Shown: one piece after another, positions 1-52,854 of the stretch
Layout of the letters: every line of letters starts with the position of its first letter
Numbering within the stretch: the stretch's first letter is position 1
IMG/VR virus record: IMGVR_UViG_3300030333_002333
Coordinates: 1-52,854 of that record
Direction: 5' to 3' (one strand)
From: a virus
Taxonomy: Duplodnaviria > Caudoviricetes
Length of the DNA stretch: 52,854 nucleotides
Position numbers and translations under genes: made by a program
Notes under the pieces: generated by a model
What the model saw: only the letters and a program-made list of their open reading frames with translations
What the model was told of the DNA's origin: nothing
Databases searched by the model: none

Positions 1-269
1 TGAGGCAGTAAATGCCGTTACTCAGTTTATGAGTACTAGAACTGGGGACATGGTAGAAGGTGCTGTTAATCTTGGTGTAGCATCAGGTGTATCTGCTTGG
101 CAAGAGGGATTAAGTGTTGTAGCAGACTCAATGTTTGGAGGTGCTGTAGCAGGTGCAGGCTTCAGGGCTATTGGTAATATGATTAGAGTACCCGGTGCAA
201 AACCAGTTCTTCCCGGAACTCCTTTAAAAGAATTAACTAAAGCCCAGATTAATGAAAAAGCATTAAAGG
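1..269. repeat. Terminal direct repeat, left copy (assembly overlap of a circular/permuted genome)
   Basis: 1-269 matches 52586-52854 (offset 52585) except at positions 4 and 268. Confidence 0.95.
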
Positions 270-3200
270 GTATAGCAGGTTCATTAATGATGGGTTTACC
301 TGCTACTCTAAGAGGTGCTACTACCGAAGAACAAATATATGATTATTTACTAGGTGCTTTCTTTGGACAGCAGGAAATGTATGTTAAGAATAGAAGGGCT
401 ATTGAACACCTAAGGAAGATGAAAACAGAGTACAGAGACCCTGAAACTGATACTCTTGGAACTCCACACCCTGAATTAGTTGAGGGTTGGAAGACATTGG
501 ATAGTGAGACTAAAGGTATTGTAAGAGGTATAGTAGAACAAGATATAAAACAAGGTGGTGTAATATCGCATTTACTTTATAGGGATGACTATAACAAGCT
601 CAAAGCAATGCAGGATGCACAAGGCAAGGCTAAGGAAATATACGAAGGTGAGGTAGTAGAAAGAGTAAGGAGACCAGAAGAAGAATTAACAGAGAGTAGG
701 GATACTACTGGTAATACTGGTGATATGAATCCAGAACTAAGAGAACCTGAAGCCTATGAAGCATTATTTACAAAGACACGACATTATGTTGAAAGATTCC
801 TAGAGAATGAATGGAAGGATGCTCCAGATAAACAATTAGCACTAGAGGATGCTTGGAGAACTGTTAATAGAAAATGGAATGATGTTGTAGAGCGTAATAT
901 TAGACTTCAAGATACAGAAAACCCTGCTCAAGAAATGATTAAATGGGTTAATAAAAAGTATAAAAAGAATATAGTTGAAGGTAATGAAGAATGGAACTAT
1001 TGGACTAAATGGGGACAAGCTAGGAAGTATAATAAGCCAGTACAGGTTGCATCTATTGTACTTGATATTAAGGGAGCCCAAAGAAGACGCAATAGGATGG
1101 ACCCTGAATTAAGGGGACAGACAATACTAGAGCCTGATAATAGATTACATATATTAAATGAAAATCTTGAACCAGATGCTATGAATATGGCTCAAAATAG
1201 TAAGCAGTTAAGAGAACCTGCTAAGATATTAGAAGGTGTCTATGCTAATGAGATACATAAGCATACAGGATTAAGACACGACCCTAGAGACCCTGTTTAT
1301 TTAGTTGTTGACCATGTAGTTAGTAATGTTAAAACAGGTGGTAAGTACTTTAAAGAAGAAAGCTTCTCTGATTTGAGAAGAAATCTAACTCAAGATGCTA
1401 AAGATTTATTTCAACTACAAGCTAAGCAAGGAATGTTTCAAGGTCTTAGTGGTAAAGAACTTAAGACAGTAAAAGAAAAATTTATAGCAAGAGAAACAGA
1501 AGCAAAATATAATAATATAATGCAGAGTACACTAAGGAGTCTTAACGAAAGAGGTTATCTATACTTAGGTGGTAGAGGGGATGCTGAAAGACTGTACTTT
1601 GTTAAGCAACATCCGGGCATTAAAACAAAGATGTTCTTTGAGGGCTCTACTGTACCAAGAAGAGAAAAGAATTTAAGAAATCAAATATTAGACACCCTAC
1701 AAAAAGAAGTTGATAGACAGTTTAGAGAGGGAACTATTAGAGAAAAAGAAGATGTAATGGCTCTTTATGCAAGAGAAAAAAAGCTTTGGCAAGACATTAT
1801 GGCAAGTGGTAGTAGAAATTATGACCAAAGAAGTAGAGGTTACGATAAGCAACAGGCTGGTAAGTTATTCGATAGGACATTTTTAAATAATGTAATGTAT
1901 GATTTAAGTATGAACGGGCTTCCTTTTACTAAGAAAGCAATAAGACAACTTGGTATGCCGGGTATGATTAGAGATGCTAAAGCATTTAATAAGCGTTCAC
2001 AAATATGGTTTACTAATGGAACTCCATCTGACCCAGCATTTATAAAGAGAGTTGCCTCTGAAGAAGCTAGTATCCCAATTCCAGATGAGGGTTATAGATT
2101 TATATTACATGAAGATACAAAAGGTAAAACCTTTTTAAGTAGTCAGGCTAAAGAATATGTCCACACAATGGATGGTGAGATTATTATGTTACCTGAATTA
2201 GTTAAAGCACATAACTTAGAACAAGGATTACCATTAGAAGGTAATGTTAATAAATCTTTTATAGTATCACCGAGTGCTGAACATGGTGCTATGCTTGGTA
2301 AATATCAATTTAAGGGTGCTCCTTCAGAATTAGCCGAAGCAATGAGGGCTAATAATATACATATGATAGTCCCAGAAAGTGCTGCTAAACAATGGGGTTC
2401 AAGACCTATGTATGAAAGATGGGAATGGAGCAATGGTAATATAAAATTATATAAAGCTGATGGTTCACTAGAAAGAAGAGCCTCTAAAAATTGGGATGTT
2501 AATAATTTACCAATAGAAAGTATAAGAACTGTAACTTCAGAAATAACTGGAGATAAGTCTAAGAAAGATGCTAGACTACCAAAACAAATGCAATCTAATT
2601 TAACTCCATTTGGGTATAAACCTATAAAGCACAGAGTTATAGATGAGATATTTGAGAGAGCAAGTAGAAGGTCATTTGAAGGAGACCCTGAGATAAATTC
2701 ATTAGCTGAACAATTACAGGGTATGCCAAATGAAAAGATAGAAAGAAAGATACTTAAGAACATAGAAGATTTAGGTGTGCCACAGTTATTAAAACTAATC
2801 AATGACCCAACTAATGAGTCCTTTGCAGTTAAGGCATACAATAAGATACTTAGAGTTAATGAAAGCATTGTTAATGACTTAATAGCAGAAGGTGAGATTT
2901 CTGGAGAACAAGGTCATGCTATAAAATTAGATGCAATGGAATGGTCCTCTGTCTTTGATAGAATGACATCTTTAAAACCCGGTTCTCTAACTCCACTACT
3001 ACATAAGGTAGGAGATAACTATAGACAATCCGTATTAAGAAATTATATCTTAGCACAAATAGTTAAACCAAAGATGACTAATAGTATTAGTGCAAGAATG
3101 GTTGGTTATGATTCTTACTTACAAAAGAAACTACCTGAGCTTCAGAAGAATGATAATATATTTTATTTAGATGATAGTTATGCTGATAAACAAATGAGAT

Positions 3201-6200
3201 TAGCAGATGGTAGTACCCCAACTCTTGGTGAGATGTGGGAAACATATCAAAGAGGTAATTTATCCAAGGGTGTTAAGAGAAGATATGAACATTTGTTCAC
3301 TGCTATTGCAGTAAGGACTCCTATGGACTCACTCAGTGGGGCTCATAAGCTTAAATTTGCTGGTTTTACGGGCAGAAAAGGCTATGGTGTGGTGTTACAT
3401 CCAAGAACTATGGAAGCACTGGGAGGAGCCGATTTAGACGGTGATAAAGCATCTATATTTTTTGGTGATAAGAAGTGGGGATTTAAGAATAGTTGGAAAA
3501 ATGCATATCATAATCAAAGAAGTGAGTTTTATAGTAGCGATGGTTCCCAAGGTAAGGTCCCAACTGTAAAGATTATTAGTGGTGGTCAGACTGGTGCTGA
3601 TATTGCAGGTAATGAAGTTGCTGTAGCTAGAGGGATGGAGTCAGGTGGTACAGCACCTAAAGATTATGCTACAGACCGTGGTAAAAAACCAGAGTATAAA
3701 GATAAGTATGGCATGGTAGAAATAACTGACCAGCAGACCAAGGGGTATATTGGTAGGGAAAAGAAATGGGGACCTAGAACTGAACAAAACATTATGGACT
3801 CAGATGGTACTGTTATATTTGGTGTTACTAGTTCACCCGGGAGTAAGTTAACTAAAGACCTTGCTATAAAAAATGGTAAACCATATATAGAAAATCCAAC
3901 TCCAAGAGAATTAAATGAGTTTTTAATAGAAGAAGGTATAAAAGTTTTAAATGTAGCAGGTAATAGAGAGAGGAAAAACCCGGGTATAAATAAGAAGGTT
4001 AAAGAGATACTTAATGAAGCACTTGAAGAGAAGGCTCCCGACAGAGAAATAGAGATAGAACATAACAAACCTGAAGATATGCGTAAGCTTCTAGCTGAAG
4101 ATAATCCTGAGACTTTAAGTAGGATTAAAAGTTATTCTTTAAGGTTCTCTCCACTCATGAGATATCAAGCAAGTAAAGCAGCCTATGAGGGTAGGGCTAT
4201 GCTTGGTCCTGCTGTTGTAAATAGAGCGACCCTACTAGGTGCTTATAACCAAATAAGAACATACCTAGAGCATACAGGACAGCCAAAGTTAGTTAAGAAA
4301 ACTAGAGATGGTAAGGTTTTGTGGGAAGTTACTCCTAGAATAAGCAAGGCAGAGTTAAAGAAATTCAGAAAGATTGCTAGAGCATCTGTTGCATTAGCAT
4401 CTGACCCTATGGATGAGGCTGGTTTAAAGAACATAGATACTTTTTATAATAGTGTATTTGATTCTTTGTTTAAAATGAGAAAGGCAAGTTATGACAGAGT
4501 CACTGGTGAGTTTAAAGGATGGAGGGAGAATGACCAATTAAGTACATCAGAAAGAAAGAAGATTGGTGCTGGTACAATGTCTGCTATTAACTCAGCATCC
4601 TTTGGTAGGAATTTAGAGACAGGTAACAAACATAGTTTTTATGATTTTTACAACACAATGGAAAGAGCTTATAAAGAATTACCATATACAGAGGAGATTG
4701 GATTTGGCAATGCATTCCATACTAAGATTGCAGAATTAGTTAGAGGATTAGATTGGAATGATAGCATGGTCCACAGGATTGATTCAAATAGATTAGCTGG
4801 TTGGTATGAAAGAATAGCAGAGACATTTAGCAAGGCTGAGTATAAAGATATACAATCTCTATTAGGAAGAGATAAGCCTACAGGTTCATTAAGTATCACT
4901 ATGAACAGACCACTACAGTTGGTATTGGAAAATAAAATATTTGAAGTCTTTAGTAGGAACAGACATATATGGTCAGATGACCCAGAGTCACCTAGTTTTT
5001 CTAAGTTAGTTAATGAGAACGCTGACTTGTTTTATAATTTCTTTAGGAAACATAATCCTGATATAACTCTTATGAATCAAGTTGAAAAGTTAAAGGGCAT
5101 GACTATTGAAAAGGCAGCGAGAGAGTATGATAAGATAATAACAGAAGATATGAGAAAAGACCATCATGCTTATAATGATGTAGTCAAAAGAGATGCTGAT
5201 ACTGGGGAGTTAATAGCATTTGGAGCACACAGAAAAGCAAGGAAGAGGGGTGCTAAAAAACATTGGACATTAGATGGACATAGGTCTAATAGGATTTCAG
5301 AAAAAGATATGATTCAATTGTCTGGTGGAATCAAGATGATGGATACAAAGACTAGAGCTAAAATGGTAGATGAACTACTTAAGTTGTCTAGTGATGCTAT
5401 TAGTAATGACCTTGGAGACTGGGCAAGTGCAAGACTTATTAATGAAGTATGGGCAAGGGATTCTATAAGTGGTAAAAGATTTCAAGAACTAGCAAAACTA
5501 TCTGATAAGGTTCAAAGATTGAGGCAAAAGCTTGATAAAGAAAGGGATATGGTAGCATCCTTAGAAGATATTGAAATGTCTGATGGTCAGAGAAAACAAA
5601 TAGAAAAATTAAGTGAGTTAATTGCAGGTGAAAGAACCTCTGGAGAGATGGACCAAAGAAGAGTTGATAATTTTATCCGAAGAGAAAAAGATAATATGAC
5701 TCAAGCAGAACAAGACCTATTTGATTCTCTATTAATATCTAGTTGGAAAATTGGTGAGCCAGCAAGAGTAAGGAAGATGAATAATCTTATTGATGTTATA
5801 ATAAAACAAAGACCACCAAAGAAAGGTCCAGAGCGTACTAGGTGGTTCCAACAGGTTAAGAACCTTGAGGAATTTAGAGACCAGAAGGCTAGGGAATTAC
5901 ATAATACAAAATTTAATAAAGTGGGATTCGCATCTAAAGAAGTAAGTGACCATATCATTAAGAGACAGATGGATATTATGGAAGAAGCTTATAATTCTTT
6001 TAGATATGAGGATAGCTTACGGGATACAAGGGTTGCTGAGGCACAATTAAAAGAGCTTGAAAAAGAAAATGCCAAGCAACCTTTGTTTAATGAGCAAGGT
6101 GAAAGATTGCAAGGTATAGCAATAGAGCAAAGGCACTATAGTCGTAAGACTCAAAAGTGGATGGAGGATTATGTTCCTTTTGAAGACCTGCTTAAGTATG

Positions 6201-9200
6201 AAAAAATAAAGGCAGACCCTGAAGCAAGGAAGATATTAAATAGCCTAAAAGACCATTTAAATTATTATGGTCCAAAGACTGCAGAGGATTTACACCTTAT
6301 AGTCAGAGGTATGGTTAATAAAGATATCAATGTTATGACATTACAAGATTGGAAGATTGTTGATAATATATTTAAATCATATAGGAGAGGGACTTGGTTT
6401 CAAAATTTTAAAGATAGCATTAAGAAAGGAAAATTCCCTGACTTACAAGCTAGGAATTATAGAATGTTTCCAGAGGCTATAGATAGAAACATAACAAGGT
6501 ATGAAGCTAAGTGGGCTGATACAGAAACTATATATAGAGATAAGTATGGTAACTGGATTACTGGTAGAGCAAAAGAAATGCAGGGATGGATGGGTGAGAT
6601 ACAGAATGGTATTCACTTAAGTACAGAGATTGGAACTATGCAGACTCAAAGAGAAGAGAGAGCTTGGAATGATTCAGTAGAAAGATATCTCAATACAGAA
6701 CTAGGTGAAGACCTATGGTGGTATTCAGTTGCTAAGTTTGAAGCAGATTATGTACCAAAACAATTAAGAAAAAACCCTGTGTTTGATGAACTATCAGAAT
6801 CATTTGCTCAGACTTATATAAAAAGACATGAGAAATGGCATGAAAAATTAAACTGGGATGAGACTCAAAGTAGATTACTTACATTAACTGATGGTAAAAG
6901 ATTGACTGCTGGAGAGATAAGTAAAAAAATACAGGAACTAATTGCAGTAAAGAATGCAGAGAACCATCAACTCCTAAAAGGAGAAGAAGGTTTCATGGAA
7001 AAAGAGTTCCAACTATGGGGACCAATGAAGTGGAAGAAGGGTGGAAAAACTATAAGAGGACCACTCTATTATAAGATAATCAATAACAAGACAGGGATAG
7101 CAGAGATAACAGACATTCCAGTTGTAAGTAGAAAGAAAGTTATAGAGTACTTTACACAGAAGTTGAGACATGGAGAAGCTTTTCCAGAGAATCAACTTGG
7201 TATAGATGGGATAAGAAAATTAATGTTAAGTATGCAGGTGGGTCAGTTAAGAGCACAAGAAAGAAAGACTGAAAGAACAGGTAGAATTAACCATACTGAT
7301 TCGAGAAATCTATCTGCTAGGTTATTAAAGAAAGAGATTACTCCTACTGGTACACTTGGTGAGGTTAGATATGTTAATGGAAAGAAAGCAATTTATGGAT
7401 ACTATCCTCATGTAAGTAAAATGTTTGAGAGGGATGTTATTGTTGGTGACTTAGCTCAAAAGATTAAAGCAATTTGGCGTAGTAACTTACCTAAAGAAGA
7501 AAAAGAAATGAAGGCTGCTAAATTATATCTAAGAAGTAAGCAGTTATCTGGTGACTTTGCAGAGAGAGACCCTATGAATGATAGTTGGGAAGTTGTTAGT
7601 GATGCTATTATAAGAATGCAACAAGGTAAGGAAATTAAAAAAGAGATGGGATGGTTTGAAGGGCTATCAAGAATTAGTAATCAATTCTCAAGAGAAAGCC
7701 ATGTTGATGGATGGAACATGGGACCAGAAGCCTATCTTGAATACACTAATAGTATTTATAAATCATTCTATCGTTCAATAGGACAGATAATGGCTCGTGA
7801 ATCTATCATGAGTTTTGCAGAGAAACATCCTGATATGCCACAGAATTTAAAAACAAGTTGGATGAATTTCTTTAAGCTATATGCACAGCAATCATTAGGG
7901 TTCCCTGCTGAGATACCTGATGCTATGTATGATAATAAAGATATGAAAATAAAGGGTACATTGTATGGTGCGTTAGCAGATAATAGAGTAGCCAGAAGAC
8001 TAGATAAGATGGCTGATATACTTAAGTTAAAAGATAGGAAGGGTAATCTACCAAAAGAATTAAAAGCATTGAATAAGGTAGATGCACAAACAGTAATTAA
8101 CTTGAGTAACATGGAAGCAAAGTATGCACTTGCTACATTGTTAGCCCATCCTAAATCAAGCGTTGGTAATTATCTAGGTGGTACTCAAATGACTATCATT
8201 AATTCGGGTTGGAATAATTTTAGAAAAGCAAGAAGTCTTGATTATCTTAGGAAGACTATTGACCCAGAGTTTAAAAGCTGGGAAGATGTTAATAGGTGGG
8301 TAAGAGAGCTTGGCATCATTGAAGAGTTTATACTTAGGGAGGTTGGTGCCAACCCACAATTAACTGGTGTTAAATGGAATAGTTTTTTAAAGGATTTCAA
8401 ACAAGCATTAAATAAGGACCCTAATCTACCTGATGTTACCCTTAGGGATATGATGAAGAGACATGGTTTAACTAGGACTATGACAGATATAGCAGGTAAG
8501 TTTATGTCTATACCTGAAAGAACTCTTCGTAGGGATTCATTTATAGCTCATTATATACAAGCAAGAGATAAACTTGGTGGTAGAATACTACCTAAGGACC
8601 ATCCTTACTTAATAGAGATGGGTAAGAGAGGTGTTAAGGCGACCCAGTTCTTATACTCTGTACCATTTAGACCAATGTTTGCAGGAACTGCAATGGGTAA
8701 GGTACTAACTAGGTTTCAGTTATGGGCTTGGAACAGTGTAAGATTTAGAAATCAAGTAATAAGAGAAGCAAGTGAAAGAGGAATAAATGAGCACACTCCT
8801 GAGTTTCAAAGGTTTAAAAGACTTGCTATATCAGATGCATTCTCATTAGCATTAGGTTCTATGTTTATGTATTCATTATTCGGTTCACAGATGCCACAGC
8901 CTTATGCTTGGTTCCAAGATTTATCTGATTGGATGTTTGGTGATGAGAAGGACAGGGACAGGGCTTTCTTTGGTGCTTATCCTTCACAGGTAGCACCATT
9001 ACAGTTAATAACACCACCTAGTGCTAGATTAACAGGACCAATACTTAACGGTCTTATTAATGGAGACTGGGAGAAAATGTCTAACTATTATATCTGGACA
9101 ATGTTCCCATTTGGTAGGTTAGCAAGAGACCTCTTTGGTCCGGGTGGATTAACAGAGAATCCATACTACGGATTAGATAAGATGACAGGTCTACCAGTAG

Positions 9201-9325
9201 TAGCATCAAAAAGATTATCTACTAAGAGAAAGAAAGAAGAAGAGAAAGGTACTGAGTTCTGGACTCCACCGGGATTAAAGGTATCTAAGTATTTTACAAC
9301 AGGTGAAGAGGAGGATGAAGCCTAA
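29..9325 (+). CDS. Giant virion/ejection protein with double-psi-beta-barrel RNA polymerase core (putative virion RNAP) and inserted cpYpsA/SLOG domain; true start probably 52095 across the junction (~3271 aa)
   Basis: AVRTP (R at 3314) then GGADLDGD (DLDGD 3431-3445); upstream MDGEII (2168) and GKYQFKG (2297); KIISGGQTGAD...RTEQNIMDSDGT...VLNVAGNRE at ~3566-4030; lies at the end of the structural operon. Confidence 0.8.
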   Translation: MSTRTGDMVEGAVNLGVASGVSAWQEGLSVVADSMFGGAVAGAGFRAIGNMIRVPGAKPVLPGTPLKELTKAQINEKALKGIAGSLMMGLPATLRGATTEEQIYDYLLGAFFGQQEMYVKNRRAIEHLRKMKTEYRDPETDTLGTPHPELVEGWKTLDSETKGIVRGIVEQDIKQGGVISHLLYRDDYNKLKAMQDAQGKAKEIYEGEVVERVRRPEEELTESRDTTGNTGDMNPELREPEAYEALFTKTRHYVERFLENEWKDAPDKQLALEDAWRTVNRKWNDVVERNIRLQDTENPAQEMIKWVNKKYKKNIVEGNEEWNYWTKWGQARKYNKPVQVASIVLDIKGAQRRRNRMDPELRGQTILEPDNRLHILNENLEPDAMNMAQNSKQLREPAKILEGVYANEIHKHTGLRHDPRDPVYLVVDHVVSNVKTGGKYFKEESFSDLRRNLTQDAKDLFQLQAKQGMFQGLSGKELKTVKEKFIARETEAKYNNIMQSTLRSLNERGYLYLGGRGDAERLYFVKQHPGIKTKMFFEGSTVPRREKNLRNQILDTLQKEVDRQFREGTIREKEDVMALYAREKKLWQDIMASGSRNYDQRSRGYDKQQAGKLFDRTFLNNVMYDLSMNGLPFTKKAIRQLGMPGMIRDAKAFNKRSQIWFTNGTPSDPAFIKRVASEEASIPIPDEGYRFILHEDTKGKTFLSSQAKEYVHTMDGEIIMLPELVKAHNLEQGLPLEGNVNKSFIVSPSAEHGAMLGKYQFKGAPSELAEAMRANNIHMIVPESAAKQWGSRPMYERWEWSNGNIKLYKADGSLERRASKNWDVNNLPIESIRTVTSEITGDKSKKDARLPKQMQSNLTPFGYKPIKHRVIDEIFERASRRSFEGDPEINSLAEQLQGMPNEKIERKILKNIEDLGVPQLLKLINDPTNESFAVKAYNKILRVNESIVNDLIAEGEISGEQGHAIKLDAMEWSSVFDRMTSLKPGSLTPLLHKVGDNYRQSVLRNYILAQIVKPKMTNSISARMVGYDSYLQKKLPELQKNDNIFYLDDSYADKQMRLADGSTPTLGEMWETYQRGNLSKGVKRRYEHLFTAIAVRTPMDSLSGAHKLKFAGFTGRKGYGVVLHPRTMEALGGADLDGDKASIFFGDKKWGFKNSWKNAYHNQRSEFYSSDGSQGKVPTVKIISGGQTGADIAGNEVAVARGMESGGTAPKDYATDRGKKPEYKDKYGMVEITDQQTKGYIGREKKWGPRTEQNIMDSDGTVIFGVTSSPGSKLTKDLAIKNGKPYIENPTPRELNEFLIEEGIKVLNVAGNRERKNPGINKKVKEILNEALEEKAPDREIEIEHNKPEDMRKLLAEDNPETLSRIKSYSLRFSPLMRYQASKAAYEGRAMLGPAVVNRATLLGAYNQIRTYLEHTGQPKLVKKTRDGKVLWEVTPRISKAELKKFRKIARASVALASDPMDEAGLKNIDTFYNSVFDSLFKMRKASYDRVTGEFKGWRENDQLSTSERKKIGAGTMSAINSASFGRNLETGNKHSFYDFYNTMERAYKELPYTEEIGFGNAFHTKIAELVRGLDWNDSMVHRIDSNRLAGWYERIAETFSKAEYKDIQSLLGRDKPTGSLSITMNRPLQLVLENKIFEVFSRNRHIWSDDPESPSFSKLVNENADLFYNFFRKHNPDITLMNQVEKLKGMTIEKAAREYDKIITEDMRKDHHAYNDVVKRDADTGELIAFGAHRKARKRGAKKHWTLDGHRSNRISEKDMIQLSGGIKMMDTKTRAKMVDELLKLSSDAISNDLGDWASARLINEVWARDSISGKRFQELAKLSDKVQRLRQKLDKERDMVASLEDIEMSDGQRKQIEKLSELIAGERTSGEMDQRRVDNFIRREKDNMTQAEQDLFDSLLISSWKIGEPARVRKMNNLIDVIIKQRPPKKGPERTRWFQQVKNLEEFRDQKARELHNTKFNKVGFASKEVSDHIIKRQMDIMEEAYNSFRYEDSLRDTRVAEAQLKELEKENAKQPLFNEQGERLQGIAIEQRHYSRKTQKWMEDYVPFEDLLKYEKIKADPEARKILNSLKDHLNYYGPKTAEDLHLIVRGMVNKDINVMTLQDWKIVDNIFKSYRRGTWFQNFKDSIKKGKFPDLQARNYRMFPEAIDRNITRYEAKWADTETIYRDKYGNWITGRAKEMQGWMGEIQNGIHLSTEIGTMQTQREERAWNDSVERYLNTELGEDLWWYSVAKFEADYVPKQLRKNPVFDELSESFAQTYIKRHEKWHEKLNWDETQSRLLTLTDGKRLTAGEISKKIQELIAVKNAENHQLLKGEEGFMEKEFQLWGPMKWKKGGKTIRGPLYYKIINNKTGIAEITDIPVVSRKKVIEYFTQKLRHGEAFPENQLGIDGIRKLMLSMQVGQLRAQERKTERTGRINHTDSRNLSARLLKKEITPTGTLGEVRYVNGKKAIYGYYPHVSKMFERDVIVGDLAQKIKAIWRSNLPKEEKEMKAAKLYLRSKQLSGDFAERDPMNDSWEVVSDAIIRMQQGKEIKKEMGWFEGLSRISNQFSRESHVDGWNMGPEAYLEYTNSIYKSFYRSIGQIMARESIMSFAEKHPDMPQNLKTSWMNFFKLYAQQSLGFPAEIPDAMYDNKDMKIKGTLYGALADNRVARRLDKMADILKLKDRKGNLPKELKALNKVDAQTVINLSNMEAKYALATLLAHPKSSVGNYLGGTQMTIINSGWNNFRKARSLDYLRKTIDPEFKSWEDVNRWVRELGIIEEFILREVGANPQLTGVKWNSFLKDFKQALNKDPNLPDVTLRDMMKRHGLTRTMTDIAGKFMSIPERTLRRDSFIAHYIQARDKLGGRILPKDHPYLIEMGKRGVKATQFLYSVPFRPMFAGTAMGKVLTRFQLWAWNSVRFRNQVIREASERGINEHTPEFQRFKRLAISDAFSLALGSMFMYSLFGSQMPQPYAWFQDLSDWMFGDEKDRDRAFFGAYPSQVAPLQLITPPSARLTGPILNGLINGDWEKMSNYYIWTMFPFGRLARDLFGPGGLTENPYYGLDKMTGLPVVASKRLSTKRKKEEEKGTEFWTPPGLKVSKYFTTGEEEDEA

Positions 9326-11343
9326 TGTATTTTGGAACACATGGATTACTAGGTGCTATGATAGGAGTACCAGTTGGTGCAGGAATTAACGCAGCAGTTA
9401 ATGCTTTTGGCAGTGGTGAAAGTGAAGAGTATAGTAATGCTGAAATAGGTGCTGCATTGGGTACTGGTATGTTAGCAGGTACTATGGCTAAACCAGCAAT
9501 AGCATGGGCTGGTAGAAACATGGCTAATTTCTCTGAGGGTTATTATAATCTTGAACCTTTTGATGACATGACTAGATTTGAATCAAAGGTTCTTGGTGGT
9601 AACCAAAAAATGGTTAGTATAAAAAGAAACTTAGGCAGTGCTATTCGTGGTAAGCAACAATTAAGAAACAATGTAGACTTAACTCTTCTTGATAATAAAG
9701 AATTAAAAAAGATACAAAACAAAACTCAATTTGAAAAACTACAGGTTGAGTTAAATGCGAATGATGTAAGGAACCCTAGAACGGGTAAGCCTATTGATGC
9801 AGTTACTCAGTATCATAGATATAAAAATAACAACTTTCCTAATAGTCCTAACACTACTGCTGAAGAAGCTTTGTGGCATTTCAAACAAGAGAGAGCAAAG
9901 AAAATAAACTTTAATTTAGATAAGACAACAGCATCTCTTGAAAGACAGATAGCAAGTTGGTCACAAGGTGGAAACAATTATGAAAGAATGTTAAAACATA
10001 TGAATCCACAAACTCCTGATGAAATAAGAGCATTTAATAGAAGGATGATGTTAAACAAAGCGAAAGCTTCAGTATTATATAGTAATGCTATGAGGGAATT
10101 TGAAAAGGCAGGTGAGTATGGTAGAAAATGGAGACATGAGATAGCAAAGAATGAGGTCCATGCTATGTGGGCTAATAAACCTTGGAGTAAAAGAAGATTA
10201 GCTCAGGCTGGGTATGCTTGGGAAGGTGCTTATAGATGGGGAGATTTAAAAAAGTTCTTTGATACTCCGGGTCTTAACCAATGGGAAAGAAGTGTTAATG
10301 ATGTTGGTAAAAAGGTTGCAAGTGCCCTTAAAGTGCCCGGGCTTGCCCCAACATTAATGAATGATAATACTGTAATAAATTTCATGAGGAATACTAATGT
10401 ACATGATAATGTTATCAAGCGACAGCCATCCAGAGTATTCCAAGGAATAGGTAGAGACATAGCTCATCTAGCAGGAAATCATAATTACAAACTATCAGAG
10501 GTTAGGTCTCATATTCGTAACAATCTAAAGTACAATCCTCATAAGTATAACTTTACAACTAGGGACTTAAAAGAATGGTCTGAAAAAACTAATGATGAGG
10601 TATTCAAAAGACAGTACAAAGAATGGAAAGGAATGAAGAAGTCTCAAAAACTCAGTGATAAGGGGCTAAAGCTTTATAATAGATTATCTTATAAATATGG
10701 TAAAGCAGTTGCTGATGACATGCTTAAACAAGCACAAAAACAAGGTGCTTTTACTAAAGCATTTGGTGCTGGTAGAGGTAACTTTACTATACAAGGTATG
10801 GGTAGGGTCACAAAGAGTTATCTTGAAGGTGGTATTAATATGACCACAGAGTTTAGAGCATTTGCAGAACCTAGAAGTGCAGTACCAAAGGTTGCTATGA
10901 GGACAGTAACAAGTGACCTTAGTGACTTATTATATAGTGTTGAATCAGGTGTACAAAGGAATGTTCCATTGATAGCAGAAGAGCATTATCAAACTTATAA
11001 TGGAAAGACAGGTAAATTATTATCAGGTAGACCAGCTATGACAAATAGCAATCCTTTTAAGGGTAGATATGAGGCTGGTCTTGATGACTTAAAACAAAAC
11101 AGATTAATAAGAGGTGATGTTAAGAGAACTTTATTAAAGGATGGGTATAATAAGATGTTGAGTTTAAAGAACTTACGCTTTCTTCAACGAGCAGTTACTG
11201 AAAACCCAACCCGTTTTTTAAAGTACGCAGCTAACAGGTCCTTAGGTATTGTATCCAATCCAGTTGTTGCATCAGGTTTAATAGCATGGAGTGTGTTTGG
11301 TGGCATGAAGGGTGAGCAAGAACTTTCCGATACTTTCCAGTAG
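9325..11343 (+). CDS. Hypothetical basic protein with hydrophobic Gly/Ala-rich termini; probable internal virion/ejection protein
   Basis: 672 aa, TAATG-coupled to the giant ORF; hydrophobic segments at N- and C-termini. Confidence 0.55.
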   Translation: MYFGTHGLLGAMIGVPVGAGINAAVNAFGSGESEEYSNAEIGAALGTGMLAGTMAKPAIAWAGRNMANFSEGYYNLEPFDDMTRFESKVLGGNQKMVSIKRNLGSAIRGKQQLRNNVDLTLLDNKELKKIQNKTQFEKLQVELNANDVRNPRTGKPIDAVTQYHRYKNNNFPNSPNTTAEEALWHFKQERAKKINFNLDKTTASLERQIASWSQGGNNYERMLKHMNPQTPDEIRAFNRRMMLNKAKASVLYSNAMREFEKAGEYGRKWRHEIAKNEVHAMWANKPWSKRRLAQAGYAWEGAYRWGDLKKFFDTPGLNQWERSVNDVGKKVASALKVPGLAPTLMNDNTVINFMRNTNVHDNVIKRQPSRVFQGIGRDIAHLAGNHNYKLSEVRSHIRNNLKYNPHKYNFTTRDLKEWSEKTNDEVFKRQYKEWKGMKKSQKLSDKGLKLYNRLSYKYGKAVADDMLKQAQKQGAFTKAFGAGRGNFTIQGMGRVTKSYLEGGINMTTEFRAFAEPRSAVPKVAMRTVTSDLSDLLYSVESGVQRNVPLIAEEHYQTYNGKTGKLLSGRPAMTNSNPFKGRYEAGLDDLKQNRLIRGDVKRTLLKDGYNKMLSLKNLRFLQRAVTENPTRFLKYAANRSLGIVSNPVVASGLIAWSVFGGMKGEQELSDTFQ

Positions 11344-11433
11344 AATTTTTTTCAACTAAAATTGCAAATCCTGATGGGCATACTCTCTAATTAAAATAAA
11401 AAAAACCAGATTTAAATTTTGGTATAATTTTTC

Positions 11434-11466
11434 AAAAGTGGGGTATAAGAGAGCATACACCCCACT
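11434..11466 (-). terminator. Probable intrinsic terminator at the end of the minus-strand arm
   Basis: AGTGGGG (11437-11443) / CCCCACT (11460-11466) stem followed by a U-run on the minus strand, just after the stop of 11482..11685, in the convergent gap. Confidence 0.55.
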
Positions 11467-11481
11467 AGCAGACTTACGAGT

Positions 11482-11685
11482 CTACTGAGTAAGAACAGGT
11501 CTTACACAGTTCTTGAAATACTGACATCCTTCTTTCAATTCTACAAAGCATTCTTTGTTATAGTAACCTTTATTAACCCTTTGATAGATTTGTCCTGAGT
11601 CAACTCCTCTTATAAAAAGCACACCCATACATTTACCACAGTCCCAATTGGCACAGTGTTTCTGGGCTTCGCTTTTTTTATTCAC
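11482..11685 (-). CDS. Small Cys-rich hypothetical protein (possible metal binding)
   Basis: 67 aa with HCANWDCGKC and CQYFKNC; overlaps the upstream stop. Confidence 0.6.
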   Translation of the reverse strand: MNKKSEAQKHCANWDCGKCMGVLFIRGVDSGQIYQRVNKGYYNKECFVELKEGCQYFKNCVRPVLTQ

Positions 11686-12034
11686 AGTTTACACCGGGCT
11701 CACAAAAATCAACACCTCTAGCTTTCATTTCCTCCTGTCTTCTTTCTTCTTCCATCTTTTCTAATTCATTAGATAGACCTCCGAAGAAAACAGAAAGTTC
11801 TTTGTCTTCTACAGTCATTCCTAAAGTATGTAACTCTTCTTGTGTTAAACGAACAACAGCAGTGTTATGTTCTCTAGGATTAGCCGTATTACTTAGTGGC
11901 TCTCTTTGTGTTTTGTGATTGAAGTCGTATTGTGATTTTATTGCATCTTCTATTTTCCCAGATAATGTTACCCTCTGTTCTTTGGATAATTCAATATCAC
12001 TAGAAAATAGTATTGCACTTATTAGCTTTCTCAT
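11678..12034 (-). CDS. Hypothetical protein (start revised from 12115 to ATG at 12034)
   Basis: AAGGAG SD precedes ATG of MRKLISAILF; the 12035-12115 extension overlaps a hairpin. Confidence 0.65.
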   Translation of the reverse strand: MRKLISAILFSSDIELSKEQRVTLSGKIEDAIKSQYDFNHKTQREPLSNTANPREHNTAVVRLTQEELHTLGMTVEDKELSVFFGGLSNELEKMEEERRQEEMKARGVDFCEPGVNCE

Positions 12035-12297
12035 ACTCGTCTTCTCCTTATTTAAAAAGTGTGGGGAGCAACTACTGTTAATCGTAGAATGACGCTCCCC
12101 TGTGTAACCAAACAATACAATCGGTTTTGATTAAGTTTTATTTTTCTAATTAAATGCCAACCTAATTATCATTTGTCAAACCATCCTTTCCTATAATAAC
12201 AAAAGTTCACAGTACATAACACGCACTTCCAAACATCTTGATAGTTTATGTATTCCCCATCAAGCTTTAAAGTTATTAATTGTAATGTTTAGTTAAT

Positions 12298-12603
12298 CTA
12301 TTTTAAACTTTCTTCTGCCTTATTTACCATTTCAATAAGGTCTTTAATAAATGTTCTTCTTTTAGTGTTCTCTTCTAAAGCAGGGTTGAAAGTTAGCATC
12401 TGTTTTTCTTCTTGTGCTACACGATTTTTAATTTCACACATTCTTTTAAAACCAGAACTACCAATTTTGATTTTTCCTTCACCCAACATTCTAACATAAA
12501 ATTTTAACAATTCTAAGTGAGAACCAAATGGACTAGCAGACTCTCTGTTACCATCAGGTAAGTCTAATTTTGTACCATTCCAATACATTGTTTTAACTGC
12601 CAT
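12298..12603 (-). CDS. Hypothetical protein
   Basis: 101 aa, TAATG-coupled to HNH gene, AAGGAGG SD. Confidence 0.7.
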   Translation of the reverse strand: MAVKTMYWNGTKLDLPDGNRESASPFGSHLELLKFYVRMLGEGKIKIGSSGFKRMCEIKNRVAQEEKQMLTFNPALEENTKRRTFIKDLIEMVNKAEESLK

Positions 12604-13037
12604 TAGTATCTTCCTCCTTTGGCTAATTTTCTCATCACATATTCACTTATTTCTTCAGGTAATTCTATTACCAAGTCAATAAGCATTGTGAAGTCTTGTT
12701 CATCCAATGGACCTTTGCGTGTGTTACAAGTCTTACAAATTAATTGCAAATTCTCCACTACGCTATCTCCACTTTTTGATAGTGGAATAATATGGTCACA
12801 TGCTATGTTTCTAAATGTTAGTATCTTACTGCAATATTTGCATTCAGTACCGTATATATCTAAAAACATCTTTTTTAATTCAACAAGTTCAATCTCGAAT
12901 TTTACATCATTTTCAATTGACCTTCTTTTTAAAGAAGACTTTAGGGTGCTTATTTTACGCAACAGTTTCTTATAGGCACGCTGCCAATAAGCACCATGTA
13001 CGGGTTGGAGTACAGTTCTAAAGTCTTCTTTTTTCAT
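12603..13037 (-). CDS. HNH endonuclease
   Basis: CKYC...DHIIPLSKSG...NLQLICKTCNTRKG zinc-binding HNH motif. Confidence 0.9.
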   Translation of the reverse strand: MKKEDFRTVLQPVHGAYWQRAYKKLLRKISTLKSSLKRRSIENDVKFEIELVELKKMFLDIYGTECKYCSKILTFRNIACDHIIPLSKSGDSVVENLQLICKTCNTRKGPLDEQDFTMLIDLVIELPEEISEYVMRKLAKGGRY

Positions 13038-13570
13038 CTTTTATAATCTTCCAATTGTTTACAATCTATAGCTAAGTATATTTTATTATTATCTTCGTAT
13101 TTACCAAATTTACCACTACCCAATCTATTCCATACATCTGCCAAACTCAATACCCATTTTTCATCTTCTGTATTACTATAAACAAAAAACCTTACAGGTG
13201 CAATACCATTCCATAAGTTATATTCATGCAAATCATCTATCTTAAACTTAACTTCATCTCTACAGCCCTTGACCTCAAGGAAACTAATAGAATTGGAAGC
13301 GTAAACTAATAAATCAGGCATGCATCTTAAAAAGCTTGGAACTTGAAACCACATAGCACTAGGTATTCTATCATCTTTTGAGTCAAAACCTATGTTTTTA
13401 TATATGATATTCTTTGAATCGAGATATTCTTCGGCTTTTACTTGAGCAATATCTATTCTATTGGTATTACGCAATTGAAAGTCTCCATCTGAATCTATCG
13501 TACCATCAAACTTATCAACTAACATTTGAGCTAGTTTTTCTTGGTCTTTTAGGTCTTTAAGCGTACTCAT
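13034..13570 (-). CDS. PD-(D/E)xK superfamily nuclease
   Basis: MPDLLV...FLEVKG motif with upstream AEEYL helix. Confidence 0.75.
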   Translation of the reverse strand: MSTLKDLKDQEKLAQMLVDKFDGTIDSDGDFQLRNTNRIDIAQVKAEEYLDSKNIIYKNIGFDSKDDRIPSAMWFQVPSFLRCMPDLLVYASNSISFLEVKGCRDEVKFKIDDLHEYNLWNGIAPVRFFVYSNTEDEKWVLSLADVWNRLGSGKFGKYEDNNKIYLAIDCKQLEDYKR

Positions 13571-13749
13571 TAACCTTCATCCATAAGGTAATTTAACAAT
13601 TCGACATCGGCTTCTTTAGCCTCATTAACACCTTCTTCTATACGATTTAATCTGAGTATGACGCTCCACCATAAGCCGAGCATACATAGCCATAAAAATT
13701 CATAAAAAGGAAAATGTTGTTCTTCTACGAATGTTTCTAACCATTCCAT
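13570..13749 (-). CDS. Small membrane protein (59 aa, not in ORF track)
   Basis: AAGGAGG SD; MEWLETFVEEQHFPFYEFLWLCMLGLWWSVILRLNR...; TAATG overlap with next gene. Confidence 0.65.
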   Translation of the reverse strand: MEWLETFVEEQHFPFYEFLWLCMLGLWWSVILRLNRIEEGVNEAKEADVELLNYLMDEG

Positions 13750-13850
13750 AATTTCCTCCTTTAGGAAAATAAAGGGGCTTCCACAAAGGAAAGTCTAATG
13801 ACCATGACGACATTAGCTAGTTGTGGAGAAGAGTGGAGAGCCCCTTAAGT

Positions 13851-14078
13851 TTAGTCTATATTCTCATAGCCCTCTTCTGGAAATTCAGCATTCTCACAAG
13901 TGTTACAAGTAACACCTAGTTCAGAATCATCACTTTCAGAAGTGCCGTATTCTTCCCATACTGTGTCAGTATTGCCACAAAGGCTACACTCTTTTTCAGC
14001 AGGGTCTCCACCAATTGGCATTAAATCAGGCATTTTTCTTAGGTCTTCCTCTTTTCTTAGGTTTACAAAGGCTTTCAA
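13851..14078 (-). CDS. Small zinc-ribbon protein
   Basis: CSLC...CNTC; real start may be the internal Met. Confidence 0.6.
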   Translation of the reverse strand: MKAFVNLRKEEDLRKMPDLMPIGGDPAEKECSLCGNTDTVWEEYGTSESDDSELGVTCNTCENAEFPEEGYENID

Positions 14079-14223
14079 CCATTAACTCAAGCTCATTTAC
14101 TTTATGTTGTAGAGCTTTAATGGCTTTTTTATTAGCCCATGTGAAGTTACCTAAAGTTTGTAACTTTTTCCACAGTCCATTACTGCGTTTTTTCTTTTTG
14201 AAAGGATTGTATAATAGTCTCAT
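14026..14223 (-). CDS. Small basic hypothetical protein
   Basis: AGGAG SD, coiled-coil, C-terminal KKRGRPKK (AT-hook-like). Confidence 0.6.
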   Translation of the reverse strand: MRLLYNPFKKKKRSNGLWKKLQTLGNFTWANKKAIKALQHKVNELELMVESLCKPKKRGRPKKNA

Positions 14224-14393
14224 TTTCTTACTCCTAGTTCTATTGAGGTTTCTATTAAATTAAACAAGATGATATTAAAAAGGATATAGTTTCCTTCTTC
14301 TCTGTCGTAACCAATAACCCCAAAGGACAAGGTTCCCCATAATAAATATACCATGAGAGAACCCTGCCCTGATTGGATTTGGACGAATTTCAT
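14220..14393 (-). CDS. Small hypothetical protein (57 aa, not in ORF track)
   Basis: MKFVQIQSGQGSLMVYLLWG...LGVRK; ATGA overlaps with both neighbours. Confidence 0.6.
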   Translation of the reverse strand: MKFVQIQSGQGSLMVYLLWGTLSFGVIGYDREEGNYILFNIILFNLIETSIELGVRK

Positions 14394-14944
14394 GAGCGTT
14401 TAACTCGTTTCACCTTGTTGATTGTTGCTCCGTCAGGCATATCTTTATTATCCTTTGCTAAGGACATACAAGCTTTGCGTAACTTTGCTTTATCTACTTT
14501 CTGCACTATTTCAGTTTTTATGAAATCATCTGGGAGTGCATTTTGGTCATGTACAATGACCGAACCAAATGTTTCGTACAACTTATACCTTGCAGTATCA
14601 GTTTCTAAAACTCCATTTTCATCTCCAAGTTCTTCTATCAACATTGGTAGTAAAACTTTATTAAGATAATCAGAAGTTCTAGTTAAGGCATTTTTCCTAT
14701 TTCGTAACCTAGCAATTTCGTCTTTATGAGCCTCTATCTCTGCGTCTATCAGATATTCTCTTTCCTTGATATTTTGTGAGAAAAAGTCAATGCCATCAGC
14801 CTTGTCCTTAATCTTTCCTTGTATCAAGGATTGTTCTTCTAATAAAGCAGGAAGATTAGATTCCTCTTCGAGTTCCATCCTAAGCATTAAATCCATATGG
14901 TCTCCAATAAGCTCTTTTGCAGTTTGCTTTTTATCGTTATTCAT
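14390..14944 (-). CDS. Siphovirus Gp157-family protein
   Basis: Coiled-coil KIKDKADGI...IDAEI...EIARL...; LPDDFIK...VDKAKLRK...GA pattern; located in replication/recombination block. Confidence 0.75.
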   Translation of the reverse strand: MNNDKKQTAKELIGDHMDLMLRMELEEESNLPALLEEQSLIQGKIKDKADGIDFFSQNIKEREYLIDAEIEAHKDEIARLRNRKNALTRTSDYLNKVLLPMLIEELGDENGVLETDTARYKLYETFGSVIVHDQNALPDDFIKTEIVQKVDKAKLRKACMSLAKDNKDMPDGATINKVKRVKRS

Positions 14945-16736
14945 AGTCTCTCCTTAATCTAAATGATGGTCTCCATCTTAAAGGAACATCCTCAAAGAGT
15001 TCTCCATCTGAGTTTTTAAACAATGATAGTAGTTTTACTGGGTCTTTGGATTGCCCATTAATCCCAATAACTTTACGACTAGCATTTTCAATAGCACCAC
15101 TACCTTTACCAGCATATAAATCAAGAACATCATTTTTAGAATATTCTCTACTTACCTGTGATAATTGTATAATTATTATATCATTATTAACTGCCATGTT
15201 AGATAAGCTATGACTTATATATCTAATACCTTCATATTCACCACGGTGAGAAGGACCAGCATCTATCAAGTCAATGTAATCTACAACTACAACTTGAGGG
15301 TCTAACTCTTTAATCTTATGAGCAATATCCTCAACTGTTGGTTGTATGGTTTGTATAATTATATGGTCTAATAATTCTTTATGGTCATCTGCTATCTGCT
15401 TTGCATTTGCTTCTACTTGTTGTTTATCTACATCAGCAACTATTTGAATGTGTCTTTTATGCATGTACCAATCACTCAATTCTAAACTTAAATATAATGT
15501 ATTTAGTTGTTGGTCTGGGTCTATTCTATCTTGTGAAGCGTTATAACCTAAGACTATATTTTGAGCAACTGTTGTTTTACCAGCACCAGTTGGACCAAAG
15601 ATGGTTACCAACTCACCGGGATATATCGTACAATCTAAATTAGGAAGTCCAAAGATTTTTGATAAATCTATAGTTCTTCCACTGAAATCCGTAGACAGTC
15701 TTTCTTCTAGTTTCTGCTGTAATTGTGTGAAGTCCTGTACATTAATTGTATAGTCCTTTCTCTTGTAATGAATACAATGTGTTTGACATCGTGCTTTCAT
15801 CTCTGGGTCTTGACATCCATATTGATACCCATTATTGTATACTGATTCGACCTTCTCCAGAATAATGTTTTCAGATAATTGATTATCATTCCAATATAAA
15901 AGTGCAGCCTTAGTAGCGTCACTTGGTATACCATTTCTTCTAAAGTGTGATGCAATTCTGAGTATTATATTGTTTCGAGTACCAGATTGAGGTCCTTCTT
16001 TCCACATTTGCTGTACACATGGTACAACTTTTGTAGGTTCCTGAACGGCTTTAAAGGCTCTTACTGTCTCAACATTGGTTTTTATACTAGTTTGTAGGGA
16101 ACCATCTCCCCACATAGCATCTTCCCAATCAATACGGGATGGTGTCTTTGCCAGTTCTTTAACATCTTCAAACTTCATACTAATGAAAGATTCAAAAGGC
16201 ATAAGAGTTTTAAATAAATTTGATTTAGGATTTTTAGTACCCTCTTCTCTATAAATAGATGTTCTCATATAAACAGCAGGGTCTATATCGATACTTTCTA
16301 TTAATTGAGTCATGGTTTGTTTAACCATGTAAGGTAAATCCTCATGTGGCTCAAATCCAAAACAATCAGAACATACCATTATATGATACCCAGTTCCACT
16401 ATAATAGATTTTATAATTACCAAGTTTTAAACCTAATTCCATTAACTCTCTTACTGCAGACTTTGCTTGTTCTAAAGTATACTCATCAGAATTATCTTTC
16501 TTATCAATATCTATAAGTATGCTATCAGTATAGCGTTTACCCATATAATCTTTTAAAGAATGATGAGTTCTAACAAAGTCTACTGCAGTATCATCATATA
16601 AATAATGAGACCGATAGATAGGCATAGTCTGCCCCTTGTCAAAAAATTCATTAAGATTTTTCTCGTATTCCCCAAGGGTCATAAGGAGTCCCCGTTGCCG
16701 AGGACTCCCTATTGCTACTTCAACATATAGTGCCAT
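14937..16736 (-). CDS. AEP primase(-polymerase) fused to SF4 (DnaB-like) helicase
   Basis: ILIDID, YYSGTGYH, IDPAVY AEP motifs; GTRNN PriCT-like region; GPTGAGKT, LSLEL, VVVDYID, LSQVSR, GSGAIE helicase motifs. Confidence 0.88.
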   Translation of the reverse strand: MALYVEVAIGSPRQRGLLMTLGEYEKNLNEFFDKGQTMPIYRSHYLYDDTAVDFVRTHHSLKDYMGKRYTDSILIDIDKKDNSDEYTLEQAKSAVRELMELGLKLGNYKIYYSGTGYHIMVCSDCFGFEPHEDLPYMVKQTMTQLIESIDIDPAVYMRTSIYREEGTKNPKSNLFKTLMPFESFISMKFEDVKELAKTPSRIDWEDAMWGDGSLQTSIKTNVETVRAFKAVQEPTKVVPCVQQMWKEGPQSGTRNNIILRIASHFRRNGIPSDATKAALLYWNDNQLSENIILEKVESVYNNGYQYGCQDPEMKARCQTHCIHYKRKDYTINVQDFTQLQQKLEERLSTDFSGRTIDLSKIFGLPNLDCTIYPGELVTIFGPTGAGKTTVAQNIVLGYNASQDRIDPDQQLNTLYLSLELSDWYMHKRHIQIVADVDKQQVEANAKQIADDHKELLDHIIIQTIQPTVEDIAHKIKELDPQVVVVDYIDLIDAGPSHRGEYEGIRYISHSLSNMAVNNDIIIIQLSQVSREYSKNDVLDLYAGKGSGAIENASRKVIGINGQSKDPVKLLSLFKNSDGELFEDVPLRWRPSFRLRRDYE

Positions 16737-16784
16737 AGTATTTCCGTGAAGAATTAACTATAGTTTATAGTTGTCGACAAAGCA

Positions 16785-17426
16785 CTAAAACGGCAAATCA
16801 TCGCCTGATGCAGATGTCGTGGTTGAAGTAGTAGTGTTGGCAACATCCTCATCGGACGCCTCCTTAATATACTGCTTTTGTTGCATATAGGTAACATAAC
16901 TAGTTAGTTCTGCTTTCCCTTTTGCATCATTAGAGCATATTTTGCCAAGAACTCTTTTATACACCTTTGCTCCTGCCTTTTTAGGGGCTTCTTTGTAAAG
17001 ATATATATAGAAGTCAAATGGTGGCTCTAACATAGGATTGTCAGAACCATTCATATTGTTTATGTGGTTATTAAGAGATGTTTCAATGTTGTCAATGACA
17101 CCACCTTCTTCATCTTCCCAAGTTCCCATGGTGTTAATACCACCTTCATAACCAATAGCATCCTTAAAATAGTTAAATTGTCTAACCATTTTATTGACTT
17201 TCACAGTACCATCGGCTTCTTTATCAAAAGAACCTTTGATACTATGAACTTGGGGATATTGACTCCCTTTTAAGTTGAAATGGACATCAATCCATACATC
17301 AGCCCAATCATATTGGTCTGACCTGTCTTCAACTTTGATTATACCAGCCTCAAAGTAACCAGTAAAATCATTCTTGACAGAAGATGTTTTGGTTTGTAAT
17401 AACGCCATGTTATTCTTCTCCTTCAT
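16785..17426 (-). CDS. Putative single-stranded DNA-binding protein
   Basis: Acidic tail ending DDLPF; lies between Sak4-like ATPase and primase. Confidence 0.65.
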   Translation of the reverse strand: MKEKNNMALLQTKTSSVKNDFTGYFEAGIIKVEDRSDQYDWADVWIDVHFNLKGSQYPQVHSIKGSFDKEADGTVKVNKMVRQFNYFKDAIGYEGGINTMGTWEDEEGGVIDNIETSLNNHINNMNGSDNPMLEPPFDFYIYLYKEAPKKAGAKVYKRVLGKICSNDAKGKAELTSYVTYMQQKQYIKEASDEDVANTTTSTTTSASGDDLPF

Positions 17427-18246
17427 CTTTGTATTCAGTTATTGCCTTTGTAATGTCATCGTAGGTAAAAGGCAGTATTTTCCCATTCAATGGTTTTAGT
17501 CTAGAACCAACTGTTCTCTCATCATAAGCTTGAAAAGAAACATTAGGTATAATTTCATCCTTAACAACCGTACTATACCCAATCACATCAGCTCTAGCAC
17601 ATAGTGCGTAACCTAGACCTCTAGGGAGTTCTGGGCTTAATTGCACTTTGCCATCGTTCATTTGAGATTGCTTTGAGTGGGATGTTAAAATCAAGTTAGA
17701 ACCATGTTGTTTCATAAGCATTTGTAAACGCTTAACTAAATCAACATTTTTCCTTCTTGCTTTACCCCAGTCAGCACCCCACTGACCTTCGCCCATAGCA
17801 GTTATACCAAGTTCTTCACATACTGCTTTCTCTATCCATTGATTGACAGTATCTATCGTATCAATGACCAGAGTTTCATATGGTAGTTCTTGCCAGTTAT
17901 CCTTTAACCAGAGGAATACCTCTGCTAATGAATAAACTTCCATGGGTTCTCCCTTCTGTGGACCTACACGATGATAAAAACCTCTTTCCAAGTTTGGAAT
18001 AATTTTCCTATCATCGCCTTCACCTTCGTAGGGGGGATTTAATGATGTAACAGTTACAACATTTGCTCCATCAACAAAGTCTGCTCCTAAATCAGTATCA
18101 AGAATTAAGACACCTTCGGCACCTTTACTTGACCAATTTGCAGCAGCAGTTGTTTTACCCGTTTTAGGCTGACCGATAAAATACCAAGTCAGCCCCCCGG
18201 GTGCATCTTGCCAATTAGTTGAAACTGTACGAGCTTGTATTTTCAT
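17410..18246 (-). CDS. AAA_24 / Sak4-like ATPase (ssDNA annealing/recombination)
   Basis: GQPKTGKTT Walker A, ILDTDLG, LVIDTID Walker B, LILTSH; adjacent to SSB. Confidence 0.82.
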   Translation of the reverse strand: MKIQARTVSTNWQDAPGGLTWYFIGQPKTGKTTAAANWSSKGAEGVLILDTDLGADFVDGANVVTVTSLNPPYEGEGDDRKIIPNLERGFYHRVGPQKGEPMEVYSLAEVFLWLKDNWQELPYETLVIDTIDTVNQWIEKAVCEELGITAMGEGQWGADWGKARRKNVDLVKRLQMLMKQHGSNLILTSHSKQSQMNDGKVQLSPELPRGLGYALCARADVIGYSTVVKDEIIPNVSFQAYDERTVGSRLKPLNGKILPFTYDDITKAITEYKDEGEE

Positions 18247-18973
18247 ACGACACCTCTTCAGTTAATATGTTATCTGATTGTTCATCTTCTCCACAATAAA
18301 AGTCTTCTTTCTTTATATCTAAAGGCGAAAGACCTTGCCAAATATACTGAAAAAATGGTCTCTCAGTCAAGTAATTAAACATCTGAGTAACACCTATTCC
18401 AGCAATTAGGTTAGCACAGAATATCGTATGTTTCATTGTACATGGAGCTTGTTCTCCAGAGCCTCCGTTAGGAAACCAGTACTTATCATAAACATCGCTA
18501 TTCCTTGTTATTGTTATGCATGACATAGTTAGAGCGTCCATACGCATATCAATAAAGACTTGCCTATTTTCTCTTGTCAACCAGTTATCATAAACACATT
18601 TTCTTGAAGTCATGTCGTCTGTACAAACTATCGTTTTATCAGAAAGGACTTGCCCAGTGCCTGTGAATTTCTCCACAAGCATCTGGGTTTCCACATCTTC
18701 TCCACCGTAATTTTCAACTATCCTGTTTGCGAATCCAGCTTTAGTGTTGGACTCTGTAGGGTCGTACCATTTCTCTGGATACAGGGTTGTTCCAAAGTTG
18801 TGTTGTTCCATCGAATCGTTATCGTAACCTCTGATAAAATCAAATCCCATGATAGCCAATAGTTGAACTACTGCACTACCAATTCCACCAAGACCAACGA
18901 CTGTTACATCGTCAAGCCTTTCTTGTGGAATTAAGTCTTGATTCCTCAGATGTTTCTGGGAGAGCAATGACAT
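18215..18973 (-). CDS. ThiF/MoeB/E1-family adenylyltransferase (Ubl-activating enzyme)
   Basis: RNQDLI arginine finger, VVGLGGIGS, YDNDSMEQHN, K78, CTDDMTSR, IDMRM; candidate catalytic Cys178 (EQAPCTMK). Confidence 0.9.
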   Translation of the reverse strand: MSLLSQKHLRNQDLIPQERLDDVTVVGLGGIGSAVVQLLAIMGFDFIRGYDNDSMEQHNFGTTLYPEKWYDPTESNTKAGFANRIVENYGGEDVETQMLVEKFTGTGQVLSDKTIVCTDDMTSRKCVYDNWLTRENRQVFIDMRMDALTMSCITITRNSDVYDKYWFPNGGSGEQAPCTMKHTIFCANLIAGIGVTQMFNYLTERPFFQYIWQGLSPLDIKKEDFYCGEDEQSDNILTEEVSYENTSSYSFN

Positions 18974-19850
18974 CTCTAGCTCCTTCTATTTTATCAAATT
19001 CAGTTTCTCCTTTATTCCAAGCCATTATAAAAGATACTGGGTCTAAACCAAGTGCCTCTAATTGCTCAGCAAAAGCAGTATACTGTAATTTGTTATTGTG
19101 ATAGGCTTCGGCTAATAACATCAAGAATGCATCTTCAGGTTCACCTTGCTGACTAGCAAGTTCTTGAATCTCCTCAATAAGTTTCTCATCTGGGTCAGTC
19201 TCGTTGATAGCCTTCCCATAGCCGTTGAAACCTTGAGTGTCTCCATGTCCCCAAAATGTACCTTGATTGTATACATTTCCTCTGCCGTAAAATCCAACTG
19301 CAGTCGTCTCTTTCTTTTCTTTCTTAATCTTATCTGCAATGTATTTCCATTTACTCTCTTCTTCATCAGGTGGCATTTTCATTTTAACATCACCTTTAGA
19401 AGCTTCATAGATATGAACTTTATCATAATGGTCTTTATAACCACATGCAAATGCCCATCTCTCTTTAGCACTGGCAACAACAGTAGAACAATAAAAGTTC
19501 TCCTGTGGTGCATTATCTTCTATGCAGGATTTATCTGTACCACTGAAGAAAGCACCCATACTATGATGGGAATGAATTATTCCCATCATACACTTTTCAG
19601 TTTCTGGATACTCTTTCCATGTTTTGGTAAGAATCTTAGCTGTATCACCTGCTTCAATAGTAGTGGCTGTGCCATGTCCTAAATCAACAGGATGAAAGTG
19701 AACTAATTCAAATCCTACGGGGAATTTCTCGCCTTTTTTAAGAATTGGCTTGTACCATGCTGGTCCACTCCATTCTTCAGACGGGAATCTGTTTAGAAAA
19801 TAAGTCACCTTGTTCCACACTCTTAGTGGTACTTGTAAGTACATTTTCAT
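18912..19850 (-). CDS. JAB/MPN+ (JAMM) metallopeptidase, Ubl-processing/deconjugating enzyme
   Basis: EEWSG plus H93-S-H95-x7-S103-x2-D106 (IHSHHSMGAFFSGTD); acidic C-terminal tail. Confidence 0.9.
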   Translation of the reverse strand: MKMYLQVPLRVWNKVTYFLNRFPSEEWSGPAWYKPILKKGEKFPVGFELVHFHPVDLGHGTATTIEAGDTAKILTKTWKEYPETEKCMMGIIHSHHSMGAFFSGTDKSCIEDNAPQENFYCSTVVASAKERWAFACGYKDHYDKVHIYEASKGDVKMKMPPDEEESKWKYIADKIKKEKKETTAVGFYGRGNVYNQGTFWGHGDTQGFNGYGKAINETDPDEKLIEEIQELASQQGEPEDAFLMLLAEAYHNNKLQYTAFAEQLEALGLDPVSFIMAWNKGETEFDKIEGARDVIALPETSEESRLNSTRKA

Positions 19851-21915
19851 ACTCCTCGTATTTTTGCTTATAATGGTCTTTCCAACTATTATAAGCCAGT
19901 TTGATTATTTCCACATCAATCATGTATCTCAACTCTTTGACCTCGTCAATAGATTTTGGAAATTCTGGGAAAACTTTATAGAACCATCCAATGAAACTAT
20001 CAAGAACAAGTTCTTGCATATCAGAATCATAGTCATGCAAATTACCATGCATTGCATCCATAAAGATTTCCCTATCGTCTTCGTCAGCTAATTCACTCTT
20101 TGAAAGCATTTCGATTACGAATGACCTGTAAGGTCCAATCAGTGAACAATTTCTCAGACAATAGCTAAATAACTGTTGCCATATTTCACTATTCGTTAGC
20201 TTTTCTTGAGGATAATAGCCATCCCAGTTATGATTACGCAAAACTAATGTATCGGGAATTAAAATCATTCCCACAAAGTCTTGTGTATGCGACATTGGTG
20301 CGTATCTACCTGTTTTGCTCATGCTTTCACATGCTCTTTTCATCTTCATATTCCAATAGTCTACCCAAGCAAAGTTTGGGTGGTCATCATGAGTATAGTA
20401 ACTCATACTACCATCAGTAAAGGTACCGTCATCATTCCAATAACACCTACCTGCTAGTAGCATTGACTCTTCTTCTAGTTTATCATAATCATGATTGGTA
20501 GCAATGGTAAAATCTCTTGTAATGAGTTCCCATTCACCAGTTGAATCTGATAGTCTTGAAGAAACTTCCCATCTAGCGTGACTGTCCATAATAGTATCAA
20601 GCTCAGGGTTCTTTCCAAGAACCATTAGCATTGTAGTATAATTACCACACACTCTTTGGCTTGACCTATTCCATTCATGCTGTCCAAAATTGGAAAGAAC
20701 ATTAAGTAAGCCATAACCCATGGGTCTTCTACTAACATATGTTTTTAAATAATTTTGTTTAAAATCATCTAAAACATTACCCCAGTTCTGTCTATACCAT
20801 GTTGATACACCTTGCATGAAAGCGTGCATATCACCAAGCGTCCAGTCATACCCAGATTTAGAAGTTATCCATTGACAGACTGCACTTGATACTCTTCTGT
20901 CTGTTAAATGGCTTATTGAATCTGTCCAAGTAACATACTTAGAATATTGTTCTGCCCATTCATCACCAGAAATATCGCCATGTGGATATCTAGCAAAAGG
21001 TGCTAAAACAATCTCAGCCTGTTTATGGATATCATCTACCATATGTTCAAATGCCCACGGTTCTTTTTCCATGAGTTCTGAATTATCTTCATAGATATAC
21101 CAATTCAATACTCGTTCCCAGATAATAGCATTTCTACCAGTATCTTCACAAAATTGAATTATCCAGTCTTCGCCAAATACCTGTCTCAGACTCCTATCTA
21201 ATGCTATTGCTTTTTCAGGAGCACCCTTTCTTACTAGATTGAGAGCACCATAAGGATATACAAATCCACGCAATGTTTCATTAGTATTCTCATCTTGTAT
21301 CTTAGTATCCCACATATATGCATCTACACTAAAGAATGTACTACGACCATTATAGTCATTAAGAAATCCTCTAATAGTTTCCAGTTGCTGATATGGTGAG
21401 TTATACTGGGAATCGACAATATTTTCATGCCATCTTCCATAACAAGCATTACCACCATTATCTACATGTGGATGATAAAAAGTAAAGAATGGATTTTCAC
21501 ATAGTTCATATGCGTCTTCTGGTGGTGCATCTCTGAGATATGATACAGGTTCTGCTTTTTGCAAATACCTTAATACCTCAGGAGCCCAATCAAAATGTCC
21601 ATACCTTAAAGGAAATGCTACATAGCAAGGTGCTGTATACCAAAATTTTCGTATCCGTAATCGTATGTCCCGTACTATCCATAATACATAATCTCTCTGA
21701 CTATCATAAATAAATTCATATTCATTTAGAAAATCATACCAATTCATATTATTAGCGATATCTCCATCTGGGATTTTATTCAAAAACAATCGTTCCATTA
21801 GTTGTACTGCTGATATTTCGTTAGTTATTTCCTTGCCATCTACTACATTACTTGTATATTTAATTACACTTTTTTTATTTAATCGCTCGTGCGTTGCTGT
21901 TTCACTCGAAAACAT
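19777..21915 (-). CDS. Large protein with N-terminal E2 (UBC-fold) Ubl-conjugating domain and ~500-aa unknown C-terminal region
   Basis: FYHPHVDNGGNAC158YGRW...SP...IRGFLNDYN matches HPN(I/V)xxxGxIC spacing; AAGGAGG SD. Confidence 0.78.
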   Translation of the reverse strand: MFSSETATHERLNKKSVIKYTSNVVDGKEITNEISAVQLMERLFLNKIPDGDIANNMNWYDFLNEYEFIYDSQRDYVLWIVRDIRLRIRKFWYTAPCYVAFPLRYGHFDWAPEVLRYLQKAEPVSYLRDAPPEDAYELCENPFFTFYHPHVDNGGNACYGRWHENIVDSQYNSPYQQLETIRGFLNDYNGRSTFFSVDAYMWDTKIQDENTNETLRGFVYPYGALNLVRKGAPEKAIALDRSLRQVFGEDWIIQFCEDTGRNAIIWERVLNWYIYEDNSELMEKEPWAFEHMVDDIHKQAEIVLAPFARYPHGDISGDEWAEQYSKYVTWTDSISHLTDRRVSSAVCQWITSKSGYDWTLGDMHAFMQGVSTWYRQNWGNVLDDFKQNYLKTYVSRRPMGYGLLNVLSNFGQHEWNRSSQRVCGNYTTMLMVLGKNPELDTIMDSHARWEVSSRLSDSTGEWELITRDFTIATNHDYDKLEEESMLLAGRCYWNDDGTFTDGSMSYYTHDDHPNFAWVDYWNMKMKRACESMSKTGRYAPMSHTQDFVGMILIPDTLVLRNHNWDGYYPQEKLTNSEIWQQLFSYCLRNCSLIGPYRSFVIEMLSKSELADEDDREIFMDAMHGNLHDYDSDMQELVLDSFIGWFYKVFPEFPKSIDEVKELRYMIDVEIIKLAYNSWKDHYKQKYEEYENVLTSTTKSVEQGDLFSKQIPV

Positions 21916-21947
21916 ATTGTTTCCTCCTTTTAAGTTGTGAACCGTGA

Positions 21948-21971
21948 GGGCTGGTTATTGTTTCCCAGCCC
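21948..21971 (-). promoter_or_regulatory. GC-rich intergenic hairpin between the Ubl and E2 genes
   Basis: GGGCTGG (21948-21954) / CCAGCCC (21965-21971), extendable via GAAC/GTTC; no U-tract. Confidence 0.5.
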
Positions 21972-22002
21972 CCCGTGTTCGATTATGCTGAAAAGTTAAA
22001 AA

Positions 22003-22272
22003 TTAACCTTTCAGAGTACTGACGATGAAGACTCTTGCTCCACCGTTCCCAGACTCTTGCTTAGCCTTCTGAAAAGACACAGTCTGTCCATCTCTTAAAC
22101 GAGTGGAAGACTTTGCAGGTTTACCACCTACATAGATTGCAACATCACTATCAGCGATACCGAATCCTTCCTTTTCAGCAATCTCAGCGGGAGTGGACGC
22201 TACCACAGTCTTAGGAACACCACCTGAATGGTATGCCATATAGCGTACAGTTGGTTTGTCACTATTTGCCAT
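22003..22272 (-). CDS. Ubiquitin-like (beta-grasp) protein, probably a precursor
   Basis: 89 aa; VAIYVGGKPAKSSTRLRDGQTVSF resembles the ThiS/MoaD/Ubl 'V.VNG...LxDGD.V' pattern; KQESGNGG then an 11-aa tail; first gene of the E2-JAB-E1 cluster. Confidence 0.75.
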   Translation of the reverse strand: MANSDKPTVRYMAYHSGGVPKTVVASTPAEIAEKEGFGIADSDVAIYVGGKPAKSSTRLRDGQTVSFQKAKQESGNGGARVFIVSTLKG

Positions 22273-22277
22273 AGTAA

Positions 22278-22598
22278 TTAGACCTCCGTTTGCTGTAGAA
22301 GATATTCCTCATGTTGTCGATGAGGTTTTACCTTCTGGGTTGTGACTGGTTTCCCAGTTTTCCTAATGGAAAATTTCGCAATAGGTTTCTTTCCAAGTAT
22401 ATTCATCTCTTTCCTGTAATTACCCTGAGCTTTTCTCAAGATATACAATGCGTCATCGTAACTCGGATATATACCTAATAGCGTCTTTTGCCATTCGATA
22501 GGAATCTCTACCTTCTCACCTTTAATGGTGACTTTTCTTGTTGTAAACCATTCTATTTGAATTAATGAATAGTTTACCTCTTGTTTTTTCTCTGCCAT
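22278..22598 (-). CDS. Hypothetical protein immediately upstream of Ubl
   Basis: 106 aa ORF; contains the GGAGG SD for the Ubl gene. Confidence 0.65.
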   Translation of the reverse strand: MAEKKQEVNYSLIQIEWFTTRKVTIKGEKVEIPIEWQKTLLGIYPSYDDALYILRKAQGNYRKEMNILGKKPIAKFSIRKTGKPVTTQKVKPHRQHEEYLLQQTEV

Positions 22599-22807
22599 GG
22601 TGCCCTCGTAGTATGTTTCATATAATCCTTTTTCTTATCCTTCTTTTTCCAAAGATATCTAAGACTACTATTCTGGCGACATGCCTCATTTCTCCACCAA
22701 CGCATTTTATTACGCATGTGGTTTAAACGCATACCAAGATAGGTTGACAAGAGTGTAAGTGTAACAATAACTATAGTTACACCAATAGGAATCAAGAAGA
22801 TTTCCAT
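22574..22807 (-). CDS. Small membrane-anchored basic protein
   Basis: N-terminal hydrophobic helix, basic tail, AAGGAG SD. Confidence 0.65.
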   Translation of the reverse strand: MEIFLIPIGVTIVIVTLTLLSTYLGMRLNHMRNKMRWWRNEACRQNSSLRYLWKKKDKKKDYMKHTTRAPWQRKNKR

Positions 22808-23041
22808 TTACTTTACTCCTTCGACTCTACAATCGACTTGTGATTCAATGTAATTATCAATTTCTATTTCAACATTTTCCCAATACTTATCTATTTCTGC
22901 TTTTGCTTTGTCTATATCACTATGAATCATTTCAATTGCTTTGTCTTGTGAAAGACCTATGAACATAAGTTCAGCGACCATTTTATTTATAGCCTCTTCA
23001 ACTTTACCCATGTTTCCTCCACTATTTATGGCGTGAATCAA
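22808..23041 (-). CDS. Hypothetical acidic helical protein (start probably at MGKVEE)
   Basis: GGAGG SD before the internal ATG at 23011. Confidence 0.6.
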   Translation of the reverse strand: MIHAINSGGNMGKVEEAINKMVAELMFIGLSQDKAIEMIHSDIDKAKAEIDKYWENVEIEIDNYIESQVDCRVEGVK

Positions 23042-23363
23042 AAATGATTCTGCCGTTAGGGATTGTAACTGCTACTTTTCCATTATTATATGATGTAACA
23101 TCACTAACAATATCTGGGAACTTCTCCTGAAGCCCCTTAACAGTTAACTCGGTTGGTTTCCTTTTAGAAAACCTTGGTTTTTCTTTTAACATGTCACGAT
23201 TATACCTCCTTTGTAGTTGTTTCGTGTTCTTTACTAAATCTTTATAAAAATATGGCATAGAGGGAGCAGGCTCGCTTACGGAGTTGAATCGCATATGCTT
23301 AACTGACCTACTCCCTCTCCCGTGATTCCCATATATAGAGGTCTGACCTTTTGCGTGCCTCAC
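23022..23363 (-). CDS. Hypothetical protein (start uncertain)
   Basis: 113 aa ORF colinear with the early arm. Confidence 0.5.
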   Translation of the reverse strand: MRHAKGQTSIYGNHGRGSRSVKHMRFNSVSEPAPSMPYFYKDLVKNTKQLQRRYNRDMLKEKPRFSKRKPTELTVKGLQEKFPDIVSDVTSYNNGKVAVTIPNGRIIFDSRHK

Positions 23364-23404
23364 AGGTACCAGTAGACACTACTATAAACGAGTTTGGAAA
23401 TTAA

Positions 23405-23702
23405 AAAGGGGGCATAAACAGTTGTCTATACGGGATGTTCATACATAAGACTCAGAAGTCGGAAAAAATCATCTTACATAATCAGGCATCCTAAGGTTTA
23501 TACCCCCTTTGGCTCAAATCGTGCTGGACACCGATGGTCAAATATATGGAGTATAAACCCCACCAGTGCCCAGCTTTGAGAAATGCGATTTTGCCAGTAG
23601 TATACACGGTATAGCGAACCGTCCAATATAATGTATACTAAAACAAAGACGATGTATGGAAATGAATCAAACCATACGGGGATGTCTCAGTTCTTAATCG
23701 CA
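23405..23702 (-). other. Structured non-coding segment (multi-hairpin; terminator/attenuator or ncRNA)
   Basis: Stems 23405-19/23496-510, 23513-18/23575-80, 23523-31/23566-74, 23584-90/23696-702, 23598-606/23632-40; two internal mismatches become G-U on the minus strand. Confidence 0.5.
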
Positions 23703-24172
23703 CAACTCAGGATTAGCGTATGCAAAAGGAAACCTATGTGCGTAACAAAAGGGCGAAAGAGACCCAAAAACCACACATAGGGAATAAAACACACGCTAAT
23801 TACAGGATAAATTTAATTTTTATTGTCTTGCTGGGCATTCATGCCCCAATGACTAAAAAAAAATTACTTAAACAGACCTTGCATAGAACCATAATTACGA
23901 TACGATTCTACACAAAGCCTGCCACTCTCCACACGAGAGTGTTACAAATATACTATTATCTACTATCCAGTTAAACATAATTGCCAACTTGCGTATTTAA
24001 TAAAACTACAGTGTTCGGCTCTCTATCCAGAGAGTTAAGGCTTGTACTTCGCCTACCTCACCAAGTTTGATTATTCCTTCAGACGAGGTCTACATCGGAA
24101 TGCCCAGTTTTCTCTGGGACACCATAGCCAAGATTCCCTAATCTTGTATATTTGCCTTAGCCAAGGGAACGA

Positions 24173-24364
24173 CTAAATTTTATATTTATTATAAAAAACA
24201 TCAAATTTCCGTCTCCTGTCCTTGTAATAGATAGCCCATAATTGCTTAACTTTCATTTTATTAAAATGACTCTTGGGCTTCCCAAACTTGCGAGAAGCCC
24301 AATTAACCAATTCTGGTTTAGTCCATGGAGGTACAGGGTCATATAACCAGCTATTCATTACCAT
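24173..24364 (-). CDS. Small basic hypothetical protein
   Basis: 63 aa, coupled to upstream gene. Confidence 0.55.
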   Translation of the reverse strand: MVMNSWLYDPVPPWTKPELVNWASRKFGKPKSHFNKMKVKQLWAIYYKDRRRKFDVFYNKYKI

Positions 24365-24795
24365 TTCTCATGTTCAGGTAAATCATTCCAGTCTACATCA
24401 TCTTTATCAACAATATCCTGTAACACCTCAACGGCTGTACTAACTACCATCATTCCCAGAATAGGGTCCATCTGGAAATCAATCTGGTCTTGAAGAGTTT
24501 TAAGAGCGTCCTTTGTGCAACTACAAGTAGTAGAACATGTATGGTCACTCTCCCTTAATTTTTCCAGTTCCCTTTCGACTAACTCTTCATTCTTGTCAAG
24601 CCATTCCTGTGCACGCTTGACCTGTGCCTCGGCTAACTCATAGTTTAAATTGGGAACCTCGTCAGGATGAAAAGGAAGAATATCCTCCTCTTCATCTTCT
24701 TCAAAGTCCCCAAAACACAAATGAGCCATCGCTACAATCATTGCTGTAACACCAACAACGACCATACCAATGTTTATAACACTATCCCAGTTCAC
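24358..24795 (-). CDS. Membrane-anchored acidic hypothetical protein
   Basis: N-terminal TM helix, GTG start in GTGA overlap. Confidence 0.65.
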   Translation of the reverse strand: MNWDSVINIGMVVVGVTAMIVAMAHLCFGDFEEDEEEDILPFHPDEVPNLNYELAEAQVKRAQEWLDKNEELVERELEKLRESDHTCSTTCSCTKDALKTLQDQIDFQMDPILGMMVVSTAVEVLQDIVDKDDVDWNDLPEHEKW

Positions 24796-24920
24796 GATAG
24801 CACCTTCTTACGAAGTTGCTTTTTCAGATTTCGCTTAATCTGGGAGGCTGTTCTCCCCATCTTTTTCAAGATTGAGGCTTTCTTGCGTTTAGCCATTTTA
24901 CGCATCTTTGCTTGTCTCAT
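24792..24920 (-). CDS. Very basic 42-aa peptide (not in ORF track)
   Basis: AAGGAG SD; MRQAKMRKMAKRKKASILKKMGRTASQIKRNLKKQLRKKVLS; overlaps next start. Confidence 0.6.
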   Translation of the reverse strand: MRQAKMRKMAKRKKASILKKMGRTASQIKRNLKKQLRKKVLS

Positions 24921-25074
24921 CCATTTTCTCCTTTTTTTTAGATTTCAAAGACAAATGCCTCGTACGAGACATCTTAAAAGGCAAACCCTTACGGTTCTTC
25001 TTGCCTTTAACGGTTGTAATCTCGACAACCTGACGAGTTTTATTATTACGACTAATTTCAATAATCTCTTTCAA
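24898..25074 (-). CDS. Basic 58-aa protein, TTG start (not in ORF track)
   Basis: AGGAG SD 6 nt upstream; (M)KEIIEISRNNKTRQVVEITTVKGKKNRKG... Confidence 0.5.
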   Translation of the reverse strand: MKEIIEISRNNKTRQVVEITTVKGKKNRKGLPFKMSRTRHLSLKSKKKEKMDETSKDA

Positions 25075-25285
25075 TTTAAACTCCTACAATAATACACTAT
25101 ATTAACAAAATATATTACCAAAAGAGTACAAGCCAACAACAAAAAAGTTGCTCGCCTATACTCTTTTTGGCAACAAAAAATGCCCCGATACTCGTCAACC
25201 TTTACGGTTGACAGTGGTTATTCCAAACAGCGTTTGCTGAATCACGGGGCATCGCCTCACAGAACTATGCTATCAGAGTTTAGTG

Positions 25286-25753
25286 CTAAGCCTTTGCAGA
25301 CATAGGCATAGAGGTAAACTTACCTCTAATGGTACCTGTGTCTTCAAAATGCACGGCACTATCTTTGATGAGCCGATAGTTTTGTCCAGTAACCTTGTAT
25401 GGGGCAACCCCAGACTCAGGTGTAACCATCGCAAGATGGTTCTGTATTCTCTCGGCAGAGAGACTTACAGGAAGACGCTGGAGCTCTCCAGTGTCTTTAC
25501 ACTTATAGTCTATGGTAACCCATAAAGAGGTGGTATACTGTTTGACGCCATCTATGATGGTCTGTACCCAGACTTCGGCTTTAGCCGCAGCGTCATAAAC
25601 AAGTTTTCCATCCTCTTGGTTATGTATGGACATTTCTATCGGTTCAAAATCTGATAGATTCTCTGCAACAGATTTATCCTCATAGAGACTGGACTTGTCC
25701 ACCTCATGGGATGTATCTGCTTTAGTGGCTGATAGAGTTTTCTTATCAGGCAT
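25286..25753 (-). CDS. Hypothetical protein, first gene of the minus (early) arm
   Basis: 155 aa, AGGAG upstream. Confidence 0.7.
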   Translation of the reverse strand: MPDKKTLSATKADTSHEVDKSSLYEDKSVAENLSDFEPIEMSIHNQEDGKLVYDAAAKAEVWVQTIIDGVKQYTTSLWVTIDYKCKDTGELQRLPVSLSAERIQNHLAMVTPESGVAPYKVTGQNYRLIKDSAVHFEDTGTIRGKFTSMPMSAKA

Positions 25754-25807
25754 TGAAGAGAATTTCTCCTATTTTGTTAAATAGAGATTAGCGAGTATAT
25801 CCAGTAA

Positions 25808-26386
25808 CTTGATATACAAAAGCCTATATGCCGTAAGACGAGTCTTACCATAAGCATATAGTATGCAATATAATATCTATTTAAGAAATAGAAATATTGC
25901 ACTAGGGTGCAAGTGGGGGCAATACGCAGATAAGTACCTCGTCTAATGAGCCCCTGAAACCGAGGCGGAAGCCTCGGCATGGAGGTTTCATCAGGATATG
26001 AAACTTAGCCGTATGTCTACGAAAGATTAGTAATACATGTGGGCATACGGATATGTAGGAACTATCTGTATTACCTCTACTACCAAGATAAGGCTAGGAA
26101 CTCCCTGCTAACTGTGGATAGGGCTAGGCTATCCCAGCGATAGTTTTGGCTTGGTATGACGCTAGTAGCCACGCTACCTCAACTATGTGTGAGCACACAC
26201 CAAAGGTGAATAGTATCGAGTGTGGGAGCACTAGGGGAGTCAGCCCAAGTACCAAACAAAACTATCCTAGCAGGGAGCGGTAGTAGAGAGTGATACGACC
26301 TACATATGTACTAAGTTTCAACCAGAGGGAACCCCATGGGGGTGAAATTAGACGGGGTACCTGCGAGTGTATATCAAGAACTCCCA
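25808..26386 (+). ncRNA. Large (~580 nt) highly structured non-coding RNA candidate
   Basis: Nested stems 25808-18/26368-78, 25934-47/26347-60, 25999-26008/26311-20, 26051-59/26299-307, 26075-84/26279-88, 26101-10/26268-77, 26139-48/26257-66; local hairpins including CCGAGGC-GGAA-GCCTCGG; wobbles are G-U on the plus strand. Confidence 0.7.
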
Positions 26387-26448
26387 TTCTACGGGTAATT
26401 TTGACAAATGACCTTTTTTCAACGACTTTGTCTTTATAATTTCTGACC

Positions 26449-26700
26449 ATGAAAATCGTAACAATATCGTTATTTTGTATATTTTTTAGTGGATTTTTAG
26501 GGAATGGTACCCCTGTAAACCCCATTTTCCATGCTGGTGAGGTTACAGATACAATATTTGAGGAAATAGAGGACCAAGATAGTGTTGTTCATTGGTTTTT
26601 GGACCTACAAGAGGGTGATAAGTACTGTTGGTACCATATGGAGTATGAAAATCTTAAAATTATGCCGAAAAAACTTGACACAACTGCTTACAAGCCTTAG
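26449..26700 (+). CDS. Small secreted/membrane hypothetical protein
   Basis: 83 aa with signal-peptide-like N-terminus; no clear SD. Confidence 0.5.
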   Translation: MKIVTISLFCIFFSGFLGNGTPVNPIFHAGEVTDTIFEEIEDQDSVVHWFLDLQEGDKYCWYHMEYENLKIMPKKLDTTAYKP

Positions 26701-26703
26701 CTT
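26675..26703 (+). promoter_or_regulatory. Sigma70-type promoter candidate for the lysis/structural arm
   Basis: TTGACA (26675-26680) - 17 nt - TAGCTT (26698-26703), about 100 nt before the SD of 26807. Confidence 0.55.
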
Positions 26704-26806
26704 CGTGCCTAGTAGTTAGCTAAGATATAAGGATTTCAATATTAAGTAAAGCTTTTATTTTTCTTAGGTACCTAAGTAAGAAACCGAGACTGTAAGGAGG
26801 TCCCAA

Positions 26807-27130
26807 ATGACTAAAACTAAGGGCAAAAAGCCTACCAATAAAGACAGGGATAAGACCCTAGCCATGCATGACGCATATATCCGTGAAGTTGCTACTAAAT
26901 TCAACGGATTGTATAACCAAGTCCAGGATTTTTTCGCTGTATTCTCTATGTTTGTAGAGCTTATGGGAAAAGATAAGGAACTTGCTGAGTTTATAGAGAA
27001 AAGAGTAAAAGAGGCTAAGGATGCAGAAAAACCAAAAGTTAACATCTTGGATGAAAAGGGTGAAGTCGCACGAACTGTACCCGGTAACACACCGACTGTT
27101 ACTCCAGATAATAAAACTGTTGATAAATAG
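26807..27130 (+). CDS. Hypothetical protein
   Basis: 107 aa, AAGGAGG SD. Confidence 0.75.
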   Translation: MTKTKGKKPTNKDRDKTLAMHDAYIREVATKFNGLYNQVQDFFAVFSMFVELMGKDKELAEFIEKRVKEAKDAEKPKVNILDEKGEVARTVPGNTPTVTPDNKTVDK

Positions 27131-27202
27131 TGTGTATCTATTGTATCTTCAGGCAAAGCTCTTCGCATTAAGAGCATTTCACACAATTCAAAAGGAGGTC
27201 AT

Positions 27203-27685
27203 ATGTATAGTGAAGACTTTAACGAGATAATCGAACAGGTTATAGAATCGGAAGGTGGCTATGTTGACGACCCTACAGATAGGGGAGGAGAAACTAAGTA
27301 CGGAATAAGCAAGAAGGCTTATCCAAAAGAAGATATCAAGGCTTTAACCATTGATAGGGCTAAAGAGTTGTATTATCTACATTATTGGAAACCATCTAAG
27401 GCTTATCTCCTACCAGAGTACCTACGCCATGTATACTTTGATATGGTTGTCAATTTTGGCATTAGAGGTGCTGGTAGAGTGCTTCAAAAGGCTATTAATG
27501 GCAAATACAAAGCAGGATTGGTCATTGATGGAAAAGTGGGTCCAAAGACGCTCAGCAACATTAAAAAGCTGGAAGTCAATAGACTCAGAGCATACAGAGT
27601 ATTAAAATTCGCAGAGATAGTTGTGAATAAGCCTGAACAGGAGAAATTCTGGTATGGCTGGTACAGGAGGGCTCTACATGTTTAA
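27203..27685 (+). CDS. Endolysin, glycoside hydrolase family 108 with peptidoglycan-binding domain
   Basis: EGGYVDDPTDRGGETKYGIS; FDMVVNFG; IDGKVGPKT; FWYGWYRR. Confidence 0.92.
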   Translation: MYSEDFNEIIEQVIESEGGYVDDPTDRGGETKYGISKKAYPKEDIKALTIDRAKELYYLHYWKPSKAYLLPEYLRHVYFDMVVNFGIRGAGRVLQKAINGKYKAGLVIDGKVGPKTLSNIKKLEVNRLRAYRVLKFAEIVVNKPEQEKFWYGWYRRALHV

Positions 27686-27938
27686 CCCACCTAAAAAAGC
27701 AGATTGGACTCCTGTAAAGGGAACCAATGATAGAGTATTAGAACTAATATCACATCGTTTAGATGTAGGTCAGCGTAAATACAGGCAAGACATGCAACTA
27801 ACTGATGGTCGAGATATGATTAAAGAATCCTTGGAGGAGATATTAGATGCTTGTGTATATGTTGCTACTGAACTTATTAAGTTAAAGGACAGGGTCGACA
27901 AGTACGAAGCTAACGGAGCACTAGGAAAGGATTATTAA
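27678..27938 (+). CDS. Hypothetical protein, possibly MazG-like all-alpha NTP pyrophosphatase fold (start revised to 27678)
   Basis: AGGAGG SD; G.RKY...ESLEEILDACVY motif. Confidence 0.5.
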   Translation: MFNPPKKADWTPVKGTNDRVLELISHRLDVGQRKYRQDMQLTDGRDMIKESLEEILDACVYVATELIKLKDRVDKYEANGALGKDY

Positions 27939-28055
27939 ATGACTGAAATAATGTTATTCTTAATTCTCGCACTTGTTTTCTATAATAGTAAATTATGGGA
28001 ACAGGGTCAGTGGGAAAAAACAAACAATTGGTTTTATACCAAAAAGACTAAGTAA
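27939..28055 (+). CDS. 38-aa membrane peptide (not in ORF track)
   Basis: MTEIMLFLILALVFYNSKLWEQG...; abuts upstream stop, TAATG overlap downstream. Confidence 0.5.
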   Translation: MTEIMLFLILALVFYNSKLWEQGQWEKTNNWFYTKKTK

Positions 28056-28258
28056 TGCCTACCCCATTCCATTGTCATGGCTGTGATAAGCCTACAATGA
28101 ATAGGGATGGCTTATGTGACGACTGTGTTCGAGATAAGCATAAACCACAAGACGGGAAGAAAGTCTTATCCCGTGTATACTCTAAAGGAAGCAGAGGAAA
28201 AGGGAATACAATGCAAACATTGGAAAGACGCTCAAGAGGGAGAATACTGCGTTTCTGA
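28055..28258 (+). CDS. Possible small zinc-finger protein overlapping the next gene
   Basis: CHGC-x10-CDDC; TAATG-coupled start; 152-nt out-of-frame overlap with 28107. Confidence 0.4.
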   Translation: MPTPFHCHGCDKPTMNRDGLCDDCVRDKHKPQDGKKVLSRVYSKGSRGKGNTMQTLERRSRGRILRF

Positions 28259-28916
28259 TGATAACTATGTATCATTAGTATTAAAGAGAAAAAAGTATGA
28301 ATCTGATAGAAGTCAAGCCACATTGTATATCCGAACCCCTTATGGCTACATTATGCACAATCCGAAATACAAGACTCAGAAATTTTATGCTGAGGGCAGG
28401 TCTACCCCTTGGACCCTCTCTGGGAAACCAGCCCTTGAAGTACAGTCTCGTTCCGAAAGATGGAAAAACCTTGCCCTCGCATATGTTTCAACAAACTTTG
28501 ATGCAGACCTTGCTATTGATATGGTCATGGGTCAAACAACTCCCCAGCAAAGAAGACGCTGGAAACGAAGAATAAGAACAGAGGAGTTTAAGAAAGTGGT
28601 AAGAGAAGAATTAGATGTATTATTAAAAGACTCTGGTAAGGACCGTGAATATGTCATGGACTTGTTGGAGGAAGCTATACAGATGGCACGAGACAAAAAA
28701 GATGTTACAAATATGATGAGAGTTGTTGAAAAGCTTATGTCATTACATGGTATGGATGATAAGGATACAGTAAAGACAACTCGACAGATAGAGGGTGTAT
28801 CAACTAAAAAACTAATAGCCGATGTTCTGGAGGAGGAACAAAAGTTAAAACTCACAGAAACAACGGAAGGCAATGGAGAACTACGAGGAAAAGTATCAGA
28901 AACTTCAGGTTCTTAA
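28107..28916 (+). CDS. Putative terminase small subunit
   Basis: Directly upstream of and overlapping TerL; C-terminal helices (VMDLLEEAIQMARDKKDVTNMMRVVEKLMSLHG) typical of TerS. Confidence 0.6.
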   Translation: MAYVTTVFEISINHKTGRKSYPVYTLKEAEEKGIQCKHWKDAQEGEYCVSDDNYVSLVLKRKKYESDRSQATLYIRTPYGYIMHNPKYKTQKFYAEGRSTPWTLSGKPALEVQSRSERWKNLALAYVSTNFDADLAIDMVMGQTTPQQRRRWKRRIRTEEFKKVVREELDVLLKDSGKDREYVMDLLEEAIQMARDKKDVTNMMRVVEKLMSLHGMDDKDTVKTTRQIEGVSTKKLIADVLEEEQKLKLTETTEGNGELRGKVSETSGS

Positions 28917-30372
28917 AAAGTTTAGGGAAAATATTGGTCTTTTTGGGAAAGTGTGTTTTCCTACTGCTCTCAATAGGGATATACCACCATTCCATACTGA
29001 GCTTTATTCCCATCTTCGCAACGAGGAAAAACGGAGGCTACTTATCGCAGCTCCCCGTGGCACTGCTAAGTCTACTACTGTGTCTCTCATTTACCCCTTA
29101 TGGAAGGTCGCATTTAAACCCGAAGATGAAGACTTATTCATTGTCATTATATCAGAAAGCCAAAGCCAGTCTGTCAACTTTCTATCGAGGATAAAATACC
29201 ATCTTTCACACTCAAAGACATTCTCAGAAAACTTCGGAGACATGGGTCCCTCTACTGCTCGTAGGTGGACTAATAATGATATTATTCTTGCAAATGGTTC
29301 TCGTATCATTGCTGTGGGGACTGGTCAACGGGTTAGAGGATTCATTGAGGGTGATACAAGACCTAACCTTATTATTATTGACGACTTTGAATCTGAGTTA
29401 AATGCATTCACTCCAGAAGCTAGGGCTAAAAATCGTAAGTGGATAACTGAGGCTGTGATACCATCATTGTCAGATGATGGTAGAATAGCCATGATTGGGA
29501 CTGTAATCTCAGAAGATTGCTTCTTATGTTGGGCTAAGGAATCACCTGCTTGGGATGTATTATGGTATTCTATATGGGATGATGATGAGAATAGTTTATG
29601 GGAAGCAAGGTTTCCTAAAGAAAGAATACTCCAAATTAAAGATGAGTTTGCTAGTGTAGGTAATCTTAATGGATTTTATCAGGAGTATATGAATATAGCA
29701 CAATCTCCTGATGATGCTCCTTTTAAACCAGATTATATCCAAATACATCACTATGATTTTGAAATTAGGGATGGACAGTCTCTACTTGTTAAAAAATTGC
29801 CCGATGATAAAGAAGAGTTAAAACCAGTAGCAGTATACTCTGGAGTGGACCCAGCATCCTCATTATCTATGAAAGCTGACTTTTTTGTTATTGCAACGCT
29901 AGGTATAGATAATGATGGGAATGTTTATGTTATTAATATAGTAAGAACTAAGATAGACCCTAGTGACCAGCCAGATGCTATTATAAGACAATTTAAAAAA
30001 TACAAACCAAAGAGGATGAAGATTGAAACAGTTGCATATCAGGAAGCATTGAGAAGTGCTGTTAGGAAACAAATGCAAGAAGAAGGATTATATATCCCCG
30101 GACTAGAGAAAGGCGTTAAACCCAGAAATAGAAAATCAGAGCGATTACTTTCACTTGTACCACTTCTTGCTAAAAAACAGTTCTATTTCAGACCTCAAGA
30201 TATAGAAGCACAGTCTGAGTTCTTATCTTACCCCCGTGGTAAACATGATGATGTCATGGATGCAGTATGGACCGCATTAGAAGGTTCAAGACCTAGTAGA
30301 AGAAAGCATTTTACACCTGTCGATGAGTCAGGTAATTTTGGCAGAAAAGTACTTGACTGGATGACAATGTAA
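28873..30372 (+). CDS. terL: Terminase large subunit
   Basis: APRGTAKST Walker A, LIIIDDFE Walker B, GVDPA and HDDVMDA nuclease motifs. Confidence 0.95.
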   Translation: MENYEEKYQKLQVLKKFRENIGLFGKVCFPTALNRDIPPFHTELYSHLRNEEKRRLLIAAPRGTAKSTTVSLIYPLWKVAFKPEDEDLFIVIISESQSQSVNFLSRIKYHLSHSKTFSENFGDMGPSTARRWTNNDIILANGSRIIAVGTGQRVRGFIEGDTRPNLIIIDDFESELNAFTPEARAKNRKWITEAVIPSLSDDGRIAMIGTVISEDCFLCWAKESPAWDVLWYSIWDDDENSLWEARFPKERILQIKDEFASVGNLNGFYQEYMNIAQSPDDAPFKPDYIQIHHYDFEIRDGQSLLVKKLPDDKEELKPVAVYSGVDPASSLSMKADFFVIATLGIDNDGNVYVINIVRTKIDPSDQPDAIIRQFKKYKPKRMKIETVAYQEALRSAVRKQMQEEGLYIPGLEKGVKPRNRKSERLLSLVPLLAKKQFYFRPQDIEAQSEFLSYPRGKHDDVMDAVWTALEGSRPSRRKHFTPVDESGNFGRKVLDWMTM

Positions 30373-30397
30373 TAACTAATTTCAAAATGGATAACTT

Positions 30398-32551
30398 ATG
30401 GCTGAGAAAAGTACATCTAAGAAAAGTTTAGTAGAGGAAACCCAAGACCTCTTTACCGATTATTCCAATAATAGAGAAAAATGGGCTATTCAAGCCCAAG
30501 AAGATAGGGAATTTCGACTAGGACAGCAATGGACAAAAGAACAGGCTCGTACATTAAAAGAGCGTGGTCAAGCTCCAATTGTAGTAAATAGACTTCATCC
30601 AGCAGTAGAAATGGCAAAAGCATTACTAACTGCTAACAGACCCCAGTTTAGAGTATCACCCAGAGAAGATAGCGATAATCAAGTAGCTCAATTAATTAAT
30701 GGATTACTTGCTTATATGTGGGATATATCAGATGGTGTATCAACTCTTCGTGGAGTAGTAGATGATTACTATGTTTGTGGTATGGGCGTAATGATGGTTT
30801 ATCAAGACCCATTAAGGGATAATGGTAAGGGTGAAGTTGTTATTAGAGATGTGGACCCATTAGATGTTTATATAGACCCTAATTCTAGGGATAGATTCGC
30901 AGATGACGCTGAGAACATCATTATATCAAGGATGTTTACAAAGAAACAGGCTGAGAAACTCTATCCTATGTATGATTCGAAAATTAAAAATGCTACATCC
31001 GATAGGAGTTCTGATAGACCTTCTACTGGAAGAGAGCATGATGGAAAGGCAATATTCCCTGAAGATATTGAAACAATGACTGATTCTGCACTTGGTAAGT
31101 CAGATGAGTATGTAAGAGGTTATGAAAGATACTATAAGGAAATGGTATCCAGATATAGAATACATGAGTCTTTTACAGGTAGAGAAGCAGTAATGGATGA
31201 TGAGGAATTTCAAGCCTATATCCAGCAACCAGCTTGGTATATAGAGGGAAGACCTGTTATAAGACAGGATTTAGCTCAGCAAACTATTCAACAATTAATG
31301 CAAGCTCATGCACAAATGATAGAACAGGCTCAACAGGGTGGTGGCTCAACTGAAGGATTACCACCAGAACCTGAGATAGAACAGGTTACTGTAGAGCAAA
31401 TGATAAAAGATGAATTAATAAGGGTTGTAGAAATAAATGCTTGTAGAGTATGTCAAGTAGTAGTTATGGGTGACCAACTTCTTTATAAGAGGGTTTTACC
31501 TACCGATAAATATCCAGTAGTACCATTTATGAATATTCACACTAGGACACCTTATCCTATGTCTGATATTAGAATGTGTAAGGATATGCAAGAGTATATA
31601 AATAAGACTCGTTCTTTAATTATAGCTCATGCTACCACAAGCACAAATGTAAAGATTTTAGTTCCAGCAGGTTCAGTTGATATGAGAGAGTTTGAGTCTA
31701 AATGGTCTCAACCGGGAGTTGCAATCGAAGTAGATTTCGACCAAGGAGCACCTCAGCCAGTTCAGCCCCTTCCACTACCAAATGAACTATATCAGAATGA
31801 ACAGACTGCGAAATCAGATATTGACCACCAACTTGGTCTTTATGAGTTAATGATGGGGAATTCTCAAGCCGCCCCTCATACTTATAAAGCCACAGTATCT
31901 ATTGATGACTTTGGTCAGAGAAAGATAAAATCAAAGTTGATGGACATAGAAGCTGGTCTGAGTCGGGTGTGTGCTGTTGCAATCCCACTTATGCAACAAT
32001 TGTACCAAGAAGAAAAAGTTATCCGTCTGGTGCAACCCAACAATACGACCAGCGAATATTTAATTAACAAGAATTATTATGACGATTTTACTGATTCCAT
32101 ACAAAAGTTTAATGACATTGGAATAGGTAGTTATGATGCAGTAATTGTTACTGGGTCTACATTACCTACAAATCGTTATGCTCAACTCGAACTCTATATG
32201 GATGCTTATCGTAATGGATTGATAGACAAAGAAGAAGTTCTTAAGAAGACTGAAATCTTCGATGTCGAGGGCGTTCTTATGAGAACTGACACAATTGAAC
32301 AATTACAGTCTCAATTACAAGGTGCTCAAGAACAAATCAAGAAGTTACAAGGTGATATGCAATCTAGGGATAGAGAGAATGTTAATCTTAAACAAAGAGT
32401 TGAGGTTGAAAAATTTAAGGCAGACCTCGATAAGGTTTCTAACCGTGCACAAGCAGCAGGAACCATATATGAAAAACGCCTTGATGACGCTACTAGTGAA
32501 ATAGCATCTGAAATCAAAAGAGCGAAGAAAGATGCTGGCAATAAAAAATAG
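30398..32551 (+). CDS. Portal protein (P22-like)
   Basis: 717 aa after TerL; DREFRLGQQW, VNRLHP, DPLDVYIDP, YPVVPF motifs; C-terminal coiled-coil barrel. Confidence 0.9.
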   Translation: MAEKSTSKKSLVEETQDLFTDYSNNREKWAIQAQEDREFRLGQQWTKEQARTLKERGQAPIVVNRLHPAVEMAKALLTANRPQFRVSPREDSDNQVAQLINGLLAYMWDISDGVSTLRGVVDDYYVCGMGVMMVYQDPLRDNGKGEVVIRDVDPLDVYIDPNSRDRFADDAENIIISRMFTKKQAEKLYPMYDSKIKNATSDRSSDRPSTGREHDGKAIFPEDIETMTDSALGKSDEYVRGYERYYKEMVSRYRIHESFTGREAVMDDEEFQAYIQQPAWYIEGRPVIRQDLAQQTIQQLMQAHAQMIEQAQQGGGSTEGLPPEPEIEQVTVEQMIKDELIRVVEINACRVCQVVVMGDQLLYKRVLPTDKYPVVPFMNIHTRTPYPMSDIRMCKDMQEYINKTRSLIIAHATTSTNVKILVPAGSVDMREFESKWSQPGVAIEVDFDQGAPQPVQPLPLPNELYQNEQTAKSDIDHQLGLYELMMGNSQAAPHTYKATVSIDDFGQRKIKSKLMDIEAGLSRVCAVAIPLMQQLYQEEKVIRLVQPNNTTSEYLINKNYYDDFTDSIQKFNDIGIGSYDAVIVTGSTLPTNRYAQLELYMDAYRNGLIDKEEVLKKTEIFDVEGVLMRTDTIEQLQSQLQGAQEQIKKLQGDMQSRDRENVNLKQRVEVEKFKADLDKVSNRAQAAGTIYEKRLDDATSEIASEIKRAKKDAGNKK

Positions 32552-32593
32552 GATACCCCAGCACTAGATGGGCTCCGTATTGAGGAAATTGAT

Positions 32594-33520
32594 ATGTCTC
32601 AAGAAAATCAACAAGGTCAAGTAACGGACTTAGAAGATTCTCTGTTTACAGAGGAAGTAATTGACGAAGTGTTTAACCCCGTTGGTGGGAACGAACCAGA
32701 ACCTACGCCTAGTGCACCTGCACCAGTAGCAGAGGGTTCAGCCGTTCCTCAGGGAGAGGTTAGACTTGCTGACCCAACTAACAACGATGAAGTACGGTAT
32801 CAGTATTGGCAATCTGAAGCAGATAAAGCCAAAAACGAAAATGAGCAATTAAAGCAAACTGTGGCAATTCTACAGGATACTATTAAGGGCTCACCTACTG
32901 AAGTTCAGTCTCAACCAGAAATTGAGGACACTGAACCCGAACCTTTTCGTGACTCACCAGAGAAACCAACAAGACCCGTAAACTTTAACAGAGCTGAAGC
33001 CTATGACGACCCTAATTCTGCTTCTGCACAATATTTGGACCAAATGGACCAGTATCGTGATAGTATGGATGAATGGAATCGTGATAGAGTTGAATATGAA
33101 GCTGACTTACTAAGACAGGAAAGAGAATCCCTACAGGAAGCTCAACGAAGACAACAGGAAGCATATGAAGCTGAACAGCGTAATGCAGAACAGGTTAATC
33201 AGATTTCTCAACAATTAAAAAGCGAATACGGTGCCAATGATGCCGAAATAGCTGATTTTGTTGAAAAAATGAGTTCCCCTGAATCATTAAATGTTAATAA
33301 CTTATGGCGATTGTATCAAATGGACAAAGGACAGGTACCTGCTCAACAACCAGCACAGCCCTCTCCCCAATTCAATCAAGTTCAGAGAGCACAGTCAGTG
33401 CCTCAGCCTATGGGTGTTCAATCAAGTGCTAATATGGCACAGAACACCAAGAGTGCAGAGGATATAATCATGGATGATTTAATTACTGACTATAAAAGTA
33501 AAAATCCTTGGAATAGCTAA
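32594..33520 (+). CDS. Capsid scaffolding protein
   Basis: Acidic, coiled-coil, YQYWQSEADK motif; between portal and capsid. Confidence 0.75.
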   Translation: MSQENQQGQVTDLEDSLFTEEVIDEVFNPVGGNEPEPTPSAPAPVAEGSAVPQGEVRLADPTNNDEVRYQYWQSEADKAKNENEQLKQTVAILQDTIKGSPTEVQSQPEIEDTEPEPFRDSPEKPTRPVNFNRAEAYDDPNSASAQYLDQMDQYRDSMDEWNRDRVEYEADLLRQERESLQEAQRRQQEAYEAEQRNAEQVNQISQQLKSEYGANDAEIADFVEKMSSPESLNVNNLWRLYQMDKGQVPAQQPAQPSPQFNQVQRAQSVPQPMGVQSSANMAQNTKSAEDIIMDDLITDYKSKNPWNS

Positions 33521-33555
33521 GGGTAACTTGAACAAACAGACTTAAGGAGTCTAAA

Positions 33556-34971
33556 ATGGCTAATCAATATAGCATAAACGCTGGAGGCTCAATGCAATCT
33601 TCTTCTATCGATGATAGTAGACGGATGTATAACTTTGGCGAAAGAGTTGCTGAATTGGCTCCAGCTCAGTCTCCATTCTTTGTCTATCTCTCAAAAGTTG
33701 CTAAGAAATCCACGGACGACCCTGTATTCAAATTTTTGGAACAGCGTCATCAGTGGCAGAGAAGGAACTTTGAAGTAAAAACAACTAACGAAGTAGCGGC
33801 TGCTTATTCAAGTGGTTCGTTTGCTTATGGCTCAGGCGATAAGGTTGTCGTTGATTGTCTTTATGACAAGTATGGAAGAGCTGTGTCAACAGCAGTTCAA
33901 CCACTGTTCTTATTAGAAGACCAGTTGGTACAGATTGGATGTAAATATGCTTCTAACGGTAGTAGTTATGCTGCTGCAGAACATATTGCGACATTCAAGA
34001 TTGCAGCCGCACCGGATTTATCCACAGACGCTGCTGCAGCAGGACTCCAGCTTACTTTTGTTTCACTTTCTCTTCCGGGCACAGGTGCAGTTACACCTGC
34101 AGATGACTCGAAGATTAAGGTTGAAGCTGACCAAAAAGGTCAGGTAATCGGAAGTGCCTTCGCAGAAGGTGGAACCGACCCTGAAGGCTGGAAAGACGAA
34201 ATGTACGACCGTGAGGGTTATGTGCAGATTTTTAAAACAGCAATTCCTATGTTCTCAGGTACTGCAATGGCTACACGCTATCGTGGTAAGGCAGATGAGT
34301 ACAAGAGAGTTTGGCAGGAAAAGTTGATGGAACACAAGATGGATATCGAGCATGCAATGCTTTTTGGTATCGGTTCTGATGATTCCACAGCAACTGGTCC
34401 TGTAAGACGCTCTTGGGGTATCTTACCTTACACTGAGAGACATGGAAAGGTTAAATCTTTCACATACTCTGGTTCAGACTACGATGCTTTCTTAACAGCA
34501 ATGGAAGATGTTTTCGCCCCAGAATCTGGGAATAGTGGAAACAAACTTGTACTTGCTTCAAGGAAAGTTATCACTTGGCTGAACAAACTCGGTGCTGATT
34601 CATTCTTGGGTAACACAGTTGCACTAGGTCATACAGCAACTACCTCTGGTGGTTCTAATGGCTATGCACTTGATATTCAGAATGTCAAAGGTGCGTTTGG
34701 TCACAATGTATCTACTGTTAATACTATTTATGGTAATCTTCACTTTGTTGCAGAGCCTCTATTTAGAGGAATGTACGAGGATTACGCAGTTATGGTTGAT
34801 ATGAAGAATGTCAACTATCGCCCTCTCGCAGGAAATGGTATCAATCGTGATACTCACATTATTACCAATGTTCAGAATAACAATGTTGATGGAAGAAAAG
34901 ACATCATCTTGACCGAAGCCGGTCTTGAGATTCAACTTCCAGAAACTCACTGTATTCTGAAGTGGTCATAA
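33556..34971 (+). CDS. Major capsid protein (HK97 fold, SU10/DUF5309-like)
   Basis: 471 aa after scaffold, TAAGGAG SD; YVQIFK, EHKMDIEHAMLFG, ILTEAGLEI motifs; codon usage suggests high expression. Confidence 0.85.
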   Translation: MANQYSINAGGSMQSSSIDDSRRMYNFGERVAELAPAQSPFFVYLSKVAKKSTDDPVFKFLEQRHQWQRRNFEVKTTNEVAAAYSSGSFAYGSGDKVVVDCLYDKYGRAVSTAVQPLFLLEDQLVQIGCKYASNGSSYAAAEHIATFKIAAAPDLSTDAAAAGLQLTFVSLSLPGTGAVTPADDSKIKVEADQKGQVIGSAFAEGGTDPEGWKDEMYDREGYVQIFKTAIPMFSGTAMATRYRGKADEYKRVWQEKLMEHKMDIEHAMLFGIGSDDSTATGPVRRSWGILPYTERHGKVKSFTYSGSDYDAFLTAMEDVFAPESGNSGNKLVLASRKVITWLNKLGADSFLGNTVALGHTATTSGGSNGYALDIQNVKGAFGHNVSTVNTIYGNLHFVAEPLFRGMYEDYAVMVDMKNVNYRPLAGNGINRDTHIITNVQNNNVDGRKDIILTEAGLEIQLPETHCILKWS

Positions 34972-34984
34972 TAACTGACTTAAT

Positions 34985-35010
34985 CTAGGGGGCTTTCATT
35001 AGCCCCCTAG
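34985..35010 (+). terminator. Perfect 10-bp hairpin after the capsid gene (partial terminator or mRNA stabiliser)
   Basis: CTAGGGGGCT-ttcatt-AGCCCCCTAG; no U-tract follows. Confidence 0.6.
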
Positions 35011-35025
35011 GGACAGGAGATTACA

Positions 35026-35133
35026 ATGGCAAAAGACGAAAAAAAGAACGCCAAGAAAGTAAAAGTTCCAAAGGAGAAAGTTAAAAAAGCTCCAAAGGTA
35101 ACTCGTGGTGTTTATGATAAGAGGGGGAAATAG
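35026..35133 (+). CDS. 35-aa Lys-rich peptide (not in ORF track)
   Basis: AGGAG SD; MAKDEKKNAKKVKVPKEKVKKAPKVTRGVYDKRGK. Confidence 0.6.
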   Translation: MAKDEKKNAKKVKVPKEKVKKAPKVTRGVYDKRGK

Positions 35134-35264
35134 TGTCTAAGGGTATGGTTACTTCTAATACTGTTGGTGGTCCTTGGCAATCAGGCAAGGAAGAAACTAA
35201 TAACAATAGTAGAAGAGTCGTAACGAAGACACCTAACTCAAAAAGTAAGAAGAGAGGCAAATAA
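35133..35264 (+). CDS. 43-aa basic peptide, GTG start (not in ORF track)
   Basis: TAGTG and TAATG overlaps on the two sides; ends SKSKKRGK. Confidence 0.55.
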   Translation: MSKGMVTSNTVGGPWQSGKEETNNNSRRVVTKTPNSKSKKRGK

Positions 35265-36061
35265 TGTCAAGATTAGCAGCAATGATTAATCCTTGGAGTG
35301 CCGAAAATAAAGCTAGAAGAGCAGAACAGAAGCGAAGAGCAGAAGAGTTTGGTTGGTGGGGTGCTAAAGGTCCTGTTGAACAAGCTGAGATGGCTCAGGC
35401 TAACTATGAGAGAATGGCTCCTGAAGTTGGACCTCCTACTGCAGATGCTGAGAGATATAAAAATGTTGCTCAGACTACAGCAGAGGGAGTTCTAAGAGAA
35501 GGCTCTCAGGGTGGTACGATGGACCTAGGTGGATTAGCTAAAGGTTTCGACCCTTCTAATGCAGAGAGTGTAAGACAGATGCAAAGAATGTTAAACCAAG
35601 CTGGTTTTACAGGTGCAGATGGAAAACCTCTTGCTGAGGATGGAAGGTTTGGACCTCAATCACTAGCAGCACTTAGAAAAATGCAGGGTGGTCACAGAGA
35701 TGACAGAGCGACTCTTGGTGATTTAACTGCAGGTACTTCTGGACCAATTAGCAATGATTTGAATATCAATACTCGTGGTCAAGAAGAACTTTACAGCCGT
35801 GAAGGTCGTGGTCAGTCTACAGCTCCAGAAGCAGTAGGAACTGGTAACCCCATGGCTGGACCAGCATATCTGAAGCCACCTGAATTTTCACCAAATACAC
35901 AACAGCGTGAAGATGCAGTTGGTAGTGTCAGAAGTGGTGCAAAAGGTATAGATGACTATATCGAGAGTAAGGCTCCTTGGTTAGGAGATTCTAGTGCTTA
36001 TAGAGGTGCAAAAGAAGGAGTTAAGAAATTTTTTAATTGGGCAGGCGATGCCGATTATTAA
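35264..36061 (+). CDS. Putative virion protein with a peptidoglycan-binding (PG_binding_1-like) domain
   Basis: SVRQMQRMLNQAGF...LAEDGRFGPQSLAALRKMQ. Confidence 0.7.
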   Translation: MSRLAAMINPWSAENKARRAEQKRRAEEFGWWGAKGPVEQAEMAQANYERMAPEVGPPTADAERYKNVAQTTAEGVLREGSQGGTMDLGGLAKGFDPSNAESVRQMQRMLNQAGFTGADGKPLAEDGRFGPQSLAALRKMQGGHRDDRATLGDLTAGTSGPISNDLNINTRGQEELYSREGRGQSTAPEAVGTGNPMAGPAYLKPPEFSPNTQQREDAVGSVRSGAKGIDDYIESKAPWLGDSSAYRGAKEGVKKFFNWAGDADY

Positions 36062-36078
36062 ATTGGGATGTTAGTAGG

Positions 36079-36969
36079 ATGGCTATAAATCCAAATCAAG
36101 TACTATCTAGGATGGGTACATATGGTGGTCCTACTAATATTTTTGACCAACTTAAAAGAACAGATGAGGATGGGAATACCGTTAATATATTATCTGAAAA
36201 AATAAGAGATAGATGGTATACACCTGACCAAATTGATGAAGAAGGTAATGTTACTAAAGCAGGTCATTGGGGTAAATATGAAGGTGCAGATTTCTTAAAA
36301 GGTCAGGACTGGGCTACTGCATTGGGTAATCCTTTTAAGAAAAGTGCGAATAGGATTCAATCATATCTTAAAGAAAAGCGGTATGATAGAAAAGTAGGCA
36401 ATATAGATAATCCTGTTATACAGGAAGCTGTAAATGTCGCTCAGGAATCTGATACTGGTGATTATACTAATCCTACTCCTGCAAAGGTAACTCAACCTGA
36501 TTGGGCTGAGAAGGATGTAGAATTTATGAGGACATTTCATGATGCTTATGGAATGGCAGATGACAAGGGTGGTTTTCAAGGAATGCTAGAGAGTAAAGGT
36601 GGAAATCTAAAGAATTTAGGTGCTCTAATGAGTACAATGAAAAACATGGGCTATAATGTAGGTGATGTTTCATCAGATATAGCAAAACATGGATGGGGAG
36701 CATATGGTGATAAAAGTCATGGTGCTTATCAAGATATTATAAGTAAATTAGGTCCTAGACCAGAAGCTTCTCAACCAGAAGCTGGTGGACTAAAAGGTTG
36801 GTGGAATAGAGTAACTGATACATCAGATATGCCAAAAAATCCAGATGGTAGCCCAAAGGTAATGATGGGTTACCCACCTTTGGCTTCAACATCTCCAATA
36901 ACTTCACTTAGTTTCTTACCAGAAGTGAAGAAGGGAGCAAAAAGTTTATGGGATTGGGCAACTAAGTAA
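36079..36969 (+). CDS. Hypothetical virion-module protein (start revised to MAINPNQ)
   Basis: ATG at 36079 avoids overlap with the previous gene; TAATG-coupled downstream. Confidence 0.65.
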   Translation: MAINPNQVLSRMGTYGGPTNIFDQLKRTDEDGNTVNILSEKIRDRWYTPDQIDEEGNVTKAGHWGKYEGADFLKGQDWATALGNPFKKSANRIQSYLKEKRYDRKVGNIDNPVIQEAVNVAQESDTGDYTNPTPAKVTQPDWAEKDVEFMRTFHDAYGMADDKGGFQGMLESKGGNLKNLGALMSTMKNMGYNVGDVSSDIAKHGWGAYGDKSHGAYQDIISKLGPRPEASQPEAGGLKGWWNRVTDTSDMPKNPDGSPKVMMGYPPLASTSPITSLSFLPEVKKGAKSLWDWATK

Positions 36970-38063
36970 TGAGCTTTACAGCAAAAATAGGCAGAATAAC
37001 TGGTAATCCAACAGCAGATGATGCAACTACTATAGCAGAATCACTAGTTAATGCACAGCATGAGATTATAGCAAGGATAGCTCAATTAAATCCTGAAATG
37101 CTTGAATCAATGTCAAGTGTAGAAGAGGTTGCTAATAACACATATCAAAGTGCAGTAGATATAAATACAATAATTTTAAATGTAACAAGGCATGATAGTA
37201 CAAATAATCTTACTAGGTCTTGTTCACCTACAGAAAGAAAGTTTGAGCATCAAGTAACAGATACAGGGAGTATCTATTATGCACCTAAAACATCTCCTGT
37301 ATACTTGATAAAGGAAGGTAAAGTAACAATTTATCCAGAGCCTACTGGTACAGAGAAAGCAAATATCACTAAAGTAGAACCGGGTGCAGTAAATGATGGT
37401 GCAGAAACAGTTGCTAATATGCCATCTAGTATTATTCCTTTGTTACTTCATATTGCAGCAAGGGATGTTTTGATACAAAGACTTGGTAAGTTATCAACTA
37501 CATTACCAACAGATTTAGATGATACTACAGTATTTGATGCATTGGCAGATTTTGATGACTCATTAGGTATAACAACTGCATTACCAAGTATACATGCAGA
37601 TTATCAAGATGCAGTAGATAAAGCACAAGCATTAATAGATGATGTATCAGGTATAGGAGGAGATGTTAATACAGATGGTAGTGGAACAGATATCTATTCA
37701 GCACAGAAATGGTTAATAGATGAGGACCCTGAAATGTTAAGTGGTACTATTGCTACTGCAAGTCAAGAACTACAGAGGGCATCAGCAGTTCTTTCAGGTT
37801 ATCAAGCAGAATTAAGTAAATATCAAGCAGAAGTTTCAAAAGAAAGTGCAGAGGCAGGACAAGCACTTCAAGAATATCAAGCTAATCTAGGAAAAAAGAT
37901 TCAACTTTTTACCACATTAATTGGTAAGTTAAACACTGATTATCAATGGTTACAGAACCAATTAGGAATAGTCCAATCAAAGATAAATGAACTATGGGCT
38001 TTAATTGGAATACCAAGACAGGACTCTGTAGCTAAAGAACTTGGTGGAGGAGTGGCTAAGTGA
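36969..38063 (+). CDS. Head-tail adaptor / tail-tube-like protein with coiled-coil extension
   Basis: PVYLI...VTIYPEP...MP..IIPLLLHIAA adaptor-like pattern; position after capsid. Confidence 0.55.
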   Translation: MSFTAKIGRITGNPTADDATTIAESLVNAQHEIIARIAQLNPEMLESMSSVEEVANNTYQSAVDINTIILNVTRHDSTNNLTRSCSPTERKFEHQVTDTGSIYYAPKTSPVYLIKEGKVTIYPEPTGTEKANITKVEPGAVNDGAETVANMPSSIIPLLLHIAARDVLIQRLGKLSTTLPTDLDDTTVFDALADFDDSLGITTALPSIHADYQDAVDKAQALIDDVSGIGGDVNTDGSGTDIYSAQKWLIDEDPEMLSGTIATASQELQRASAVLSGYQAELSKYQAEVSKESAEAGQALQEYQANLGKKIQLFTTLIGKLNTDYQWLQNQLGIVQSKINELWALIGIPRQDSVAKELGGGVAK

Positions 38064-38338
38064 AACTAAAAGAAATAGTAGAATTAGTACAACAACATCA
38101 TCCTAACTTAGGTGCACAGGAAGTTGTTAAGATGGTTAATAGAGCACAGGATGAATACTGCTCAAGAACTAGATTATTAGAAGATGCTGTTCAGTTTACT
38201 CTTGTAAAAGACCAAAGAGGTTATAGTTTAAGTGTATCAGGAAATGATGACCAGATTATGGAAATAAAGAATGTAGACCTTGATGGTAAGTCAATAAAAA
38301 GATTTTTAGGTAGACCACATAAAAGGGATTTAACATAA
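38060..38338 (+). CDS. Adaptor (P22 gp4-like) protein, N-terminal half
   Basis: MKLKEIVELV...VNRAQDEY...TL..DQRGYSL...I..V pattern. Confidence 0.5.
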   Translation: MKLKEIVELVQQHHPNLGAQEVVKMVNRAQDEYCSRTRLLEDAVQFTLVKDQRGYSLSVSGNDDQIMEIKNVDLDGKSIKRFLGRPHKRDLT

Positions 38339-38736
38339 TGTCAACAACTATAAAACAATGGGTATGGTGGACTGAGCGTGGTGCTATCTGGATTGGTTAT
38401 TACGATGAAACTAAAACAGATGAAGAGCAATTTACTTCCCCAGATGATACTGTTGCTGGAAAAAATATTACTGTTTTCTATTATAAGAAATCAGACCATT
38501 TTGACCTACCATCTGCGAGTGATGCTTGGGAAGCTCAAACTCCTGAGATACCAGAGCAATTCCACGATGCATTAGTTAATAAAGCAATAGCCATTGGGTA
38601 TGAAAAAAGCCCAGAAGGTATACAAATGGCACAATATTTTAATGGAAAATTTGAAGACGATATTAAGAATGGGAGGAAATATGCTTATAGAGCAAGAACG
38701 GGAACATTTAAACTAATAGGACAAACTGATTTCTAA
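38338..38736 (+). CDS. Adaptor (P22 gp4-like) protein, C-terminal half
   Basis: ITVFYYK...PEIPEQFHDALVNKA pattern. Confidence 0.5.
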   Translation: MSTTIKQWVWWTERGAIWIGYYDETKTDEEQFTSPDDTVAGKNITVFYYKKSDHFDLPSASDAWEAQTPEIPEQFHDALVNKAIAIGYEKSPEGIQMAQYFNGKFEDDIKNGRKYAYRARTGTFKLIGQTDF

Positions 38737-38942
38737 TGATTAATTACTTTGACTTTAATAGTAGCTTTGACTTGTTGAATTTGGCTTTTGATAAGGTTAG
38801 GGATGATGCTTTTTTTAATCAAGGTCTATTTAATACAATAGCAGGTGTAGCCTCTACAACATTTACTTCTGTTGGAACTCCGGTTAGTACAACCTATAGT
38901 TCTGTTTCCTCACCAATATCAACTACATGGAGTGATGCATAA
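38736..38942 (+). CDS. Small Ser/Thr-rich virion protein
   Basis: TAATG-coupled on both sides; STT(F/Y/W)S repeats. Confidence 0.55.
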   Translation: MINYFDFNSSFDLLNLAFDKVRDDAFFNQGLFNTIAGVASTTFTSVGTPVSTTYSSVSSPISTTWSDA

Positions 38943-39295
38943 TGGCTGGAAGTTTAAGTCATCCAAATAAAATAAAGGATGTATATAAGAATTTAATTTT
39001 CTACAAAGATTCTGATGGTAAATATTATAGAGATAATGGAACTTCAGATGTAGAGCTAGTAATAGGTGGTGGACACACTGGGATAAATAATGATTTATCT
39101 TGGTTAAAGTTTACTACAACAAGCACAGTTTCTAGTGGAAACTTATTTGAAGTTATAAATAATAGTGCCTCTATGTTTTCACTGAATAGTGATGGCACAA
39201 TTAGAGTAAAGGGGCAATCATCAGCACCCGGTTCTGTAAGTGCAGGTCAGATATATTATAACTCAAGTGATAACGCATTATATTTAGGAACTTAA
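38942..39295 (+). CDS. Small tail/fibre-associated protein
   Basis: C-terminal APGSVSAGQIYYNSSDNALYLG fibre-type motif. Confidence 0.6.
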   Translation: MAGSLSHPNKIKDVYKNLIFYKDSDGKYYRDNGTSDVELVIGGGHTGINNDLSWLKFTTTSTVSSGNLFEVINNSASMFSLNSDGTIRVKGQSSAPGSVSAGQIYYNSSDNALYLGT

Positions 39296-39297
39296 TT

Positions 39298-39507
39298 ATG
39301 GGAATTGTAAGTTTAAGTGAGCAGGCTATAGCCAAAAATAAGGCAAAAGAACAAAACGAAGATAGTCAGCTTACTATAAAGGAGGTAGGGTACCTACTAC
39401 AATTAGTAGAGTCCTCGAAACACGATGGACAAGCATTAGAACTTGCATTGATTTGCAAAATGAAATTGCAGGGAAAGCTTGACATATTAACAAAACATAG
39501 GGAGTAA
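39298..39507 (+). CDS. Small helical protein, putative fibre chaperone (copy 1)
   Basis: LTIKEVGYLLQLVE...G...KL; precedes a MATWKRILT fibre. Confidence 0.55.
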   Translation: MGIVSLSEQAIAKNKAKEQNEDSQLTIKEVGYLLQLVESSKHDGQALELALICKMKLQGKLDILTKHRE

Positions 39508-39510
39508 ACT

Positions 39511-40713
39511 ATGGCAACATGGAAACGAATCCTTACTGCTGCTGATATTGGCTCAACTGTCAATGGGCAGATTGGTACGGATACCGATATAGATTGTGCT
39601 GCCGATGAACATATCGACCAGATAACACTCACCGATGGTGTTATTACGGCTATCTCAAAGCAAACTATGAGTCTAGCAGACCTTGGTTTTACAGGGGATT
39701 CTAATGCAAACTATATTACTAACAATAACGAGCTTACTAATGGAGCTGGTTATACTACAAATGCAGGTGATATAACAGGAGTAACAGCAGGTAAAGGTTT
39801 ATCAGGAGGTGGTTCAAGTGGTGGCGTTTCATTAGCATTTGATGGTTCTGAGCTTGATGACATGACAGCAGATGTTAATGGATTACAAGATGAGTTGTTA
39901 CTTTTAGATAATGGAAACTCTGGACAGAGAAAACTAGTATCTGAAATATCACTAAGTCAGTTTGATAATGATGCAGGCTGGACAGCTAACTCAGGTGACA
40001 TAACTGGTGTTACTGCAGGAACTGGTTTATCTGGTGGTGGTAGCTCAGGTTCAGTCACATTGAATGTTGATACCGGTGCAGTATCAGATGGTGCTACAAC
40101 AATACCAACTGGTGACCATGTCTATGACTGGGTTACAGCTCAAGGTTATGGTACAGGTGATGGAGATATTACTGCAGTAACAATTACAACAGATTCTGGT
40201 GCAGGTAGTAAAGCATCTGATGATAGTGGAAGTGCTGACTTCTCAATAGTAGGTAGTTCAGGATGTGATGTAACTAACCTTGGAAATACTATAACGGTTT
40301 CAGCCGATAGTACGGTTGTAAAGACATCAGGTGCTCAAACTATTGCTGGTAATAAGACATTCTCAGGCGATACTACAGTAGCTAATCTAACAGTAACAGG
40401 AACTACGACTACTGTTAACACTGAAACTGTCACAATCAATGATAACATTATGGTATTGAATAACAACGCTACAGGTACCCCATCAGAAGATGCTGGTATC
40501 GAGATAGAAAGAGGTGATTCAACAAATGTTACATTAATGTGGGATGAAAGTGAAGATTACTGGGTAAATAAAGGTCCTTCAGTAACTGCAAGGATAATGG
40601 AAATGGTAGTACATGGTAGTAGTGCACCGGGTTCAAGTGATAATGCTAATGGAGCAGGTTCTTTTTGGGTAAATTCAGGAAGTAACTACGACCTTTACAT
40701 AAGAACAGCTTAA
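39511..40713 (+). CDS. Tail fibre protein
   Basis: GDITGVTAGxGLSGGGSSG repeats; QTIAGNKTFS, LTVTGTTTTVNT...DNIMVLN, AGIEIERG motifs. Confidence 0.8.
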   Translation: MATWKRILTAADIGSTVNGQIGTDTDIDCAADEHIDQITLTDGVITAISKQTMSLADLGFTGDSNANYITNNNELTNGAGYTTNAGDITGVTAGKGLSGGGSSGGVSLAFDGSELDDMTADVNGLQDELLLLDNGNSGQRKLVSEISLSQFDNDAGWTANSGDITGVTAGTGLSGGGSSGSVTLNVDTGAVSDGATTIPTGDHVYDWVTAQGYGTGDGDITAVTITTDSGAGSKASDDSGSADFSIVGSSGCDVTNLGNTITVSADSTVVKTSGAQTIAGNKTFSGDTTVANLTVTGTTTTVNTETVTINDNIMVLNNNATGTPSEDAGIEIERGDSTNVTLMWDESEDYWVNKGPSVTARIMEMVVHGSSAPGSSDNANGAGSFWVNSGSNYDLYIRTA

Positions 40714-40736
40714 TCCTAGGATTAAAAGGAGGATTT

Positions 40737-40913
40737 ATGAGTAATCGTAAAAAGCGATTGGAGACAACAGAATGGATGTTTTTAATAAAAGCTTTAGAAA
40801 TGCTAACTATATCTGGTAAGGATGTAAGGAAATTTGTTGAAATACTAGATAAAGTTGAACATCAGACTGAGTTATCCATGGCTAGGGACAATAAACTTGC
40901 AGAAGAGAAGTAA
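40737..40913 (+). CDS. Small helical protein, putative fibre chaperone (copy 2; 58 aa, not in ORF track)
   Basis: AAGGAGG SD; [23 protein letters not shown]...LDKV; TAATG-coupled to the collagen gene. Confidence 0.65.
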
Positions 40914-41779
40914 TGGCTACTTGGAAAAGAATACTTACAACAGATGACACTTCTAGTGGACCACCCGGACCACCCGGACCTACTGGCTCACAAGGACCAA
41001 CAGGTCCTACAGGAGCAACTGGAGGAACCGGTCCAACAGGACCAGCAGGTGAAGATGGAGATGATGGTGGACCGGGACCAACAGGACCAACAGGAAGCAC
41101 TGGGGCACAAGGACCAGCAGGACCAACTGGGTCAACAGGTTCACCGGGACCACCGGGTCCACCGGGACCAGCTGGACCCACAGGACCAAGTGGTAGTAAT
41201 GGCTCTAATGGTTCTGATGGTAGTGATGGTGATGATGGTGCTACATGGCATTTCTCAACTAGTGTAGGTGCACCTCCAAGTGGAACTGGTAAGAACGGAG
41301 ACTTTGCATACCACTCAAGTACTGAAAAGATTTACTATAAAGAGAGTGGCAGTTGGTCTGAGAAATCAGATTTAACTGGTGCACCCGGTCCTCCGGGACC
41401 TACTGGTTCAACCGGAGGTACTGGACCTACTGGTGGAACAGGACCCACTGGACCTGATGGTCCTCCCGGTCCTCCCGGACCAACGGGTTCTCAAGGTCCT
41501 ACGGGACCTGCTGGTGCTGATGGTGATGACGGGTCTGATGGAAGTAATGGACCTCCGGGACCTCCCGGACCTCCGGGTCCGACAGGTAGTAGTGGACCAT
41601 CTGGACCTTCTGGACCTGCAGGACCAGCCGGACCTGCTGGACCAACCGGACCATCTGGTACAGGTTTATCAAATTCTACAAATGACATCATAGGAAGTGG
41701 TGAATTTAAAATTCATGTAGATACTGATGCTCCTACTGCTAGTGATGGTTCTGATGGCGATATCTGGTTTCAATATTAA
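40913..41779 (+). CDS. Collagen-like fibre protein
   Basis: Two runs of ~32 Gly-X-Y triplets separated by a small globular linker; starts MATWKRILT; ends [10 protein letters not shown]. Confidence 0.9.
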
Positions 41780-42726
41780 TGGCTGATATATACGGAAGTA
41801 CACGAATAAAAAAGGCTGGTGCTTGGTCTAAGTTCATGAATAGTGGTTCTAATGTATATATTAGGAATGACGGTGAAGATGAATGGGGAACTGGCTCTGG
41901 TGAGCAAGGACATGCTCTTGTTTATGTAAAAACTGGTAATAACTGGATAAGAGTTTATCCTAATAAAATAGCAGGTCCTGACCATGCAAACCTATTGTGG
42001 AGCTATGACTTTATGCAAAACAATAAGATTGATGGCAATTTTCAAACATATGAAGGTAGTTTTAAGTATGGTAGTCCTGTTGATATAATAAAGTCAGAAG
42101 GACCTTCAAATAGTGGCTCTGGTGCAAAGGCTGGTCCAACTTGGACTAGAGACCCAGATAAGTGGATATATGGATGGTATGATTTTGATGGCACTAATGA
42201 TTATATATCTATTACCAATAATTCTGGAAATAAATTTACATATGACCCAAATAGTGGATTATCAGTTTCTGCATGGGTTATGTCAGATAGTAACCATAAT
42301 GGAATAATAGTATCAGGTGATGACCCTGCTGGAAGAGCTAGGGTATTTCAGTTAAAGAAAAAAAGTACTGGTAAATGGTTAGCGATTTGTTTTAAAAATA
42401 ATACTGCGAATACAATACCAGCAACATATGATGGAAGTAACAGTGTCTGGACTCATCTTTGTTTTACTGCTGTTAAAGTTGGTACTACCTCTACTGTTAA
42501 GCTATACATAAATGGTTCATTAGTAGATACTGAAACCTATTCAGGAACAATGACTGGTTCTGGTGGAAAATCACCCGGTACCGTTCTTGGTATGCAAGAG
42601 ACTGGTGATAACGATAACCCTTTTAATGGCAAAATAGCAACAGTAAGATGTTGGGATACTGACCTCTCTGCTTCTGAAGTACAAGAAGACTATAGCCACT
42701 TTGCTACGCACCGTTTTGGACACTAA
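41779..42726 (+). CDS. LamG/concanavalin-A-like domain protein (putative receptor-binding)
   Basis: YDFDGTNDYI, SVSAWV, WTHLCFT, KLYINGSL, FNGKIATVRCWD..LSASEV. Confidence 0.85.
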   Translation: MADIYGSTRIKKAGAWSKFMNSGSNVYIRNDGEDEWGTGSGEQGHALVYVKTGNNWIRVYPNKIAGPDHANLLWSYDFMQNNKIDGNFQTYEGSFKYGSPVDIIKSEGPSNSGSGAKAGPTWTRDPDKWIYGWYDFDGTNDYISITNNSGNKFTYDPNSGLSVSAWVMSDSNHNGIIVSGDDPAGRARVFQLKKKSTGKWLAICFKNNTANTIPATYDGSNSVWTHLCFTAVKVGTTSTVKLYINGSLVDTETYSGTMTGSGGKSPGTVLGMQETGDNDNPFNGKIATVRCWDTDLSASEVQEDYSHFATHRFGH

Positions 42727-42973
42727 ATTAAATAGGAAGTGGCTTGTTATAACAAAAGCCCAATACGATGCTATGGACATAGACTATTCTTTAATAAAAG
42801 AAGAAGATGCTAATCATATTAGATGGAGTAATGATGAAACAAAGTGCATATTAGCATACCATGGTAGTAAGCCTGACTTTTTATCAAGCATTACTGGAGT
42901 TATGGACCATGAAGAGATTTTAAGTTTATTATCTACATCAGAATGGATATCACCAAATGATGACGAGATTTAA
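42701..42973 (+). CDS. Hypothetical fibre-associated protein
   Basis: 90 aa; IRWSNDETKCIL...PDFL...HEEIL..L...EW; start uncertain. Confidence 0.6.
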   Translation: MLRTVLDTKLNRKWLVITKAQYDAMDIDYSLIKEEDANHIRWSNDETKCILAYHGSKPDFLSSITGVMDHEEILSLLSTSEWISPNDDEI

Positions 42974-42982
42974 GGAGGATAT

Positions 42983-43561
42983 ATGTTACACTACGCAAAG
43001 CCAACTAGGAAATCAGTACTAGAGAATTGGTGGTTTATAAATGAATTTCTATCTGATGAAGAGATAGAAAGAATCGAACTCAATGTAAAGGGTTTAGACT
43101 ATAAAGATGCTACTATAGTAGCTAATAGTAATGTAAATGAAGAGTATAGAAAAAGTAGTATAAAATGGATTGACTTTAACTATGAATGGATATACGACAA
43201 ATTATGGCACTGGGTTAATATAGCCAATGATGATATCTGGGGATTTGATATTGAAGGGTTTAAGGATGAATGCCAATACACTCATTATAAAGCACCAGAT
43301 GGTCATTATGACTGGCATACTGATATAGGTGGTGATGGTATAAATCATAGAAAGATTAGTGCGATAGTACAGTTAAGTGATAATAATGAATTTAAAGGTG
43401 GTAACCTTGAATTTCTAAATGGCAAAGACCCTATACAAATAGAGATGTGGAAGGGTCGATGTGTTCTATTTCCTTCTTTCTATTTACATAGAATTACTCC
43501 TATATTAGAGGGGGAGAGAAAGTCCTTAGTTCAATGGATTTCTGGAGCTCCATTCAAGTGA
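42983..43561 (+). CDS. 2OG-Fe(II) oxygenase (prolyl-4-hydroxylase/PKHD-like)
   Basis: YDWHTD (HxD), RKISAIVQLS, GGNLEF, FPSFYLHRITPI..GERKSLVQW; AAGGAGG SD. Confidence 0.9.
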   Translation: MLHYAKPTRKSVLENWWFINEFLSDEEIERIELNVKGLDYKDATIVANSNVNEEYRKSSIKWIDFNYEWIYDKLWHWVNIANDDIWGFDIEGFKDECQYTHYKAPDGHYDWHTDIGGDGINHRKISAIVQLSDNNEFKGGNLEFLNGKDPIQIEMWKGRCVLFPSFYLHRITPILEGERKSLVQWISGAPFK

Positions 43562-43567
43562 GGTATC

Positions 43568-43870
43568 ATGAGTGAAGCAAGTAAACCTAAGACAGCAAGG
43601 TCATATCGTGGGACAGTCGTGGATGATAATGCCGTTATTAGTATTAACATTAAGTGGCTTGGTCAAATGCTTATACTTGTCGCTGGACTTGTTTATTCGT
43701 ACTATCAGGTTATCCATAGGATTGGAGAGCTTGAGCGTAGAGTCAATGATGCTGATAAATCAATTACAGAGCTTGTAGAGAAACATATAGCAGAGGAAAA
43801 TGAAAAATTTGCTGAGATGGAGGCAGACCTAAAATGGTATCAAAAGGCATTAGGAAAGAAGAAAAAGTAG
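43568..43870 (+). CDS. Single-TM coiled-coil protein (lysis-related?)
   Basis: WLGQMLILVAGLVYSYY TM followed by coiled-coil. Confidence 0.55.
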   Translation: MSEASKPKTARSYRGTVVDDNAVISINIKWLGQMLILVAGLVYSYYQVIHRIGELERRVNDADKSITELVEKHIAEENEKFAEMEADLKWYQKALGKKKK

Positions 43871-43879
43871 AGGTAATAA

Positions 43880-44197
43880 ATGGATTTTTTGGCTATATAT
43901 GGCGAAGCAGGAATGATTGGAGTTGTTGGAGCAATGTTTGTATATTTAGTAGTATCTTTAAGTAACAAATCAGCGAAGCAACAAGAAACTCTTGAACAAC
44001 TGAAGATAGAAAACGCTGGTCAAAGTGAAACTTTAGAGAATATGGAGGGGATGATAATTAAATTAATCAACAGATGGAACAAGTCAGATGACAAACTAGA
44101 TAGAAAGTTTGATGGCATGACCAAAGAGATTAATGACTTAGATAATCAAGTATCTGAAATAAAGGGTAGCTTAAGCAGGATAAATGGTAAACACTAA
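43880..44197 (+). CDS. Holin-like membrane protein
   Basis: N-terminal TM (GMIGVVGAMFVYLVVSL) plus coiled-coil. Confidence 0.55.
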   Translation: MDFLAIYGEAGMIGVVGAMFVYLVVSLSNKSAKQQETLEQLKIENAGQSETLENMEGMIIKLINRWNKSDDKLDRKFDGMTKEINDLDNQVSEIKGSLSRINGKH

Positions 44198-44343
44198 TGG
44201 ATAGTTTAAAAGTTTCAACTTCAAGTTTTGCAAGTATGGGAGCCTTGATGTGGGATGCAATCCCGTGGGCTCTGATGGTAATAATAGGTGTACTGCAGAT
44301 AGTATATCTTACACATAAAATAAAGAAAATAAAGGAGTCTTAA
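44197..44343 (+). CDS. 48-aa membrane protein, holin-like (not in ORF track)
   Basis: TAATG start; IPWALMVIIGVLQIVYL TM with basic C-terminus. Confidence 0.6.
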   Translation: MDSLKVSTSSFASMGALMWDAIPWALMVIIGVLQIVYLTHKIKKIKES

Positions 44344-44577
44344 ATGGCTATAGACATAAAGTCAATGCTTATAAAGTTAGCTGAAGAACAAGCAGAAAAA
44401 ATGCAAGATGAGGCTGTAAAGCACTTAGCTTCAGATGAAATGTCTGAAAAGATTGCAACTGCTATAAACAAAAGAATTGACATACCTTTCGTATCAGAGG
44501 ATAAAGAACAGTTATTCTTTGAAAAAGTAGTAGATGTTGTTACGGATATATTAGAAGGTGTATTTAAAGGTAAATAA
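44344..44577 (+). CDS. Hypothetical protein
   Basis: AAGGAG SD; INKRIDIPFVSEDKEQ motif. Confidence 0.65.
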   Translation: MAIDIKSMLIKLAEEQAEKMQDEAVKHLASDEMSEKIATAINKRIDIPFVSEDKEQLFFEKVVDVVTDILEGVFKGK

Positions 44578-44628
44578 TTTTAGTGGGGCGAGCAGTAGTT
44601 TGACTTTCTCCTCCTTGGTCTTAATATC

Positions 44629-44970
44629 GTGAGCTCCACTAAAATATACAAGAATAGTTGGGGAATCCCTGTTAGGGATAATAAAGCTAGGAAGATGAAC
44701 ATGAAGAAAAGGATTGATGGCTTTAATATTCAAGGTACTAAAAGGACTGATAAATGCCCAGAAGAATGCTATTACTGTGGCTCTAAAGATATAATAGGTA
44801 TAGAAATAATTGGAACTATACAAGAGCCATTAATTTGGGAGTGTACTCATTGCAATGAACATATGTTAAGGTTCACTAGAGCAAAGACCGAAAGACTCCT
44901 AAATGCAGCACCACAAATAGAAATTACTGAAGAGGATTGGGAAAAAGCATGGCAAGAAGGACCAAATTAA
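44629..44970 (+). CDS. Zinc-ribbon protein
   Basis: CYYCGS...WECTHC. Confidence 0.65.
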   Translation: MSSTKIYKNSWGIPVRDNKARKMNMKKRIDGFNIQGTKRTDKCPEECYYCGSKDIIGIEIIGTIQEPLIWECTHCNEHMLRFTRAKTERLLNAAPQIEITEEDWEKAWQEGPN

Positions 44971-45728
44971 AGCGTGTTATTGTTACGCCAGATAAACATT
45001 TTCCACTGCATGATGTTGCAGCTATCAATGTTGTCTGTAAAGCAATTGAAAAGGTTAAACCAGATATTTATGTGGACCTCGGAGATACAGGAGAATGGGA
45101 GTCAGTAAGTCACTGGCAATGGAAGAAGAAGAAAAGACCACCATTAGAATATCAACTTCCTTATGTTGTTAAGGAGATAGAAGAAGTAAATAAGGGGATG
45201 GATTTAATAGATGCGTCACTTGATAAAGCAGGTTGTAAAGAACGCCATATCACTGAAGGAAACCATGATGATTGGCTTAATAGATTTGTGGATGAGAATC
45301 CCTATCTTGAGGGCTATTTATTTAAGGATGCAGTTCGCCTTAAACAGCGTGGTTATACATACCATCCTGCTGGACAGCTTTTTAAAATCGGTCATCTTTA
45401 TTTTTACCACGGTCACCACTTTGCTGGTATTAATCACACTAGAAATCATCTTCTTCGCCTCGGCTGTAATGTCATGTATGGGCACCACCATGACATACAA
45501 CAAAGTACAGTCACTCATATGGATGGACCCAAGTCTGCATGGAGTATTGGATGCCTCAAAGATATGGGAGCTAGTGCAAATGTATGGCTCAATAACAGAC
45601 AACACAATTGGCAACACGCTTTTGCAATCGTGAACTTCTATGATAAAGGTGAATTTAATGTGGAACTTTGTGCGATTATCAATGGTAAAACAGTTGTTGA
45701 TGGGGAGTTAATAGACGGCAATGCCTAA
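44937..45728 (+). CDS. Calcineurin-like metallophosphoesterase
   Basis: PDKHFP, DLGD, EGNHD, HGH, GHHH motifs. Confidence 0.88.
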   Translation: MGKSMARRTKLKRVIVTPDKHFPLHDVAAINVVCKAIEKVKPDIYVDLGDTGEWESVSHWQWKKKKRPPLEYQLPYVVKEIEEVNKGMDLIDASLDKAGCKERHITEGNHDDWLNRFVDENPYLEGYLFKDAVRLKQRGYTYHPAGQLFKIGHLYFYHGHHFAGINHTRNHLLRLGCNVMYGHHHDIQQSTVTHMDGPKSAWSIGCLKDMGASANVWLNNRQHNWQHAFAIVNFYDKGEFNVELCAIINGKTVVDGELIDGNA

Positions 45729-45975
45729 ACAAGTAGCAGAAATAAAACATTTCAATGTAGGTATAGTGGCAACACCAGACTCTAAGGATATACCATCTGA
45801 GGCTGCAGATTATTCTTTAAATGTAGAAACAATTGCAAGTGATGGTAAAGTTCTAGGTAGGAAGGGTGACTTATATCTATCAGCAGTAGGTGGCTTTGGT
45901 GCTAGTGCTAAGGGAGTAAGCGATGTATCACTTGGTACCCATATAGTTCCTAGTGGTGGAGGTATAGTGGATTAA
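45721..45975 (+). CDS. Small protein resembling the N-terminus of a tail nozzle/stabilisation protein
   Basis: MPKQ...I.HFNVGI...D.KDIP..A....NV....G.V..RKG pattern; TAATG-coupled to the 1308-aa gene. Confidence 0.5.
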   Translation: MPKQVAEIKHFNVGIVATPDSKDIPSEAADYSLNVETIASDGKVLGRKGDLYLSAVGGFGASAKGVSDVSLGTHIVPSGGGIVD

Positions 45976-48900
45976 TGGCTCAGATTTATCAGGAAAACAT
46001 AACTGTAGGTGGTACTTATACTGGTACTATAAAGACTGATTACTTGGTAAAAGTATTCCCAACGGGGGTAACTAATACTACAAAGTTTCAAGTTATAACT
46101 ACTAATTGGGATAGGAATATAAACTTACAATTCCAAGGAACTAGTACAGCAGTTAAGGTTAGGTCTGATAATGGAGATGGTACTTACTCTGACCATGCAA
46201 CAGGTATACCAATATGGGTTGGTGACTATCTATATGAAACAACTGGTCAAACAGATATATCAAGTGCAGGTAATGGATACATTGGAAAGGTTGCTAGTAT
46301 AACTACTGGTACTGAAGGTGTTAGTGTTAAGGCTTTTGCACTAGATGCTACTACTTACCTAGATAATATAAGTGGAAGTACTAAAGTAGATTCTGTTGTT
46401 AAGTATCTATGTCGTCCCTATAATGATAATGTATTTCAATTATGTAATGACCATCAAGGCTCTGGTAATACATATACACACACAAGATTGAATGGACTTA
46501 ATTTTTATTGGAATACTAACTTTAATAGTCTACCTGCTCCAGCTAGTTCAGAATCTTATTTGAAGTTTATGTTCACAGGATACCCACAAAAAGTATTCCA
46601 TTCTGATAAGACAATAACTTTAGAAAAGGAAGGAAAAACTCATATACTTGGATGGGATAAGTCTGTAGAGCAATTCTCATTTCTTGAGGATGTATACGAT
46701 GAAAATCCAAATATGGGTACAGTACCTACAGAACAAACATATTTAGCTACTCCAGCAGTTGATAAGGAACCAACCTTTGTAACAAGAGGTGATGATACAT
46801 ATATTGGACTAGGACCAAATAGACCACCTATGTATGTAGGGTATCCAAATATTAGACAGTTTGGTAAAAATAGAGGAACAGAATTAACAGTAACTGATGG
46901 AGCAATGAAGTTAGATACATCAGTATTACCTCAATTAGAACAGTTTGTATTGCCCACTGCTAGTGCAGCAGATGCTGGCTCATCTGATGTTGACCTAACT
47001 GCAGGTGCTCAGCTAGTAGTAGGATATGTTAAAGGAAGTTCTTACTTGTTAAAAGCAAGGAGAGATAAAGGAATAGAATCTAGTTTCTATGTGGGTGGTA
47101 AGATACTTGCTATTTATTTAGACCACCTAGTAAGTAATGAAGTTTGGGTTCTATATGATGCTACATCTTATTATGGAGTTAAATGTGTAGCTATTAATGC
47201 TAGTGGAACTGCTATGGACTTGCATGAGAATAGAGTTTACTCACTACAAGGTGCTGATGATAACCAGAAATGGCTGAGTCCTTTTGTAAAAGATGAGGTT
47301 GTACCAAGTGATATAATCCTATTAGATAATATACTTTATGTATCTGCAACTGACGCTGATTATGATAATAAGGACAAAAATGTAAGAGATAAATGCTTTG
47401 GTGAGGGTGCTAATAGAATGGCTTTTGTTTGGAGGAGTGCATCAGTTGCATCTGCAATTAGTCCAATCCCTCCTAATGGATATACAACATTAGCCATGAC
47501 TAATATGACCCCTACTATGACAACATCAAGCCTGAGTGATAACGAGGAAGTCACTCCTTATTGGTATACATGGTTAGAAGAAGAATGGTGGGATGAAGAC
47601 CCTGATGGACAAGGTGGTAATGGTGGATTAGCTATAATGAACGCAGGATTCGAAGGTAATGGTGGTACTTTAAAACTAAAGCAACTACCAGCAAAACGAG
47701 GACTGTGTATATGGGCTAATAAAGCAGGTGATGAAGCAATAGGTCTATTAATAAATTATGTTGTAAACTCATTTGATGATTGGTCTGACCCAGTTATGGA
47801 TTATGATTCAAGTTCTGATGGTGACCAATACTTAGGTAGTTCTTCTATATGGAAAAGAGTCGGACCATTAGTGTATCAAGAGGGTAAGCACACAGCTTTA
47901 GGTTCTCATATTATTGTTTGGAGAGATAGTGCTAACCACACTGCAGGTAATACAACATCATCAACTACTGGTGTTAAAAGAATTATGATAAACAACAGTG
48001 AGAGAGATAAGACAACTGAAAGAAAGATTATGCAACAGCCAGTAAACTCTGGTTCTAATGCCGATGATGAAGCAAGTATAACCTTTATTGGAGATGGTTC
48101 CAATTGGGAAGAGGTTAATGCTATAAATGCAGTTGCTCCATTGAATACAAATAGCACTATGCCACAAGGATTAAGTGTCACATATGATAAGAATATTATG
48201 TTCTTTGATATAGGTGCAATAGGTGATGCTTGGTTAGCATCAACCAATAAAGATGGTAGAGCATTCCTAAATCAAAGTCTTGATGATGTTAAGATATTTA
48301 CACCTGCTGAAAGTAAACCGGGTCCCATTATTCCAGCATCACAAAGTTGGAACTATGCTTCAAGTTCTTTTGAATGGTTAGCAGTTACTTTTCCAGATTC
48401 ATTTGCCTTAAGATATACTGACCCTGATGGTTTAGAATCTGCATCATGGATAGAATGGGCTCTACTTTCTACTGTCAAGATAACAGTAGGAGATACTGGT
48501 GTTAGTGACCTTGACCAAAACAATGTACATCCGGGAGCAGATTTAAATACTAGTAATGACCCACCAGATTATGATGAGGATAGCGATTACTATAAGAATT
48601 TTTATAGAATATCTCTAATGCTTGATGGATATCAGGAAACTGTTTTAGGTGAAACTATATATACAAACTCAGGTAATAATCCAAATAAGAATGGACATAA
48701 GATTACTATAGAAGTATTAGCAGATAAACTAGGACCAAGGATGTCTCATATTAATGTATACAGAGGTAAGGCTTGGGACGCTTCTGCTACAGAGCCAGAT
48801 TTAGATTATCAATTAGTAGAAAGAGTTTCATTAGATGGTGCAAATTGGAGAAGCTCTAGTAATGGTTATCTAAAGTATGAGATAATAGATAACCAAGGTA

Positions 48901-49901
48901 AGAGTTTTGGAACTTATGAGGCTAATACTGGGTTGTCTCCTGTTATGACTAACAATTACCTATCTTATGGAGAGTCAGAGCAATGTGCTGGATACTTGTT
49001 CGTTTGTGACGCAAATAATCCAGAGATTGCTAATGTTGGTAATTATATATTTAGAAGTAAGGCAGGTAAGTTTAGTATTTTTAATTGGGCTAATGAATAT
49101 GTAGCCTTACCAGAGAAACCTACTGCGTTAAAGTCTTATAACAATGTGTTATTTGCTTTTAGTTCTTCAAAGGTTTATACAATCAATCCAAACAATTTAT
49201 CTATCATAGATAGTACAGATGGTATGGGTTGTTTACATGCTGATAGTGTTATTGCTACTGACTTTGGCATGTTTTTTGCAGATAAGCATGGTGTTTATCA
49301 GCATGATGGTAGAAAGGCTAAGGTTATTAGTGGACCTATCTGGACTACAGATAATAGTAGCTTAAATAATTATACATGGGATAGTATAAGCACATCTCTT
49401 GAAACTACTCCACCGAAACTAGCGTTTGACGGTCAAAGAAAGGCTTTGATTGTAGTATTTGAAGTGAGTAGTAACAGTTATGCTTGGGTTTACAGTGTGG
49501 GAACTGGTAGATGGGACCTATGGAGTTTCTCTAATAGGATAAAATCATTGACTCAGGGTAAGTATGGAGATATATTAGCATCAGACGGAAAACTAGCACA
49601 AATAGGAACAAGTTCTACTAGAAAGCCTTGGGAGTTTGTTTCTAAGAAAATAACTGCTGGACTTGATACTTATGATAAGTCCTTTACAGAGGTGCATGTA
49701 GAGGGAAGTAATGGTTTAGCAACAACTTATAAAACTTCTGGCGTAGGAACTTATCAGTCATTAACTTCTAACCGTCTTGCTTCAGCCTATAAAAAGGCTA
49801 AGTGGCTTCAATTGAGGGTCGTAGATGATGCAGGTACTAGGGAGTTAGAATCTATAGGTGTTCATTTGCGACCATTAAAAGCAAGGAGTACAAAGATTTG
49901 A
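45975..49901 (+). CDS. Tail nozzle / DNA-stabilisation (P22 gp10-like beta-propeller) protein
   Basis: 1308 aa, beta-rich; C-terminal GCLHADSV...GMFFADKHGVY..DG...IS.PI and KWLQLRV motifs. Confidence 0.7.
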   Translation: MAQIYQENITVGGTYTGTIKTDYLVKVFPTGVTNTTKFQVITTNWDRNINLQFQGTSTAVKVRSDNGDGTYSDHATGIPIWVGDYLYETTGQTDISSAGNGYIGKVASITTGTEGVSVKAFALDATTYLDNISGSTKVDSVVKYLCRPYNDNVFQLCNDHQGSGNTYTHTRLNGLNFYWNTNFNSLPAPASSESYLKFMFTGYPQKVFHSDKTITLEKEGKTHILGWDKSVEQFSFLEDVYDENPNMGTVPTEQTYLATPAVDKEPTFVTRGDDTYIGLGPNRPPMYVGYPNIRQFGKNRGTELTVTDGAMKLDTSVLPQLEQFVLPTASAADAGSSDVDLTAGAQLVVGYVKGSSYLLKARRDKGIESSFYVGGKILAIYLDHLVSNEVWVLYDATSYYGVKCVAINASGTAMDLHENRVYSLQGADDNQKWLSPFVKDEVVPSDIILLDNILYVSATDADYDNKDKNVRDKCFGEGANRMAFVWRSASVASAISPIPPNGYTTLAMTNMTPTMTTSSLSDNEEVTPYWYTWLEEEWWDEDPDGQGGNGGLAIMNAGFEGNGGTLKLKQLPAKRGLCIWANKAGDEAIGLLINYVVNSFDDWSDPVMDYDSSSDGDQYLGSSSIWKRVGPLVYQEGKHTALGSHIIVWRDSANHTAGNTTSSTTGVKRIMINNSERDKTTERKIMQQPVNSGSNADDEASITFIGDGSNWEEVNAINAVAPLNTNSTMPQGLSVTYDKNIMFFDIGAIGDAWLASTNKDGRAFLNQSLDDVKIFTPAESKPGPIIPASQSWNYASSSFEWLAVTFPDSFALRYTDPDGLESASWIEWALLSTVKITVGDTGVSDLDQNNVHPGADLNTSNDPPDYDEDSDYYKNFYRISLMLDGYQETVLGETIYTNSGNNPNKNGHKITIEVLADKLGPRMSHINVYRGKAWDASATEPDLDYQLVERVSLDGANWRSSSNGYLKYEIIDNQGKSFGTYEANTGLSPVMTNNYLSYGESEQCAGYLFVCDANNPEIANVGNYIFRSKAGKFSIFNWANEYVALPEKPTALKSYNNVLFAFSSSKVYTINPNNLSIIDSTDGMGCLHADSVIATDFGMFFADKHGVYQHDGRKAKVISGPIWTTDNSSLNNYTWDSISTSLETTPPKLAFDGQRKALIVVFEVSSNSYAWVYSVGTGRWDLWSFSNRIKSLTQGKYGDILASDGKLAQIGTSSTRKPWEFVSKKITAGLDTYDKSFTEVHVEGSNGLATTYKTSGVGTYQSLTSNRLASAYKKAKWLQLRVVDDAGTRELESIGVHLRPLKARSTKI

Positions 49902-50131
49902 GTAGATTAGAAGACCCTCTTTTAGTACAAGAACTAAGAGAATTATCTAATAGAATTGATGTCCTTGAGCAATCATTAAAAGGGACAAGAGAATCTGCCT
50001 CTGCTAAGAATGCTGATAAGCAAAAGAATAGTTATAGGGTTGTAAAAGAAGATGGCAATCATTATGTCGAGTTTAAATCAAAGGATGGTTGGGTTCGCTC
50101 AGGTGGCTCAACATTTACACTGAGGAAATAA
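49898..50131 (+). CDS. Small virion protein
   Basis: 77 aa, TTG start with AAGGAG SD. Confidence 0.6.
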   Translation: MSRLEDPLLVQELRELSNRIDVLEQSLKGTRESASAKNADKQKNSYRVVKEDGNHYVEFKSKDGWVRSGGSTFTLRK

Positions 50132-50134
50132 GGT

Positions 50135-50722
50135 ATGCTTAAAAAACTCTGGAGAGGACTCACAGGTCAATTAGACCAAGGTGCAATTGAAAGACAATTA
50201 AATGCTGGTATGAGCCAGTATACGAATCCAATGACGCTTAATGCTCAAACCTTAGCAGGTAAGGGTAATGAGTTAATGGATTTCTCTGGTGCTACTAATG
50301 TTGCATCAAGAGAATTACTACAAGACGCTGCTGCTGATGCTACTGCTACAGGTGGTCTACAGGCAGCTCAAATGGCTGCTCAACAAGGTATGGGTGGCTC
50401 AGGATTATTACAACAAGCACAAGCCAATAACGCTTTTACTAATATGATGAAGGCTAATAGATTTGGACTGCAAGACACAATGAAAAATTTTAGACTAGGT
50501 GGTGATTATTTAAATCAATCATCAAATATATTTCAGAACCTAGGAAGTATGCAAGGAGATATTAACGAAACATTAGCTATGACTAATATGCATAATCAGA
50601 ATGCTCAGAATAAATTCATCCAAGGGGCAGCAGGTACATTGATTGGTGCCTTACCCGGAGGTGGTGGTGGAGTTGAAGGTGTATTATCTAGTCTATTAGC
50701 TGCTAAAACAGGTACACCATAG
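50135..50722 (+). CDS. Putative DNA ejection / internal virion protein
   Basis: Q/A/N/G-rich helical protein with hydrophobic Gly-rich C-terminus, after the nozzle gene. Confidence 0.6.
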   Translation: MLKKLWRGLTGQLDQGAIERQLNAGMSQYTNPMTLNAQTLAGKGNELMDFSGATNVASRELLQDAAADATATGGLQAAQMAAQQGMGGSGLLQQAQANNAFTNMMKANRFGLQDTMKNFRLGGDYLNQSSNIFQNLGSMQGDINETLAMTNMHNQNAQNKFIQGAAGTLIGALPGGGGGVEGVLSSLLAAKTGTP

Positions 50723-50732
50723 GGGGCTAATT

Positions 50733-52085
50733 ATGGCAATTAATCCAGCAAGTGTTGTAGGTGGGGGTGGAAGCCCTCTCTGGGAACAGATAAATACTGC
50801 ACAACAAAACTTCAGAAAAATGAAGCAGATGCAGAGAACTCAGAACATGTTACTGAGGCTTGATAAAACAGGGAATATGGGAAAAACATCAGATGATTAT
50901 GCTTATGATGATGATGGTAAAATACAATTAGGCAATAAACCATTAAGCGTTAAAGACCATTATAGAAAATTAACTCAAACTCCTAAAGACCTAGAGGCTG
51001 CTTTTGGTAGCCATGCTTCTCCTGATATGGTTCAAGATTTTATTAAAGGCAAAACTCAAGAAAGAGATAACGAAATAATTCAGTCTATTCGTCAAAGAGC
51101 AGAGCTTATGGGAGTAGACCTAACAAAGAAAGGTAATATATATAAAGTAGTACCAAAGAAAGGTGAAGCAGGTTCAGAAGAATTTAGACAGTGGTATGAT
51201 GTTGCTGATACAAAAACTAAACAACAATTAAGAGATGCAGGTTATCACCCAGAGCTAGAAGAAAAAAGGTGGATGTCATATGGAATGGAAAAAAGACTAG
51301 CACAGGGTAAGCCAATTGTTCCCGGAGGATGGGCAGGGCTTGGATTATATGGTCCTGCAGTAGGTGGGGGTATAGCTATGGCATACCAAGGAGGTAAGAA
51401 GGCACAAGACTGGCTTCAGAATGTAGAAAGCCAAGGTGCAAAACAAGCAATGAGAGACAGGGTTAGAAGCACCGTTCAGCCCAAGCTAGATAAGATACAA
51501 GGTAAAAATATTAAGATAGTTAATAAGTCTATTAAGAAGATGGAAGCTTCCCTTAAACAAGAACAGAATAACCTTAAGAAACTAAAGAAGCAGAAAGGGA
51601 CAACAACAATAACTTCTGACATAATTAAGAAGACTGAAAAACAAATAAAAAAACAACAAAAGGCTATCAATAGAAGAAAGGCTGAAGTTAGTAAGATGAG
51701 GGCAAATGCTACTTATAAACCAGAAGGTAAGGACCTAAAAGGTTTAAAGTGGATGGACCCAAAGAAAAAGAAAAGTCTTTTAAGTCAAGCAAGGGCTCAA
51801 ACAGAAGCCGAATTTAAAGGAAAAACATCAAGTAAGGCATGGAGACTTGGTAAAACAACCGCTAGATGGGGTGCACAAGCTCCTATGATTGGTAATTTAT
51901 TTGGTGATGTTGCAAGAGCTTTAGATGCTGGTGAAAATGTAGAGAGTGTAGTAGAAAGTGCAGGTTCTCTAGGAGGTCCAGCACTTTTACAGGCTTTAGC
52001 TAATAAATTTCCAAATAAAAGAGTCCAAGTAGCTGCCAATGTCGCATTAGGAGCTTATTCCTTATTAGACTATTTAACTGACTAG
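50733..52085 (+). CDS. Putative ejection / internal virion protein
   Basis: 450 aa, Lys-rich coiled-coil, Gly-rich hydrophobic patches; precedes the giant gene. Confidence 0.6.
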   Translation: MAINPASVVGGGGSPLWEQINTAQQNFRKMKQMQRTQNMLLRLDKTGNMGKTSDDYAYDDDGKIQLGNKPLSVKDHYRKLTQTPKDLEAAFGSHASPDMVQDFIKGKTQERDNEIIQSIRQRAELMGVDLTKKGNIYKVVPKKGEAGSEEFRQWYDVADTKTKQQLRDAGYHPELEEKRWMSYGMEKRLAQGKPIVPGGWAGLGLYGPAVGGGIAMAYQGGKKAQDWLQNVESQGAKQAMRDRVRSTVQPKLDKIQGKNIKIVNKSIKKMEASLKQEQNNLKKLKKQKGTTTITSDIIKKTEKQIKKQQKAINRRKAEVSKMRANATYKPEGKDLKGLKWMDPKKKKSLLSQARAQTEAEFKGKTSSKAWRLGKTTARWGAQAPMIGNLFGDVARALDAGENVESVVESAGSLGGPALLQALANKFPNKRVQVAANVALGAYSLLDYLTD

Positions 52086-52094
52086 AGGATATTA

Positions 52095-52854
52095 ATGTCA
52101 GTCAGATTCGGATTTGAACCGACATTAGATGAGCAAACAACAAATGCTCTGATACAGCAGTACTCTCAAAACCCTAATCAATTTGATTATGAGCAGTCTG
52201 AGTTATTAAGAGAACATGCTCAGCACTATAAAATAGATTCCCCCGATATAAAAGCTGCCGAAACAAGCTTCGGTAGTATGTTATCTCAAGCAGGTAAGGG
52301 TTGGGTAGCAGGATTTACTACTCTAAATATAGACCATGGTGATGCTCAGGCTCAGCCTGATACATCTTGGGAAAGAATAGCCAGAAGTCTTGGTCACCTT
52401 GCTGGATTCGTAGGTTATATACCCGGTGCTAGAGTACTAACTAAAGTAGGAAGAGCCGCACATTTAGGTAATACATTACTAAAGCTAAGAGGTCACTCTA
52501 TTCCATTAATGGCAGGACATGCTGTAACTAAAGGTATAAAGAACACAGCAACTAAACTAGCCAAGGATAAGATAAATAAAAAAGGTGAAGCAGTAAATGC
52601 CGTTACTCAGTTTATGAGTACTAGAACTGGGGACATGGTAGAAGGTGCTGTTAATCTTGGTGTAGCATCAGGTGTATCTGCTTGGCAAGAGGGATTAAGT
52701 GTTGTAGCAGACTCAATGTTTGGAGGTGCTGTAGCAGGTGCAGGCTTCAGGGCTATTGGTAATATGATTAGAGTACCCGGTGCAAAACCAGTTCTTCCCG
52801 GAACTCCTTTAAAAGAATTAACTAAAGCCCAGATTAATGAAAAAGCATTAAAAG
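52095..52854 (+). CDS. N-terminal part of the giant RNAP-containing protein (continues into 29..9325 through the terminal repeat)
   Basis: GAGG SD, ATG at 52095 (MSVRFGFEPTLDEQ...), open and in frame to MSTRTG at 52614; adds 173 aa. Confidence 0.88.
   Translation, partial: MSVRFGFEPTLDEQTTNALIQQYSQNPNQFDYEQSELLREHAQHYKIDSPDIKAAETSFGSMLSQAGKGWVAGFTTLNIDHGDAQAQPDTSWERIARSLGHLAGFVGYIPGARVLTKVGRAAHLGNTLLKLRGHSIPLMAGHAVTKGIKNTATKLAKDKINKKGEAVNAVTQFMSTRTGDMVEGAVNLGVASGVSAWQEGLSVVADSMFGGAVAGAGFRAIGNMIRVPGAKPVLPGTPLKELTKAQINEKALK
52586..52854. repeat. Terminal direct repeat, right copy
   Basis: Matches 1-269 with two substitutions. Confidence 0.95.

Follow-up and report, generated by a model that had tools for sequence, protein, structure and literature searches.

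The window analysed here is the whole 52,854-nucleotide stretch of the IMG/VR record IMGVR_UViG_3300030333_002333, a nearly complete virus (98% by CheckV). It contains four consecutive minus-strand genes encoding, in this order, a small ubiquitin-like protein (Ubl), an E2-like protein (E2L), a JAB peptidase and an E1-like enzyme (Table 1). An earlier note on this DNA had described the same run of genes; the ORF list confirmed it at the exact coordinates, and all of the motifs quoted were found again on re-translation. Overlaps of 74, 62 and 32 nt in the ORF coordinates tie together E2L, JAB, E1 and the Sak4-like gene that follows. The note placed the cassette in an early operon, which is not supported as written: the surrounding genes form a replication/recombination module, in which the 213-aa protein has a C-terminal end that we take to resemble an SSB tail. 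Its statement that the phage has no integrase held among the 43 ORFs scanned by profiles. The conserved 106-aa protein encoded directly upstream of the Ubl gene is present at 10 of 15 related loci with 32-59% identity.

Table 1. Genes and features of the cassette and its neighbourhood, in window coordinates.
Feature	Coordinates	Strand	Remarks
106-aa protein, no family matched (context)	22278..22598	-	conserved; directly upstream of Ubl gene
pro-Ubl gene	22003..22272	-	89 aa
Ubl conserved ThiS/MoaD-like core, residues 1-75	22048-22272	-	ends ...QESG
Ubl variable tail, residues 76-89	22006-22047	-	predicted to be removed
E2-like fusion protein (E2L) gene	19777..21915	-	712 aa
E2L residues 30-205, candidate UBC-like catalytic domain	21301..21828	-	best-conserved part; mean pairwise identity 0.44-0.48 over residues 81-200
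E2L HPHVDNGGNAC, residues 148-158, candidate active site	21442..21474	-	His148/His150/Asp152/Cys158
E2L residues 230-698, all-helical, no known fold	19822..21228	-	mean pairwise identity 0.13-0.28
E2L C-terminal tail SVEQGDLFSKQIPV	19780..19821	-	family motif Q-[GST]-[ED]-L-[FL]; wholly inside JAB-gene overlap
JAMM/JAB metallopeptidase gene	18912..19850	-	312 aa
JAMM motif HSHHSMGAFFSGTD, residues 93-106	19533..19574	-	H-x-H-x7-S-x2-D
Minimal E1-like (ThiF/MoeB-type) adenylating enzyme gene	18215..18973	-	252 aa
E1 GLGGIG nucleotide-binding loop, residues 27-32	18878..18895	-	
E1 Cys178 in APCTMKH, crossover region	18440..18442	-	candidate thioester cysteine
Sak4-like AAA_24 recombination ATPase (context)	17410..18246	-	overlaps E1 gene by 32 nt; family by profile match
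213-aa protein, no family matched (context)	16785..17426	-	ends ...GDDLPF; ORF list, re-translation
Primase-helicase fusion (PriCT_1 + DnaB_C) (context)	14937..16736	-	profile matches

On sequence grounds, the 312-aa protein can be assigned firmly to the JAMM/JAB peptidases. It passes the Pfam cut-off for Prok-JAB (PF14464, E 7.1e-6, 26.3 bits against a cut-off of 25), and both Glu26 and the motif HSHHSMGAFFSGTD, on which the earlier note had based its call, are present. The JAB domain covers approximately residues 1-130 and is followed by a variable C-terminal extension; relatives of the protein begin at Met3 of the window's version, and E26, H93, S94, H95, S103 and D106 are invariant in all 11 sequences. 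The 252-aa protein is, with equal solidity at the level of family, a ThiF/E1-like adenylating enzyme. It passes the ThiF cut-off (PF00899, E 1.7e-9, 37.6 bits against 28.1, residues 22-205 of 252), matches phrog_15670 (E 3.8e-13), and has no rhodanese domain, inserted Cys domain or ubiquitin-fold domain. GLGGIG and Cys178 lie where they had been reported and are invariant within the family together with R10, D51, K78, D119 and R124; active-site roles for all of these except Cys178 are presumed by analogy to MoeB/ThiF. In the PDB, the E1 profile finds MccB, BubCD and ThiF, with MccB as the best sequence match (E 9e-5). The Arg of the ...NLxRQ... stretch binds ATP. The Arg-Gln found in this stretch of MccB (...NLTRQ...) is absent from the window's E1 family, where the aligned residues read ...HNFGT-T..., with Gly-Thr instead, and crAss-type E1s retain only the Gln of the pair.

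A synteny check in viral databases recovered the same four-gene order at all 15 related IMG/VR loci, as far as the DNA of each one reaches: Ubl-E2L is kept at 15/15, and Ubl-E2L-JAB-E1 at 13/13 where the DNA continues. The full order on these contigs is Ubl-E2L-JAB-E1-Sak4-SSB-like-primase/helicase. Because JAB and E1 pass their Pfam cut-offs and the order is kept in 15 related loci, the four-gene match is more than chance. No relatives of the cassette were found in the genomes of 185,579 species. For all four cassette genes dN/dS is below 1, with dS saturated.

In its pattern of conservation, the 89-aa protein looks like the precursor of a ubiquitin-like protein. Its homologues (n=10) are 71-98% identical, and Gly75, invariant in all 11 aligned sequences, is the last conserved residue before unrelated tails of 1-14 residues. 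Conservation that stops at Gly75, with tails beyond it that share neither sequence nor length, is what one expects of a processed precursor. The motif ESGNGG (residues 73-78 on re-translation) had been proposed as the reactive C-terminal end, and this is not supported; the conserved glycine is Gly75 of ESG, not the GG at 77-78, which is confined to the window and one 98%-identical relative. The prediction of a beta-grasp-like protein stood in part: the model has the beta-grasp-like order strand-strand-helix-strand-strand-strand, but its confidence is low (pLDDT 62.9). With the tail included, about 16 of the model's 50 best structural matches are FHA domains. The closest structural and feature neighbours of Ubl are the sulfur carriers TtuB, CysO, MoaD and ThiS, and 16 of its 30 Atlas feature matches fall in a ThiS-bearing set.

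E2L consists of a conserved N-terminal domain, a fast-evolving helical body and a conserved disordered C-terminal tail. As previously noted, HPHVDNGGNAC occupies residues 148-158 with a His148-to-Cys158 spacing of 10, and NSPYQQLETIRGFLNDYNG then follows. In the canonical HPN...C motif of E2s the His-to-Cys spacing is the same, with the catalytic Cys about 10 residues after His-Pro-x; the third motif position in E2L is His rather than the canonical Asn. H148, H150, D152, C158 and G160 are invariant in all 21 aligned family members and P149 is nearly so, and Cys158 is the predicted acceptor of Ubl. The AF2 model of E2L is confident (pLDDT 84.4, pTM 0.79). UBC/UEV folds make up 18 of its best 50 matches among 48,161 chains, with 118-140 of their ~150 residues aligned, at scores below the tool's reliability level. 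UbcH8 was the best of the 340 chains aligned to E2L by Foldseek, and one Atlas set, accounting for 13 of 30 E2L matches, includes Prok-E2_D. Pfam, whose E2 families include UQ_con and Prok-E2_A to E, gave no match to E2L, nor did NCBIfam or PADLOC; with Pfam at E up to 1-5, neither eight E2L family members nor the isolated N-terminal domain matched anything, and profile searching of the PDB returned 0 matches at E up to 10. The identification of the 712-aa protein as an E2 agrees with the motif spacing and the UBC/UEV fold matches, but no sequence profile links it to any E2 family.

We propose that the helical body of E2L is its target-recognition part. E2L is the fastest-evolving of the genes (dN 0.74-0.85 over the whole gene; E1, Ubl and the replication genes lie at 0.08-0.26, with E1 at 0.17-0.26), as expected for a specificity factor. 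The tail, residues 699-712, is disordered in the model (pLDDT <50), and its family motif occurs in 15 of 17 full-length members. The overlap of E2L with the start of JAB measures 53-74 nt and lies in the +1 frame in 9/9 distinct sequences. The C-terminal Q-x-[ED]-L-[FL] peptide resembles a sliding-clamp-binding motif.

Homologues of JAB (E 1e-12 to 3e-19) and E1 (E 2e-20 to 1.5e-26) are present in all eight of a set of phages comprising FpV4, crAss001 and six related gut crAss-type phages, four of them Steigviridae and two unclassified Caudoviricetes. The Cys178 region of E1 is kept as C[ST][MY]K in all eight. Ahead of JAB, these phages encode a protein of ~370-440 aa in the E2L position with an invariant Y-x-HSH...C-x-G. 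The protein in the Ubl position begins with a domain of ~90 residues that closes with ...K-x-x-SG, and with ...KSG in crAss001 and FpV4, and then continues into a long C-terminal part. In cr106_1 the Ubl-like domain is split off by an HNH endonuclease gene and terminates two residues past the SG. Neither the Ubl- nor the E2L-position proteins have detectable homology to those of the window (hhalign probability <2%; HMM E >0.1). The same four-gene order is seen in crAss001 (Gp79-Gp76), directly after the primase, and in Flavobacterium phage FpV4 (gp53-gp50), with a UDG gene between primase and cassette; relative to the JAB-E1 core, UDG lies downstream in all seven gut phages but upstream in FpV4. 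GenBank labels the crAss001 and FpV4 analogues 'thiamine biosynthesis protein', 'metalloprotease domain' or 'hypothetical'. crAss001 and FpV4 are cultured Bacteroidota phages that grow on laboratory hosts. The earlier note had regarded the cassette as unusual in being phage-borne; it is indeed carried by a virus, but the statement applies more widely, since homologous JAB-E1 pairs with positional analogues of the other two genes occur in cultured crAss001 and FpV4.

Several described systems share parts of this arrangement. The PRTRC cassette (ParB-related, ThiF-related cassette; NCBIfam TIGR03734-03742) is presumably operon type 6d of Iyer, Burroughs and Aravind 2006. Like the window, type 6d as tabulated has separate small Ubl, E2-like, JAB and E1-like genes and a rapidly diverging alpha-helical part, and is found on mobile elements (Iyer et al., Table 1 row 6d, PMC1779556). 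The only named NCBIfam match of JAB is PRTRC_A, at 14.1 bits far below the cut-off of 101.8, and PRTRC_ThiF is among the matches of E1, at 12.3 bits equally far below its cut-off of 144.75. PRTRC B, C, D, E and F have no match in the window, no ParB was seen among the ORFs scanned, neither Ubl nor E2L has an NCBIfam PRTRC match, and tblastn found no PRTRC plasmids. While E2L keeps a His upstream of its Cys, the 6d E2s as outlined by Iyer et al. (PMC1779556) are without it and have a downstream His. The window further differs from PRTRC in that its helical part and E2-like domain form one protein and its JAB is without the N-terminal extra domain. BilABCD combines the same four functions, Ubl, E2, JAB and E1, and its gene order, assuming our assignment of the letters A to D is right, is that of the window. 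According to Chambers et al. (PMC10557695), the Bil JAB pre-processes Ubl to expose its C-terminal Gly, an E3 is absent, and the choice of target is proposed to lie with a variable part of the E2. Bil is a host-encoded defence with a large E1, composed of inactive and active adenylation domains and an inserted Cys domain, and a small E2 with a CEHH signature in the same account (PMC10557695), whereas the window has a minimal 252-aa E1 with no insertion and a 712-aa E2-like protein with HPH...C.

Type II CBASS, with Cap2 (an E2-E1 fusion) and Cap3 (JAB), likewise brings together E1-like, E2-like and JAB chemistry. The PADLOC defence models returned for the cassette only weak CBASS E1-E2 matches of E1 over ~40 residues, and E1 weakly matches both PADLOC E1-E2 and NCBIfam cap2_3 over the nucleotide-binding loop. 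As CBASS is presented in PMC10097602, it is a host defence with no separate Ubl, a cGAS-like enzyme being conjugated, and with E1 and E2 fused. Bub operons, as described in PMC11601596, form oxyesters and have an E1 without a catalytic Cys and a serine protease; the window, in contrast, has an invariant Cys178 in E1 and Cys158 in E2L, and its peptidase is a JAMM enzyme. In the tail assembly genes of lambda and T1, TAPI (a Ubl with C-terminal Gly) adjoins TAPK (JAB+NlpC), as listed in PMC1779556, but these are without E1 or E2 and lie in the tail module, while the window cassette is in the replication module. We rate the cassette as a variant, not previously described, of E1-E2-JAB-Ubl sets such as PRTRC/6d and Bil.

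Taken together, the data suggest, with a probability of about 60%, that the phage encodes a ubiquitin-like activation/conjugation cassette built into its replication/recombination operon. The 89-aa protein would be made as a precursor from which JAB cuts the variable tail after Gly75. The minimal E1 would then adenylate Gly75 with ATP, may hold Ubl as a thioester on Cys178, and would pass it to Cys158 in the UBC-like N-terminal domain of E2L. With its helical body as a built-in substrate adaptor, E2L would be E2 and E3 in one chain, directing Ubl onto a lysine in some host or phage protein important for phage DNA replication; JAB may also reverse the mark. Where the earlier note claimed a complete tagging pathway, the JAB, the E1 and the precursor pattern of Ubl stand. 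The genes, the JAB and E1 families, the precursor-like conservation, the invariant motifs, the synteny and the JAB-E1 core in other Bacteroidota phages are directly established, but it is from these that we infer cleavage, adenylation, thioesters, conjugation and target.

It is unlikely, in our judgement, that the trio of Ubl, JAB and E1 is real while the 712-aa protein is not an E2 and serves instead as an unrelated enzyme, such as a metal-dependent one (His148/His150/Asp152/Cys158), a scaffold or a Ubl substrate, with E1 working alone, either in E2-independent conjugation of the Urm1/SAMP type or in C-terminal chemistry of the MccB type. The H-x-H-x-D...C pattern does resemble metal-binding sites, no sequence profile joins the protein to E2s, its fold matches fall under the reliability level, and MccB is the best PDB sequence match of the E1 profile. 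Against this, the UBC/UEV chains among its best 50 matches align over nearly their full length, the structure searches with E2L gave no metallo-beta-lactamase or other hydrolase fold, and the His-to-Cys spacing equals that of the canonical motif; a protein with a similar order of motifs also sits between the Ubl and JAB genes in 8/8 other phages. A sulfur-carrier or small-molecule pathway appears quite unlikely. Here Ubl would be a carrier of the ThiS/MoaD/CysO type, matured by JAB as in QbsD/QbsE or Mec+/CysO and adenylated by E1 to yield a thiocarboxylate, and the 712-aa protein a sulfur-using or acceptor enzyme, for example one that supplies phage DNA with a modified nucleotide or base. ThiS-ThiF, MoaD-MoeB and CysO-Mec+ each pair a minimal E1 with a small beta-grasp protein that has a C-terminal Gly, some adding a JAB, and the window's set, with its beta-grasp-like model of Ubl, resembles them in this; the nearest neighbours of Ubl and its ThiS-bearing Atlas clusters point the same way, as does the ThiF/MoeB size of E1, and a setting among DNA-metabolism genes would fit DNA modification. 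Sets of Ubl, JAB and E1 are also among those described in sulfur metabolism in Iyer et al. 2006 (PMC1779556). However, E1 has no rhodanese domain, and the 43 ORFs scanned by profiles contain no cysteine desulfurase, sulfurtransferase or cofactor gene, in agreement with the earlier note; what sets the window apart from the sulfur-carrier systems is this lack of donor and acceptor genes together with a UBC-like partner. The lack of rhodanese is itself shared with the E1s of E2/JAB operons, which never carry it in the survey of Iyer et al. (PMC1779556). Among sulfur-using enzyme families the 712-aa protein has no match; the folds that its conserved domain did match are those of UBC proteins. Divergence as extreme as that of the 712-aa protein is easier to reconcile with the recognition of proteins than with a small-molecule substrate that stays fixed.

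Least probable of the explanations weighed is a counter-defence role, in which the same chemistry would intercept or reverse host Ubl immunity (Bil- or CBASS-type) or tag host defence proteins and would not serve replication. Such a role would agree with the bacterial E1/E2/JAB systems that are described as acting against phages in PMC10097602, PMC10557695 and PMC11601596, and with the fast evolution of E2L, which is typical of arms-race genes. The cassette is, however, fixed in the replication operon of 15/15 relatives, the JAB-E1 core stays beside the primase across lineages with differing hosts, and Ubl is highly conserved. Counter-defence genes are usually accessory and variable.

Returning to the conjugation cassette, a more specific form of this reading, to which we give only a modest chance, is that it belongs to a core replication gene set for Ubl conjugation in Bacteroidota phages (the uncultured marine group, FpV4-type and crAss-like). 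A giant adaptor-E2 would tag a host or phage replisome or DNA-repair protein, possibly docked via its Q-x-[ED]-L-[FL] peptide. To our knowledge, the bacterial ubiquitin-like conjugation systems characterised to date (CBASS, Bil, Bub) serve host defence, and since 2006 no function is known to have been assigned to the PRTRC/6d-type cassettes found on mobile elements. In the present case, the replication operon of a virulent-type phage lineage includes a Ubl-type cassette as a constant component, and the finding corrects the database labels of crAss001 Gp76-79 ('thiamine biosynthesis protein', 'metalloprotease', 'hypothetical'). The related sets in crAss-like gut phages and Flavobacterium phages offer culturable, testable counterparts of this uncultured marine phage. 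If the cassette conjugates, a virus of prokaryotes would be using protein tagging to replicate or to take over its host, and a single-chain E2-plus-adaptor, if true, would be a compact model for the evolution of target choice before E3 ligases. Were the tagging of a replisome or DNA-repair protein to prove true, it would provide a function for the long-unexplained PRTRC/6d-type cassettes and a bacterial-virus counterpart of PCNA ubiquitination/SUMOylation.

The ORF listing of the window gave four consecutive minus-strand genes at exactly the coordinates of the earlier note (see table), encoding a small, putative ubiquitin-like protein (Ubl), a 712-aa, probably E2-like protein (E2L), a JAB peptidase and a ThiF-type E1. 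Neighboring frames overlap by 74 nt (E2L/JAB), 62 nt (JAB/E1) and 32 nt (E1 and the next gene). The quoted motifs were all recovered by re-translation in place: ESGNGG, HPHVDNGGNAC, HSHHSMGAFFSGTD with Glu26, GLGGIG, and Cys178 in APCTMK. The 52,854 bases are the entire virus record, with a completeness of 98%, and neither an integrase nor sulfur or cofactor genes were found among 43 ORFs scanned, as had been stated. The claim of a complete Ubl-E2-JAB-E1 system stood in part: the phage-borne E1-JAB-Ubl set is real and under selective maintenance, while its fourth member, E2L, is a probable E2-like fusion protein.

Features of the window, with identity and dN of related proteins relative to the window where compared
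Feature	Position	Strand	ORF (aa)	Identity to window (%)	dN
Ubl	22003-22272	-	89	71-85	0.17-0.26
E2L	19777-21915	-	712	25-38	0.74-0.85
JAB	18912-19850	-	312	49-57	0.33-0.44
E1	18215-18973	-	252	67-81	0.17-0.26
Sak4				81-86	0.09-0.14
Primase-helicase				76-88	0.08-0.19
213-aa protein	16785-17426	-	213		
Giant ORF reaching record start	29-9325	+	3098		
Giant ORF	45975-49901	+	1308		
2OG-Fe(II) oxygenase	42983-43561	+			
Metallophosphoesterase	44937-45728	+			

Two of the products matched Pfam families, the 312-aa protein as Prok-JAB (E 7.1e-6; 26.3 bits against a cut-off of 25) and the 252-aa protein as ThiF (E 1.7e-9; 37.6 bits against 28.1). PHROGs assigned them to phrog_16107 and phrog_15670, respectively, both phage families of unknown function. 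Related viral contigs supplied 10 JAB and 9 E1 sequences for comparison (E1 alignment A4); Glu26, His93, Ser94, His95, Ser103 and Asp106 of JAB were invariant, as were GLGGIG, Arg10, Asp51, Lys78, Asp119, Arg124 and Cys178 of E1. The E1-family profile matched the solved structures of MccB (9e-5), BubCD (2e-3) and ThiF (7e-3). In the profile alignment, the ...NLTRQ... stretch of MccB corresponds to ...HNFGT-T... in the window's E1 family; the Arg of this stretch binds ATP in E1s, and the lack of it calls for caution. NCBIfam matches were all weak, among them PRTRC_A for JAB (14.1 bits against 101.8) and, for E1, PRTRC_ThiF (12.3 against 144.75), cap2_3 and ThiF/MoeB models; at the NCBIfam cut-offs the window falls outside the PRTRC group. 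PADLOC returned nothing but weak CBASS E1-E2 matches, over the nucleotide loop.

Pfam, PHROGs, NCBIfam and PADLOC place neither Ubl nor E2L in a family. Among 5.8 billion proteins, Ubl has 10 relatives, at 71-98% identity. In the resulting alignment (A2, 11 sequences), conservation is near complete through ...QESG, with Gly75 invariant and the final conserved position, and beyond it lie mutually dissimilar tails of 1 to 14 residues. As read from the alignment, this is the pattern of a Ubl precursor that a peptidase would trim to a C-terminal glycine. The GG at 77-78, part of the ESGNGG quoted in the earlier note, falls within the non-conserved tail; the conserved end is Gly75. The AlphaFold model of Ubl is of low confidence (pLDDT 62.9) and has, in residues 9-69, the order strand, strand, helix, strand, strand, strand; Foldseek found no match for it at E up to 0.001. 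An ESM Atlas feature search placed 16 of 30 matches in one set (score 0.92) in which 12-21% of members carry PF02597 ThiS. The conservation pattern argues well, and the fold evidence moderately, for Ubl as a putative ThiS/MoaD-like beta-grasp protein. The FHA fold, which occupied the top Foldseek rows (rmsd 8-9 A), was rejected because the 67-residue core is too short and contains a helix and because these matches depend on the variable tail.

E2L is rare, with 8 proteins in 5.8 billion; a profile search found 24 clusters among 1.84 billion representatives, and its profile matched none of the solved chains at E up to 10. His148, His150, Asp152, Cys158, Gly160, Tyr188, Asn189, Ser192 and Phe194 are invariant in 21 aligned sequences (A3). 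Mean pairwise identity among the 17 full-length members is 0.44-0.48 over residues 81-200, 0.13-0.23 over 201-640 and 0.46 over 681-712. A confident model built with A3 (pLDDT 84.4, pTM 0.79) has a helix (59-65) and then strands (67-102) before the HPH...C loop and helices after it; further on, residues 207-219 form a disordered linker, 233-698 a body made of helices only, and 699-712 a tail that is again disordered. Foldseek with the full model returned nothing at E 0.001 in PDB and at best an unnamed protein (E 1.3e-2) in BFVD; both lists consist mostly of matches to the helical part. An Atlas feature search with residues 30-230 returned viral clusters at 0.93, and in one set (13 of 30 matches, score 0.91) PF14460 Prok-E2_D is annotated on 15% of members. 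A metallo-beta-lactamase reading of HPHVD was rejected, since A3 holds no further conserved His and no such fold occurs among the matches.

Of the 17 full-length members, 15 have the motif Q-[GST]-[ED]-L-[FL] in the E2L tail, and in one subgroup the protein ends in ...QTELFS. The motif is similar to the sliding-clamp-binding pentapeptide QL[SD]LF, and clamp binding by the tail is a speculative idea. The tail lies entirely within the overlap of the E2L and JAB genes (window 19777-19850), which is in the +1 frame and spans 53-74 nt in each of the nine distinct sequences. The E2L tail and the JAB N-terminus are therefore conserved on the same bases, and the JAB reading frame may impose the conservation of the tail.

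Viral contigs gave no match to E2L peptides used as query; a search with the Ubl alignment yielded 15 loci of IMG/VR, representing about eight distinct lineages by the identity of their pieces. By tblastn with the window's proteins, Ubl followed by E2L was found in 15/15 loci, JAB and E1 in 13 and Sak4 in 12. Missing genes always fell at the end of the locus DNA, and the gene order is kept without exception. The ratio dN/dS was below 1 for all genes compared, with dS saturated. Ubl is near-frozen and E2L evolves fast (see table), as would be expected if the helical body of E2L recognizes a changing target. No relatives of the cassette were found in prokaryotes (185,579 species, represented by a single genome each) or in 72,556 plasmids, except for a 40-50-residue ThiF loop match in the latter. 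GenBank phages searched with the region's DNA, E2L and Sak4 gave nothing, and TerL reached at best 27% identity there, so the window's lineage has no cultured close relative.

More distant relatives were found with E1, which matched 79 GenBank phage records by tblastn: 29 Flavobacterium phages (FpV4-like), 29 Bacteroides phages (crAss001-like), four Xanthomonas jumbo phages and further uncultured crAss-type phages. Eight of these were compared, seven gut phages and FpV4. In the gut phages the order is primase, gene A, gene B, JAB and ThiF, then a UDG gene one gene further; in FpV4 the UDG gene lies between primase and gene A. JAB (HMM E 1e-12 to 3e-19) and E1 (2e-20 to 1.5e-26) are homologous to the window's in all eight, and both the JAMM motif and the C[ST][MY]K cysteine are present throughout. 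A 14-row alignment of gene B (~370-440 aa) shows an invariant Y-x-HSH followed by C-x-G and ES..G.PY. The first ~90 residues of gene A end in ...K-x-x-SG in seven of the eight phages, with a long extension beyond. In the uncultured phage cr106_1 (L025:1677-2880), an HNH endonuclease gene lies within gene A; the first piece is a 92-aa Ubl-like ORF (...KKIKSGKF) that stops two residues past SG, and the C-terminal part is a separate ORF. With this split, the domain boundary in gene A is marked naturally.

Genes A and B showed no significant similarity to the window's Ubl and E2L (hhalign probabilities 0.06-1.65%, HMM E > 0.1), so their equivalence is one of position and motif logic only. The homologue search with crAss001 Gp78 gave 654 matches, the best 120 of which are all at least 79% identical, and so no deeper profile. 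Gp79 of crAss001 (L019:2238-2915) and gp53 of FpV4 (L018:1667-2536) have a long Lys/Glu-rich part after the ...KSG(G) boundary, and the part beyond the boundary is conserved in crAss-type phages as …EAYNAIK..GLQ…KNFT.C.T.DL…. The 229-kb Xanthomonas phage PhiXhv-15 (L020:2739-6618) encodes, between DNA ligase and topoisomerase genes, a 141-aa ORF ending in ...AKASGG, an 892-aa protein without a family and then a ThiF protein (Pfam E 9e-21). A pattern search found no JAMM motif in the 892-aa protein, and these genes may be a further replication-linked Ubl set without a recognizable JAB.

In the window, small conserved proteins without a family are encoded upstream of the cassette. Downstream on the same strand are genes for a Sak4-like ATPase, a 213-aa protein with a GDDLPF end, a primase-helicase, a Gam-like protein and an endonuclease VII/HNH protein, neighbors that place the cassette in a replication and recombination module. 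Terminase, portal, capsid, tail fiber and lysis genes form plus-strand blocks. No DNA polymerase was recognized among the 43 ORFs, and the phage may rely on that of its host; a tRNA scan of the window found none. The 213-aa protein has no family and ends in ...SGDDLPF, which resembles the acidic tip at the C terminus of bacterial SSB. FpV4 gp49 (L018:5681-6769), encoded after ThiF, ends in ...VEDLPF, and each of the two may bind single-stranded DNA for its phage or mimic SSB. Interspersed with the late and structural genes are those of two enzymes, a metallophosphoesterase matching phrog_221 (E 2.9e-26) and a 2OG-Fe(II) oxygenase matching phrog_61 (E 1.6e-36). The larger giant ORF has one weak PHROGs match of unknown function and the smaller has no PHROGs family.

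RNA-library contigs from a single sample, sequenced in two runs, are identical to the Ubl gene over 21971-22395, which does not in itself show transcription; they also match parts of Sak4, E1 and E2L, the uncovered parts carrying no meaning. These contigs have one additional T after window position 22628, upstream of a 106-aa gene and within a 77-aa ORF, where DNA-run contigs agree with the window; this is probably strain variation. Promoter-like sites occurred at chance frequency in a promoter and terminator scan, which was uninformative.

Bil is reportedly the subject of a study by Hör et al. According to Chambers et al. (PMC10557695), the JAB of Bil pre-processes the Ubl, as we propose for the window, no E3 is involved, and the divergent part of the E2 is proposed to choose the target. 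Compared with system 6d, as described by Iyer et al. 2006 (Table 1 row 6d, PMC1779556), the window's E2-like domain keeps the upstream His and is fused to a helical part, and its JAB is without the N-terminal extra domain. Further background came from portions of PMC3417536, PMC11601596, PMC12135933 and an Asgard-virus preprint (10.1101/2021.07.29.454249). In the literature covered, which takes in few subscription journals, we found neither a description of a Ubl-E2-JAB-E1 cassette within the replication genes of a phage nor a published interpretation of crAss001 Gp76-79 as such a cassette.

By likeness to E1-E2-JAB systems, we infer that JAB would trim the Ubl precursor after Gly75 and that E1 would adenylate this glycine, perhaps holding Ubl on Cys178. 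Ubl would then be handed to Cys158 of E2L, whose variable helical body would pick the target, and JAB might remove the tag again. A complex prediction for E1, Ubl 1-75 and E2L 1-380, with E2L as partner, scored 0.00, which speaks neither for nor against binding.

The present fold scores are compatible with the 712-aa protein not being an E2, a reading that we consider unlikely. A sulfur-carrier pathway would suit the neighbors of Ubl and the minimal E1; it is unlikely, however, as no sulfur gene was found among the ORFs scanned and it leaves the UBC-like, fast-evolving partner unexplained. The same conjugation chemistry might instead serve counter-defence, to which fast evolution is suited, but the core, fixed position of the cassette is at odds with an accessory role of this kind and we regard it as quite unlikely. 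Because that position is fixed in the replication modules even where the phages infect different hosts, we tentatively favor a role for the cassette in phage DNA replication or in takeover of host replication and repair. Cultured phages carry testable relatives of the cassette.

Follow-up and report, generated by a model that had tools for sequence, protein, structure and literature searches.

The folded element at positions 25808 to 26386 of the window, the whole 52,854-nt stretch of phage DNA analysed here, belongs to an unnamed family of structured RNAs found in many uncultured marine phages and is an unusually large member of it. Its 580 nt are the product of lineage-specific insertions into a small conserved core. 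The conserved unit is about 120 to 250 nt long and comprises a hairpin, a G-run, a TTCAAC loop enclosed by a long helix, and the invariant 3' box GTATATC-N9-CATTCT-N8-T-run. An earlier note on this DNA had compared the element with ROOL and GOLLD, large phage RNAs of its size class. That comparison is not supported: the conserved part is the core, and the rest consists of lineage-specific insertions.

The 580-base folded element is confirmed as a real structure. Seven long-range stems had been proposed in the earlier note, and all of them were found again in the sequence at the same coordinates:

25808 to 25818 with 26368 to 26378, plus strand: stem 1, exact reverse complement, 11 bp
25934 to 25947 with 26347 to 26360, plus strand: stem 2, 14 bp, inexact, with a G-U pair at 25939/26355 in the minimum free energy (MFE) fold
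25999 to 26008 with 26311 to 26320, plus strand: stem 3, exact reverse complement
26051 to 26059 with 26299 to 26307, plus strand: stem 4, exact reverse complement
26075 to 26084 with 26279 to 26288, plus strand: stem 5, exact reverse complement
26101 to 26110 with 26268 to 26277, plus strand: stem 6, exact reverse complement
26139 to 26148 with 26257 to 26266, plus strand: stem 7, exact reverse complement

The four branch hairpins also lie where they had been placed. Each folds alone, at -9.1 to -16.1 kcal/mol, and the loop of the hairpin at 25960 to 25977 is indeed GGAA. Both halves of a suggested pseudoknot, TGGGGG (25914 to 25919) and CTCCCA (26381 to 26386), are present in the sequence. 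The earlier note had named comparison with shuffled sequences as a check, and both strands fold far better than their shuffles. For 25800 to 26400, the plus strand gave -244.5 kcal/mol against a shuffle mean of -166.2 (z -9.1), and the minus strand gave -224.5 kcal/mol (z -10.3); in neither case was any of 20 shuffles as good. Such z-scores on both strands put the structure far beyond chance, yet the strand is not chosen by z-score alone. The plus-strand MFE fold has 13 G-U pairs among 214. Among pairs stacked on both sides, there are seven G-U pairs and no A-C 1x1 mismatches in the plus fold, versus two and three, respectively, in the minus fold.

The element is richer in GC than its surroundings (0.451 versus 0.374 in the window), as had been noted. 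Elsewhere in the window, a GC spike at 41 to 42 kb was traced to a gene for a collagen-like tail fibre rather than to an RNA. Novelty relative to Rfam also stood up: none of the 4227 families of Rfam 15 matches the element, and with cmscan no family reached its gathering score anywhere in the window. A scan of 25600 to 26600 gave nothing but noise with E>3. Rfam families include ROOL, GOLLD, OLE, raiA, HEARO, 6S, pRNA, group I and II introns, RNase P, tmRNA, and hammerhead. ARAGORN found 0 tRNA or tmRNA genes in the window, in agreement with the earlier failure to find a tmRNA. The loci of 16 relatives (91,953 bases) likewise had 0 Rfam matches, and 13 host loci had matches to tRNAs only.

From 5' to 3', the element has the following parts:

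25808 to 25818, plus strand: 5' arm of the outer stem, CTTGATATACA, with its partner at 26368 to 26378; this phage only
25824 to 25861 and 25864 to 25901, plus strand: two extra hairpins, a 5' extension specific to the window, folding alone at -11.4 and -9.1 kcal/mol
25897 to 25912, plus strand: H1, the conserved 5' hairpin, TTGCACTAGGGTGCAA, aligned with TTGCTGATAGCAA in eight relatives
25914 to 25919, plus strand: the conserved G-run TGGGGG
25925 to 25947, plus strand: 5' strand of the closing helix, CGCAG (25925 to 25929) and the 14-nt GTACCTCGTCTAAT (25934 to 25947), with MFE partner 26347 to 26365
25960 to 25977, plus strand: branch hairpin with the GGAA loop, -13.6 kcal/mol
25999 to 26008, plus strand: 5' arm of the stem closing the inserted domain, exact complement of 26311 to 26320
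26009 to 26050, plus strand: hairpin with the conserved block GTATGTCTACGAAAG (26011 to 26025)
26051 to 26307, plus strand: rod of four 9- to 10-bp stems with side hairpins, a lineage-specific insertion
26316 to 26322, plus strand: junction/loop motif TTTCAAC, near-invariant in the family
26347 to 26365, plus strand: 3' strand of the closing helix, ATTAGACGGGGTAC and CTGCG, including the conserved GGGGTA
26368 to 26402, plus strand: invariant 3' box, made of TGTATATC (26368 to 26375), N9, CATTCTA (26385 to 26391), N7, and TTTT (26399 to 26402)

Close relatives align only from H1 on, and by eye no equivalent of the outer-stem 5' arm is seen in them. With the element as the query, the part at 25824 to 25901 had no blastn match at related loci. 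The second extra hairpin overlaps H1 and competes with it. The outer-stem 5' arm is also one half of a local palindrome, GTATATC-N9-GATATAC, at 25795 to 25817. The rod at 26051 to 26307 is an insertion relative to the eight aligned relatives. About 350 nt (the rod and the branches preceding it), the two 5' hairpins, and the 11-bp outer stem are confined to the window phage or its close clade.

The remaining parts recur more widely. Compact phage and host copies have a hairpin equivalent to H1, often capped by a GNRA loop, 5' of the G-run. Of the 75 family members, 58 have GGGG on the 5' side of TTCAAC, and GCAAGT.GGG is invariant across the clade alignment. C-runs that may pair with the G-run are found at two places, as CCCC in the internal loop of 51 members and as CCC in the N9 spacer of 44, with no clear either/or pattern between them among the 75. 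The GTATGTCTACGAAAG block is invariant in all nine clade sequences, one Y position excepted, and more distant phages carry a related block, GTATGTGTAGTAAAA. In 29 compact members, T47, A49, and C51 of the TTTCAAC motif never vary, and conservation is at least 90% at C48 and A50, as it is at the GGG of the closing-helix 3' strand. TTCAAC also appears in the tail alignment of the 75 members and is doubled in the host copies (TTCAACC..CTCAACC). We considered and rejected an integron attC-type site. Such sites are defined by RYYYAAC and GTTRRRY core sites at the base of a hairpin; here the CAAC motif is at the loop end of a helix, not at its base, and no integrase gene was found in the phage.

The 3' box is conserved in relatives that were selected by their terminase large subunit (TerL), that is, independently of the box pattern, and it recurs in host genomes. 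Its 24-nt motif has one perfect match in the window, the remaining matches being consistent with chance. TGTATATC alone occurs 7 times versus 2.7 expected, mostly within genes.

To define the family, we built a covariance model, R1, from the 29 compact relatives, leaving the window out. The model has a single match in the window:

26271 to 26392, plus strand: R1 match over the full model (1 to 121), 66.3 bits, E 2.3e-15

In 699,399 bases, R1 gave 75 matches, exactly one in each of 75 distinct phage loci, and nhmmer likewise finds one copy per locus. The window also fits the pattern GTATATC-N9-CATTCT-N8-TTTT with TTCAAC 40 to 52 nt before it (26316 to 26322, 26369 to 26375, 26385 to 26390, and 26399 to 26402). 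The element signature is present in at least 119 viral contigs and at least 119 metagenome contigs. Elements of the family range from 156 to 646 nt, a roughly fourfold variation, and 54 of the 75 are 300 nt or shorter; the window copy is the largest seen.

The genes on the two sides of the element differ in conservation:

28107 to 30372, plus strand: gene of 269 aa, then TerL, the conserved downstream partners of the element
25286 to 25753, minus strand: divergent upstream gene of 155 aa, no family match

Start positions in the window are 28107 for the 269-aa gene, 28873 for TerL, and 30398 for the portal gene. TerL matches phrog_38 (2.2e-89), and the 269-aa gene, which has no family match, is in a small-terminase-like position. 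Downstream on the element's strand, the 269-aa gene is found in 67, TerL in 64, and the portal in 54 of the 75 loci, among which TerL identity runs from 94% down to 35%. The 155-aa gene is not conserved beside the element, with a homologue in 1 of the 75 loci. Phages of this family have a P22-like portal, a conventional large terminase, and a probable small subunit. Among 50,697 phage records, blastn found no match to the element. The best TerL matches in those records are only about 26 to 27% identical, which leaves no cultured relative as a guide.

Compensatory changes in homologues and a strand bias indicate that the element is an evolutionarily maintained RNA structure, most likely of the plus strand, as the earlier note had proposed. 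In the clade alignment, 88.5% of cells were paired versus 82.3% in shuffles, and 19 of the 66 predicted pairs had double compensatory changes versus 8.3 in shuffles; none of 500 shuffles reached either value. Slid controls of this alignment were 33 to 46% paired. The closing helix (helix 2 of the alignment) was 87.5% paired over eight distinct sequences, and the stem at 25999 to 26008 and 26311 to 26320 (helix 5) was 87.3% paired with one CG/GC double change. The GGAA hairpin (helix 4) had changes on both sides in 6 of 10 pairs. In a family-wide swap control, the closing-helix 3' strand was fitted to its own upstream region; the own strand had a mean score of 28.6 versus 20.9 for strands swapped in from other members, and the own strand scored best in 39 of 75 members. 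Natural variants fit as well. One DNA-run contig carries both 26167 A>G and 26175 T>C, which are base-pair partners in the rod and change A-U to G-C, and the variant 26377 A>G of DNA run X5 changes the outer-stem pair U25809-A26377 to U-G.

A single fixed-register helix beside TTCAAC has no support across the family as a whole: over all 75 members, its paired fraction was 54.6%, with 52.7% for shuffles (14 of 500), and its double changes did not exceed those of shuffles. In the 29 compact members, where it is weak, this helix was 59.3% paired versus 55.1% (0 of 500), with a covariation score of 0.231 versus 0.178 (1 of 500) and 7 double-change pairs versus 8.1 in shuffles. In expanded members, the strand beside TTCAAC is used by another stem. 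For these mixed compact members, RNAalifold predicted 0 pairs.

Comparison of MFE values among the 75 members favored the plus strand in 53 and the minus strand in 21. The ratio of G-U to A-C was 34:12 in 31 confidently placed closing helices, and GNRA tetraloops numbered 11 on the plus strand versus 0 on the minus strand (149 four-base loops). Crude whole-fold G-U counts were level (318 versus 313); the strands are separated only by confidently placed helices, not by these counts. The plus strand is most likely the favored RNA strand. DNA hairpins also tolerate G-T wobbles. Set against the strand evidence, the alternative of a single-stranded DNA structure or origin, which the earlier note had left standing, is weakened.

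R1 also matches seven copies in Marinimicrobia-type genomes, with E values of 4.5e-9 to 1.9e-4. These short homologues of the phage element lie upstream of unrelated cellular genes: HlyD/AcrB, MAPEG and a desaturase, and a beta-lactamase-like gene. In several of them, an ATG follows 14 to 15 nt past the pattern, which leaves no room for a separate promoter. Locus-specific tandem direct repeats resembling operator sites precede the host copies, and five scanned host loci have a same-strand tRNA gene no more than a few hundred bases from the module. We rejected the possibility that the host copies are prophages or satellites of this phage type, because their neighbors are ordinary cellular genes and the TerL query had no match in three genomes. 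A match in an Oscillospiraceae MAG was also set aside; its R1 E value is only 0.023, and it looks like a chance pattern match.

Contigs from two RNA libraries lie over 25252 to 25806 and 25719 to 25905, with 25906 to 26402 uncovered, and strand and ends are not readable from these contigs. Between -60 and +160 of CATTCT, an intrinsic terminator-like site was found in only 7 of 73 members, and in the window no plus-strand terminator follows the element. Upstream of the 5' hairpin, a sigma-70-type promoter had no consistent placement in 25 compact members. By eye, many relatives have a good -35/-10 pair (CTTGCA or TTGACA, N17, TATTTT) 60 to 110 nt 3' of the box. The late genes may therefore be served by a separate promoter, and the element would not have to act as their leader. 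For the phages, a start codon immediately behind the U-run was considered and rejected, since an ATG within 12 nt was found in 21 of 73 versus 20% in controls; the box-then-ATG layout of the hosts does not carry over.

From the observed structure, conservation, synteny, strand bias, terminator absence, and host homologues, we tentatively favor the reading that 25808 to 26402 is an enlarged RNA that leads or controls the late operon in cis and carries the invariant 3' box. It would be a two-part control element at the early/late boundary in a large clade of uncultured marine podovirus-like phages. The first part would be a plus-strand RNA domain in which a 5' hairpin and the G-run precede a long helix with interruptions, TTCAAC and a C-rich loop lying at its distal end. 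In the window phage, this part would have been inflated by the branched rod of about 350 nt, the two 5' hairpins, and the extra closing stem. The second part would be the invariant, mostly unpaired 3' box, GUAUAUC-N9-CAUUCU-N8-U-run. We suggest that rightward transcription passes through the element into the lysis, packaging, and structural operon, and that the element acts in cis on this operon. In this scenario, the folded domain may set the state of the 3' box, which would either serve as an effector platform for a conserved protein, RNA polymerase, or the ribosome, or else be sequestered. The invariance of the box would also fit a DNA site.

More broadly, the leader reading could extend to an undescribed class of regulatory RNA common to SAR406/Marinimicrobia-type bacteria and their phages, although we regard this extension as rather unlikely. 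A host leader of about 100 to 170 nt, serving transporter and envelope operons, would have been captured by phages to gate the packaging or late operon, and in some lineages it would have grown into an ornate 400- to 600-nt form. The box and the G-run/C-run contacts might then bind a conserved protein or small ligand, and a physiological signal of the host would be read before assembly.

It is possible, if doubtful, that the 3' box works as DNA, namely, as a late promoter or operator for an activator or alternative sigma factor that phage and host have in common. Upstream binding sites would then be provided by the TTCAAC repeats, and the folded region would end there, either as its own upstream transcript or as a regulatory RNA. 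Invariance of the box across phages with TerL only 35% identical suits a protein-recognition site better than a helix. Several copies occur per host genome, each before a different operon, near an ATG, and preceded by the operator-like tandem repeats. A GTATATC palindrome with the same N9 spacing stands before the leftward gene (25795 to 25817), and the RNA contig end at 25806 adjoins it. However, the spacing of the blocks, compared by eye with the consensus sequences, is unlike that of a sigma-70 or Bacteroidetes-type promoter, and no sigma-70 region 2 or region 4 domain was found encoded in the phage. Because the 24-nt motif occurs once in the phage, we rejected it as a repeated, general late promoter; the additional copies of TGTATATC alone fall mostly in genes. 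This reading also leaves unexplained the covarying helices that reach right up to the box. As for chance palindromes or a recent functionless inverted duplication, six perfect stems could suggest a young duplication, but we give this practically no credence. The z-scores are about -9 to -10, and the large branch hairpins in the left arm are absent from the right arm, so the element is not a simple inverted repeat. Moreover, homologues with compensatory changes exist, and the clade covariation and R1 matches already contradict this explanation.

The ornate multibranch architecture, the GNRA loops, and the constant place beside packaging genes are also what a free-standing stable noncoding RNA such as ROOL, GOLLD, or phi29 pRNA might have, with its own promoter and a role in trans, for example, in packaging or host takeover. 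The tRNA gene near the module in five host loci recalls the context reported for ROOL and GOLLD in PMC5737381 and PMC12286853. We nevertheless consider a free RNA unlikely. None of the 4227 Rfam models matches, 66 of 73 members are without a terminator at the 3' end, a promoter of its own is not recognizable, and a start codon comes almost directly after the host copies. Size is unconserved, at 156 to 646 nt, which makes the large size behind the ROOL/GOLLD analogy peripheral. Less probable still is a replication origin, with a primer transcript or single-stranded DNA fold firing at the box and the AT-rich tract, or a pac site read by the terminase encoded downstream. The element does sit at the cumulative GC skew minimum, where the gene arms diverge, but the switch of coding strand explains this minimum equally well. 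An A/T-rich stretch 3' of the box, a phage-encoded primase-helicase, and the linkage to terS-like and TerL genes expected of a pac site speak for such a function. However, the host copies precede ordinary cellular operons, in genomes where no TerL homologue was found with the query used, and a double-stranded pac site or origin has no need for helices kept through G-U pairs and double changes.

Compared with known systems, the element resembles ROOL and GOLLD in being several hundred nucleotides long, many-branched, and phage-borne, and some host copies of the family sit just after tRNA genes. Unlike them, it has a small core, a variable size, a fixed place before the packaging operon, and neither its own terminator nor an Rfam match. 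Late-operon leaders (lambda pR' 6S with qut/tR', HK022 put) are similar in layout. The element lies between the early region and the lysis, terminase, and head genes, on the same strand as the operon and immediately upstream of it, and cis action is the natural reading. Leaders of the lambda pR' and HK022 put type are short, about 70 to 200 nt, and are not known to have a comparable conserved multihelix domain. These systems were compared with the element by description alone. The phi29 pRNA is likewise a phage-encoded structured RNA linked to DNA packaging. However, the element has no Rfam match, the phages of its family have a P22-like portal and a conventional terminase, and the module is also present in host genomes without detectable TerL. 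It shares with the riboswitches and protein-binding 5' leaders common to phages and hosts a layout in which a junction-rich conserved domain precedes an invariant platform, here predicted to be single-stranded, and the host copies precede transporter and envelope genes. Unlike known riboswitches, it has no known ligand or aptamer fold and no Rfam match. The 8495 candidate structured RNAs from IMG/VR in PMC10690425, some of them consistently upstream of genes, come from the same data source (IMG/VR contigs) and are the same kind of object. The passages of that paper with which the element was compared name no terminase-associated motif. In the literature searched, including these passages, no description of the element was found.

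Few parts of viral genomes are as poorly understood as structured phage RNAs without an assigned function. The family described here is abundant in ocean viromes, as the contig counts given above indicate. Its place at the early-to-late gene switch is constant, it tolerates large structural expansion, and it has short relatives in an uncultured, globally distributed bacterial phylum. The window copy, as the largest seen, is a natural substrate for structure probing and cryo-EM. If the box is a DNA site, it would still be a conserved late-control or packaging signal for the clade. If the element is a control RNA, it would offer a handle on the timing of packaging in these phages and would allow an uncultured phage clade to be linked to its hosts by sequence.

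The element (25808-26402, plus strand) sits in a 695-nt gap between the two divergent gene arms of the phage, an IMG/VR virus record of 52,854 bp with an estimated completeness of 98%.

Features around the element
11.7-25.8 kb, minus strand: arm with primase-helicase, Sak4-like annealing protein, Gam-like protein and HNH/endonuclease VII gene
25286-25753, minus strand: gene on the left of the gap
26449-26700, plus strand: gene on the right of the gap
From 26.4 kb, plus strand: arm with endolysin, unassigned 269-aa gene, large terminase (TerL), P22-like portal, major head protein and tail fibres; a 3098-aa ORF comes last

The closest TerL among 50,697 deposited phage records is only about 26-27% identical, and the phage clade is therefore uncultured. 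Neither a sigma-factor domain nor an integrase was found in the phage genome. The 3098-aa ORF (window 29-9325) has a single Pfam match, to a circularly permuted YpsA SLOG domain (residues 1182-1331). A GC spike of 0.50 at 41-42 kb is ordinary; it is a collagen-like Gly-X-Y repeat tail-fibre gene (40913-41779) with tandem periods of 9 and 27 nt.

The fold described in the earlier note is real. All seven long-range stems lie where they had been placed, six as exact complements and the 14-bp one with a single G-U, and each of the four branch hairpins folds by itself. The region is also richer in GC than the genome, as claimed (0.451 versus 0.374 for the window). Both strands fold better than every one of 20 shuffles, the plus strand at -244.5 kcal/mol (z -9.1) and the minus strand at -224.5 kcal/mol (z -10.3). 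A chance origin of the fold is excluded. Rfam 15 gave no match to the element and neither tRNA nor tmRNA was detected in the window.

We retrieved the loci of the best 80 of 515 TerL relatives in IMG/VR. By blastn, only about the last 100 nt of the element matched the closest relatives, and despite this their equivalent gaps fold into similar nested structures. An alignment of nine members of the clade has as its conserved blocks GCAAGT.GGG preceded by a hairpin, a long closing helix, a hairpin with a GGNA loop and a covarying stem, GTATGTCTAYGAAA, TTTCAAC, and the 3' tail TGTATAT.-N-ACTC.CATTCTA. A profile built from this alignment detected the 3' domain in a more distant TerL group as well. 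The pattern GTATATC-N9-CATTCT-N8-TTTT occurred in at least 119 contigs, and a stricter version likewise in at least 119 metagenome contigs. Removal of duplicates left 75 distinct elements. A covariance model from 29 compact members, with the window left out, found exactly one copy per source in 75/75, and it scored window positions 26271-26392 at 66.3 bits.

The idea of a 580-nt RNA class did not survive this comparison, since the size reflects expansion of a much smaller core. From upstream gene start to tail, with some boundaries set by hand, members span 156 to 646 nt; 54 of the 75 are 300 nt or shorter, and the window's is the longest. In the window, an insertion of about 350 nt, folded as a branched domain, separates the closing helix's 5' strand from TTTCAAC. 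Its rod (26051-26307) lacks a counterpart even in the close clade, and the two hairpins at 25824-25901 and the outer 11-bp stem are peculiar to this phage.

Comparison of homologues shows that pairing is under selection in the window's clade. The 66 predicted pairs are 88.5% paired, compared with 82.3% in shuffles, and the compensatory changes that had been proposed as a check are present, with 19 pairs altered on both sides against 8.3 in our shuffles (0/500 reach either value). Slid-register controls were 33 to 46% paired. Variation within populations agrees with selected pairing. One contig from a DNA run carries 26167 A>G and 26175 T>C, which are pairing partners and change A-U to G-C, and another DNA run has 26377 A>G, which converts the outer-stem pair U25809-A26377 to U-G. 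Across the family, closing-helix sequences are wholly different. Even so, 3' strands score better against the upstream region of their own member than strands swapped in from others do (28.6 versus 20.9; 75 members), and the own strand is the best of 16 in 39/75, where about 5 are expected. For a single fixed-register helix beside TTCAAC, support was weak among the compact members and no better than shuffles over the 75 together, and RNAalifold found no structure in the mixed set. Therefore, a common family-wide secondary structure is not yet established.

The plus strand is likely, but not proven, to be the functional RNA strand. It folds better in 53/75 members and the minus strand in 21/75, with a mean difference of -6.5 kcal/mol to which composition could contribute. 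With G-U and A-C scored alike, and counting those between Watson-Crick pairs, G-U outnumbered A-C by 34 to 12 in the 31 confidently placed closing helices, compared with 24 to 22 in the 40 poorly placed ones. Of 149 distinct 4-nt loops closed by stems of 4 bp or more, 11 are GNRA when read on the plus strand and 0 when read on the minus. The U-G variant at 26377 pairs on the plus strand only. Crude G-U counts over whole folds did not separate the strands (318 versus 313).

The position of the element is consistent. Homologues of the 269-aa gene (67/75), TerL (64/75) and portal (54/75) always lie downstream of it on its own strand; loci lacking one of these are mostly short contigs. This places the element at the head of the packaging and late module. 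The homologue of the 269-aa gene lies 124 to about 3,100 nt away, and TerL identity drops to 35%. Conservation does not extend to the gene on the opposite flank (a homologue in 1/75).

The module also occurs in bacteria. The strict pattern matched four bacterial genome records, three of them real carriers: a Marinimicrobia single-cell genome, a Neomarinimicrobiota MAG and an unclassified MAG. The fourth, an Oscillospiraceae MAG (L202), has the pattern without the rest of the module (E 0.023 with the phage-built model) and is probably a chance match. The host module is short, about 100-170 nt, and runs from an optional GNRA hairpin through TTCAACC..CTCAACC and a G-rich stretch to GTATATC-N9-CATTCT-N8-T-run; the hairpin has compensatory changes between copies. 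The model recognises seven host copies (E 4.5e-9 to 1.9e-4). In a BLAST comparison with 201 genomes of that phylum, six small ones (about 1 Mb) had strong matches (about 50 nt or longer), most with 2-4 each among the matches listed. Tandem 11-12-nt direct repeats, differing from locus to locus, precede the host copies, which often (L324, L325, L332, L360, L362) lie 150-250 nt after a same-strand tRNA gene. The downstream genes are unrelated and cellular (HlyD/AcrB; MAPEG and desaturase; a beta-lactamase-like protein and adhesin), and an ORF starts 14-15 nt past the pattern in two of the three genomes. By eye, the phage's strong Shine-Dalgarno sites were not seen before the host genes inspected. 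Prophages of this type were considered and rejected, as the TerL query used found no homologue in the three genomes and the genes next to the copies are ordinary.

A control element at the head of the late operon fits best, in which a plus-strand RNA domain would be coupled to the invariant 3' box. Because of this fit, and because the host counterpart has the same arrangement directly before start codons, as a leader, we tentatively favour a cis-acting leader or control RNA. The main rival, which we consider rather unlikely, is a DNA site: the box would be a late promoter or operator, and the RNA fold a regulator next to it; a pac or origin signal in that role is less probable still. The 24-nt tail motif occurs once in the phage genome. 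By eye, many relatives have a good -35/-10 pair 60-110 nt beyond the tail, and the late genes may thus be served by a promoter of their own; upstream of the 5' hairpin no consistent promoter was found. A free-standing RNA like ROOL or GOLLD is unlikely. No plus-strand terminator was found after the element in the window, and only 7/73 members have a terminator-like site near the tail. Moreover, members vary in size and the host copies lead directly into genes.

Several other signals flank the element. A further GTATATC (25795-25801) and an inverted copy (25811-25817) make up the perfect palindrome GTATATC-N9-GATATAC, some 40-65 nt ahead of the start codon of the leftward gene. Positions 25791-25808 near-copy 26362-26380, the start of the 3' box, and GCGAGTATATCCAGTAAC (25791-25818) continues into the inverted copy. 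This palindrome could be an operator, instead of or besides an RNA stem arm. At the same place, close relatives carry another palindrome, GGTAGTA-N9-TACTACC (by eye). One RNA-library contig ends at 25806 and another covers 25719-25905, though contigs carry no strand or transcript-end information. At 60-110 nt past the box, a sigma-70-like promoter motif recurs by eye in L038, L061, L094, L116, L174 and other relatives: (A/G)CTTGCA or CTTGACA, about 17 nt, then TATTTT. Between the T-run and the 83-aa gene at 26449 there is a 12-codon ORF (26408-26446), which begins 5 nt past the T-run and leaves 2 nt between its stop and the ATG of the gene. The gene lacks a Shine-Dalgarno sequence; given TATAAT at 26435-40, it would instead have almost no leader. 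Such tiny ORFs are not enriched across the family. A second TTTTTTCAACG copy (26414-26424), about 12-20 nt past the T-run and seen likewise by eye in at least 12 relatives, could be an alternative partner for the GTGAAAT strand or a second binding site.

We found no published description of the element in the literature. A 2023 catalogue lists 8495 anonymous structured-RNA candidates from IMG/VR (PMC10690425), and the element may be among them. Its kind, a phage structured RNA or leader, is already known. Sharing of the module hints at Marinimicrobia-type bacteria as hosts of the phage clade, which is only a lead. What makes the element of interest is how abundant it is, its fixed position, the expansions and the counterpart in the host.
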